Origin: Tubulanus polymorphus
Taxonomy: Eukaryota > Animalia > Nemertea
Length of the DNA stretch: 64,000 bases
Reading direction: 5' to 3'
Assembly (NCBI RefSeq): GCF_964204645.1
Contig: NC_134029.1
Span: 248,001 to 312,000, forward strand
Position 1 is the first letter of the stretch. Each line of letters opens with the position of its first letter. The notes under the pieces are model-generated. The model worked only from the letters and a program-made list of their open reading frames with translations. It was not told where the DNA came from and searched no databases. A program made the translations under genes and the position numbers. This document shows, piece by piece, positions 1 to 64,000 of the stretch.

Positions 1-624
1 GAAAAAGTTTGAATCAAAATGAAGTTTGTTATGAAATTTAGCCACGGGTCCATTCGACGAATTGCAGTTGACCCTATGTACCGGTTATGTGAAACTGATC
101 ACGTGGACCCAGTTTCCTGAACATAGTTTTACTCTAAAATTCATACTTAGTGAAACTGGACTCGAACTAAATTAAATACCATACTCGCTATTTTAGTGTG
201 TGAAACTACAGCTTCTAAACCTGATTGAAACCCTGCATCATAAACCAAATCCTACTAAGGGTACGGTTTCACAGATATGATCATCATGAGATAATGAAGA
301 AATTAATCTACGTAGTCTTTTGTGAGACTTGACCCCCCGCTATCGCTTAAACTAATTTCTTCAAAATTGATCGCGTTTGTGAAATTGCGACCCCTGGTGT
401 TCGGCACATATAGTTCATACCCTGGCATGCGGAGTTATCATTCTTACCTTGGTATGCGAGGGTTTCAATTCGATGCTTTACCACACCGTACTAACATAGT
501 ATTTACGTTTTGAATAGAGATGCCTTCCTGAAATAAATGAGCAATTGTTAACAAATTTGGAAAACAATGAGAAATAAATAGGCAAATGTTGCTGTAAGTT
601 TTGTGTACGTTATTTAAACATTTT

Positions 625-1320
625 TCGAAAACAAACGCACTGTTGGTCTGGTGAATAAACGCAGAAACCCTTGTGTTGGCCTGATAAGTAAACGCAGTAA
701 CCCTAGTGTTGGCCTGCTGAATTAACGCAGATATCCTAGTGTTGGCCTGATAAATAAACCTAGAAAACCCTAGTGTTGGCCTGATGAATAAACGCAGTAA
801 CCCTAGTGTTGGCCTGCTCAAATAAACGCAATTTTCCTAGGTTTGGCCTGTGAATAAACGCAGTAACCCTAGTGTTGGCCTGCTTAAATAAACGTAGTTC
901 CCCTAGTGTTGGCCTTTCAATAAGCGCAGAAACCCGTGTTGACCTGCTTGATAAACGCAGAAACCCTAGTGTTGGCCTGCTTGATAAACGCAGAAACCCT
1001 AGTGTTGGCCTGTCAATAAACATAGTTATCCTAGTATTGGCCTGATTAATAAACTTAGTAACCCTAGCGTTGGCCTAGGAATAAACGTAGTTATCCTGGT
1101 GTTGGCCTGCTCAATAAACGCAGAAACCCTAGTGTTGGCCTGTCAATAAACATAGTTATCCTAGTATTGGCCTGATTAATAAACGTAGTAACCCTAGCGT
1201 TGGCCTAGGAATAAACGTAGTTATCCTGGTGTTGGCCTGCTTAATAAACGCAGAAACCCTAGTGTTGGCCTGTTAATAAACACAATTTCCGTAGTGTTGG
1301 CCTAATTAATAAACGTAGTT
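625..1320. repeat. Minisatellite, ~33-bp unit (aataaacgcagaaaccctagtgttggcctgctt), ~20 degenerate copies
   Basis: Directly visible tandem repeat; it explains the spurious repetitive ORFs at 465-821 and 760-1023. Confidence 0.92.
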
Positions 1321-1321
1321 T

Positions 1322-1417
1322 CCACCAGATGGCGAGTGTGATTTCAGCACATTGAGGAAGAGTCAGTGAGACAAATAAGAGCTATTAGTCGGTTCAGCCA
1401 AATTCCAATAGATGGCG
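1322..1417 (+). promoter_or_regulatory. Two CTCF-like motifs upstream of Fat4 (CCACCAGATGGCG at 1322, CCAATAGATGGCG at 1405)
   Basis: Match by eye to the bilaterian CTCF core CCASYAGRKGGCR; binding not demonstrated. Confidence 0.4.
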
Positions 1418-2317
1418 ATCAAGTTAGAAATCTTGATAATAACTCGCAAAACTCGTAAGACCTTTGAGGAATTCCATTATATTTTGGGAACTTTGTTTTC
1501 TTGTTTACTCTGCTTCATGAAGATTCATGAATGGGACATTTTTTGAATGAAACCGCAGACATTGTGAAAAAACTTCACCTGGAGAAGTGATTATCAAGTG
1601 AAGTTCAGTTTCAATGCCATAAAGTGTATCCCGGGCTCGAAACCCAGTGAATTGACTCGGGCGCCTTAAAACTGTCAATTGACACTTGTTTATGCTGGGT
1701 AAGATTATTTCATTATGATCGAAGCAGGAATTAGAATTAGTAGTTTGGTCAACGTTTGGTGATCAAGAGTGATGACAGTTTTTAGATCGGTCAATTTGCC
1801 ATTCATGATTCGGTTGTAATGTTTTTCACCCAAGTGTCAGCAGATCATGAATAGTTTGGTAATTAACACGAGGATTAATTACTATCCTTAATTGTCATGT
1901 TAATTAACTACCGTTTAATTGTCGTGTTTGTGCAAGTGTTGCCAGTGTGTGAGCATGTTTGATGTTAATTACAGACACGAGGCGGCGCCAGTAGTAGTTA
2001 CTATGTTTTGATGTTTGATGATGGAAGTCGGTGTCGGTTCGGAAGTTTACAAATTGGATTAAAACTTGATTGTCGGCTGCGGATGAACGCGATTTAAACG
2101 TTTCAATTTGAAGATAGTAACATCACGATATATCAGAAGAGGAATAAACGATAAATCTGGATTATTGGCAAGATTAGAGCAGTTTATTGGATGAATATTT
2201 CACTCTATCGGATTAAAGAGAGTAGTCTGTATGGTTTACGTTCAGACTGAAGGTAGTTTATGAAAATGATAATGTCAGTATTAAGATAGCAGCGTTTAAA
2301 CCAGCAGTTGAAGAATC

Positions 2318-5300
2318 ATGGTAAATTCAAATATGATTCTAAAAGGGACGAAAAATTTCATGTTTCTGATAATTCTACAGTTTCTGGTGTCGACATCAGT
2401 TCAGGGTCAAGGCCCAGGCGCCGGGCAGGGGCCCGCGGGCGATGGCGGGCTCATGTCGGCTCGTACAGCGGAGGAGAGGGTAAATTTCACGATATCTGAG
2501 GAATTAAAACCCGGGACTATCGTCGGAACGATTCCCACTAAACCCGGATTTACTTATCGTTTTAATCAACAACCAGATGAATTCCGGATAGATGCGGTTA
2601 CCGGGACGATTACTACAAACATCTCGCTCGATTTAGAATCGTTGCCTAGCGATCAGATCAATTTACTCGTGCTCAGTTCAAACCCGATTTATCCGATAGA
2701 GGTTTATATTAAAGTCACCGATGTCAATGACAACGCCCCGGTTTTCCCCAGATCGGAAATATCGGCGACATTCTCCGAGCAATCGCTGATCGGGACGCGG
2801 GTCATCCTCGATACGGCGTCTGACGCGGACCGCGGCGATAACGGACGAACTACCGGTTACGCTATCACCGCCGGTAACCTCAACAATATGTTTGAAATCG
2901 GTCTGGACGCCACTCTCACCGAGCCTCTGCTCTATTTACAGAACTCTAAAAAACTCGATCGAGAAATAACGGATTCTTATCGGTTAACAGTAACCGTTAG
3001 AGATATGGGGAATCCCCCGAAATACGGCTCATTTCACGTAAATATTACCGTTTTAGATATCAACGATAATCCACCTACGTTCGATCACAGTCAGTATAGT
3101 TCTAAAATCCGTGAACTCGCGCCAGCTGGTACCTCTGTTATTAAAGTACACGCGACCGACCCGGATTCTGGACCCAATCAGGAAATCTGGTATAAAATAG
3201 CGGACGAGTCTGATACGGATCAGTTCAGTATCGATTCAAACACAGGAGTCGTTAAAACACTTCGTAAACTATCGTGTAAAACATGCGTGAATCCTAGAAA
3301 CTGTGACCCGAATACGTGCGTCGTTACGTTAGAGGCTTGGGATCGGGGAAATCCCGCTCAGAAAGGTCGAGCGTACTTACACGTAGAGATAGAGGATGAG
3401 AATGATCACGCTCCGGCGATCGAATTCCGTTACCCTCACAACCTACCGTACGCCAGCGTAGACGAGAACGTAAATATCAGCTACGTCGTCGCGTTCGTTA
3501 CCGTTAACGACCAGGACGAGGGTATCAACGCTAGATCAACGGTGTCCATTATCGGCGGTAACCGCGGTAACGCGTTCCGGTTAGATACGGACGGTTCGAG
3601 ATTCGGACAGATAAAAGTGAACGGTACTCTCGACCGGGAGAGGGTTAATACGTATAACCTGACGGTACAAGCCGTAGATCGGGGAATCCCCGCCCTTAGT
3701 TCGACCTCGTTCCTCATTATCAAGGTCAACGACGTCAACGATCACGTTCCGGTTTTCTTACAGTCTCATTATACAGCGACCCTCGGTGAACTGGTACCGA
3801 TAGGAACGTATGTAGTGAGCGTGACGGCGACCGATGACGATACCGGTATCAACGCTCAACTGTGGTACTCTATTGTATCGGGAAACGAGGCCGGATGGTT
3901 GAATATAGATCACTACACGGGACTAATCACAACCCGTAAACTACTCGATCGTGAAATACTCGCGACGTTAGCATTAAATATCTCGGCTCAAGACAGCGGT
4001 TCGATTCCATCGAGATCTTACACTAAACTCATTGTTACGATCACCGACGACAACGATCAGATACCGATGTTTAAAAATGATTCATTCCACGTGTTGTTGA
4101 CAGAGGGCGCTCCGAGGTCGACGCTCGTAATGAAACTAACGGCTCGCGACGATGACTCGGGTAGTAACGGTACAGTACGATACATCATCGATCCCGATAC
4201 ACTCAGAGATTATCCCGATACATTCACCATCGATACAAATAACGGTGAATTGAGAACTTTAATCGTATTGGATCGAGAGTTAATCCCGTTTTATATAATC
4301 CGGATTAAAGCCGAAGATAGCGGTACTCCTCCTCTATCGTCGTCGGCAACCGTTTATTTAACAGTCACCGATATAAACGATAATCTACCGATATTTTACC
4401 CGGTGAATTATTACGGGAACGCGTTAGAGAGACAGGCTGCGGGAAGTGAGGTCGTACGAGTTGCCGCCACCGATAGAGATAGCGGTAACTACGCACAGGT
4501 TAGTTACGCAATAATCAACGGAGCGGATGGGAAATTCCGGATCGATTCCCGGACTGGACTTGTAACTACTACAACAATACTGATTAAATCTGATAAATCA
4601 GTATTTACTCTAAGAGTAAGAGCTAGCGATAGTACAGGAGTAAGAGTAAATGAGATCGATGCTGTAGTTAATATAAGAGTTTACTCTGTATCCGACTCGA
4701 CGTCTGCTCCGGTATTCTCACAACTCAACGGTTACCGGTTTACTATCGTCGAGGACAGCGATTACGACAACCCAACAATCGGACGTAACGTCGGTACCGT
4801 ACGAGCTACTAGTCCACTAGGAGGCGCTAGTATTCGTTACGTAATATCAGCCGGAGACCCGTACGGAGTGTTTATTATTGACCCGGTTACCGGGGCGATC
4901 ACGACTCGCGATAAAATCGACCGAGAATCGCGAGAGTCGTACCGTCTAACAGTCGTCGCCACGGGAACCGTCAAATTCACGGAAACGGTTGTCGAGGTAA
5001 CGATAACAGATAAGAACGATAACGAACCACGATTCCCGAGTTTAAACGCTGTTGCTAGGGCCGTCGAGAACTGGCCGATCGGACAAGAGATATACGTCGC
5101 CCGGGCAACGGATATAGACGCGGGAACGAACTCTCAGATCACTTACACTCTTAAAAACGATCCCGATAATATCTTCAACATCTCACCTCAAAACGGAGCC
5201 GTTCATTTAGCTAAACCTCTACGAGAAACAGACCGTAAACAGTTCAGGTTGGTTATCACTGCTACGGACTCCGGCACTCCTCAACAATCATCGACGATGC

Positions 5301-7543
5301 ATCTATCGGTAACCGTTGACGACGTGAATGATCATACACCAACGTTTACTCAATCGAGTTATGAATTATCGCTGAGCGAATCTTTACGGGTTAACTCACG
5401 ATTCTTCTCAATTACCGCTACCGATAGAGATACCGGCAACAATGCACGAGTTTTATACTCTATCACTAAGGGCAACGACGACGATAAATTCGGTATATTC
5501 CCCGACGGTGTTCTGTATATCGCTCACGCTTTAGATCGAGAATCTCGTGATAAATACGAGATCGAAGTGAAAGCTCGAGATGAAGGTGAACCGTCTCGTA
5601 GTTCGGACGTCGGCGTTACGATTTATATCATCGATTCTAACGATAATCCACCGCAGTTTACAAATACGACATATACGTTTAAACTATCGGAGAATGCGGC
5701 TATCGGGACCGCGGTCGGGACCGTACACGCTACTGATCGGGACATCGGCAGGAATGCTGAAATCACGTATTCTATTAAAGGTCGCGGTAGTTTATTTACG
5801 GTTGATCAGTTTAACGGAGAGATTCTCAGCGATCACGTGTTCGATCGTGAAGGATTATTCCGAGAGTCCGGACTCGATTACGTGATGATTAAGGTACTGG
5901 CGACGGATAACGGTATTTCACGGTTACGGACTGAGGTTGATGTTCGTGTTTATATCGGTGATATGAATGATAATCGTCCTGTATTCGGTAAGAATCGTTA
6001 CGAGGCATCTTTATACGAGGATTCATCGGTTAACAGTCAGGTCGTCAGGGTAACCGCAACAGACCTCGATGAGGCCGATAATAGTTACGTATATTACACG
6101 ATCGAATCCGGAAACGAGTCCGGCGAGTTTAAAATAGAATCAGGAACCGGACAGATTCGTTTAGCGAAGAAACTGAATCGGGAATCGGTCGATTCGTATA
6201 AACTGGTCGTCATGGCGAGCGACGCGGCGACGACGAACCCGTTAACGACGCTGGTTACCGTGGAGATCACCGTGTTGGATAGCAACGATAACGCTCCTAG
6301 TTTTGTAATGTCTATTCCTCGTACGGCGACGGTATCCGAGATGACTCTAGCCGGAGAATTAATCGGACGAGTTTCAGCGACCGATCGCGACCTCGGTAAC
6401 AACGCTCTTATTACATATCGCATAGCAACCGGTAACCACGGAGATTCGTTTAATATCGATTCGAACACCGGTAGAATATACCTGGCTAAAACCGTCGACT
6501 ACGAGACTATTAATAGATATACTCTAGGAGTAACGGCTACGGATTTCGGTAATCAGAGATTAACGTCGAGCGTTACGTTCACCGTGGAGATCGTAGATTA
6601 TAATGATAATTCACCGGTATTTACACCGGAGTCTAGCGTTAGACAGATTATAGAGGGCGTTAGTATGAATACTCCTGTAGTAAGAGTGTCAGCGACGGAC
6701 GCTGATTCCGGATTAAACGGACAGATCGTATACTCGATCAGTCGTCAGGATCCGAGCGGAACGCAGTTTAAAATCGACCCGATTACAGGTTGGATCAGTA
6801 CGAACGGAAACATCGACCGAGAACTGGTCGATAATTATAGAATAACGGTCGCCGCGACCGATCAGTCGACCGATCTGAGAAAAACTACTGAGAAAATCGT
6901 CAATATTATAATCTTAGATCGTAACGATAATTCACCGCAGTTTGTATCGATGAATTCAGCGATTGTATCGGTAACCGCGGCAGCCGGAGCAACAGTAATG
7001 ACAGTTACAGCGGTGGACGCGGACTCCGGATCAGCCGGGACCGTTTACTACGAGCTCGTACAGGGCACCGGACTAACCGTCGACCAGAATAACGGAAACT
7101 TAATCCTCGCTAATAACTGGAACCCGGCTTTATTAACCTACGATTTAACGGTGAAAGCGTTAGATAAAGGTGGCGCCGATCAACGATCGACTCAATCGTC
7201 TATAACTCTAATCGCTACCGGTCCGACCGAGAACGGACCAACGTTCTCTCGGACCACTTATACCGGTTCAATCACCGAGAATCAACCGGTATCCACGGCG
7301 ATTGTAACAGTAAGCGCTAGTTACCCGGGTAACGCCGCTGCGGGGAATACCCGAGTTGAGTATTACGTAACCGATGTGAAATCTAACGGTATAAATACAG
7401 CCAGATATTTCCAGATAGATTTAAATACAGGAGTCGTCAGTAACTGTGAAATACTCGATAGAGAGAAAGGAATTCAACAGTTCGATGTCACGGTATACGC
7501 CGTGGATAAAACATCAACATCTCCTAAAATCAGTCATACACAG
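2318..7543 (+). CDS. FAT4: Fat4 giant first coding exon (5226 nt; signal peptide plus N-terminal cadherin repeats)
   Basis: ORF 2318-7585; donor CAG|GTGAGT at 7543/7544. Confidence 0.95.
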
Positions 7544-10500
7544 GTGAGTACTACCGGACTACCTCGGACTACCGGACCGGACTAATGTCTGTCTGTTTGT
7601 ATTTATTCATTATTCAGGTCTAGTTTACTACTGAAACTTTCTCTTCTTTGGTTAGAATAAGTTTTATAGAGAAATGATGGGTTTTAGATGATTGTTAAAG
7701 GGTTTTAAAGTAGTCTAGGGTTCTAGGGGTAACTGCATAGATCAGCTAGTTATAGATGATAATAATGTAAAGGAATTTCAGTGTCCCTCTAAACTCTATA
7801 TTCTATTGTTTCTGCGGACAGTTGAAGACACTTGACTGACACTCACTCACTCTAGTCTCAATAACACACTCCTTTTTACTCCTTCACAATTCTATTTTTT
7901 GTTCTCGGAATAAACTTGTTCACACTGATTCAAGTTGGTTAAATATCCTGTCATTGGATTCAGTCTTAGAAACTCTGAATGTTTCTGATATTGATTTTAC
8001 TGACAGGTCAAATAACATTCACAACTCTCTCTCTCTCCCTCGTCAGTCTCTCTGGGGTAGACTGATTATAAATACCGCTGACATTTTTTGTCAAACCACA
8101 AAAGTGCAGGTCATAAAAAGAGAGAATTTTCACTGCGTAGAACCTTGATTTCATAGAAATAGAATCACGATTAGTAAGAGAGTAGCCCCCCCTAACCCCC
8201 GCACTGACCCAGGCATCCAAAACCTGCCCCCCCGCACTGACCCAGGCATCCAAAACCTAACCCCTGCACTGACCCAGGCATCCAAAACCTGCCCCCCCGC
8301 ACTGACCCAGGCATCCAAAACCTGCCCCCCCCCCGCACTGACCCAGGCATCCAAAACCTGCTATAAATTTAAAACATTGGAAATTACATTTGTAAAATCA
8401 ACGATTAACAATAAACATGGTATTTTGGATTTCAGCATTCTTTTTTAAAGAATTACGATTTATTGCTTGTTTTCGATGCAAATTAAAATTCATAATTAAT
8501 TTAGCTGTATGAAACAGGGTTGGTTTAGATTAGGTTAGTGTATTATATACGTGTGTGGTGTACTAGTGTTTCATGTACGTGAAGCGTTGAAAATCAGTCC
8601 TAAACTCTTTCATTATTTATTCTGAATAGAATTCATTCTTCACTGAATATATGAACACTGCTTAAACATAGACAATAAACCTCGCATGCCAGGGTATGTT
8701 ATACGCAGCAGTACTGTTGATCTGGAAATGTAAGCATAGTTCACTGAGTGATCGGCATGACTGAATTCAAACAGTTTATTACTTACAAAATTTGACCACA
8801 CCTTAACGAGTTTTAAACACATAGTATAATTAGTACGCATACTGTCGCGTCAGAGTTTGGTGGTATCCAAGTTAGCTTTGGATTTAACTTTCTAATGGTT
8901 TCGAATATGATTAAATATCTTCTAATGGTTAAATCAGAAATTTCTTGTATCCTGTCGGGATAGTTTAGTTTCAATTTTAAAGCATGACCCTAATAAATCT
9001 AGTGACACTGAGATACTGCCGATAGGAAGCCCTGCCACGCCCCTCACTAATATTATAACTATAGATACGGCTACTATTCTACATGGCTCAATGGCGGGCG
9101 CTAGATTCAAACAAGACTAAATATAACAATTACAATAGTTTAATATTGACACCGATAACAATGAAAAGTGTTATCAAATAAACCGGGGACGGGGCGGTTG
9201 TTAATGGTTTACCACTGTGTACAGAATTCTAGACCCCTTAATAATCACTAACCCTTTATCATAAACCCTTTAAGTTAAAAACATCTGGTGACTTGAAATA
9301 TTCTAATAAAGTCAGAGATTATTATTATTATATACTCTGAATCATACATGAATTCCACGCAGCGTTTCATGTGTGAAAACCACCCCTGGCGAGTCAATGA
9401 ATTTAAGCTTTTAAGTAAAGATTTCTTCGAGTCGGATATTTTTTTTGTCTGAAATGTCACGCAATGTCCAACAATAGAATTCAATTATAGCCTTATATAG
9501 CCACAACCCCCTCCCTCCCCCTGGGGAGTGTGTGAGGGGGAGGCGGCTCATCTAGACTTGTTTCACTCTGTATATGTGATTAATCAATTATTGAGTAATG
9601 ATCGAAGCCTGTAGCAATTAATCCTAGATCATCTGAAATGAAAATATTTTTCTGACTGGTCTATGAATGATTGATGATATGTGATTAACTATGTGAGCTT
9701 GGTGTGATGTGTGATATTATACAGTTCAATGTTGCTATCTGATTCCGATCCAGGAAATTTGATCATTATATGTCTAAAGTCTAAGAATGGTTGGAAAATT
9801 GCTTCAACACTTTTTGTAAAGTTAATCAATTTCATCCCCTAAATAAGAGAGATAGCCTTAAATACTAAACATTGACACAATTTAAAGTCTTTTATCAATG
9901 AAACTTGCTGATCTTTATGTTGATCATGTTGATCAAAATAACAAACTTACACTTTTAGTAAATTGATTTATAAATAGAAAATTGGACTCAAAGATAGAGA
10001 TGTTTAAAGACTCCAGTTTCCAACTGATGATTGAACTGAGTGTAACAGTAAAATGTAACATTAATATGATGTATATTGTAGGTATCTATAACATTATTAG
10101 ATGAGAATGACAGCGTTCCGAGATTCAATCCCGCCACCTATAGTTCACAGATAGCAGAAGATGCACTCGTCGGGCAGACGGTTTCTATAGTTTCAGCTGC
10201 AGACGCCGATCAACTTCAGAAAGTGACTTACTCAATTTTATCCGGAAACGATGGCAGATTTACTATTAATCAATTCAATGGTTAGTATTCCTCGCCCCAC
10301 CATCAGCCCCACAGTTCCGTAATAGCCCCACCATCAGCCCCACAGTTCCATAATAGCCTCACCATCAGCCCCACAGTTCCGTAATAGCCCCACAATCAGC
10401 CCCACAGTTCCGTAATAGCCCCACCATCAGCCCCACAGACCCATATCACTCATATAGCCCCGTAGTTTCAAGCATAACTTGTGTTTATAGCTTACAGTAA

Positions 10501-13500
10501 AACATCATACCAGAACCTCTGAATATCGTTGAATAGATTTGTGACCCAAATACCTGCGGCAATAAAAACTAGACTGATTGATATTGAACTTGTTATTTCA
10601 CAGAAAATTTAAATGATAAAAACGAGTTGTTTTACAAAATAAACCTCACATTTCGTTACAATACAGAAATATGTACAATAAAAACCGGCGACAAAACATC
10701 AGATTCACCGATTAAACGCTTTAACATGATTTACGGAGCATAACAAGTTTTTTTCAAGTCAGAAGTTTTTAAGCGGATTAGAAAATAAAGCGGAATACTT
10801 TACTTCTCCAATCATCATCTAAATCCAGTTGCACAGTTGTCAGTTACAGTTGATATGTTAACTCTTTGTGTAGAACTGGATATAGAGTAACTACCGTTTT
10901 GAGAGTATTAATTCAACGATGTTGTTTATTTATTTCAGGAGTTATAACGACTGCATCAGGTTTAGATCGAGAATCTCAGTCAACGTATAATCTAACGGTC
11001 GAAGCGACAGACGGATCTCATCAATCTACGGCTACCGTTAACGTAGCCATCACAGATATCAACGATAATCCACCCGCGTTCACTAAACATATCTACTCAT
11101 TCGACGTCTCGGAGAATACACCCGTCGGTACAACAATAGCGGCAGTGGTCGCTAACGACGACGACGAAGGTTTAAACGGAGTTGTATCGTACAGCTGGAT
11201 GACGAAGTGGGGCAGTAATATATTCTCTATAGATCGCAATAAAGGAACGATCATTGTCAACGGTGCTTTAGATTTCGAACAGGTAAAAGTAATGTACTCC
11301 CCTCCACTCTCAAGGGTTCTATTTCATGAAAAAAGTTTGAAATATCCTCCTTTAAAACATTTTAAACTGAAAATTGCTGATTGTAATTAAATCAAGAAGA
11401 TGACTTACAACTCCTTGATACACATTTCTGAGCCCTCTCCTCGTCGATGAAAAACTCTTAGATCTTTGGCTCCAAATGAAATCTTAAAGAATGATGTTGT
11501 GTTTTGTAGGTGCAGCATTACGTATTGACAGTGAAGGCAGAAGATAGCGGTAACCCTATAAAGAGTAGCACGGTTACTGTGTATATGAATGTTATAGATG
11601 TGAATGATAATACTCCAGTGTTTGATCCGTTATCCTACAGTAATCAAGTTAAAGAAGATATTCCTATCGGAACCAGTTTACTGACGGTTAAAGCTACCGA
11701 TATCGATTCCGGTACGTACCTATGTGTGTCCGTTAGTTTACACTATTTACAGGCTTAGGACTCCGTAGTTCTCGGTCATCAGATTAAAAATGTACATTTG
11801 TCCAGTTGTGACTTAAGTCTTAAGAAAAGTCTTAATACTGGTCTTAAGTTGTTAGTTAAGCTATAGAATGAAGATGGCCTTAGACTGGTTTCAAATCTAA
11901 GCCATGACTACAACTGGCCTCAGGGTTAACATTAGAAATGAAGTTATATCTAGTCAAATAAGGAATTGGGTCCACGAGCAGCAATCATCTCAATGTAAAC
12001 CTGTTTTGTGTATGTCTGTTGTGAACCGATGTTGAACTCTGGTGCTTATAACAGTTGAAGTGCTCTGGACCCAGTTCCATATTCACTGATGATATGTTAG
12101 GATTTGAGATTTGAGAGAAATATCTGTGTGGAACTCAGTGTTTGACTCAATGTCCAATTATCTAATATTTAGAAAACTCCTGTCAGTTCGATGGGAAAAT
12201 GACTCGCGATAGACTCTTGAGTCATTGACTCCTCCTGAGTGATTAGCTGATCAGACAGTAGACAGTCAATAGACCCCTACCCCATACCGGGTTACCCTAC
12301 CCCATACCGGGATACACTACCATACCGGGTTACCCTACCCCATACCGGGTTACCCTACCCCATACCGGGTTACCCTACCCCATACCGGGATACCCTCCTA
12401 GCATTACCCCATACTGGGATACCTTCTAACTGTGTAAATTACTATTATCATCATAGATTAAGTGTGGGTGTTAAGTATTTATATATAATTACTCCACAGT
12501 TAAACAGGTTATAATTAAGTCAGTTGGTTTTGTAACCGCGGCTACTAAGACTGATCAGAGACCAATTGTTTTTGTAAAACAAAGATAATTCATATATCGA
12601 TAATAGTAAAAATCTACTCATTCCTAATATGGTATTGACAATGATTTTGGCCGAAGGTTTATTTTGAAGTTATTAACTAGAAATGAGTAAAAGGAAATAC
12701 CCGATAAACACATGAAATAGAAATATTCTTGGAACTGTTTAATGTACTGTGTTTTATTGGTGTAATAACACTGTGTGTATGTATGCATTATATAATACTG
12801 TATGTTTCACAGAAGTCAATCCTATTAATTGTAAATCCATTCATTCTACTGTGCAGAATAAATCATATGCAAATGAGTTTGTGTGTTTGTCACCAGCTGA
12901 CCGCTTGACCACTCCGAGAGGTCTTTTACTACTAGTCACTGAGAGGATGTCCATCAGAGCCCTCTACTGACTCGCACATTCACTATAATGGTAGAATAGC
13001 CACGTGTGCAGGACATCGTGATACCCTTCAGAGCCCTCTAGTGTATCATCGCGACACTATAATCACCTATGGACACTGATTCAGAGCCCTCTAGCGGATT
13101 ACGGAGACACTATAGTCACCGGAATACCCGTAATAGCGCCCTTTACTGTGTCGTCATGACACTAGAATACCCAGCGTCAGGACGATACGGAGTAACTAGA
13201 CTGGTCGCCTACCCCTGACAGTCACGACACTAGAATACCCAGCGTCAGGACGTTACGGAGTAACTAGACTGGTCGCCTACCCCTGACAGTCACGACACTA
13301 GAATACCCAGCGTCGGGACGATACGGAGTAACTAGACTGGTCGCCTACCCCTGACACTATACAGCAGAGAGCGACACGTGTTCACTTGACATTGCATACA
13401 CCTCTACAAACAACACTTCATAAATATCTGTGTTGAATTTAAATGAAAGTTGAATAGCATTTTGTCAGCCAGTTGAGCACCATTCCACACTTCATAATTT

Positions 13501-16500
13501 AGGGCTATGTATTGTTGATGAGGACCTATTAGATCAGACTCCTAAATGGGGGTTTAGAGGGGGAGGGGGGCTGATCATGATCTATTTATATTTTACTAGG
13601 TTTACAATGATTCTATTCAAGGTTGTGAGGTAGAATTGATGAGTATTCTGTGAGGCTGAATAGAAGGGATTGGGGTGTAATTTTAGCTGCTAGGGATCCA
13701 GGGTTGAGGGGGAGGGGGTGGAACACCTGATATCGATCTAATATGACTCTAAATGATGTAATATTGTATAAGACACTGTTTTGATGAAGCTGAAAATGAC
13801 TGTGAAATGAGACTGAATTCAATGGTTGATTAATTCAATATAAACACAGCCTGAAGCAATCAATAATTGGGTTGAATAAAAGAGAAAATATTTCACATCC
13901 AGGTGCAACATTATTTATATCTTACATAAATTCAATGCAATAATAAGACAAAGACATAGAGGCTCATAACACAGGGACGCTGCTCTTTTATACCCAAAGA
14001 AAGACAGTTCTAAAAAAAATGATCCCTCCAGTGAGGTGTTTTATTGGAAAATACCAAATGACCAAATTTACCAAAATGGGCCCAATCAAGCCAGCACAGC
14101 TCTGCTAACCCTAGGTCATTAACCCTAGCTCCAGTCCCAACTGGGATTTGAACCGGGGTCTCTTACTTGTCAGTCCACTGTCCTAACCTCTAGACCACTG
14201 AGCTCTAGTGACTGATAGGGTTTGAAGGTTTGTGCAATGGTCAGTGGTGACCAGTCAGGTGTGGTGAGGTAACTCTATTCAATGACAATACTCCCCCTCA
14301 ACCCCCCTCCCCCTCAACCCCCCTCCCCCTTCGCCTGCTATCATCTTCTGTTTATAAAGAGATGAATTATGAAGTAGTTTAATCCAATGAATCTCCTGTT
14401 GGCTTCTCAGAAAATATTGAGAATTAACTGATGAATTTATCCCCCCCCCCAATTACTCAACTTGTACATAACATATTCATAATGAAAAAATCAGAAAAAC
14501 ACATCAAACAAAATAATAAAGCCCCAATAGAGGAGAGAGAGGAGAGAGTGTTTGAAGAGAGAGGAGAGAGTGTTTGAAGAGAGAGGAGAGAGTGTTTGAA
14601 GAGAGAGGAGAGAGTGTTTGAAGAGAGAGGAGAGAGTGTTTGAAGAGAGAGGAGAGAGTGTTTGAAGAGAGAGGAGAGAGTGTTTGAAGAGAGAGGAGAG
14701 AGTGTTTGAAGAGAGAGGAGAGAGTGTTTGAAGAGAGAGGAGAGAGTGTTTGAAGAGAGAGGAGAGAGTGTTTGAAGAGAGAGGAGAGAGTGTTTGAAGA
14801 GAGAGGAGAGAGTGTTTGAAGAGAGAGGAGAGAGTGTTTGGAGAGAGAGGAGAGAGTGTTTGAAGAGAGAGGAGAGAGTGTTTGAAGAGAGAGGAGAGAG
14901 TGTTTGAAGAGAGAGGAGAGAGTGTTTGAAGAGAGAGGAGAGAGTGTTTGAAGAGAGAGGAGAGAGTGTTTGAAGAGAGAGGAGAGAGTGTTTGAAGAGA
15001 GAGGAGAGAGTGTTTGAAGAGAGAGGAGAGAGTGTTTGAAGAGAGAGGAGAGAGTGTTTGAAGAGAGAGGAGAGAGTGTTTGAAGAGAGAGGAGAGAGTG
15101 TTTGAAGAGAGAGGAGAGAGTGTTTGAAGAGAGAGGAGAGAGTGTTTGAAGAGAGAGGAGAGAGTGTTTGGAGAGAGAGGAGAGAGTGTTTGAAGAGAGA
15201 GGAGAGAGTGTTTGAAGAGAGAGGAGAGAGTGTTTGAAGTACTGTATTGACAGACAGTGTATGTGTTCGAGGAGACACTTATACTTCAGTGATATATTTG
15301 TATGAGCAATTTATATTTAATACATTGTAAACTACAGTACTGATAATCTATATTCCATCCCCCCCCCCCCCGTACTCCCCATGAGACTCCCCCTCTCCTC
15401 CTCCCCCTCCCCCCCACTCATGAGACTACTCACTAATCTGTATTATATATTTGTAGGTAAGAATGGAGAGATAGTTTATAGTATAATATCAGGAGACATC
15501 GATGGATATTTTACGATCGGATCCAGAAATGGTACAATCTGCTCGGCTCGAGTTTTAGATAGAGAAATGACTAGTGTTTATAATCTAGTAGTGAAAGCAT
15601 TAGATCAGTCGACTGATACTAATAATAGATTCTCTAGTACGGCTCAGGTAACAAACTCTATCTCATTAATTTAAACCGACTCATTTACACAAATTTGATT
15701 CTAATATTCTGATTATTGTTTGTTGCTAGGTAACGATTCGTCTATTAGACGTTAACGATTGCGCGCCTGTGTTCACCTCGGCGACGGTTGCCCGGATACC
15801 GGAGAATACCAGTCCTAACACGGTAGCGTATACGGCGGTTGCCGTTGACGACGATGCGGGTACTAACGGTTACGTGGAGTATTCGATTGTTGCGTCTCCC
15901 GGCGACGGTTTATTTACGATTAACGCGTTCGACGGAAAGTTACGAGTTATCGGTAAATTAGACCGAGAAACGACCTTGAATTATACGATCGTATTACGAG
16001 CTCGAGATAAAGGTCAACCGACGCGGCAGACGGATATGAGTTTACACGTTTGGGTCGAGGATGAGAATGATAACTCACCTGAGTTTACTCGTAAACAGTA
16101 CTCGATACCGGTGAGCGAGGATGTAGATATCGGGTTTCAACTAATTAAAGTACGAGCCACCGATAAAGACATCGGTCTAAACGCAGCTATCAGATACTAC
16201 ATCGTCAACGGCGACGATAATCAGGATTTCATCGTCGGAGAAAAAACGGGAATTCTAACGGTGAATCGTAAATTAGATTACGAGCGTAATCGCGATTACA
16301 CTCTTTACGTACAGGCTGAGGATAGCGGGATAGTAACACGTTCCGATACCGCTACTGTAACTATCTCGGTTCTAGATGTGAACGATTTCGCTCCGATATT
16401 TCAACATTCTCCGTATATCGGATTCATTCGAGAGAATGTTTACAGTTTACCGGTTCACGTATTAACCGTTACCGCTAGAGACGATGATTCTACGGCTAAC

Positions 16501-19500
16501 AATCGGATCGTTTATTCGATACGCAGCGGTGCGAGGGGTATATTCACTATTAATGAAGACACCGGTGAAATATCGGCGACTAAAACTCTGGATCGTGAGA
16601 AACAATCGGTTTATCAGTTAGCGGTCGTAGCTTACGACTCCGGAAGTAAGTTACTCTAGCCTCAATTACATCGGTTTAAATGTCCATAGCATCGGTTACC
16701 ACTCCTCACTAACATATTACATTACAATTCCTCATTGGAGAATTCCCTCACACAAAAAATGAAAGAACAGAATCTGAAATGTTTCTTTCAGCTAATACGG
16801 TAGTTTATTCAATGTTATGACTATTCTAATAGTGCATTCAATGTTTTGACTTTATCCTATTAGGATACAGTGGAAAGGTTGAATAAACTACAGTTAGCTC
16901 AAGGAACATTTTTAGGCTCTTTTCTCAACGTGCATAGATTTCAACACCTTAATCTTTAAAACACAAACTCAAATTGTTTCATTTACACTAAAATATCGAT
17001 ATTCTTCGGTGTAAATGTTCTCATCACAATCGTAACTGTTTGAGTTCAATCAAACTCTTAATTTATCAATATCTAAACATGCAGGATTTTGTATATTTCT
17101 AAACTATTCTTTAGTATTTTTCTCAACTGTGTTAAACTTTGTGACTTGTCTGATCTTATAGAAATATTGAAATATTCTCTCATTATATTCAATAATGGAC
17201 TAAGGAGTATTATTTATAAATCAGTGAATCACGTATAAATGGATTATAAACCGGTATTGAAAGGTGTTTAGTTGTTACTGGTGACACCCGGTTCCGGTTA
17301 ATGATTTCCCTATAATCCGCCCTGTATTCCCTCGTTTAATTGTATTTCCCCATTAACGGTCACCAGCCGCTTCTTAAACACATTCCTCACATTTACAATT
17401 AACAACTAGGGCAATTAGATTAAAGTTATATAAAATTCATATATTGCGCAACAACCACAGTGTCGCCCCAGGCCGGGCCCTTCATGGCTCAGTGTGGCTC
17501 AGGCTGGACCCTTTGTGGCTCAGTGTGACCCAGTGTCACCCAGGCTGGACCCTACATGGCCCAAAGTCGCCCAGGCTGGGCCCTTTATGGCCCAAAGTCA
17601 CCCGAGCCAGACCCTTCATACTTCTTAGATAAGAAAGTAGAATAATCCTGGTTCCCGACCTGTACGTATCTAGCTAGCAATCTGATCATCGAAACACCAG
17701 TAAAATAAACTTCAACTTGTTGCATTGTGGCTGATAAACTTACGCATCAGCTGTTAGTAGATGATAGATGAAATTTGATCATTGAAAATCTGTTTAATTT
17801 CACACACTTTAAACTCATTACAAAAAACAACAGTTTCAAATTTCACTCCGAGATTCTTCATTCAAGAGTCCAGTCTGTGATATCAGTTCGACTGACTGTG
17901 GAGCAGCTGCTGGGATTATAAAATAAAGAGAAATGTTGCAGTTGATTCTAGTAATTTGATTCTATATTGATTGGACACATGTTCAGCGAGTTTTTATTTT
18001 CCCAGATACTCCAAACAATAGATACACCAGATACTCCAAACAATAGATACACCAGATACTCCTACACCCTCCAGTACATGTATTTTATTTCATTATCAAA
18101 TTTCGCTCATGAAAAATTATTTAATTTTCTAATAAATTCTACCATGTTTTTCAGTTCATTGGATAGCAACAAATATCGCACTAGATCTCGATATAAGAGA
18201 TCTTAATATGAGATCTACAGACTGAGATATCAGTCATGTTTGATTTGATAATGTCTTGTGTACAATTTCAATATCTCATATTTATTTTATGTAACATTTC
18301 TAGATAAATTGTGAACATTAAAGTGGCGACCACCGGGTCCCGACTGACCGGCACCCGACTGACCGGCCCCCGACTGACCGTCAGACATTGAGTCAATAAT
18401 AAACAGTTGTTTATCAAATATACACATCACACTCTAATGTATAAAGTGGTTTCTTACATAACATCAATTCAACCACTTTTCAAAGCCCTGAATTTATGAA
18501 TGATTGAATTATAAGTTTATTACGCCTGATTTCCAGCTCTGAATTCCACAGTTTTGGGTTCGAATTGAATCTAAAGTTAAAAATTTGAAAATCATCTGAT
18601 TTTATTGTAAATTTAAAGTTGAATTTTAAGTTCTTCCAGATTTCGATCTAACTGACAACTGTTGAACCAGGTTCCTGAAGAATTGTTATTGATGATAGAA
18701 TAATATTATGTATTTATAGATGATATCCGACTGTCGGGTTCCGGATCTGTAACTGTTTATGTAAAAGATGTCAATGATCATCAGCCACAGTTTGAGAGAG
18801 ATGTTTACACAGGTTACGTACAGGAGAATTCTGCTGTTTATACCAGTGTAGCTATAGTAACTGCCACTGATTCAGATGAAGGAGTTAACGCTGAAATAAG
18901 GTATGAAAGTAAAAACACTCTGGTCGGGGGGGGGGGGGGGTGGGGGGGGGTGTGTGTCGGTAATATTGAGGTTCCTTCGAACCATTGAACATCACTCCAG
19001 GGTAGTATTAGAGCACTACTAGGTTCCCCTAAACCCGCTAAGCTCCACTCGGGGCATTATTTGTAGCAGGTTCTATGTTTCTTTTTCACAATTAAGACAA
19101 GAGAAGAACATGGATTCAAACTCATAAACCCTAGATTGATGATACCAATTTATAGACTGTAAACCTAATGATGAATGTATTATATATTTTGTAGGTATCA
19201 TCTGAAGGATAGTTTAGGTGATAAGTTTACAGTTGAACCAGCTACTGGTAAAATAGTAACGACGGCGCAATTAGACAGAGAGTTTAAATCGGAATATGAA
19301 CTGACAGTTATAGCAGAAGACAGCGGTAGTTCACCGCAATCCAGTTCGGCTAAAGTAATAGTATTAGTTGAGGATGTAAATGATAATGGACCAGTGTTTG
19401 AACAGAGAGTTTATAACGGATTTGTAATGGATCCGACCAGATCTGGTGAGTGACGATGTGAAACTGAAAAAATAATAATTCCCACTTGAACGAGGGGCTT

Positions 19501-22500
19501 ATATAACAAATAAATGAATGATATTTTTCCAGGGTTTTGCCTTCGCTTTGTTTTCGTGTCGATTTAAATTCCTGTTTGTTCAGATAATTATATGAAAATA
19601 CTGATTATTTGTAGTCGTGTTGTGATAATTGCCTTCAGCGCAAACGCTTTCTATGTAAAACTCTGTATACTAATCGGATTTATTAAAAACTTGATCCTCC
19701 TTACTGCATACTAAAGCTGCCCAGGTGTATTTTATAAAATAGATTTATATTTCGTTGTAAAACCTGTTTTTATCTAGAACTGGGTCATTTAGAAAGATCA
19801 GTTATTCCTATTCAAAAATACTTCACCTTTATTTTACACCTAATTTTTATGTAGATTCAATTTTTGCCTTCATTGTTGAATAATTTAAATGTACTCGGTA
19901 TTCAGTTACAACTACCTGACGCTTTGTATAAAGTATATGAATAACTCACTATTGATGATAGTTCAATGTTTACTGTTTTCTGTGAGAATGAAATTTAGAT
20001 CGATCTCAAAACTTTCATATTGATTAACATGAAATTATCCTCAATTGAGGAATAATTGAATATCTCATCAGTTTATCTGGGTTCATCAGTCTCTGTGTGA
20101 AATGTATGAATTTGTATTGATTGTTTTTGTATTATTTATTGTATGATTATAGGTGATTTTGTATTAGGAGTGACAGCTGTAGACAGTGACAGCGGAATCA
20201 ACGGACAGATCACGTATTCATTAAGTGGAACTGATAAATTCACTATAGATCCAAACACTGGAGTTATTAAAGCTACACAAACAATAACGGCTTCAATGGG
20301 TGTTTTTAAATTCACGGTTCACGCTTCAGATCGGGTAAGTCATAGCTCTACTAGGCAGCTATAGAACCTGCCTCCCCCCTTCAGCCTGGAACCTGCCTCC
20401 CCCCTTCAGCCTGAAACCTGCCTCCCCCTTCAGCCTGGAACCTGCCTCCCCCCTTCAGCCTGAAACCTGCCTCCTCCTCAGCCTGGAACCTGCCTCCTCC
20501 TCAGCCTGAAACCTCCCTCCCCCAGCCTGGAACCTGCCTCCCCCTTCAGCCTGGAACCTGCCTCCCCCTCAGCCTGAAACCTCCCTCCCCCAGCCTGGAA
20601 CCTGCCTCCCCCTTCAGCCTGGAACCTGCCTCCCCCTTCAGCCTGGAACCTGCCTCCCCCTCAGCCTGAAACCTCCCTACCCCAGCCTGGAACCTGCCTC
20701 CCCCTTCAGCCTGGAACCTGCCTCCTCCTCAGCCTGGAACCTGCCTCCTCCTTCAGCCTGGAACCTGCCTCCCCCTTCAGCCTGGAACCTGCCTCCCCCT
20801 CAGCCTGAAACCTCCCTCCCCCAGCCTGGAACCTGCCCCCTTCTTCAGCCTGGAACCTCCCGGAACCTCCCTCCCCTTCAGCCTGGAACCTCCCTCCCCC
20901 CTCAGCCTGGAACCTGCCCCCCCTTCAGCCTGAAACCTGCCTCCCCTTCCCTCCTTCAGTGAAGTGTGGACAATCAGTGTTTGAAAGTTTGCTGATAAAA
21001 TGTTGAATGTGTGGTGTTACTTGTTGATGTGTGTGTGAAGTGTGAATGGTGCTGCAGGATCCGTTGACTCTAGTTGTGAAGTAACAGTTGATATTGTTGT
21101 ATTTGTAGGGTTTGAAGTCACGTACGATGCAAGCTTCTGTGACGATATCATTCTCAACACCTGTCAATAATCAACCGACTTTTCAAATCACCCAGAAAAC
21201 ATTCAGTCTCAGCGAATCGGTATCGGCTAATTATCAGGTAGCGAGTCTCCGCGCGACCTCGCCGCTGGGGTTACCTATCACCTACACGATCGTCGGCGGC
21301 AACATCGGACCATCGTTTAATATCGGCTCGCGTAACGGACAATTAATCGTCGCTAGGCAACTCGATTACGAAATCACGCATAATTACGATTTATGGATCA
21401 AAGCGTCCGATAATCGTAACCCGGCCGGAACGGTGCTGACATCTATATCCATCGCGATACAAGATGAAAACGATAATCCACCGAAATTCGATCAATTGTT
21501 TTATAACGTCAGTTTGACGGAGAACGAAACTCCCGGTAGACCTATCGTCACGGTAACAGCATCCGATAAAGATTCGGGAGTGAATTGTAAATTGTTGTAT
21601 TCGTTAGCGACAGCGGGAAGTACGGGAGCTGGATTAAACCGGTTTACTATCGGTGCTGATACCGGTCAGATACAGACTATTACTCCGTTAGATAGAGAGA
21701 CTAAAGATAAATACACATTGATTGTAAGAGCTACCGATCAGGTAAGAAATACTTCTACATCTTACTACATTCTTATAAGAGTAAATTGATAAAAATGGCT
21801 TTTTGATTGGAAAAATTACCTTTTTAAAAATTTTTAGTGAAATTGAGTATTTGTTGTGCCTTTGAATAAAACTGTGCTCACAGTTCATGCTTAACCTTGT
21901 TGTCAAGCACCATTATAACAATGAGAAGCCATGGTTATAACTGACGAATATCAATAGAATTGTTGTCCCCCTAAGTCTGTAAAACTCTGCCTGGATCAAT
22001 GCCGGTAATTGATACGAGTTATAATGAATGATGTATGATGTTTATTACAGGGTATCCCGACACTGAGCGCTACGGCTCTAGTTCAGATAAACGTATTGGA
22101 TGAAAACGACAGTCGACCGAGATTCACGCGACAATACAGCGCCGAAATACCGGAGAATTCAAACATCGGTGAATTCGTAATTCAGATCACATCATCGGAC
22201 GCGGATAGCCCTCCGAATTCAATAGCGTCGTATTCATTTCAAACAAACCCCGGTAATAAATTCACTATCAACCCGTCTAGCGGTAACGTCACTGTTACCA
22301 GGCAACTAGACCGCGAGAAACAATCCGAATATCAACTGAAGGTCAAGGCCACCGATAACGCGTTCGAAATTCAAACGACTTTAATTATAATCGTCACGGA
22401 TATGAACGATAATTCACCATCATTCTCGTCTGATTCGTATCGGTTTGATTTTAAAGAGAAGCAGACGGCTGGTAAGAGAGTAGGTCATGTGACGGCGACA

Positions 22501-25500
22501 GACGCAGACGATCGCGGCCCGAATTCACGCATATTTTACTCGTTTAAACAATCGACCAGCGATTTCCGTTTAGACGCGAAAACTGGCGAAATATTCTCAA
22601 CTCGTTCCCTCGAATACAAACACAACAATGGAATAACGTCGCCGCAAAATATATATACACTGATCGCCGTAGCGACCGATCAAGGTACGCCTCCGTTATC
22701 GAGCGAGGTTACCGTGACGATAAACACGGTAGACGCTAACGACCACGAACCGGTGTTTACGGAGAACGAGTATTTAACGGCGGTTCCGGAAAACGTGAAA
22801 ATAGGCGATCGGATCGTGAGGATCATCGCCAGGGACGACGAGGATTTCGGAATAAACGCGCAGATTGAATATTATAAAACGGGAGGCGGAACGGCATCGC
22901 TTTATTTCAATATCGATAAAAACACCGGCTGGATCACCACGTCGCGATCGTTGTCCGGACAACGGAATCAAAAACTAGATCTGATCGTTAAAGCGTCCGA
23001 TCGAGGAACGCCGGTTCAATCGGCGCAAACTACCGTCCGATTCCAAATCACCGATATAAATCAATATATACCTCGATTCGTCGGAGGAATCTACGAGAAA
23101 ACGATTCCCGAGAATTCAGCCGTCGGTCAAATCATCGCAACAATCTCCGCTACCGATAACGATCCCGGATTAAACGGATTAATAGATTATATCATCGTCG
23201 GCGGCAACCGACTCGGATTGTTTACGATCGATAAGAATCAGGGAGACGTTAAAATCGCCGGGGTTTTAGATTACGATACGGTCCCCGTTCATCGTTTGAA
23301 TATATCGGCGAGAGATCGAGGTCTTCTCTCGAAATCTGCGTTTAAAATATTTACGATATTTCTAACGGATGTTAACGATAATCCACCGGTATTCAACAAT
23401 ACGCAATACAGCGTAGATATAGCGGAGAATTCACCCGCGGGTACCACGGTAACGACCGTACGAGCGACCGACGAGGATTCCGGAAATAACGCCGAAATCG
23501 AGTATTCAATAATCGGAGACGATTCATCGCGATCGACGTTCATCATTCAACCGTCGTCGGGTGTAATCCTCGTACAGGGGGCGCTACTAGACTACGAATC
23601 TAAACGCGATTATACGGTGAAAATACTCGCTTTAAACCCGAGTAAATCTAACATGCAGAGTACGACTACTCTTAGAGTAAGAATCACCGGAGTAAATGAG
23701 TATTATCCTCGATTCGTTAGGAGTGAGTACACGTTCGCGTTGAGTGAATCGGCACCGCTCGGACACACGGTCGGTAGAGTCTACGCTACTGATCGGGACT
23801 CCGGCCAGGACGGCGTTATTCAGTATTTCCTGATCGGTGAAAGTAACGCGTTCGGGTTCCAGATAAAACGAGATACCGGCGAAATAACCGTCGCTAGGCA
23901 ACCGGATCGAGAGAAATCATCGGTGATAATTCTCGACGTGATGGCGAAGAATCGAGGAGAGCTCCGCGGTAACGATTCCGATTCGTGTAAAGTACGAGTG
24001 ATCGTAAGCGATTCAAACGATCCTCCGAGATTCCATCAACAGATTTATAACGGTTACGTCTCCGAAAATAAACAACCCGGACAATCGGTTACCGTAGTAA
24101 CGGCTACGGATACCGATTTAAACCCGCAGGATAGTCAGTTCGCTTATACAATACTGAGCGGTAACCGCGGTAACGCGTTTCAGATTCATTCTATATCGGG
24201 ACTGGTGACGACTCTATCGGAGTTGGATCGGGAAGTGAATTCGATGTTTAATCTAACGATCGGAGCGGTCGACTCCGGGACTCCGGCGATGACTGGATCT
24301 ACGACAGTTCGGGTTCACGTTACTGATATTAACGATAACGCTCCGTATTTCACTCCGACTCGTCCGGAGGGATATATCACTGAGAATGAGGCTCCGGGTA
24401 CGAGTATCGTATCTCTGATTGGTCATACACGAGATCGAGATTTACCCCCGAATCAGGGACCGTATCAGTATCGTATCGATTCCTCCGCTGATTCCTCCGC
24501 TGATTCCTCCGCTCTGTTCACGGTCGGAGTTAACGACGGAATATTGAGATCTCGAGTGAGTTTCGATCGCGAACTCGTATCTCGATATATCGTACCGATT
24601 ATCGTCTCAGACGCCGGTAATCCGAGATTATCGTCGACTCTCGATACCGAGGTCATCGTACGAGATGTAAATGATAATCCATCTCTATCTCGACCGCTGA
24701 ATATCGTCGTGAATACGTTTATGAACCGGTTCCCGACCGGACGTATCGGTAACGTGGCTCCGCGCGACCCTGACACTACCGGTCAATACGTGTGTCAGGT
24801 TGTACGGGGAGACCCGATGTTTCACGTGCCGGCCGACTGTAACCTACACGCCTCGCAACCTAAAGGTGAAAACTTGTACAGTTTAAATATCAGCGGAACT
24901 GATGGAGTTCATAGCAGAGTTTACTCCGATATTTATATCAAATATCAAGATATATCGAATTCGACTTTAGATAACTCATTTATCCTGCGTTTAGTCGATA
25001 TTACAGTCGAGATATTCTTACAACAGTTTTATAGTAAATTCGTTCTTATCACGTCAGAATTATTCGAGAAAACTTCAACTGTTTATGTTTACAGTTTGAC
25101 TCAAAACGGTCGAAATCTCGATATTATATTAGCGGTCAAAAAACAGAACGGTCAATACGTGTTCCGTAATGAACTGAGGACGATATTCACTACTAATAAA
25201 CTTAATATCGAATCTCAAGTGAAAGTGAGAATCTCGGATATAGATTACGATCCGTGTAGCGCGAATCCGTGCGATAATTCGGGAGAATGCAGTAATATCG
25301 TTTATATCTATCAAACTACAAACATCGTATCGACATCGTCTATTATATTCACATCTCCCGATACTAACCGAGGATTTAACTGTCGATGCGGGAAGGGTTT
25401 TACCGGAACGCACTGTAACGTAACCCGCGATCTCTGTACCCCGAACCCGTGTTTACACGGAGCGCGTTGCTATAACAACGCTATAAACGGAGGAGGACAG

Positions 25501-28500
25501 ACGTGTGAATGTCCCCCGAACTGGACCGGACAGACGTGTGAAACTAACGTTAACGAGTGTTTGAAGAATGTTTGTAAAAACGGCGGTAAATGTCGCGATA
25601 CGGAGGGTTCGTTCGAGTGTATCTGTCGTCCCGGTTACAGCGGTCCGACCTGTACGAAGGATGATAACTGCGCTAATGTAACGTGTTATAACGGTGGTGT
25701 TTGTAAAGTGACCGGCGGTCAGTCGTATCGGTGCGAGTGTCCGTTCGGTTACTGGGGTCCATTGTGTCAGAGAGGATCGATAGGGTTTCCTGGTCTATCC
25801 TATATACAGTACAGCACTCTAAAACCAGCTCTAAATACATTCCACATCGTGTTCACTACGTCTCAGAATAACTCACTACTGGCGTATAACCCGGGAACTA
25901 CCACGGGATCATTCGGAGATTTCATCTCTCTCGAGATTCTAAACGGATATATCAGATTCTCGTTCGCTCTCGGAGACGGACCCGCTACTCGTATCTGGTT
26001 ACTAACGAAGAAAGTTAACAATGGACGCTGGTATCAGGTCGAAGCTCATAGGAGTCATAAGGTAAGAATCAAACAGTTATTGAACCCTGTGTGCGGTGTA
26101 TAGCCCATCCTGTTAGACTGGGTCCTGATCCTGAAACCTCTGATTAATCTGTATTTGGTATATTTTCAGACTGGTTACGTTAAAGTCACCGATTGTAATG
26201 ATAATGATTGTTCTGATTGTAATGAATTTGACAAATCTTGTTATAACAGTTCGTCGTCTAATCTACAATATGAGTAAGTATTATCTCTATACCAATACAC
26301 TGTAAATCACTGACTTATATTCATCCAAATAAGGACTGGACTAGTAAATTGAATAGAAATTTGGACTCAAATTCACAATTTCAGTAATGTTATGATGGCT
26401 TATACAAGTAGATTGAATTAGCAATGTTAATTAGGATTCAAAAATATGGATGATTTTAGTGACGACACATTTCACTGAGTTTGACTTCATCTTGTATTCT
26501 ACTTGTAACTGAGATTTCTGTGATGGATTCTATTTTTAGATCGTTAGACGTGCAGGGATTTCCCCTGTATATCGGAGGTTTACGAGATCTCTCAGATATA
26601 TCTCAACGACCCGGTCAAATATCAACTCATAATTTCATCGGTTGTATGCGTGAGATCGTTATTGATAAAGTGGCTCATTTAGTGGAGAGACCCGAACAGA
26701 GACAGCAGTCCGTACTGATAACGAACACGTGCCCGCGGGCTGCCGGGCTCTCCGGGCACGGCTTGTGTAGGAACGATACTTGTAAAAATGGTGGAGTTTG
26801 TGTCGATGATTGGACTTCAGTTTATTGCGTTTGTCCGAATGGACTGATACCACCTGACTGTACTACGTGTAAGTATTATCTCTAACCAAGGGATGCATCA
26901 AGGGGTCCCATTGAGGGGTTCCATTGAGGTTACCACCCAGGGATGCATCAAGGGGTCCCATTGAGGGGTTCCATTGAGGTTACCACCCAGGGATGCATCA
27001 AGGGGTTCCATTGAGGTTACCACCCAGGGATGCATCAAGGGGTCCCATAGAGGGGTCCCATTGAGGTAACCACCTCCTAGCTGCAAATTGACCTCACACC
27101 AGAATTTATGAAATTATTTACACTGTTAATTCTTCCTGTTGTTTTTCAGCTCCGAAGCCGTTTACGTTTGGTGCAAATTCTCGTATAGAATATCAACCGA
27201 AACAGACTTATATCAGAGATCAACAATTCAAACAGATTAATTCACCAGCTCAACAAGGACGCAAGAAACGCTCCGTTTCCGTTAGCGACCAGAAAATATC
27301 GTTCAGATTTCAAATATCTACCGATAACGATAATCTATTGTTCATCTCAGAAACTCAGGCTGATTACACAATGATCCTGGTCAGTATCGCATCCCTGTTT
27401 AACACCGCGGAGATTCATTTTAGAATAACACAGAAATAATTCATGATTTATCATTGTTTTATTTATTGTAGATAAAGAATAATAAAGTGACGTATGGAAC
27501 TAATACAGCAGGATTTCTGACATTATCAGTCGATGATGTTACAATTACTAAAGGAACTTGGTATCAAGTTTCACTAACACTAAGAGGTAATTTACTTTAT
27601 TCATGCAGTAGATTTACAGTAGACAGTCAAACCTTGGAGTTTCTTGGTCGAAACTTTTTCTCTGGTTCTCTGGTCTCTCCCCCATTGGAAAAAAGAAACA
27701 TTGCACCCACTTATGGCGCTTAACAGGTTGAGGGTGTTACAAAAAAAGCAGTAGACAGTAGCATTGTGTAATATACATGTGAGGTAAATAATATGAATGA
27801 TTTATTTATTGTAGGAGGTCAAACTGTGATACTGGACGTGAATGGAAAACAAACATCAAAAACATCTGCGAATATTCATGATTTTATCGCTACAGATATA
27901 ACGGCTTTATCGCTAGGAGGTAAATCCACTGCGGTTCAGTGGACTGGTGAAATCATTCCTGGTACGTGTTTTCAGTATATCCCATCAACGCGTTACACAT
28001 TGTCTTAGATCTAACTGAATTGATTGTTAAACTATTTGAATTGATTGTTGATCTAACTGAATTGATTGTTGAACCATTTGAATTGATTGTTGTAGGTTTT
28101 GAAGGATGTATGGAAGAGTTTTCGATAAATGACGAAATTCAACCGTTCTCGGGAAGTAACGCGAGGTTTAAAGTGGTCGCCGTTGGAGATGGATCGGGAT
28201 CTAGTTATCAGTGTATCCCGGTACCGGTTGCGGTGCAGGATTCTCTCAGTCCCGGAATTATCGTCGCTATTTGTTTCTTTATTTTATTACTCATCGGAAT
28301 TATAATCAGCGTTATTATATTCCGTCGTCGTCGGAAACTAAAACAACCGAAAGAGAACGGAGCGACAACAATCGGAAATAAATCAATGGTCGACACGGGA
28401 CACGCTAACCATAGTTACCAGGATTCGGGATTCACGGAGAACGGAGAATATCACCACGACGACGCAATAATCAGGAATCATATCAGCGAGGAGCTAGCCG

Positions 28501-29804
28501 CGATGAAATACAGCGAGAGAGAGATAGGTGGCGTCGGTGTAGCGCCTCGTCCCGATATAATAGAACCAGAAACTACGAGAATAGGAATGATGTCACCGGT
28601 ACACATGGAGGACGGGACAATAATTATAGAGAATGGGGAAATCCCGGGAATGGACGAACCTCCAGAACATTACGATTTAGAGAACGCCAGTAGTATCGCT
28701 CCGTCAGATATAGACGTCATCAAACACTATAAAAACTACCGTAAACATAAAAATACACCGCAATTCCCGTTACTTAGTCATCGCAATAGTCCGAACCTAT
28801 TAGTCGGAGCGACCAGGGAAAGTCCGGTTAGTTTAAACAGACACAGTCCGAGCGTTATTCTGTCGGAGAGTCCGGGTGTGTTAAAAATGCAGAGTACACC
28901 GATAACGCGACAGAGTCCGCTGAGTGTCGAGACTAGTCGTCCTAATTCACGACATAGTTCCTCTAATAGACAATCACCTATGAATCAAATAATCAATAAT
29001 AAACAGAGTCCTCGCAATGTCGGTGCTAGTCCTCGCAATGTCGGCGTTAGTCCGTTAACAATGTCGTACGGTATCCGAGAATCGCGTTCAAACTCAGAGC
29101 ATAGTTTACACAATCGACCGATGAGTAACGGTAGTCGTAGTTCACACGATACGCTCTCCGGGCAACGCTCGCGAACTCCTAATCGTATTCAAAATGGCGG
29201 CGCCGCCGGCAGTCGACCTAATAGTAAACTGAAACAGCCTATAAAAGGTTTAACCGTGGAGGATATCGAGAGATTAAACGCTAGACCGAGAGTAATGGCT
29301 GCTAGTCCGGTTAGTACGACCGACGATATCACCGAGGACGGACAACAACGTCCTCCTAAATATAACGATATATTTCAACCGAACTCATTGTTGCAACCTC
29401 CGGAGTCGAGTACCGACGAGGGTAGCAACGATTCATTCACGTGCTCCGAATTCGAATACGAAGATAACGCTAAAATGCGGCCGGACTCGGGTGTAATGAT
29501 ATTCCCGAAGTTACCGGAAGAGAATGAAGATAGTTGTCGAGAATCTGTTCGATCTAATCGATCTAATTTAACGAACTCGTACGAGGGAGATGAGTCGGCT
29601 CACGGCTCGTACAGCACATTCCTCGTATCGGATGATGAAATACCGAAAATACCCGGCAAACCGATTAACGGAGCTTTCAGTTGGGATTATTTATTAAATT
29701 GGGGGCCGAGTTTCGAGAAATTAGTCGGAGTTTTTACTGATATAGCGGAACTTCCCGATGATATTCCGCAAGCTCCTAAATCTAACGGAGAGGAATATGT
29801 TTAA
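2318..29804 (+). CDS. FAT4: Protocadherin Fat4 / Drosophila Fat orthologue, 17 coding exons, 4989 aa
   Basis: Exons 2318-7543, 10082-10280, 10939-11282, 11510-11711, 15457-15647, 15730-16645, 18720-18900, 19195-19445, 20153-20334, 21109-21741, 22051-26061, 26170-26273, 26540-26868, 27150-27379, 27472-27586, 27815-27961, 28096-29804. All introns are GT-AG and phase-compatible (sum 14970 nt). Signal peptide, many cadherin repeats (DxNDNxP, LDRE, AxDxD), EGF repeats, LamG, TM helix (GIIVAICFFILLLIGIIISVIIF), and Fat4-type cytoplasmic motifs PEHYDLENASSIAPSDID, SFTCSEFEY, WDYLLNWGP and C-terminal EEYV. Confidence 0.95.
8185..8361. repeat. Minisatellite, ~33-bp unit (cccccgcactgacccaggcatccaaaacctg), 5 copies
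   Basis: Visible tandem repeat in Fat4 intron 1. Confidence 0.9.
10295..10460. repeat. Minisatellite, ~31-bp unit (gccccaccatcagccccacagttccgtaata)
   Basis: Tandem repeat starting 14 nt after the donor at 10281. Confidence 0.88.
12273..12425. repeat. Minisatellite, 20-bp unit (ccctaccccataccgggtta)
   Basis: Visible tandem repeat. Confidence 0.9.
12950..13357. repeat. Degenerate tandem array ending in three 68-bp copies (13160, 13228, 13296); upstream units carry CTCF-like GAGCCCTCTASYG
   Basis: 68-bp periodicity is directly visible; upstream units share cagagccctcta...cactata. Confidence 0.8.
14135..14204 (-). mobile_element. tRNA-derived SINE head or tRNA pseudogene
   Basis: Minus strand AGCTCAGTGGTCTAGAGGTTAGGACAGTGGACTGACAAGTAAGAGACCCCGGTTCAAATCCCAGTTGGGA has an A box (TGGTCTAGAGG) and a B box (GGTTCAAATCC) at tRNA spacing, but the anticodon stem does not pair. 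Confidence 0.65.
14531..15239. repeat. Near-perfect purine-rich 22-bp minisatellite (gagagaggagagagtgtttgaa), ~32 copies
   Basis: Directly visible; source of spurious ORF 14457-15278. Confidence 0.97.
20364..20960. repeat. C-rich ~23-bp minisatellite (cagcctggaacctgcctcccccttc)
   Basis: Tandem repeat starting ~30 nt after the donor at 20335. Confidence 0.93.
22051..26061 (+). CDS. FAT4: Fat4 second giant exon (4011 nt; last cadherin repeats, EGF repeats, start of LamG)
   Basis: Acceptor TTACAG|GGT at 22051, donor AAG|GTAAGA at 26061; ORF 22096-26103. Confidence 0.94.
26886..27073. repeat. Minisatellite, ~48-bp unit (gggatgcatcaaggggtcccattgaggggttccattgaggttaccaccca)
   Basis: Tandem repeat starting 17 nt after the donor at 26869. 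Confidence 0.88.
28096..29804 (+). CDS. FAT4: Fat4 last exon: end of LamG, TM helix and intracellular domain ending EEYV
   Basis: Acceptor TGTAG|GT at 28096; ORF 27966-29804; conserved Fat intracellular motifs. Confidence 0.94.
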
Positions 29805-30631
29805 ATAGTTAGTCAGGGATTAATCGCGACTAAATCATTAAACCGGTCTTAAGTTGTTAGATTAACGACACCGAGATAAGCTGAGACCGGTATTAAATCT
29901 AAACTCGGTCGGTAAGTTCTGTTAGTTTTTTATGATAAGCTGTTTTTATATTCGATGATGTTGATGTTTTTTATACGAATGAAGAAAAAAAGTGAAGAGC
30001 ATTTTTTATTGTTTGCTGAAATTGTAAATATCTTTTTGAAAGACATGAAACAAAAACTTGAGAATCTCAGAAAAATAGCGAGACATAATAGAATAGAGAA
30101 ATCTCAATTGAGGACTGGTTTTTTTTTAGATCGGGTCTTTTTTTACGGCCAGTTTACGGTTATATTTGGAATGAATATTTCTCATAAACATTCCATCCAT
30201 TTTTATGACTCGTCTGAAGTTCAGGTACTGATGCATTCCAGTTTATGTTTGTTGCGTCCAATGATTTCCTCACTTCCCAGGGCCGAATAAAGCTGAGGGA
30301 TTTGAATTGATATTTTGTTCATGGTTAGCGTGATTTTGATATGGAATATGTACATGTTAATGTATATATGGAGCCAGTTTGAGCTTATTTAAAACAGAAT
30401 TATTTTCTAGATATAAATGAATATTTTAAGGAACCATTTCTAAGGAGAATTGAAATGTGCTGAATGATCAGATTGCGACAGTATTCCATTACTGAAGGTC
30501 AGGGTTGTTTATAACTACTGAAATATGACCCTCATTAATCTATAGTAGAACAATGCAGTTCTTAATAAAATAAATTGAATTTATTTATTGTTTGTGAAGG
30601 ATTGAAAAATTACAGGCCCTGCTTAAACTGG

Positions 30632-30850
30632 GAACTTGGAACTGGGTTTTGAATCATGGAACTGGGTTCTGAACCATGGAACTGGGTTTAGAACTGTTGA
30701 ACTGGGTTCTGAACCATGGAACTGGGTTTAGAACTGTTGAACTGGGTTCTGAACCATGGAACTGGGTTTAGAACTGTTGAACTGGGTTCTGAACCATGGA
30801 ACTGGGTTCTGAACCATGGAACTGGGTTTAGAACTGTTAAACTGGTTTCT
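30632..30850. repeat. 20/40-bp minisatellite (ggaactgggttctgaaccat) resembling the terminus of the local MITE family
   Basis: Visible tandem repeat in the Fat4 3' region. Confidence 0.88.
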
Positions 30851-31645
30851 GCAATTCGATTAACTATATTTGTAGTCAGAAAATCGGTCCATTTTGTACA
30901 AGTGTTTTTATATACTTTTGTTTTATAAATGGCTTAAAAAAAGTCTGGAAACTTGAAAGTTGAAGATACAGGGTAATAATTTATACACTGAGTAGGAATA
31001 GATGTGTAGTTTATTCTTTGTACTTAATTCCTTCCATCTATTTACTGTCACTAATCAGATTGTTTACTGTAATTAATCAAATTGTTTACTGTAACTAATT
31101 AGATTATTTACTGTGACTACTGTAATCAATCAGATATTTTCTGTCCATATATTTATATATTTTGCTACTCTGTATATTAGATAATCTACTTAGTATAAAA
31201 ACTTGAACATTCCGAATCATTTTTTACTCTCCAAGAATGAAGTGTTTGGGTAATTACGAGTAATCAGTAAAATTCGTCCTATGTCACGTTTTTAAGACAT
31301 GCTGTTTACCGATATTTCTGTCCATTCATAGAAGCAATCATGTGTAAATAGATGTTTAAAAATGGGAATAAACTATATATAATTAAGAAAGATATTTATA
31401 TAAATTATGTTGGTTGATTATGATGTAAAATGTGTATTGGAATTTGCTGCAATAACATGAAAATAAATTTCTATCGATACAAAAATACAATTTCTTCTTT
31501 ACATTTTATTTCAATCAGAGGAGTAGAAAAGACAATAACAAAGAAAAGGAGGTTTTATTGAGGATTCAGCGTCGGTGTACTGCCAACATACAATGTGCCT
31601 TGTTGGTAAATAGGATTATTGGAGTAGACTGGTCGACGTCGACTT

Positions 31646-31954
31646 GGATAGGCAACCAGTCTATTGAGAACTTGGTGGCAGCAGCATACGGTCCCCTAGC
31701 GGAATTTCTGTGAACTAATCTTATAACGCGGGCTGATATACTCACAATGACCATATGAACACTTTTAGAATTCGGATACACAACCAATTCCACTCTAAAA
31801 TAATCAATATAGTCGGCAGCAAAGCAGGTTACCAGTAAACAAGGGTTTTCAACTACCCGGTACACTTGCTTACTTCATAGAAATTCCGCTTGGTGACCGT
31901 ATGGTGCTGCCACCAGGTTGGTGCTTCGATGATTGGTAGACTGGTTGCCTGTCC
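31646..31954. mobile_element. Degenerate inverted-repeat (MITE-like) element with ~75-bp imperfect arms
   Basis: Left arm ggataggcaaccagtcta..ttggtggcagcagcatacggtccc-ctagcggaatttctgtgaact is the reverse complement of right arm ..cttcatagaaattccgcttggtgaccgtatggtgctgccacc..tagactggttgcctgtcc. Confidence 0.75.
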
Positions 31955-32189
31955 GATTCAATATGAATAGCATCTTCACCCGTCAAGGGATTCGAACCCA
32001 CTACGCTAAAGCTGTTCGCTGGTGGAAGCGAGTTCGGCAGTGATACCTGACCCCTGGCAAGCGAGGATGTATGAATAGTTGATTCTAATTGAAGATAGAG
32101 ACCGGTAACCAGTCAACGATGATTGGTCGACTTAGCCCATTGACATATCTCGCGTAATTGAAGATAACTTGATTCACGATCCATCGCGT

Positions 32190-35100
32190 GTTCTGGATTC
32201 TGAAACCTGGGATGTCCAATCTAGTCAGCATTCAGAATAACTCAGAATCAGTATCAGTTATTCCTCGAACCTGGAACACCCCTGTAATCCCTCTATTCAG
32301 CATCGGAATCACTCTGAATCAGTATCAGTAATTACTGGGTTCAAACCCGAGACACCCCTGTACATCCTCTATTCAGCAGTAATTACTGGGTTTGAACCTG
32401 GGAACCCTTAAACTGGCTACTGGTTCAGAGTGATCCTGATGCTGAATAGATGATGTACAGGGGTGTCCAGGGTTCGAACCCAGTAATTACTGATACTGAT
32501 TCAGAGTTGTCCTGATGCTGAATAGAGGATGTACAGGGTGTCCAGGGTTTGAACCCAGTAATAACTGACACTTATTCAGAGTGGTCCTGAGGATGTACAG
32601 GGGTGACCGGACCGTACGGTGCTGCCGCTATGCTCATCGTTAGCGGGGTTTTCATACACTAACTAAAGTCAACTCTGGCAATCGACGTGCTGTCCAGTTA
32701 TACTTCGTAATCCTAGCTTGCCAGAGTTGACTAACGTTAGTGTATGAAAATCCCACTAACGATGAGCATAGAGGCAGCAACGTACGGTAAAATGTTGATA
32801 TTCTAACGAAGGTAATTACTGATTGGTCAGAGTGGTCCTGATGCTGAATAGAGGATGTACAGGGGTGTCCCAGGTTCGAACCCAGTAATTACTGATACTG
32901 ATTAAGAGTGGTCCTGATGCTGGATAGAGGATGTAAGATGGGTGTTCCGGGTTCAGACCCAGTAATTACTGATACTGATTCAGAGTGGTCCTGATACTAA
33001 ATAGAGGAAGTACCGGGGTGTTCCGGGTTCGAGAACCAGTAATTACTGATACTGATTCAGAGTGGTCCTGATACTAAATAGAGGATGTACAGGGGTGTTC
33101 CGGGTTCAGACCCAGTAATTACTGATACTGATTCAGAGTGGTCCTGATACTAAATAGAGGATGTACAGGGGTGTTCCGGGTTCAGACCCAGTAATTACTG
33201 ATACTGATTCAGAGTGGTCCTGATGCTGAATAAAGGAAGTACCGGGGTGTTCCGGGTTCGAGAACCAGTAATTACTGATAGTGATTCAGAGTGGTCCTGA
33301 TGCTGAATAAGAGGATGTACAGGGTGTTCCGGGTTCAGGGGTGTCCTGGGTTCGAGAACCAGTAATTACTGATACTGATTCAGAGTGGTCCTGATGCTGA
33401 ATAAAGGAAGTACCGGGGTGTTCCGGGTTCGAGAACCAGTAATTACTGATACTGATTCAGAGTGGTCCTGATACTAAATAGAGGATGTACAGGGGTGTTC
33501 CGGGTTCAGACCCAGTAATTACTGATACTGATTCAGAGTGGTCCTGATACTAAATAGAGGATGTACAGGGGTGTTCCGGGTTCAGACCCAGTAATTACTG
33601 ACACTGAATCAGTGTAGTCCTGATGCTGAATAGAGGATGTAGGGGTGTCTCGGGTTCGAACCCAGTAATTACTGATACTGATTCAGAGTGGTCCTGATGC
33701 TGAATAAGAGGATGTACAGGGGTGTCCAGACCGTACGGTGCTGCCGCTATGCTCATCGTTAGCGGGGTTTTCATACACTAACTTAAGTCAACTCTGGCAA
33801 TCGACGTGCTGTCCAGTTATACTCCGTAACCCTAGCTTGCCACAGTTGACTAACGTTAGTGTATGAAAATCCCGCTAACGATGAGCATAAAGGCAGCACC
33901 GTACGGTAAAATATTGATATCCTAACAAACGTAATTACTGATACTGATTCAGATAGATCCTAATACTGAATAGAGGATGTACAGGGGTGTCCCAGGTTCG
34001 GACCCAGTAATTACTGATACTGATTAAGAGTGGTCCAATAGTTACTGATACTGATTCAGAGTGTTCCTGATGCTGAATAGAGGAAGTACCGGAGTGTTCC
34101 GGGTTCGAGAACCAGTAATTACTGATATTGGTTCAGTGGTCCTGATGCTGAATAAGATGATGTACAGGGGTGTTCCGGGTTCGAGAACCAGTAATTACTG
34201 ATACTGATTCAGAGTGGTCCTGATGCTGAATAAAGGAAGTACCGGGTTGTCCCGGGTTCGAGAACGAGTAATTACTGATAACTGATTCAGAGTGGCCCTG
34301 ATGCTGAATAAAGGAAGTACCGGGGTGTCCCGGGTTCGAGAACCAGTAATTACTGTTAGTGATTCAGAGTGGTCCTGATGCTGAATAAGAGGATGTACCA
34401 GGGTGTTCCGGGTTCGAGAACCAGTAATTACTGATACTGATTCAGAGTGGTCCTGATGCTGAATAAAGGAAGTACCGGGGTGTTCCGGGTTCGAGAACCA
34501 GTAATTACTGATACTGATTCAGAGTGGTCCTGATGCTGAATAAGAGGATGTACAGGGTGTCCAGACCGTACGGTGCTGCCGCTATGCTGATCGTTAGCGG
34601 GGTTTTCAAACACTAACTAAAGTCAACTCTGGCAATTGACGTGCTGTCCAGTTATAGTTCGTAATCCTAGCTTGCCAGAGTTGACTAACGTTAGTGTATG
34701 AAAATCCCACCAACGATGAGCATAGAGGCAGCACCGTACGGTAAAATGTTAATATCTTAACAAAAGTAATTACTGATTGGTTAGAGTGGTCCTGATGCTG
34801 AATAGATGATATACAGGGGTGTCCCAGGTTCGAACCCAGTAATGACTGATACTGATTAAGAGTGGTCCTGATGCTGGATAGAGGATGTACAGGTTGTCCC
34901 GGGTTCGAGAACCAGTAATTACTGATACTGATTCAGAGTGGTCCAATAGTTACTTATACTGATCCAGAGTGTTCCTGATTCTGAATAGAGGATGTACAGG
35001 TTGTCCCGGGTTCGAGAACCAGTAATTACTGATACTGATTCAGAGTGGTCCAATAGTTACTGATACTGATTCAGAGTGGTCCTGATGCTGAATAAGATGA

Positions 35101-37656
35101 TGTACCGGGGTGTTCCGGGTTCGAGAACCAGTAATTACTGATACTGATTCAGAATGATCCTGATGCTGAATAAGGGATGTACAGGGTTGTCCCGGGTTCG
35201 AGAACCAGTAATTACTGATACTGATTCAGAGTGGTCCTGATGCTGAATAAGGGATGTACAGGGGTGTCCAGACCGTACGGTGCTGCCGCTATGCTCATCG
35301 TTAGCGGGGTTTTCATACACTAACTAAAGTCAACTCTGGCAATCGACGTGCTGTCCAGTTATACTTCGTAACCCTAGCTTGCCGGAGTTGACTAACGTTA
35401 GTGTATGAATATCCCGCTACCGATGAGCATAGAGGCAGCACCGTACGGTAAAATGTTGATATCTTAACAAAAGTAATTACTGATTGGTTAGAGTGGTCCT
35501 GATGCTGTATAGATGATATACAGGGGTGTCCCGGGTTCGAACCCAGTAATTACTGATACTGATTCAGAGTGGTCCTGATGCTGAATAGAGGATGTACAGG
35601 GGTGTCCCGGGTTCGAGAACCAGTAATTACTGATACTGATTCAGAGTGGTCCTGATGCTGAATAGAGGATGTACAGGGGTGTTTTCCGGGTTCGAGAACC
35701 AGTAATTACTAATACTGATTTAGAGTGGTCGATGCTGAATAGAGGATGTACAGGGGTGTCCCGGGTTCGACAACCAGTAATTACTGATACTGATTCAGAG
35801 CGGTCCTGATGCTGAATAGAGGAAGTACCTGGGTGTGTCCCGGGTTCGAGAACCAGTAATTAGTGATATTGGTTCAGTGGTCCTGATGCTGAATAGAGGA
35901 TGTTCAGGGGTGTCCAGACCGTACGGTGCTGCCGCTATGCTCATCGTTAGCGGGGTTTTCATACACTAACTAAAGTCAACTCTGGCAATCGACGTGCTGT
36001 CCGGTTATACTTCGTAATCCTAGCTTGCCAGAGTTGACTAACGTTAGTGTATGAAAATCCCACTACCGATGAGCATAGAGGCAGCACCGTACGGTAAAAT
36101 GTTGATATCTTAACAAAAGTAATTACTGATTGGTTAGAGTGGTCCTGATGCTGAATAGATGATATACAGGGGGTGTCCCGGGTTCGAACCCAGTAATTAC
36201 TGATACTGATTAAGAGTGGTCCTGATGCTGAATAGAGGAAGTACCGGGGTGTCCCGGGTTCGAGAACCAGTAATTACTGATACTGATTAAGAGTGGTCCT
36301 GATGCTGAATAGAGGATGTACAGGGGTGTCCAGACCGTACGGTGCTGCCGCTATGCTCATCGTTAGCGGGGTTTTCATACACTAACTAAAGTCAACTCTG
36401 GCAATCGACGTGCTGTCCAGTTATACTTCGTAACCCTAGCTTGCCGGAGTTGACTAACGTTAGTTTATGAAAATCCCACTAACGATGAGCATAGAGGCAG
36501 CACCGTACGGTAAAATATTGATATCTTAACAAAAGTAATTACTGATTGGTTAGAGTGGTCCTGATGCTGAATAGATGATATACAGGGGTGTCCCGGGTTC
36601 GATCCAAGTAATTACTGATACTGATTCAGAGTGGTCCTGATGCTGAAGAGAGGATGTACAGGGGTGTTTTCCGGGTTCGAGAACCAGTAATTACTGATAC
36701 TGATTCAGAGTGGTCCAATAGTTACTGATACTGATTCAGAGTGTTCCTGATGCTGAATAGAGGAAGTACCGGGTTGTCCCGGGTTCGAGAACCAGTAATT
36801 ACTGATACTGATTCAGAATGATCCTGATGCTGAATAGAGGATGTACAGGGGTGTCCCGGGTTCGAACCCAGTAATTACTGATACTGATTCAGAGTGGTCC
36901 TGATGCTGAATAAGATGATGTACAGGGGTGTCCCGGGTTCGACAACCAGTAATTACTGATACTGATTCAGAGTGGTCCTGAAGCTGAATAGAGGAAGTAC
37001 CGGAGTGTTCCGGGTCCGAGAACCAGTAATTACTGATATTGGTTCTGTGGTCCTGATGCTGAATAAGATGATGTACAGGGGTGTCCAGACCGTACGGTGC
37101 TGCCGCTATGCTCATCGTTAGCGGGGTTTTCATACACTAACTAAAGTCAACTCTGGCAATCGACGTGCTGTCCAGTTATACTTCGTAACCCTCGCTTGCC
37201 GGAGTTGACTAACGTTAGTTTATGAAAATCCCACTAACGATGAGCATAGAGGCAGCACCGTACGGTAAAATATTGATATCTTAAAAGTAATTACTGATTG
37301 GTTAGAGTGGCCCTGATGCTGAATAGATGATATACAGGGGTGTCCCGGGTTCGATCCCAGTAATTACTGATACTGATTCAGAGTGGTCCTGATGCTGAAT
37401 AGAGGATGTACAGGGGTGTTTTCCGGGTTCGAGAACCAGTAATTACTGATACTGATTCAGAGTGGTCCTGATGCTGAATAGAGGAAGTACCTGGGTGTCC
37501 CGGGTTCGAGAACCAGTAATTACTGATCCTAATTCAGAGTGGTCCTGATGCTGAATAGAGGAAGTACCGGGTTCGAGAACCAGTAATTACTGATACTGAT
37601 TCAGAATGATCCTGATGCTAAACAGAGGATGTGTAGGGGTGTGTCCTGGGTTCAAA
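32190..37656. repeat. Composite satellite: ~77-bp tRNA-like monomers interleaved with seven 178-bp hairpin cassettes; leftmost ~220 bp inverted
   Basis: Monomer gggttcgagaaccagtaattactgatactgattcagagtggtcctgatgctgaatagaggatgtacaggggtgtccc. Hairpins at 32611-32788, 33730-33907, 34565-34742, 35272-35449, 35918-36095, 36334-36511 and 37089-37266. Confidence 0.95.
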
Positions 37657-38585
37657 CTTTTTGTGTTACTTTTTTTTCCTTCCTTGGTGTCACAGCATTT
37701 ACATGTCTTCGAGGTTTTTGTTCTAAAATCATCTATAATATTATGTATCATAAATTATATTTAATTGAATCGACCTTATCGAGCGTACTCTGGCATGCGA
37801 GCAGTATTAAATTCAATTCCAATTTACTCTGTATTTGTCAAAGATTATGACAGATAATGTCATCATCAAATTTGGTTTCTGTGTCAATTCCTTTCAATCG
37901 TTTTCTAAAATGGAGTATTCCACATCAGGTTCCAAGAAAATGCTGTTTTTTCTGTCGCCTACACCCAGCCTAAAGAATCACCTCGAAATCAGAAACAAAG
38001 CAAAAACGACAAAAATAGAAAATGCATCAATCATTTATTTGAAACATCGATGGGTTTAAAGCACAAATAAAATTGCCAGGGGTTACAGTAGCTCAAAGGT
38101 TGGTTCAACATGTCGTATGGATAAATACCATAGTGACAATATGGAATTTTTAATTGTAACCATATCAACTAACTTTCCTTCGACCAACTTTTGAGCAACT
38201 CGTCCCACTATTTCACAATCACAAATATTCCCTTCACAATTTGTACCAGAAGCAACTGCTTAATTTGTATCTCTCGGGAAGATGAAGGAAATTCATCCAG
38301 TTTATCAGAATCTAACTAACATTCACGCTGCACTGTAGATTGAACCTGATTCACCAGATCTGAATTCAACGGATTCTTCAACCGCTTTTACATAATACAA
38401 AATAAAACTTTGAAGTACAACAAAGTGAAATGCATTTATCTAAAGTATTAAGTTTAAGCACGCGTACCTGGGGCAAGGATAGGAAAATTAGAATCATTTC
38501 AATAATCAGAGTCACTCGATCAGTGAGTCTGAGGCACGTTATAGTTCGACACAATTACGAGTCTACCATAGTTTGAAGTAAACAT

Positions 38586-40480
38586 TTAAAGTCCGATAGT
38601 GTAAGACCTTCCTTTAGGGTTATGTATAGGCATCGGCCTCGGTTCACTAATACACCATTCGTACCAGACGTTCTTATTATCGGTTAATCTCCAGAAATGA
38701 ATCTTCAACGTTTCTCCAGATTTCATGTAAACCGGTTCGCGTATCGGGAACAGTATCGGAAACCAGCTGAACATACCGGGTGAATGAGTATCCGGATTGA
38801 TACTTAACATTACGTCTTTATATAGATACGTATCGAAGTATCCGGCGATACCGTGGACGATACAGTTTTGATCGACGGTGAATGTATTCTGATTATAGCG
38901 AGTATTATCGATAGGTATCGACCGATTCGGATGAGTAAATGTAAACACGGACTGAGGTTTACCCAATAAACTACAGTTATGTAACCTAACGACGAACGGA
39001 GTTTCAAACGGAGTCTCCGCCGGTTTATCTTTCTCTTTACACAATCGAACCTCGTTAAAAAGTCGCGACGATTGAATAGGAGCGAGATACGACGTGTATT
39101 TATACGGGATACTAATCCCGTCCGGTTTGAGGAATTTCTGAGCTCCGTCGAGACATTCCGGGGATAGTTCGTTATCCCCGAACGATCCCAGTAATTCGCT
39201 TACGATTATATCCGCTTTTTCCGGGGCGTCCCATATTCTCATATCGGACGAGACAACTGTCACCTGATCACCCCATTCTTCTAGTTTTCGATTCTCCAAG
39301 GTAACGATCGCGTTTGGATTTTTCTCGACGGCGAAGATTCGTATTTTGCGATGAGCCTTAGCGGCGGCGATGATGGAGGCTTGAACGAGCGGACCTCGAC
39401 CGGCTCCGACTACCATCACTACCTGTACGTTAAACTCCTTCTCTTCATACGGTACTCGATCTAACAACGCGAAATAAACAGCTTTCTGATATTGAGAATA
39501 TTTTATCGGATCTTTCTCGAAAACTTCGTAAGTTTGAGATTCGAGATTGTCCATTAACGGTTGCAGCGGACTTTGTAAATAATCCTCGAAACCCTTAGCG
39601 AACAGCGCCACCTGGTCTAACTGAGGTTTCGTCTGCCAGATGGCCAGATGTGTTCGAGATATTGACCGTAAACTTTCATTCCTTTACCGGGAAATTGCGT
39701 CGTCCCGGAAACGATCATCTGAATATTGAGTTTAAATAACCAGCGCAACAATGACTGATGACACCTCGGTAACACGGGGTAACCCTTTTTATTAGCGAGG
39801 AATAAACGTGTCGGTATAAATACAGCTTTAACCGGTTCACCCGCCCATCTTTCTATCTCTTTCTCCGACGGTAAATCTTCCTGTAATTCCAACGCGATTC
39901 CCACTTTCTTGTTTGTGTCGCAAAATGTACGAAAACGATTCCACCATTCCCACGTGTCGGTCTCGGTGGCGCCGTCTATATCACCGTCGAATACTGGATC
40001 TAATTGAGTACTAGCCGGTTTAATCGGTATTTTAATCCAGTATTGTTGATTGGGACCCTTGATCAGATGTTCCGATAGACATCGAGCTAAACCGATACAA
40101 TCATAGCTCCTCAGATTAATCAATACAGCTGGTAATGACAGGTGCCCCGCGAATAGGAATTCCTGTTTTAAAGCTTTCTCAGAGTTTTTACGATGAATCT
40201 CGTTTTTACTGTCGAGATCGATCCAAGGTGAAATCTTACCGACGACTAACGAACTCCAGTCCTGACTAGTGATCACTAGATCAGACCTGGTTAAAGGTTC
40301 AGCTCGATTCACGGCCGGAGTCCCGCCGATTAATTCAGATTTGAATCGAGGATTCACGATCGGACAGGTTATAAACTCGTATCCTGATTTTCCGGCTTCA
40401 TCGAGAGCTTTAGTGATATCTGGTACGTCGAAGTAATCTAACCCGCTGGCGCACCGGTTAGAACTGCTCGCCTCAGTCAT
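38586..40480 (-). pseudogene. PRMT5: Protein arginine N-methyltransferase 5, intronless, frameshifted by an 8-bp duplication at 39635-39650 (broken allele, young pseudogene or assembly artefact)
   Basis: ORF 39617-40480 is the TIM barrel (TRSDLVITSQDWSSLVVGKISPWIDLDS). ORF 38586-39611 is the MTase ([31 protein letters not shown], double-E loop [28 protein letters not shown]). Removing one GCCAGATG gives a single 1887-nt (628-aa) ORF. Gene identity is secure; functional status is not. Confidence 0.85.
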
Positions 40481-40533
40481 TTTTCTCGAAGAAAATCAAC
40501 TTCTTTTCGATGATTTTTGCAGATTTCGAGAAC

Positions 40534-40541
40534 CCGGAAGT
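40534..40541. promoter_or_regulatory. ETS-type motif CCGGAAGT just upstream of the PRMT5 start
   Basis: Exact ETS/GABP consensus 54 bp from the ATG, typical of housekeeping promoters; a short motif that could be chance. Confidence 0.4.
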
Positions 40542-41023
40542 AAAAGTAAAATTCACATGGCTCACTCAAGAGAGGTATGCACCGGCACGCGAGTACCATA
40601 AGCAAAATCTTTTTCTATGATATCAAGACGATACAAAAAGTAACTACAAACAGTTCTCATTCAAAAACAGATATTGAGTTCTAAATTATAGAAATAAACA
40701 AATAAGTAAAGGAAATAAAGTATCGTCGATTCAGCTGAGGGTTAGTTGTAGTTTCGGTGCATTAGTAGGGCGCTTCCGGCGGCTCCTAGACTCAGTATTT
40801 TTCCTAGTAGATATTAGACCAATGTGATATAAATGTATTTGGAATTAAACTAAGTGTCAAAGATCGAAAACTTTTCTTGAAAATATAGAATCCGATTAAA
40901 CCATCCTCCTCATAGAAAACATTTGTTTCAGCTTCATAAAATCATGAAAAACCAACCAATCAAAATCTATGATACACATTTATTTTTTAATTTATCTATT
41001 TACAGTTGAATTCACATCGATTT

Positions 41024-43879
41024 TTAGAATCCGTATTTACTTTGAGCCGTTCTTTTATTCATTCTGTTCTGAGCCCATTGATTCTTCAATTCAATCTCTC
41101 TCTCCTTCGCCTACAAAACAAACAGAACAGGAAAACATTTCAAAAATTCATACTTTCCACACAGAATTAAGGATCATATTCCACCTCAGTTGGTTACATT
41201 TTAATAAGTTAATTTCCAATTGTTTTACCAAAGGGTCACATTTTAGCCAAGCACTGAATTCTAGTCTATAGAGCACCGGTTCCAGGTCTATGGGACCAAA
41301 TCTTGGTGTATGAGACTAAATCCCAGTGCAAGGGACCAAATCCAGATTTATGGGACCAAATTCTGGTGTATGGGACCGAATTCTGGTGTATGGGACTGGG
41401 TCATAGTCTATGGAACTGGGTCCTGGAGTATGGGACCGGGTCCCGGGGTACAGCACCAGGTCCTAGTCTATGGGACTGGGTCCTGGAGTATGGGACCGGG
41501 TCCCGGGGTACAGCACCAGGTCCTAGTCTATGGGACTGGGTCCTGGAGTATGGGACCGGGTCCCGGGGTACAGGACCAGGTTCTAGTCTATGGGACTGAT
41601 TCCTGTTATAAATGTACCTGGAAAGCTAGGTATGTGATTTGATGTTTTCTGCGATGCTGTCCACTCGGCATTCCTTTATTTCTCTGACTGTGAGATCTCA
41701 TATCGGTTTCTTCAGACAATGATTTCATCACCTCCACTCTACTCATCTGACTGTCTGCATGAACATCTATTATAGCTATATCTTCTTTACTGCTGAATTT
41801 CTTACCCGCAAATTTTATGAACTAAAAACAAATAGTTAATTGGAAGTTAAATCAATGAAGAATTAAAAAAAACGTCACACAAAAATTGACAACTCTCGAA
41901 AATAAAATACCTCTTCATCTTGTATGAAGCGATCTACATCTTCCAGAGAATGTTGCGGATCAGATTGTTGTTCATATCGATCATTTATTCCCTCGTTACT
42001 GTAACATCCCGTATCCACGGTAACAGCTGCAGTTGAAACGGAGGCAGCAGTTTGATTAACGTTCATGTTATTATAATCCGTATTTAAACTAGGTTTAGGG
42101 TTTGTCATGACGACAGTAGGCGGGGGTAAGTTTATCGCGCTCTGTTGCGGGTCAAATGACCGTTTGTCTAAAGAGAAGAAATCGATTGTCTCCTCGGTTT
42201 CCTCGTCGCTCTCATCAGCGACACCGGATTTTAGCGATATCAGATTGGATGATGTTTTAGCAGGATGTTTTTTCACAGGTTTCCGCACGGCTGCTGCTGC
42301 TGCTGCTGCTGGTGCTGCTGGTTTTTTCGTTAATGTGTGTGGAATTAAAGCACGTTTTGTCTCTTTGATTGTTGTGTGTTTTGGAGCAGGTAAAATAGCA
42401 GTCAATCCACAACCCTACAAAATATAACAATCATTTACAAATATACACCGCATGGACTCCTGTAGGAGCTGTAGGTCTACTCCTGTAGGAGCTGTAGGTC
42501 TACTCCTGTAGGAGCTGTAGACCAACTCCTGTAGGAGCTGTAAACCTACTCCTGTAGGAGCTGTAGGTCTACTCCTGTAGGAGCTGTAGGTCTACTCCTG
42601 TAGGAGCTGTAGGTCTACTCCTGTAGGAGCTGTAGGTCTACTCCTGTAGGAGCTGTAGGTCTACTCGATCCTGTAGGAGCTGTAGACCAACTCCTGTAGG
42701 AGCTGTAAACCTACTCCTGTAGGAGCTGTAGGTCTACTACTGTAGGAGCTGTAGGTCTACTCCTGTAGGAGCTGTAGGTCTACTCCTGTAGGAGCTGTAG
42801 GTCTACTCCTGTAGGAGCTGTAGACCTACTCCTGTAGGAGCTGTAAACCTACTCCTGTAGGAGCTGTAGGTCTACTCCTGTAGGAGCTGTAGACCTACTC
42901 CTGTAGGAGCTGTAGACCTACTCCTGTAGGAGCTGTAAACCTATTCCTGTAGGAGCTGTAGGTCTACTCCTGTAGGAGCTGTAGACCTACTCCTGTAGGA
43001 GCTGTAGACCTACTCCTGTAGGAGCTGTGCTCAGGAGCTGCTCATTTTCACCAATTTCAGCCTCAAATCTGCATAAGATTTTTTGTACCTTTGAACTCTT
43101 TTTCATTTTTTTCGAAGAAGGTTCATCATCATCAGAGTCATCAGAATCAAACTGTAAAATATCATCACAGACATAGATTGATCAGATCGCTGTAAGGATC
43201 CACCAGGTGTCAGTGCAGTCACCTCAGACAGATAAACCAGTAAACCAGTAAACTTACATTAGTCATTGTTATCGCAGCTATCTTCACCGGTTTACGCACG
43301 GCAGGTCCAGCTGGTCTGTTAGCTGGTCCGGCTGGTCTGTTAGCTGGTCCCACTGGTTTAGGTTTGGGTTTAGGTAAATTTTCCGCTGTGATTGCACCCG
43401 GAAGCTTTTTAAATTCATCTTCAACAATATCATCTTCATATCCTCCAATCAGATCAGCTGCTTTGTTACTAGTAGGATGATCAGGTAATTCTGAAATGAT
43501 AAAATAATTTATTGTCTCATAACAGGGCTGATCAAGTGAGGGGAGGGAGGACCGCGAGGGACCAGGGGGAGGGAGGACTGACCACTTTTTTGTTCACCCC
43601 AACCTCTACTATATATAGTCAGCCTTATTAGTCTAGTACCTACTCGGCTACTGTAGCCGTCGTTCCACAAACAACAGTTGTAGGGAACCGGTAACAACGA
43701 CTGCTATTCAGATAGCCCCGAGTATATGAAGTTAAATACTCACTGGTTGAAGAGCTAGCTGTGGCAGGTGAGGGTTTCAGCTTGATGACTGAAGTCGAAG
43801 ACGTAGATTCGTTTGTCTCCTCATTTTCACTCGTACTTTCCTCATCATCACTGCTCGCGTACGCCACCAGTGACGTCAT
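41024..43879 (-). CDS. PRCC: Proline-rich protein PRCC homologue, 6 exons, 408 aa
   Basis: Exons 43879-43744, 43490-43258, 43151-43089, 42414-41911, 41821-41618, 41110-41024, phase-compatible. N-terminal MTSLVAYASSDDE, KPVKIAA, GLTAILPAPK, and C-terminal HRRKHQITYLAFQAKEREIELKNQWAQNRMNKRTAQSKYGF. AATAAA at ~40979-40984 on the minus strand. Confidence 0.92.
41280..41600. repeat. 20-bp minisatellite with a 60-bp higher-order unit (tatgggactgggtcc...) in the last PRCC intron
   Basis: Visible tandem repeat; source of ORFs 41303-41599 and 41310-41642. Confidence 0.88.
42455..43041. repeat. 23-bp self-complementary minisatellite (ctactcctgtaggagctgtaggt), ~25 copies, in PRCC intron 3
   Basis: Visible tandem repeat containing CTCCT-GT-AGGAG. 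Confidence 0.95.
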
Positions 43880-44079
43880 GATTATCGATCCCTCTCCTCT
43901 AAACTTCACAGGATTAAAGATATATCACAATTTCTTGTCTCAAATACGAGAAATACAGCATAAATATTGTATGTGGAGCCGATGTAACCTGGATATTAAG
44001 ATATTTCCGGAGCCTTCCCTTATTCGCCATAACCGGTCGTACTACGTATCGAGTAAAACCGTGTCTGAAAAGATAAACT
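43880..44079. promoter_or_regulatory. Putative bidirectional promoter between PRCC and PPCDC
   Basis: Only 200 bp separate the divergent ATGs; contains an ETS-like ATTTCCGG. Confidence 0.65.
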
Positions 44080-45582
44080 ATGTCTGAAAAGATAAAATTG
44101 GATAAATATCGAGTATTGGTTTGTTGTACGGGTAGCGTAGCAGCGGTTAATATACCTGATATTGTGAATGAGTTATTGAAATTACCAGTTGAACAGGTAT
44201 AAACTGAAATAACCCTCAGTCACTGACTAACCCGCTGCCCGATAAGGCACCGCCCGCCGTCCGGGTCCCGGGGTCGGGTCATTCAATTCAGCCTGCCGGC
44301 TTTATTTCACAAGTTTTTATCAACTCGACTCCAGGTTTGATTTATATTCTCAGCCTCTGTCTTTTTAATCAGCAATCAATTTTTGTATAAATCAAATCAC
44401 TGGGTACCGAACGCTGACAGGGCACGCCAGACCTCACCGGCACAGGGCGGCCAGCATTATGGTTCGACTGCCTGGTGGGATACTCAGCATGCTGCGTCTA
44501 GTAAAATTTCTGATTTATTTTTCATAGATCGAGGTTAAAGTTGCACCGACTGAGAAATCGCTGAAATTCTTCGATCCAAATTCACTTCCAGTGAAGGTTG
44601 TATTTGATGAGGACGAATGGACCGCAAACTGGAGGGTGAGTCATCCCAGATTCAGTCCGCAATATTCCTTGAATTAGTGTTATTGAACCACAAGTTCTGA
44701 TTATTTGCAGGATAGAAGTATTTTGTACAAGGAGCCTGTTTTACATATAGAATTGAGAAAGTGGGCTGATATCATACTGATAGCACCTCTAAATGCGAAT
44801 ACATTAGCTAAAATAGCTAATGGTATCTCTGATAATTTACTAGTAAGTCTTTAAATAATCCTACTCCGAATTCTTGCAACTCGTTGCGCTCCAACACCAG
44901 GAAACCTCAGTGAATAGGAAAAAATTAGAAAAATCTCGGGGAATTTGATAAATTATAGAAATCTCAAGAAATTTGATAAATTGGAGAAATCTCAAGAAAT
45001 TTCATAAATCAGAGAAATCTCAGGGAATTTAATGAATTTTGGCGAAAAAATTAAATTGGAAAATTTGTTTTTGCTATTGACCATGTATTTATGTATTTCA
45101 TGAAAAATGAATGAACTGTAACAACCAAGAAATGTTTCCACTAATATCTGCGTAGCAGATCATTTACTGAGGGAATGGAGGAAAGTTGCCATCCTGGGCA
45201 GTATTCACTTCCTGTCTCAGACTTATGAGAAATGTTGTATTTCAGACTTGTGTGCTGCGTGTATATAAACCTGATAAACCTGTCTTATTCGCAACTGCTA
45301 TGAATGTTTCAATGTGGGATCATCCAATCACTAATCAACACATTGAAACTCTGAAACAATGGGGATATACTGAAATACCTTGTATCAAAAAGAAGCTAGC
45401 ATGTGGTGATATAGGTGAATACCGGCATTTTACCATTCTATCGCTCTACGCCAGAATTCTACATCAATAGTCATTGAATCGCTGAAATTTTATTACCAGG
45501 TTTTGGAGGATTGGCAGAAACCACGACCATTGTTACCAAGGTTTATCAAAGTTTACTGGAAATGAACGGCATTGAAATATAA
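44080..45582 (+). CDS. PPCDC: Phosphopantothenoylcysteine decarboxylase (HFCD flavoprotein), 5 exons, 202 aa
   Basis: Exons 44080-44196, 44528-44635, 44711-44842, 45246-45414, 45500-45582. Motifs [65 protein letters not shown]. Confidence 0.92.
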
Positions 45583-47541
45583 CCGCGTTTAACTAGCGCA
45601 TGGAAACACAACTCAGATAGGTAATTGAATTACTGTGTTATTGTCCGTAGCGATTAATGTATATTCAGCATGTTTTCTGAACTTTGTTAGATTATCGTTT
45701 TTATATACTGTCTTATTATTTAGATGATTTCATCATACCATATATGGTTATGATACATTTATCTCTCTGTGTGTAGGTTCAATTATGTTGTATTTGTTAT
45801 GTTACTCTGTGTTATGCAGTAATTATGTCATTATTTACTGATTCATACAATTACTACCTCTCATTGTTGTCTCTTTTTAATTGTCTACACGCATTGTTAG
45901 AATTTTTACATCGCATGAACAGCAAGGCTGAATGATGTGATGATACGTTTTGAAGACGTGTTTTTTAGATAAGAATAAATATGAAATCGAATGAGAGAAG
46001 ATTGATTGTTGTGATTTTTGTAATTCGTTTTGTTTTATTCCCTCCTCCTCCCACCCTTCCCCTATGAATGGTTCCCTCATCCCCTCCCCCTATGAATGGT
46101 TCTCTCATCCCCTCCCCCTATGAATGGTTCTCTCATCCCCCTCATGTTGATGCACTAGCTCCAGTCGATGTGTGCAGCAGATGCTTCACATTCAGCATGT
46201 ACACAGTGCTTATAAACTTTGTCTTGCTACCGGGAACCGTGGACTTCATATCCCATGATATATACATCACAGGCGGATCTAGAAAAATTGGAGGCTGGGT
46301 CCAGAAGAAAAGAAAAGGCATTTATTTCTCTAGACATTTTTTAGAACCCATAAATGAAACTCATATACCCCGGGACGACCCCGGATAAATTCTATGAACT
46401 AATGTGCGTGTGTGATGATCCCTGATATGAATGTTTTCTGTGTGATCTCACTGCGGAGGGTGTAGAAACCACAGCGAGATATTCCTGGAGATAAATCCAT
46501 TACTCATCAGAGAAAATGAATTACTGAGAATCTCGGCACCACCAGCACTACATCAACCAACCAACAACCCCCGTGTACAAACAAACTCCGATATTATAAA
46601 TACAATACAACTAGTGAAAAAACAACTCGTCCGAGTAGAGAGTGAGGGTAACCGCAGACAGTGTTCTAACCCCCGACAAGTTGTGGCTAATTCATCATCA
46701 GCTCGTTATAATTGAATTGTCTATCGGATACTGTGAGAGAGAGAGAGAGAGAAAATTCTTAGTTCTTAGTTTTTACTATCAGTAATAACAGACTTCTTCA
46801 ATCGACTCAAGAGCTAGGTCGTGCGTGGTGAGTATAACTAATCAAACTCATACTTTCACTTTATTGTGAATAGAAATTGATGTTGCTTTTCGTAAATTGA
46901 TACAAAAATTTTTATATAACATTTTATATTCCGGGTTTATATTACTAATATCGTTAATGAAAATCTGTATAAAGTTGTTGTATCACACATAGTGATGTGT
47001 GATACAACTGAATCCACTGATGTTGGACGTCGTTGTTTTACTCAGTTTATTCTCAGTTCACGACACCTCACCGTCACGTGGGCCGTCACGTGGGCTTTCA
47101 ACAAAACTGATGGGAAAAAATACTAATAATTGCGCAAATAAAAGAACTGATAACACGAATGGTTATCTGGTAATATTTGAATAACGAAATGATGTTTATT
47201 TCACAGGAATGTAACACAGCGGTATGCATGCAATTATCGACATAATCAAACTTTATTGTCAGTTTAACTTAACTTCTGCGAGATACAAATAATTGATGCG
47301 TTTATAGATGGAGGAAATATTACGAATTACAAAGTAAATATACACTTCGAAGGAACAGAGATTATATTGATCGTTTATTTCCATCTCAAATGGTTTTATA
47401 AATCATGTATATATCAATAGTTCACTGGTGTAATTTCAATGCTTTAATCTATGATATATTGTCCCCGTCTAGGAATTCAGGTGCGCGCTTATGTAACTTG
47501 ACCTTTTTCTATTTTAGGCGCACTAGTGGCTCCCCCTAGTG

Positions 47542-48516
47542 ATGAAGATGTTGGGGCTAGTTACGAGGAAAGCGAGTGTCCATAAACTAACCCTGGGTCT
47601 GATAGTTATAATCAGTCTATTCTTGGTTTATAAACAATACACATCGACACCAGAATTCAGTAAACGGGTCAGAAAAAGACTTCAACATCGTCATCAATAT
47701 CGCGGCTTCTCCCGCCGTCAAGAGGTGCTAGATTTACCCGCTAATCCGAATTATAGGATTAAATACAGCCTAGCTAATTTCGATAACGAACCTTCGGTGG
47801 ATTTGAAACGATTTCGTAAAGTTTTAAATGAGGATGAAACGGAAGCTTACGTCAGACTGGTCAAAACATTTCAGAAAGTCGTCACCGTCTTCAATCTCAC
47901 ATATTTCATATACGGAGGTTCTTTATTGGGTTCTTACAGACATCACGGGTTCATCCCGTGGGACGACGATTTCGATGTGATCATGGATTACAGAGCTCAA
48001 AGACAAATATACAGAGTTTTAAACAGCGTCGCTGATCACGAATTAGACATTACTCAAATGATAAGGTGGAAGTTTTACAATCGTCACGAAAGTAGGAATA
48101 TCCGTAAATATATCCCGTGGAGATATCCGTTTATTGATATCAGTTTCTTTAATCTATCGGATAATTACATACAAGATATCGATCCGTCGTCGAGGAATTT
48201 TCGATTTCCTATTGAAATAGTATTTCCATTGAAACAAAGACCGTTTGAAGGCTTGTGGTTGCCCACGCCCAAACACAGTCAACAATTCCTCGCTATGACG
48301 TATAAAATGGATGTGTGCAGCTCGCCGGGTTACATACATAAAGCCGAGTTAGCTTATCACGATAATTCCATCTCACATTTACCGTGTGATAGGTTAACGG
48401 ATAAATATCCGTTTGTTATAAGGAGACCCGACGTTGTGACCAATGGTGATGACCGAACAGAAGAACAATTAACGTTAAAAGATAAAGTTTTAAGTACAGT
48501 TTTTATTCAGGATTGA
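47542..48516 (+). CDS. LicD/fukutin-related nucleotidyltransferase-fold protein, type II membrane, single coding exon
   Basis: N-terminal TM segment (LTLGLIVIISLFLVY) and LicD signature YFIYGGSLLGSYRHHGFIPWDDDFDV, plus WRYPFIDISF and PFEGLWLPTP. First ATG at 47542 follows an acceptor at 47517; possible upstream non-coding exon with a donor at 46828. Confidence 0.87.
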   Translation: MKMLGLVTRKASVHKLTLGLIVIISLFLVYKQYTSTPEFSKRVRKRLQHRHQYRGFSRRQEVLDLPANPNYRIKYSLANFDNEPSVDLKRFRKVLNEDETEAYVRLVKTFQKVVTVFNLTYFIYGGSLLGSYRHHGFIPWDDDFDVIMDYRAQRQIYRVLNSVADHELDITQMIRWKFYNRHESRNIRKYIPWRYPFIDISFFNLSDNYIQDIDPSSRNFRFPIEIVFPLKQRPFEGLWLPTPKHSQQFLAMTYKMDVCSSPGYIHKAELAYHDNSISHLPCDRLTDKYPFVIRRPDVVTNGDDRTEEQLTLKDKVLSTVFIQD

Positions 48517-48663
48517 ATCAGGTGTTTTATTATAAACACGCATGCTAATGCTTGTATTGTAACGTAGCCTATTTTTCTACATCAAAAGAATAAAAGATAT
48601 ATGTATTAGGAAAGTTCTCTTGTTCGATAGGCACTTGTGATTCCTTGCAATTGTGAAATCTTC

Positions 48664-48809
48664 ACCGTCAAGTGCTGCCCCTATCCATACCGTTAACGGT
48701 AGATTAGTGAACTAACTTATTACTCGCATGCCAGAGTCGGAATATTAAGTGATTGAGTTAGTTCACATTTTCACCGCTTATTGAATATATAGGGGCAGCA
48801 CTTGACGGT
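48664..48809. mobile_element. 146-bp MITE-like element with perfect 21-bp TIRs (ACCGTCAAGTGCTGCCCCTAT)
   Basis: TIRs are exact reverse complements; inner inverted repeat gtgaactaact/agttagttcac. Confidence 0.8.
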
Positions 48810-49360
48810 ACAATCTGATAGTTGAGCGGCGGGGCTGCCGATCGAAAAGGTTAAAATTAATTCATTATTTTTATCAAGAATTATAAAAAAATACACGACG
48901 TTTCGAACTCTCACTATAGAGATCGTCGTGTGAGGAAATGCCGACCGGGCGGCAAATACGCGGGGAGTTGAGGAAATTTAAAATGAGTTCAGTGAACCAA
49001 AAAACTAGAACTCACTATAGGAAGATTTTCTGCCGAAAGCGCGCTTTGACACTCCTCCGACACAGATTGTTCAATATAGGTCGCTTTCTTAAGACTCGTT
49101 TCTTGATTGATAATGAAAGCACATTACAAGTACACAAGTAGTTCATGTATCAATTTTGGCTTTGTCTGAGCGGCGCACCGTGACACACGTACCAGCACAC
49201 AGCACAGCCAGCACTGCAGTTCATGCGAGCAGCGCGCGCTACAGTACTGTGACGCAGATTGTAGTGTTGAAACTAGCTGAACGGTTCGCACACACACATA
49301 GCACAACGCGGATTCAAGCCGCAGTAAAAACCTTTCTTTGTAGAAGAACAAACGGGTGGA

Positions 49361-52300
49361 ATGATGTTGACTGATTCACATCAGATGTTAGCTGTTATTT
49401 GTGCGGTGTTTTGTGGGTTGTCATCGTTAGGAGTCGATGCGAAAAGGTAAATTTATTGCTCTTTTGATGAAATACATGTATTTTGTTATGACTGAAGTGC
49501 CAGTGGATGGTGACACATGCCGCGCACTCAGATGCTTGTGGGGCGAAAAATTGATATACAGAAAATATATTTTTAGCGCGCGTTGATGCGCATTTTCTAT
49601 GTTGGTCTATTCTCAATGTTCAACTATAAATTGAATAATTGTTGTTTGTATTGATTTACTGTGACAAACCCCTTGTAATTATTAGATTTAGATATATTGT
49701 AATTTGTACTACAGATTATAAATAGATTGAATATTATCTAATAAAGGTAGAGACAATACTATCTGATTTCAATTAGAGAGAATAGGGTGTGGAGGCAATA
49801 ACCAGAAATAACTCTATAATTAATGGTAAGCTTATTGCTGAATTGCTAATGATGTATTATTATAACATTTTGTATATACCCAGAGACTAAGTTTATGAAG
49901 GGTGGATCCAAGGGACGATAATATTGTTGGATAAAAATCTGAAATAGGCATTTTGTTGAAAATTGCATTTTTTTTCATGTCAAAAATAGATTTTCCTTAT
50001 TCCAAATTCATTTTGTTGATAAAAACAAAACAAAAAATTCATTTATGAAAATACCTCATTAAACAGTTGTTCATTTGAAAGATATTAGCCAAAGCTTATG
50101 ACATTGATAAAAGATCTGATAAGGAAATTGTTTAGAACCAAACTGCGGGAATGGTTGTTATTGATCCACAGCATTCAGTTCCACAGTTAGAGTTAACTCT
50201 GAGTTGAAATAAGTTCATTTTCAATGCGTTAACTCCGAGTCAAATGTTAACTCACAACTGTGGAACTGGATCCAGGGGATTAGTTTCACTGTAAGAACTA
50301 GGACAGATAACTAGGAAACTGTGTCTTGATACTTTAGTCAGATATGATATATCCACTATGAAATTATCGTTATTTAATTATCAATTATATGGTTATCTAT
50401 GTACACGAGAAGAAACAATCATCTTACACGTCATTGTGTACAATTGTGAAATTGTTCACACGTCTTATCCATAGTGTAAAATGAGAAATTCATCTTGTGT
50501 ATTAAAGATAGCATGTAGTTTTGGAACCTGATTATGATTGCAAGGGAGTATTTTGTGTCTAGAATTTCTATGGGTCATGAAGTCGTGATGATATAGAATG
50601 AATGGAGTTGACACGTGTGACTTGACGAAGAGTTCTTACTTGCTGAACCTTCAGGATACAATCATGTATAGAATTCTTTCAGTAATATTGAATAACTTAT
50701 TTTTAAGTTCTCTCCCTCTCTCAAACCCTGAGGAAAAACAGGATTCCTTAAAATCAATGGTTTATTATTCTTATATCCAGGCGACATCATGAATATGAAT
50801 CAATTGAATTCTGGAAAATAAACTGCGCAATAATGATGTATAATGTGGTAATTATAAAGTAATGATACATGATTATCATTTAGAACTCAGGAATCTGGTG
50901 CCTGGGTGCCCCGGGGCGTGAGTGCCAATGTCTGAAAAGAAGGTCTAAAAAAAACGTTAGTTCTCAGTGAAGAGTCAAATTAGTTCTTTTTTGATAGAAT
51001 GTCCCACTCCCCGTGGAACAGGACAATCCCCTCCCCGTGGAACAGGACAATCCCCTCCCCGTGGAACTGGACCCAGTCCAACAAATTACAGTGTTTGGTA
51101 CATATTTGTGAATGGATTGATGTGTGGACGATCAGTGATCAAATCATTTTGAATCTCTTCACTTTCCCTATGGATTGTTTCATAAAGTCTAGTTATTTAC
51201 AGATTTATTGCAGGAATGTTTGACATTATTTGAATTAAATGTGACCGGTCACATAAAGGTTCATGAATCGAACAGTTTGTCTGTGTTTGACAACCAAACG
51301 ACCACACCTAAATCAGGTGACACGTCTCAACACCTCAGAACCCGGTTACACATTTCTCTCGTTAAAATCTGACTCCAATATTTATGAAATCAATGGAAAT
51401 AAACTGATTTCAATTCTCAATAGAATCTAACTCAGATCTGTGGCGAGTTCTGGATGAATGATTGAGTCAAGAACACTATATTTAAACTTAACCTTTGTGA
51501 AAATCATTTCTCAACTGAATAGATTTATAATTTGGTAATGCATGTATAAGACATCCAATTGATACGTGTAATATAGCTATACACTGATTTATCTGTTTGT
51601 ATGAGTTAATAGTGAAATTTACAGGGGTGTAGCCATTGGTGTGGCAACTGTCACGTGTCGCATAAATAATTGAATAACTATCATCATAATAAATGTTCAA
51701 GGGGGCCGATGACTGACAACCAGACAACCCTGACATCGGTAACTGTTCATCCTGAACTGTCTGCCCTACTACATGTACACCTTTAACTTCCTGCCGATTG
51801 TTTTATATCCATCGCTAGCCCGCGCTGCCATTCTCAATCCGGACAAATATTTCCCCTGAATGAAAAACAATAATCTAATAATTAATGATCATTCATTTAT
51901 TACGTACGCATAAAATTTGAATTTTTCAACCCCCCTCCCCCTCTGTACGCAAAATCGACCATTGCACCGACCCCTCCCCCTCACCTAATTCGTATGAAAT
52001 AAATGAATGACCCCTAATGATCATTAATTCTGTTGGTTTGTGATATCAAAACATCTGGAATTGCCCAGACCAAAACTTTGTGTTTATTAATCAACTTTCT
52101 TATGGCCTCCAGAATGTATCAAAGACTGCATTGAATTTTCATGTGGGCCTTTGACACTCTATTTCCGGAAAATATGTCGCACCAATGAATTATTGAAATA
52201 TATGGTTTGTGTTTTTCAGTGGATTTATGATGACAGCTCCTCACACATTTACCGAACAGAAAACTGAACAACTATGTTTTACATTTAAAGATGTGAATTC

Positions 52301-55300
52301 TGATGTTACTGTTAAAGTAACGCTGCAAGCTAATCAAAATGAGGTTGCAACTGTCAGTTATAATCTCATACAGGGTAAATAATAAATATATCTTCTTTCT
52401 TTTTAATCACTTATTCATAGAGACAAGAAAATAAATCCTTTTTTGCCTGAACATCAGTAACAATCAGTAACAGGAATTATATTGATATTTGAATATCAGT
52501 AGGGATGGATCCAATAGGAGGAACCTACCAATAGTTAGATTTCATTTTTGATTAGTGGAATCAACAGAGTGAAATCTAATCCATAAAACAACGTCCCAGA
52601 TTTACTGTTAAGAAGATTAAATCTAGAATTTATAGTTATTTTGCTATAGCAGTAATGAATAAATTATTTTGTATCGCGATTTGATTTCAGGTAATTTAGA
52701 CACCTGTAAAGGCTTTCTAGTACCACAAGTGACAGATTCAAAGATCAAGAACCACTTTACGTTGAAAGTAACAGTAACTACAGTTAGTGGATACACGTTT
52801 GAAAAAACGGCTCAATTGAAGGAAATTCGTAAAGCGGAACGGCTTATATTCATACAGACTGATAAAAACATGTATAAACCTGGACAAACAGGTAAATATT
52901 GTAATAATCCTTGCTATCAATCTGAAGAGATTAACAGCTTATCCTTGCCATCAATCTGAAGAGATTAATGGCTAATCCTTGATAATCCATTGAATTTATT
53001 TTCATATTTTCAGTGAAATTCCGAATTTTATCAACCGATCCTAGAGCTCTGACGCCTATCACCGATCCGGTAAGTTTAAAATGATATTGGTTTCATCTTA
53101 CTGAAATCAGGGCCGGCAGATTTAGAAGAGGATTGTGCGTTTCTGAAACCCCGGCCCGGCTGCCTTGCTATTGAAGTTGCCTTTTCATCAAAACATCAAG
53201 AGATTGTTGAAACCTGTACATCTGACTATAAACTTTTCAGTGGAAATGGCCGTCACTGGGGGAACCCCGCTCATGGCCATCACTGGGGGAACCCCGCTCA
53301 TGGCCATCACTGGGGGAACTTCGCTCATGGCCATCACTGGCTCCCTCCTTTGTATTTAGGAGCCCAGTGTTCTTTAGCTCGGCTGTGAAAGAAGTTCTAA
53401 TTTTCCTATATCCTATAATTGAATCATTCAGCATTAATACAAATAAGGGGGCTGTCCCTAACTGTTCATTTCAAATATGAATTCCAGATACAAGAAGTTT
53501 TCATAAAGGATCCCAATGGCAACAGAGTTCGACAATGGAAGAATGTAGTTACGCAAGACGGTTTGGGAGATTTTGAATTTTTGCTTTCGGAAGATCCGTT
53601 TCTGGGAACGTGGCAGATTCACATGAAACAAGGCTCTCAATTGAGAAAAGAGGAATTTGTGGTGAAAGAATATGGTAATAACAATTAATAATAGTTCATT
53701 GAAAATACAGTGAAACTACTGAGTTTATGTCAATGACTTATGGTATCCAATTGATGATTAACAGTGTTTTCAATAAGAAATTAACAAGCCAGGTCTCTTT
53801 AAAAAACAGGAGGGTCCCATAATATGTCACAGTCCCTGAAACGAAAGCTTGTTTGGAAAACAGGCGGGTCCTTTAGAAACGACAGACGGGTCTGGGACCC
53901 GGGACCTGGCTCTTATTGAAAACACTGCTGATTTACACTTCTGGAAATTGAATTGTAAATACACATCGAGATTCACAAATAGAGATGACTTCATGCGATG
54001 GGCATGTCTTTGGATATGTTCCCAAACTATTCATATTACTGAAACTGTATCTGTAACTGTAACTGTAATTGTAATTAGATCTGTAATTGTAATTCTAACA
54101 AACTGTGATTGTTGGAGTAACTGCTTAGCACTGATTATTTTTTAGTTCTCCCAAAATTTGAAGTCACTCTGACAACACCATCTTACATTCTTGCTTCTGA
54201 TAAGATGATTTCCGGAAAAGTTTGCGCAAAGTAAGAACGCGATTTAAAATCGTTTTGGAGATGAAAAATTCTGATTTAATTCACGTTTGTGTTTATCCAC
54301 TGTAGGTACACGTATGGTAAATCTGTATCTGGTGCCGTTAAAATAACAGTTCAACGGGAAAATACTGTTTCTAAATCAAAACCATTTGAAATTACAAAAC
54401 TGGTAAGAATTGAATGATATCTTGAGGAAGACCCTGAATACTTATAGTAAAACTAAGGCATCTGATGAATGAATTTATGTTATTCAGATCAATGATTGTG
54501 TAGATTTTACTGTATCTACATCATCAATAGAAACGTCTGTCGGTTATTGGCCGTATATATCCATTACAGCAGATGTCACTGAAACTGCTACAGGTAAATA
54601 AAGATCACAATCTGATTGGTTAACCATAGATCAGACCTTTCAGAACCCAGTTCAACAGTTGTGTGGGTATAATTTGAGTCTGGATCCAGTTCCACAGTTG
54701 TGTGTGGGTTTAATTCTATTTTGGACCTAGTTCCACAGTTGTGTGGATTTAATTCTACTCTGGGCCTAGTTCCACAGTTGTGTGGGTTTAATTCTACTCT
54801 GGGTCTAGTTCCACAGTTGTGTGGATTTAATTCTACTCTGGGCCTAGTTCCACAGTTGTGTGGGTTTGATATTACTATGGATCTAGTTCCACTTTGATTT
54901 TACATTAGCCCTGTAATAAATCAATAACTAAATATTTTCAGGTGTAATTCTTAATGATACGATGACAATCGCTATGAAGAACCAAAGATACGGAGACTTG
55001 ATTAAGAAATATATTCCCGGTTATTTTAAACCTGGTTTACCATACTCCGCTAAAGTATTTCATTTCAATCATCGTCAATTTGACTTTCATCCGTTTAAAA
55101 ACTTAATGATTGTTATCTCTAATGTAATATTGTTTTAGGGTATTTTGACGCTACCAGATGGCGCTCCTGCTCCGTTGAAGACAATTCAAGTGACGGTTAA
55201 AGATAAGGAGAATGTGATTATGGACAAACCAGTTTTAACCGATAAAGAGGGCGCTTTCTTCATTAATATTGCAAAGACGGAACAAAAATGGAAGAAACTA

Positions 55301-58300
55301 GAAATTGTTGTAAGTGTAATAAACCAGGACCCAGTTCCACAGTTCTGAGTTAACATTTGACTCTGAGTTAAAAAGTTAGAAAAAAACTGATTTTAACTCA
55401 AACTCACGACCGTGGAACTGGATCCAAAGTTATTTCTTAATGAAAGTTATCTTTACTTATTAGTAAGCAATATTTTGATGCTTTTACCTAAACTTTTCTG
55501 TTACAGATTAAAGTAGATGAGACAAAAGATTCAGGTTTAACAAGTTATTGGAAAAATATCTACGTACAGAACTGGTTTTCCTCGACTGGATTCGCTATTG
55601 AAATCATGGATATTGAGAATACAATGAAATGTGGTCAGACATATCCTATAAATATCACTTATACAACTCATAGTGATTCAAAAATGAAGTTTTATTATCA
55701 GGTAATTTGATATTCAACTCGTTTATGTAACAGTGAAACTCGCTGCTGAAGTCATCCATTGACAACTCATATAAATGATGACTCAAACACTGAGTAAATT
55801 GAATTAGAAAAACAAATTGAAACTAAAATATTGAGATGACCTCAGTAGTGTGACGACTTTCAAAAAGTGAGATGACTTCAGTGATGTGATGACTTATCAG
55901 ATGACAAATTAACAGAGTCTGACCGTTATAATAGATGTTGATTTTGTCGCAAAGTTGTTGATATTTTTTCAAATGTGTGAAAATGTATTATTTTCTATTT
56001 TCAGATGTGGAATAAACTGGGTGAAATGGCTGATAATAAAGTGCTGGAGGTTCATTATCCGAAACAGGCGAATGCACCAACGACTGTACCGACTAAACCA
56101 ACATATATAAATAACTTTCAAGTTGATGTAAGTCTCCAGGACCCAGTTCCACAGTTCAGGACCCAGTTCCACAAGTTCTGAAATCAGTTCCACTATTCTG
56201 AACCCAGTTCCACAGTGTCTGAACCCAGTTCCACAATTCTGAACCCAGTTCCACAATGTCTGAACCTAGTTCCACAGTGTCTGAACCCAGTTCCACAGTT
56301 CTGAACCCAGTTCCACAATTCTGAACCCAGTTCCACAGTGTCTGAACCTAGTTTTCCAACAAATGTTTCCTCAAAGTCAAGTGTAGGATTTTATATTGTC
56401 ATTCAACAAGGACTCGGCGTGTTTCATGAATGGTTAAATCATGGACTCTATAACAAACCAGTGGATTAGTTGACATAGACTGCAGCCCCTGAACTGTAGA
56501 ACTACCTGGAAGGTCGTGAATGTAGGATGCTACTGTTACTGTTTAACTGCTATATTTCTGTATTGTTTCAGGCGAATGTAAAAGCAGTGATTTCAGGAGG
56601 AGCTCGTGTTCTAGTTTATACAATTCTGACCGATGGAACTGTAATTAGCGCCAGTCGGGAATTTCTCGTTGGTCCATGTTTTGAGAATCAGGTAAATATG
56701 AAAAAATAAGTTTCAGAAGGAGCATTTATCACGGTGGCGCCACTTACTTGGAAATTAGGGAAAAGTCAGGTATTTTTCTTTTCCTAAAAAAGGTCAGGGA
56801 ATAGTGGAGGGAATTTTGTAAAAAAGATGTTAAAAATCAGGGAAAAGTTGTGGAAATATGTTAAGATTGCATGATATTAATATCAAACACAGTTTTCATC
56901 TATGTGTTACGTATTTGACTGTGTTTATTGATTGAATTCTTAGCAGATGAAGTCAGGGAAAACAACGTGCATGTCAGAGAATAGTCAGGGAAAAGCAAGT
57001 CAAGTAAAATTGGCCACTCTGATATCTTAAATATAACAATGGTCTTTAACGCTGTGATTTGTTGAACAGGTTTCGATGAAATTCAGTAAAGAGGAAGTTT
57101 TTCCAGGAGAACAAGTTGATATTGTGTTAACAGCTAAACCCGGATCATGGTGCAGTGTAGCTGCTGTTGATAAGAGCATGTATTTGATGCAGGACAGTAA
57201 ATATTTAACACAGGAGCAGGTCTGTTGATTTTATATGTCTGCCTCGTTCCTTCCTCACCAGGGATTCGAACCTGATGGCATCGTGAGACTCTGCCACGTC
57301 CCTCCCTCGCAGGGATTGAACCTGATGGCATCGTGAAACTCTGCCACGTTCCTCCCTCGCCAGGGATTGAACCTGATAGCATCGTGAAACTCTGCCACAT
57401 TCCTCCCTCGCCAGGGATTAAACCTGATAGCATCGTGAAACTCTGCCACGTTCCTCCCTCGCCAGGGATTGAACCTGATGGCATCGTGAAACTCTGTCAC
57501 GTTCCTCCCTCGCCAGGGATTGAACCTGATGGCATCGTGAAACTCTGCCACGTTCCTCCCTCGCCAGGGATTGAACCTGATAGCATCGTGAAACTCTGCC
57601 ACGTTCCTCCCTCGCCAGGGATTGAACCTGATGGCATCGTGAAACTCTGTCACGTTCCTCCCCCGCCAGGGATTGAACCTGATGGCATCGTGAGACTCTG
57701 TCACGTTCCTCCCTCGCCAGGGATTGAACCTGATGGCATCGCGAGACTCTGTCACATTCCTTCCTCAGCAGTTCATGCAGATTGGACAGGTTAGCGGTCT
57801 GTTTGGGCAGGGTTTGTGTTTTTGTGACATAGTCTTTTTACCAATCAAGTTCAAAATGCTGCCAACCATACCCAACCAAACCGCACAGCTTGAAATGAAT
57901 GAATTTGTTCATACGCTAAAATGTCTATAAATATTGTAAGTTTGTTTGTATTTGTAGGTTGTTTCATATTTGGATCAATTCTCTCTGGATAACGATAAAC
58001 AAAATAGTATCGCGCTACCCTGTAAACATGATAATAAAGGTACCGGTATTCCAAGTATTCCAGGTATTCCTGGTATTGGTGGTGGTGGTGGTGGTGGTGG
58101 TATTGGTGGTTTCATTCCTGGTTTGTATCTGTTTTATAGAAATGGTGAATATAATGAAATGAATAGAAAGATCTGAATAATGATTATCTTGTTTTATTTT
58201 TTTAGGTAGAAATAAACGTACAGTACTAATTAACAACATTTCATACGTGTATTTAGATGCTAGCTCTGCATTCAAAGTAAGATTTGGTTTTCTATCTCTC

Positions 58301-61300
58301 GTTAATCAGGTTCCAGTTCCAAAGTTCTGGGTTAAGTTCGAATTGAAATATAAGTTTATTTTCAATGTTTCAACCTTTGAGTTAATGGAACTGGAAACTG
58401 ATGTAAACTAGTGACAATGCGGTCAGTTAATCATCTCATAAATACTGGTACCATGTTTGAAATAGATGTCGGTTATCTTCATGGTGACATTGCCCAACCC
58501 TTCCAGCAAAATACTATTGGTTATTTTGTTGTAAATAGTTGAGGAGACTAGTGTTGCTATCTTGAGTTCAGACCATTTTGCAGATGAATATGATAAGAGA
58601 AACCCAAAAATCTCTGAGGATGGGTAAAAGTACGTCAGTGAAAAAATAATTAACAGTTTTATTGAATCGATATTATGGGTTTCTTGTATGGTTATTTTGT
58701 CTTGGGATGCTTTGAAGAATATTGAACACGCTAATGATACCTTGAGAGCTGCTTAATATTGAGCGCTGGAACCAGTCCAACAGTTGAGTTAAATTTGATT
58801 AAAGCGTCAGCGATTGAATATAAAGTAACTTGAACTGTGGAACCAGATCTTTGATTTCATGTGTTATTACACTATAGCTATATGCCTGTTATGCAATGCA
58901 CTGGGTTTGAATTTTCCCAGATTTTTCAAATATTAGCGCCAGCATTTTGATTTATGAAACTGTCAGCACTGGAAGGGTAAATTTTGAAGAGTAAATATCG
59001 GTTTTTGTTTGAAACAAGATTTCATTACGAGTATATGAAAATATGTAGAACCAGAATAAAAAATCCCAGAGAATGCGTATTTGTGTAGGCTAATGGTTTG
59101 ATATGGCTGAGTGATTTGTCTACAAGTTGCAGTCGAAAGAAGATTAGAACTCATTCACAAAAACCAAAAGTGCCCAAACCGAGTGAGGAGCTAGGTAACT
59201 AAGTATCAGTGTTTATACTTCACTTTGACACATGTTTATTGTCTGTACTATGTAGGAATCTGGACTGATTTTTATCAGTGATTTTGTTGTTATTACACGA
59301 CCATGTGATACGTCTGGTTGGAATAATCCTGAATTTGGAATATTAGAAGATGGTGTAGCGATGAGGAACCCGCAAGCAGGTAAAATCATCTTAGACGCTG
59401 AGAGTTGTGCTTGTAGTTAGAGTCATATAAATCACTCCAGCTTAGCCTACGTTTCACATGTACGCACTACTAATCTCACTGTGAGTTTAAATACAACCAA
59501 CTTCATTTTAGTGACTAATGAAATTCATTCGGCTAATGTACTGATTGTCAGCAGACCAGGTTGCCATGATTAGTTAAATATAATTTCTATCCTTGCATGC
59601 AACTATAGACATAGTGAAGTTAAGCAGTGGTGAGTGAAGTCTTAATCCTGACTGGTCCTTAAATTGACCAAAGACCCAGCATGAGCTTAGACTAGTCTTT
59701 TTTTTTAGATTGGCTACAGAACCCAAAGGAGTTCAGACTATTCTCTTAAATTGTTAGATTGGTTATAGAACCAACTTGAGTTCAGACTTTTCTTAAATTG
59801 TTTGATTTTTTTACAAAATTGTTTGATTTTTTTATTGAACCAAAATGATGAGCTTAGACTGTTTTAAGTTGTTAGATTGGTTATAGAACCAAAATGAGCT
59901 TTAGACTAATCTCAAATCTAAGCCTTCGCTGTGTAACTGGGCCGAGGATTTCAGACTCGGTATTAAGTATTGGTTTGTATGTGTATAATCTATCAATGTT
60001 TGTATCTACAAATAAGTGTTTAATGTTTTAGAAATTTCAATTGACTTTAGTGATGTTGCTTTGCGATATAATGGTGTATTGGTGTAAGATGTGCCTGTGT
60101 GTTATTTTACAGCTAAACCTTGTTATTTTAGAATTCACAGTTTGGGTATTAACCTACTTGAAGATACAGCAGACTTTACTGCATTAGAGAAAATTCTATG
60201 AGAAGAAAATGTTCTTGAATTGAGTGAATGATTTTGTATTTTAGGCGCCGGTTCTTCTAAGAAAACAAACACGATAGCTCCGAATGCTGATATTGTGACC
60301 CAACAAGTTCGTACATATTTCCCTGAATCATGGTTATGGGACTTAACTAAAGTGGTGTAAGTTTTTCAATCTTAAACACCAGTTAACCCTTTCAGTGCTG
60401 ACTAATTAATACCCTATAGTGCTGGAGATAATTTGAAAATTTTGAAAAATTCAACCCTAGTGTGTTGAATAATGGGAATACCACTATAGTGTGTCTACAC
60501 CGCGGCGCGGTGTATCGTTAGTTACTAATATTTCTCTATGTTTGACAGGTGCTACCATCATTCAATAGAGATAAAAACTAAATACTAATTCAATACACCG
60601 CAATGCGATGTACTAGCAAAATCCATCATCGATTCATACACCGCACTGAAAGGGTTAAACTGTTTTTTCAATGATTTGATAGTTGTTAATCTGTTGTTTT
60701 TACAGATCTGACTCTAAAACGTTACAGTCTAAAGCACCTGATACAATTACTGAATGGATTGGGAATTCTTTCTGTACAAACCCGACGTCGGGACTCGGCG
60801 TTTCACACAACACTAAACTGAAAACATTCAAACCTTTCTTCGCTTCATTCACGTTACCGTACTCCGTCATTCGTGGTGAAAAAGTCAATATCTTAGTAAC
60901 GGTGTTTAATTATCTAACCGAATGTCTTGTTGTAAGTATCGTTATGGCAACCGTTTTGAATCATTTGAATGTATTGATATTTGAATAATTTATAAGTATA
61001 TTTTATGTATAGATTGAAGTGAATTTAGGATCATCGACAGATTTCAGCGTAGAATCAGGAGGAACCAGTGTTATTTGCGTCTGCGCGAATCAACAGAGAT
61101 CGGTCTCTTATTGGATAGTTCCAAAAACGCTCGGTCGTGTCAAAATATCATTTACGGTAGGTTCCACATGAGTGGTTAACGACTAATAACCTGGATCGAT
61201 CGTTCACAGGAGCTTGACAGCAAACAAACAAACCACTTTCACGACTGGGTGAAGATATGAGTTCACTGAGATAAAGCCCACTGTATTTTTTAGTCGACAA

Positions 61301-63082
61301 CTATTTTTGGGGACAACATAAGATGAGAAACAAGTTCTCAAAGACTCTTTACCGAAACTGTCTTCTAGATGATTGGTCCAATTTGATTCTTTATGATAGA
61401 GAAAATAGGGATCTATTTCAAATATAAGGACCCAGTTCCACTGTTGTGAGTTAAGGTTGACTTATTGAGAATTTAGGGACAAATTTAACTATGAAATGTG
61501 GAACTGGATCCAAGGATTAGTGGTTCTCATTGAATTAATAGAGAGTTCTATTTTCAGGCAACATCCACCGGTAAATCAGGTATCTGTAGTAACGAAATAC
61601 CGATCAAACAAGTAACTGGTAACGGAGCTTTCGATGCTGTCGAACGATTTCTATTAGTCGAGGTAAAACTCAATTTTAAGAGAAAATGTTTTCAGAAAAC
61701 TTTTCAGATCTATGAAGATCGGAAGGGTTTGGGTCTAGACCCCCAAACCACCCCCTTGATACACCCCTCCTTAGCACGATAACCACCGCTATATTCATTC
61801 TGTAATGAGTTTATTTTTAGCCTGAAGGAATCGAGCAGTTTTACTCAGAAAGTTCACTGATCTGCCTCGGTGAGAGATTCTTACTGCTTTTTGCGAGTTC
61901 ATCTGAGGCATTTTGAAATGATATATAATTTTGATATGTTTTTGTGAACAGATGCGCAGAGTACTAGTTACAGTAGTAAAATCACGATGCCTACACCGAA
62001 GAATATGGTTGTTGACTCTGATGCGGCTGAGGTTACAGTTGTCGGTACGTTTTTTGTTCTCGTGAAGCCACAGTTTGGAACATCCCGAGCCAAACATCAC
62101 AATATCCTAGAACATCTTTCTCCTTTATGAGGTCCAATTGTTAACAAGGTGCTTCTAGTTAACTGAATGGATTACTGAAATAGTGACAATTTATAGGTGC
62201 ATTTTCATCAGGATCCAGTTCCACAGTTCCGAGTTAAGACTTGACTCTGAATTAAAACATTGAAAATGAACTGATTTTAACTTTTTGAGTTAACTCTTAC
62301 TCACAACTGTGGAACTGGATCCTGATGGTTAACTTTGACCAACTGACCTGTGGGCCCAGTTTAATAGACTGGTATTAACTCAATTCATTATCAATTCACC
62401 CTGGAGTTGAAGTTAAATAAATCCGGTTTATAAATCCATCCCAGGTATTTCAATTTCCTGATAAACAGGATGGATTTGTGTGAATTACGGAGATTGTTTG
62501 TATTTTATTTTCTAAGGTGATGTAATGGGACCGGCATTATCGGGACTGGATAGATTAGTGAGGATGCCAACCGGTTGCGGTGAACAAAACATGATAACAT
62601 TAGTACCTAGTATATACGTGTTGAATTATCTCACGGCCATCAACCAGTTAGAACCAAAATTACAACAAAAAGCATTGTCTTATATGAATATTGGTGAGTA
62701 TAGTCGAGAGTTTGTTGACTATCAGACTCTAGTTTCACAGCTCTGGTTTTATGAGAAGCCAAGGTTTGGCCAATAAGGAAAAGATGACATTGATAATGAT
62801 AATTGAATTGTGCCAGAATGTGATGTATATACCTGTATGTATCCATTGTTTTATTTAATTCATTGTTCAGGATATCAACGAGAATTGAATTATCGCCATG
62901 ACGATGGGTCGTTTAGCGCGTTCGGTAAATCGGATGCGTCCGGGAGTATGTGGCTGTCGGCGTTTGTAGTGAAATCATTCGGGCAATCGATGAAATATAT
63001 TACTATCGATCAGGAGAAACTCAATGAAACAATTCAATGGATTATATCTAAACAGACGACGAGTGATGGCTGTTTCCTGAAG
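49361..63082 (+). CDS. Alpha-2-macroglobulin-like thioester-containing protein (A2M/TEP family), 5' portion; gene continues beyond the window
   Basis: Signal-peptide exon 49361-49446, then approximately 52220-52374, 52691-52891, 53014-53069, 53488-53674, 54145-54230, 54307-54402, 54488-54593, 54942-55053, 55139-55309, 55507-55701, 56005-56127, 56572-56691, 57070-57219, 57958-58120, 58206-58276, 59256-59379, 60245-60356, 60706-60931, 61013-61156, 61558-61662, 61821-61869, 61952-62044, 62517-62693, 62871-63082. Motifs FIQTDK.MYKPGQTVKFR, EYVLPKFEV, AVDKS, VRTYFPESWLW, PDTITEW, FTLPYSVIRGE, PTGCGEQNM (GCGEQ at 62573-62587), GYQRELNYRHDDGSFSAFG. Confidence 0.92.
50175..50274. mobile_element. Harbinger-like MITE copy (TIR ggatccagttccacagtt)
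   Basis: cagttccacagtt...aactgtggaactggatcc; same family as 55327, 58308, 58768, 61428 and 62211. Confidence 0.7.
51886..52014. mobile_element. PIF/Harbinger-like MITE (tcattcatttattacgtacg...cgtatgaaataaatgaatgacccc) with TWA flanks
   Basis: Imperfect TIRs, internal CCCCTCCCC motifs, TAA/TTA at both ends. Confidence 0.7.
53762..53927. mobile_element. hAT-like MITE with perfect 17-bp TIRs (CAGTGTTTTCAATAAGA)
   Basis: Exact TIRs; 8-bp flanks atgattaa/ctgattta match at 6/8, consistent with a decayed 8-bp TSD. Confidence 0.72.
54645..54893. repeat. 39-bp minisatellite built from the MITE terminus (ctagttccacagttgtgtgggtttaattctactctgg)
   Basis: Visible tandem repeat. Confidence 0.88.
55327..55405. 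mobile_element. Harbinger-like MITE copy
   Basis: ggacccagttccacagtt...accgtggaactggatcc; end coordinate approximate. Confidence 0.7.
56139..56352. repeat. ~21-bp minisatellite built from the MITE terminus (gaacccagttccacagtgtct)
   Basis: Tandem repeat starting 11 nt after the donor at 56128. Confidence 0.88.
57240..57767. repeat. 51-bp minisatellite (ccagggattgaacctgatggcatcgtgaaactctgccacgttcctccctcg), ~10 copies
   Basis: Visible tandem repeat; source of the 17-aa repeat ORFs at 57134-57794; the first copy carries gggattcgaacc (reverse B-box-like). Confidence 0.93.
60387..60654. mobile_element. piggyBac-type MITE, 268 bp
   Basis: TTAA (60383-60386) + CCCTTTCAGTGC ... GCACTGAAAGGG + TTAA (60655-60658): canonical piggyBac TSD and CCC/GGG ends. 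Confidence 0.9.
62211..62322. mobile_element. Best-preserved Harbinger-like MITE copy (TIR ggatccagttccacagtt)
   Basis: Perfect 18-bp TIRs, extended further by tca/tga flanks. Confidence 0.82.
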
Positions 63083-63171
63083 GTACGTGTAAAACCACAA
63101 CTATAACAATAGTATATTACAGCACTTCAACCTCATCAGGTATGAGAGAAATTCTGACTCCAGTCAAATTG

Positions 63172-63968
63172 AACTGGATCTGAGAGATTGAACTGACGAC
63201 TGTGGAGCTGGATCTGAGAGATTGAACTGACGACTGTGGAGCTGGATCTGAGAGATTGAACTGACGACTGTGGAGCTGGATCTGAGAGATTGAACTGACG
63301 ACTGTGGAGCTGGATCTGAGAGATTGAACTGACGACTGTGGAGCTGGATCTGAGAGATTGAACTGACGACTGTGGAGCTGGATCTGAGAGATTGAACTGA
63401 CGACTGTGGAGCTGGATCTGAGAGATTGAACTGACGACTGTGGAGCTGGATCTGAGAGATTGAACTGACGACTGTGGAGCTGGATCTGAGAGATTGAACT
63501 GACGACTGTGGAGCTGGATGTGGAAGATTGAACTGACGACTGTGGAGCTGGATCTGAGAGATTGAACTGACGACTGTGGAGCTGGATCTGAGAGATTGAA
63601 CTGACGACTGTGGAGCTGGATCTGAGAGATTGAACTGACGACTGTGGAGCTGGATCTGAGAGATTGAACTGACGACTGTGGAGCTGGATGTGGAAGATTG
63701 AACTGACGACTGTGGAGCTGGATCTGAGAGATTGAACTGACGACTGTGGAGCTGGATCTGAGAGATTGAACTGACGACTGTGGAGCTGGATGTGGAAGAT
63801 TGAACTGACGACTGTGGAGCTGGATCTGAGAGATTGAACTGACGACTGTGGAGCTGGATCTGAGAGATTGAACTGACGACTGTGGAGCTGGATCTGAGAG
63901 ATTGAACTGACGACTGTGGAGCTGGATCTGAGAGATTGAACTGACGACTGTGGAGCTGGATGTGGAAG
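63172..63968. repeat. 34-bp minisatellite (gaactgacgactgtggagctggatctgagagatt), ~23 copies
   Basis: Near-perfect tandem array; the unit contains actgtggagctggatc, resembling the right TIR of the MITE family. Confidence 0.96.
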
Positions 63969-64000
63969 AACGAATGATAAACTAATTTTGAGTCAAATCT

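Follow-up and report, generated by a model that had tools for sequence, protein, structure and literature searches.

Hairpin cassettes in a 77-bp satellite of the nemertean Tubulanus polymorphus are probably passively amplified copies of a MITE-like palindrome captured once

Seven 178-bp hairpin cassettes are embedded in a 77-bp satellite array of the nemertean Tubulanus polymorphus (contig NC_134029.1, positions 248,001–312,000; this whole 64,000-nucleotide stretch is referred to below as the window). They probably derive from a MITE-like palindrome that was captured once in a transposon-borne 77-bp satellite and was then co-amplified passively. Although the initial annotation had put them forward as the best candidate for an undescribed system, the cassettes exemplify a mode of repeat growth that is already known, and their interpretation as an RNA gene cluster is unsupported. 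Satellites that expand from short arrays in transposons, and composites of a MITE with a tandem array, have been reviewed (PMC12628747).

The window array has unique flanks and lies between a cadherin-like gene and a PRMT5 gene that converge on it. Its features are as follows.

32190–32405, minus strand: about three degenerate reverse 77-bp monomers, which make up the array's inverted, foldback-type left end (map '<<<..39..>>>[C+]'; inverted repeats I1, I10 and I11)
32406–37656, plus strand: satellite array of about 60 forward monomers with the seven cassettes between them (TRF periods 76–78, spacing list and map)
32611–32788, plus strand: cassette 1, 178-bp hairpin with one substitution in the right terminal palindrome
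33730–33907, plus strand: cassette 2, 178-bp hairpin, placed in the copy tree away from the remaining copies, in an unresolved region beside the array at C5:0.38 Mb
34565–34742, plus strand: cassette 3, 178-bp hairpin, the most decayed of the seven, with 62 Watson-Crick pairs
35272–35449, plus strand: cassette 4, 178-bp hairpin and query sequence of the searches
35450–35471, plus strand: linker behind cassette 4, listed as an example; 22 nt with a 6-bp stem-loop (alignment and fold)
35918–36095, plus strand: cassette 5, 178-bp hairpin
36334–36511, plus strand: cassette 6, 178-bp hairpin, in a local 416-bp duplication with cassette 5 (TRF period 416, 94%)
37089–37266, plus strand: cassette 7, 178-bp hairpin, sister of cassette 6 in the tree

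When the window was searched for ACCGTACGGT with at most one mismatch, 15 matches were found against 1.1 expected, and 14 of them were the ends of the seven cassettes, the sole substitution in the terminal palindrome being at the right end of cassette 1. The search thus recovered the palindrome-bounded 178-bp units of the initial annotation, and all six of its start-to-start distances (1119, 835, 707, 646, 416, and 755 bp) were reproduced. Each of the seven cassettes is exactly 178 bp long and consists of 71-nt arms and a 36-nt loop. The arms form 62–65 Watson-Crick pairs of 71 (87–92% complementarity); the long imperfect hairpin described earlier stands, with a span in place of the single value of about 65. 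Non-Watson-Crick positions 17, 38, and 54/56 are common to all seven cassettes and position 55 to six, in agreement with the recurring mismatches reported before, and each cassette carries one to four further private mismatches. When each copy was folded, all seven gave very stable predicted hairpins (−114 to −122 kcal/mol, z −15 to −22).

Each cassette substitutes for the palindromic GGTTCGAACC part (GGTTCGA(GA)ACC) of the 77-bp monomer. Directly behind it comes a 22-nt linker that contains a 6-bp stem; all seven cassettes have this linker, and behind cassette 7 it is 3 nt shorter. The replacement of a monomer part and the stem-loop linker had been correctly noted, but the linker had been given as about 24 nt, and the inserted unit extends beyond the 178-bp cassette into the linker, as judged from related sequences: a minimum of 6 nt at the start of the linker prolong the palindrome of free relatives (free copy L048; also copy L070), and in L070 the whole linker is part of the palindrome. 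In a genome-wide sample, 66 of 76 cassettes were exactly 178 bp long, whereas only 13 of 44 monomer spacings in the window array were exactly 77 bp (monomer length 67–107 bp, mode 77), consistent with the earlier contrast between constant cassette length and monomer indels. No regular multi-monomer period was found; the cassette spacing is irregular, with a single local duplication of 416 bp. A tRNA origin of the monomer, or its identity as a Pol III repeat, is not supported: ARAGORN found no tRNA in the window or the carrier loci described below, and Rfam gave no relevant family and no tRNA, either for the window at the gathering threshold or at E-values up to 10 for positions 34900–35700 (ten monomers), leaving only box-like motifs.

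We searched the genome of this invertebrate (268 Mb) for further copies. A 46-mer from the loop had 250 matches, corresponding to at least 250 cassettes of the window's subfamily; a 30-mer from the left arm had 893 matches on both strands, corresponding to about 446 hairpins in the wider family; and the right end together with the linker had 393 matches. The cassettes occupy about 30 or more loci and are mostly subtelomeric: among the matches listed, 85 of 100 copies, and 24 of 30 loci, lay no more than 2 Mb from a chromosome end, where 14.5% would be expected. Of 67 copies sampled from 36 loci on many chromosomes, 56 had the same left junction, 64 the same right junction, and 54 both. Because both junctions agree in so many copies, a single capture event can be taken to have founded all cassettes. 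A phylogenetic tree of the copies placed six of the seven window cassettes together, but the support was weak (94/79), cassette 2 fell apart from them, and no well-supported set held the six; the rows nearest to the window cluster came from C5:0.32 Mb and C4:1.84 Mb.

The wider family also includes free relatives of 137–176 bp that carry no monomers. Fifteen of 25 sampled relatives had monomer-free flanks that were mutually unrelated, as inspected over 1.5 kb on each side for five loci and about 150 bp for the other ten. The arm core is common to these relatives, whereas their centres differ. Like MITEs, the hairpins are short, non-coding, and bounded by terminal inverted repeats (137–210-bp palindromes with no ORF, in which the arms constitute the whole element), and they are present in many dispersed copies in unrelated flanks. 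The genome-wide check for free copies with target-site duplications yielded the free copies, but the palindrome boundaries revealed no consistent direct repeats; a geometry of 0–9 nt on one side and 28–38 nt on the other recurred weakly, at 3–5 of 19 loci, near chance. No sharp common terminus was found for the free hairpins, nor, among the first 100 of 893 arm matches, an autonomous partner; one pair of arms 3.8 kb apart (L081) encloses no ORF of more than 102 aa, and ORFs beside free hairpins (L051–L054) matched no Pfam family. Because none of these features was found, "MITE" here denotes resemblance rather than proven membership.

A mini-array with a single cassette is internal to two larger repeats, namely, a dispersed non-coding element, hereafter the carrier, and a subtelomeric macro-repeat of 10.7–12 kb (spacing about 10.7 kb on C4 and about 12 kb on C10). 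In the 10-kb stretch of macro-repeat examined (L043, on C4), there was no ORF of 120 aa or more. A 925-bp head lies directly upstream of the mini-arrays and, from 451 candidates, at least 40 copies were scored (26 full length, the rest partial), with 82–97% identity (92–97% for the full-length copies), on all large chromosomes. Besides the head, the carrier copies have in common the sequence that precedes it, the array itself, and a tail of about 670 bp. Heads also immediately precede long arrays at C4:24.04, C4:24.58, C4:1.44, and C1:0.57 Mb. A TC start at the 5' end was seen in two copies of one subfamily, and the tail with hairpins near the 3' end in the other subfamily, the two ends being recovered from different copies. 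The tail ends in ATAATGG(GSTT) and not in CTRR, and comparison of the first 60 nt at the 5' end with the tail gave no inverted match that would represent sub-terminal inverted repeats. On the right-hand side of a second carrier variant (L031/L034), a common 550 bp is parted from the array by unshared DNA.

From the common junctions, the free relatives, and the dispersed carrier, we propose the following course, which upholds in substance the earlier suggestion of a MITE captured once and amplified, possibly within a Helentron-like composite. The cassette would be a left-truncated copy of a small (about 140–220 bp), palindromic, MITE-like interspersed repeat that was captured once in a 77-bp monomer, at the monomer's own palindrome GGTTCGAACC. 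The resulting chimeric monomer (5' monomer part, hairpin, 22-nt linker, and variant monomer) would then have been copied passively alongside ordinary monomers, capture thus preceding amplification. The satellite itself forms the tandem array inside a dispersed non-coding element, which may be Helitron-like, and inside the 10.7–12-kb subtelomeric macro-repeat. Transposition of the carrier may have seeded arrays, and unequal exchange and local duplication may have enlarged mini-arrays to long arrays, where the number of monomers between successive cassettes varies. The constant length and recurring mismatches of the cassettes would be the legacy of the single founder, rather than features upheld by selection. 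No match to the carrier head, tail, or upstream part was found anywhere in the window; because of this and the unique flanks, the seeding route of the window array is inferred, and the array is probably an orphan that lost the carrier ends or never had them. The capture account is harder to reconcile, as a single accident, with a second hairpin subfamily that lies inside the same satellite at another monomer position, suggestive of some mutual affinity of hairpin and satellite.

Drosophila hpRNA loci and other long inverted repeats are sources of endo-siRNAs. The window array resembles hpRNA loci in its long, imperfect, very stable hairpins in tandem copies, and it could be a source of hairpin RNA, endo-siRNA, or piRNA, with read-through from the convergent genes and dicing of the 71-bp stems. 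The diversity of the arms (0.047–0.051) is about twofold lower than that of the loop (0.105) and linker (0.108), which is not predicted by pure neutral decay. In a less biased sample, the difference amounted to a ratio of 1.86, with a weak site-permutation p of about 0.02, and a few subfamily-marker sites account for most of the difference. The initial annotation had taken many free copies, together with a lack of small RNAs and arms as diverse as loop and monomers, as the mark of a passively amplified MITE; the many free copies were found, whereas the arms show only about half the diversity of loop and linker. Between subfamilies, the arms co-vary (16 pairs; 45 cells with a change in both partners, versus 24 ± 3.7 after shuffling), and something appears, from this pattern, to keep founder hairpins palindromic. 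Within the cassette subfamily, however, the pairing of the stem is not maintained in evolution as it would be in an hpRNA or endo-siRNA locus: 163 changes turned a Watson-Crick pair into a mismatch and 43 into G·U, and one was compensatory, with no excess of G·U (21% of arm changes against roughly 25% expected by chance). Moreover, unlike hpRNA loci, the cassettes exist in hundreds of transposon-like copies, mostly subtelomeric and inside transposon-like carriers, and no Rfam family matched. Transposon history explains both the hairpin structure and the copy number. The small-RNA part of the initial annotation has no support, and we regard a hairpin-RNA source as very unlikely.

It is also conceivable that the hairpin was born in place as a foldback junction, that is, as the centre of an inverted duplication of the satellite, the free copies being remnants. 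In the carrier, the monomers to either side of the cassette have opposite orientations, an inverted block opens the window array, and two copies (L064 and L070) are 209–210-bp palindromes with outer arms of monomer-like or linker sequence. Yet no similarity to the monomer was detectable in the hairpin core, in the long arrays forward monomers flank the cassette on both sides, and 15 of the 25 sampled relatives have unrelated flanks that are monomer-free over the lengths inspected, making this origin unlikely. The hairpin may alternatively be an active driver, as a cruciform, a replication-stalling palindrome, or a rolling-circle terminator or origin; by promoting breakage, unequal exchange, or re-initiation, it would cause the arrays containing it to expand or spread preferentially. 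The numerous cassette-bearing arrays with irregular spacing (342, 490, and 416–1119 bp), the palindromic state of the founders, the TC starts of two carrier copies and the hairpins near the 3' end of the tail, and one cassette (L081) whose arms are parted by 3.8 kb of foreign DNA are all consistent with this. On the other hand, two carrier copies without a cassette have kept the mini-array, and the carrier has a 3' end other than CTRR; an active driver seems quite improbable.

The proposed passive co-amplification of a captured palindrome has close parallels. The MITE-derived tandem repeats Xstir and Xmix of Xenopus, and the Tc1/mariner MITE with a satellite, miDNA4 (PMC12628747), likewise exist side by side as free inverted-repeat elements, as tandem arrays, and as composites of both, with variable monomer numbers per copy and short internal arrays that give rise to long ones. 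In contrast to these, the palindrome here is a passenger in the monomer rather than a frame around the repeats, neither a target-site duplication nor a transposase family could be assigned, and the monomer has no similarity to the hairpin, whereas the Xstir repeats come from internal MITE sequence (PMC12628747). Satellite arrays are also found in non-autonomous Helitrons and Helentrons of Crassostrea gigas and other bivalves and in Drosophila DINE-TR1 (PMC12628747, PMC8268682). As in those elements, the carrier is dispersed and non-coding, its conserved ends enclose a central array whose length varies, the repeat occurs both inside and outside the element, no target-site duplication is obvious, and TC stands at the 5' end and hairpins near the 3' end, albeit in different carrier subfamilies. 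The carrier differs from Helitrons in its 3' end and from Helentrons in that no sub-terminal inverted repeats were found, and the window array differs from both in having neither carrier end. In the Tetris and Foldback-type elements of Drosophila (PMC4079207, cited in PMC12628747), as far as the cited account describes them, inverted tandem repeats around a centre supply satellite building blocks, comparable with the inverted monomers at the left end of the window array and in the carrier mini-array; relative to that account, long symmetrical terminal arrays are absent here, a coding partner is not known, and the monomers of long arrays mostly have one orientation.

The hairpin might still be kept palindromic for a reason, either as a structural DNA signal (a terminator or origin hairpin, or a cruciform) with which the satellite-bearing, possibly rolling-circle element would amplify its internal array, or as a genome-wide small-RNA source concentrated at subtelomeres. 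We consider this improbable; if true, it would mean a subtelomeric satellite whose expansion or silencing hinges on an embedded hairpin module. The cassette array opens no new kind of system. It provides a clean, datable case from the poorly studied phylum Nemertea, which shows how a small palindromic repeat, a mini-array borne by a transposon, and long satellite arrays near chromosome ends are connected stages within a single repeat family. Given its single origin and fixed junctions, the cassette is a convenient marker with which one may follow, copy by copy, how arrays expand, chromosome ends exchange sequence, and carriers transpose.

Fourteen of the 15 occurrences of the palindrome ACCGTACGGT in the window (≤1 mismatch; 1.1 expected) are the borders of seven hairpin cassettes embedded in an array of a 77-bp satellite. 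The main features are as follows.

Features of the window
upstream of the array, + strand: FAT-like cadherin with long exons
~32190–37656: satellite array, the first ~3 monomers reverse-oriented
32611, 33730, 34565, 35272, 35918, 36334, 37089: starts of the seven cassettes
downstream of the array, − strand: PRMT5 gene
38586–39611, − strand: PRMT5 catalytic and oligomerisation parts
39617–40480, − strand: PRMT5 TIM-barrel part

The initial annotation described the cassettes correctly: all seven are palindrome-bounded and exactly 178 bp long, with two 71-nt arms (87–92% complementary) around a 36-nt loop. Each was predicted to fold into a single long, stable hairpin (−114 to −122 kcal/mol, z −15 to −22). 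The non-Watson-Crick positions 17, 38, and 54/56 are common to all seven copies and position 55 to six of them, and each copy carries 1–4 extra private mismatches. The cassette occupies the place of the GGTTCGA(GA)ACC segment in the monomer and is followed by a 22-nt linker able to form a 6-bp stem. Monomer length varies within the array, where the spacing is exactly 77 bp in only 13 of 44 cases; these length variants are older satellite subtypes. Because the first ~3 monomers are reversed, the left end of the array is an inverted junction. The array also contains a 416-bp local duplication (94% identity). The monomer consensus (e.g., window 35472–35548) contains two perfect palindromes, GGGTTCGAACCC and AGTAATTACT.

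Pattern searches of the 268-Mb assembly (77 contigs), in which the window is C5:248001–312000, gave copy counts that are lower bounds: 393 matches to the final 25 nt of the cassette with the adjoining 5 nt of linker (3 mismatches allowed), 893 matches over both strands to the left arm's first 30 nt (approximately 446 hairpins), 250 matches to a subfamily-specific 46-nt loop pattern, and 1326 matches to a 43-nt monomer pattern. Among the first 100 cassettes listed, all on six chromosomes whose length is known, 85 lay <2 Mb from a chromosome end, as did 24 of 30 loci (14.5% expected). Many loci are arrays resembling that of the window, with cassettes spaced 342, 490, or more bp apart, and others are solitary mini-arrays in which a single cassette follows 2–9 monomers and precedes a few more. 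When 67 distinct cassette copies from 36 loci were compared, in a sample skewed towards well-conserved cassettes, 56 had the same left junction (monomer ...GTCCNG, then cassette), 64 the same right junction (linker followed by monomer start), and 54 the same pair of junctions; GTCCCG was the commonest left junction, and the window copies carried the local variant GTCCAG. The exact length of 178 bp was found in 66 of 76 sampled cassettes. These junctions suggest that a single founding event lies behind the captured cassette, and the fixed length and recurring mismatches are as predicted by descent from one founder. In a maximum-likelihood tree, six of the seven window copies were placed together, weakly supported (94/79) and absent from any well-supported set, with copies at C5:0.32 Mb and C4:1.84 Mb as their nearest outside neighbors; the seventh lay in an unresolved region, beside the array at C5:0.38 Mb. 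The other arrays formed clades of their own, which, together with the grouping of the window copies, indicates that amplification was mainly local.

Free relatives of the cassette also exist. At C5:24857895, a 156-bp hairpin shares the outer 50 nt of each arm with the cassette and differs in its center, and there is no monomer within 1.5 kb; its palindrome extends 6 nt further on both sides, the right 6 nt being the first bases of the linker. A search with this hairpin yielded 584 first-look candidates (the best 40 candidates were scored in each DNA search). Among 25 relatives examined, 15 had monomer-free, mutually unrelated flanks (inspected over 1.5 kb on each side at five loci and ~150 bp at the other ten), and 10 were embedded in 77-bp monomers. 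No fixed target-site duplication and no common sharp terminus were found at the boundaries examined, and the hairpin core showed no similarity to the monomer. One embedded subfamily occupies another monomer site, beside the second palindrome AGTAATTACT, and has a 36-nt spacer there; hairpin and satellite therefore came together at least twice, or did so long ago. The two subfamilies are each embedded at one or other monomer palindrome, and a target preference is conceivable. At another locus (L070), a linker flanks the hairpin on each side, the two being inverted relative to each other and the whole forming a palindrome of 209 bp; cassette plus linker therefore looks like a left-truncated copy. 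Two further configurations were seen. In L081 (G000:C6:109900–116300, positions 1022–4974), the two 70-nt arms of a cassette are separated by 3.8 kb rather than by 36 nt, with ~40 nt of inner arm plus loop duplicated on both sides; the intervening DNA holds 12-bp and 28-bp minisatellites throughout and no ORF >102 aa. The loop may have received an insertion here, or the arms may be the ends of a larger element. On C11 (L052–L060; G000:C11:8.91–8.94 Mb), each of at least seven ~3.5-kb tandem units contains a hairpin of the free type together with an open frame (≥305 aa) that matches no Pfam family.

Most of the solitary mini-arrays first found lie inside a non-coding repeat near chromosome ends.

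Subtelomeric macro-repeats
C4, 27.17–27.30 Mb: macro-repeat of ~10.7 kb
C10, 13.93–14.17 Mb: macro-repeat of ~12 kb

No ORF ≥120 aa was found in a 10-kb stretch of the C4 macro-repeat (L043). In three macro-repeat loci (L015, L020, L022), short TTAGGG-type tracts occur ~1.1 kb upstream of the cassette, after a tRNA-like stretch with box A/box B motifs in which ARAGORN called no tRNA. A second carrier is dispersed through chromosome interiors and has a 925-bp head directly upstream of the mini-array, with at least 40 scored copies (26 full-length, the rest partial) from 451 candidates and 82–97% identity (92–97% among full-length copies). Besides the head, its copies have in common a segment upstream of it (two variants), the mini-array, and a ~670-bp tail that carries two small hairpins close to the 3′ end. 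Inside the element, the cassette has forward monomers on one side and a short reverse-oriented block on the other, and there is no ORF ≥90 aa. Two copies of one variant start with TC, at a point 281 bp upstream of the head. The cassette is missing from the mini-array of two carrier copies. Some traits of the dispersed carrier, whose two ends were read in different copies, are Helitron-like (the TC start, the 3′ hairpins, the internal tandem repeats, and the lack of an evident duplication); others, namely a CTRR end and sub-terminal inverted repeats, are missing, so that the carrier is at most possibly a Helitron relative. Heads stand immediately upstream of long arrays at C4:24.04, C4:24.58, C4:1.44, and C1:0.57 Mb, indicating that these four are expanded internal arrays of carrier copies.

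In the window array, the head, the tail, and the head-upstream part are all absent, and the 600 bp on each side are genome-unique except for two small interspersed repeats. One of these, just left of the array (window 31971–32069, ~100 bp; 1261 first-look candidates, 88–99% identity in the 40 scored), is a very abundant SINE- or MITE-like small interspersed element and also adjoins a free hairpin (L064). The other, to the right (window ~38070–38210, ~130 bp), has 461 candidates at 73–77% identity. As the cadherin is on the + strand and PRMT5 on the − strand, the array lies between convergent genes. PRMT5 (38586–40480) appears as two long ORFs split by only one stop and a frame change; the break is a very short intron or else a frameshift in a gene with almost no introns (retrocopy-like?). 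Unrelated minisatellites crowd the window (85 TRF rows in 64 kb; 14534–15239, 42456–43028, 57238–57766, 63174–63961, and many other sites), for example 22 bp × 32 (99% identity), 23 bp × 25, 51 bp × 10, and 34 bp × 23 (97%).

The initial annotation offered two readings of the cassettes, a hairpin-RNA cluster or a MITE captured once and amplified as a variable higher-order repeat, and suggested that the divergence of arms, loop, and monomers would bear on them. The arms were not equal to the loop. Nucleotide diversity was 0.047–0.051 (arms), 0.105 (loop), 0.108 (linker), and 0.17–0.21 (flanking monomers). The last value is inflated, as the monomers are not orthologous, and those of arms and loop are lowered, as the copies had been picked up through their similarity to the cassette. 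Among 31 copies that were not themselves search matches, the loop-to-arm ratio was 1.86 (site-permutation p 0.02), a difference carried mostly by a handful of subfamily-marker sites. The lower arm diversity is a weak signal that cannot be dismissed and is no evidence of RNA function. Pairing was not kept: in 58 cassette-subfamily copies of 178 bp, paired positions showed 163 changes from Watson-Crick to mismatch and 43 to G·U, with three pair-breaking double changes and one pair-keeping. The G·U share of 21% is close to the roughly 25% that we estimate from transition bias alone; as disruptive changes dominate, pairing decays within the subfamily. Neither the cassette nor the monomer matched an Rfam family, and no tRNA was predicted in the window. 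We found nothing specific in these sequences in favor of the putative hairpin-RNA role.

Across a wider family of 24 members, both-side pair-keeping changes occurred in 16 of 67 pairs and 45 cells, against 12.0 ± 1.8 pairs and 24 ± 3.7 cells in shuffles, and the covariation score was 0.131 against 0.02–0.04 with slid partners; the arm identity of individual copies was 77–90%. Covariation between subfamilies combined with decay of copies indicates that the founders of new subfamilies were palindromic and that individual copies decay. Such founder palindromy would be expected if a single protein had to recognize both ends of the element, and also if the arms were homogenized or regenerated from one arm.

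On the best-supported reading, the cassette would be a palindromic passenger of a satellite carried by transposable elements. A single capture would have placed a small MITE-like hairpin in a satellite monomer, and the chimeric monomer would then have spread with its mini-array inside the dispersed non-coding element and the subtelomeric macro-repeat. Some mini-arrays may have grown into long arrays with irregular cassette spacing via unequal exchange and local duplication, of which the 416-bp duplication in the window is an example. The idea of a captured MITE or composite mobile unit was essentially right, except that the mobile unit extends far beyond the cassette and the monomers next to it and that the window array is an orphan without carrier ends. 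Published models have satellites growing out of short arrays carried by transposons, especially Helitron/Helentron elements, and include Xenopus families (Xstir, miDNA4) that occur at once as free MITEs, as tandem arrays, and as composites (PMC12628747). The history proposed here for the hairpin and satellite matches these models, the nemertean repeat, like Xstir and miDNA4, presenting free, tandem, and composite forms side by side.
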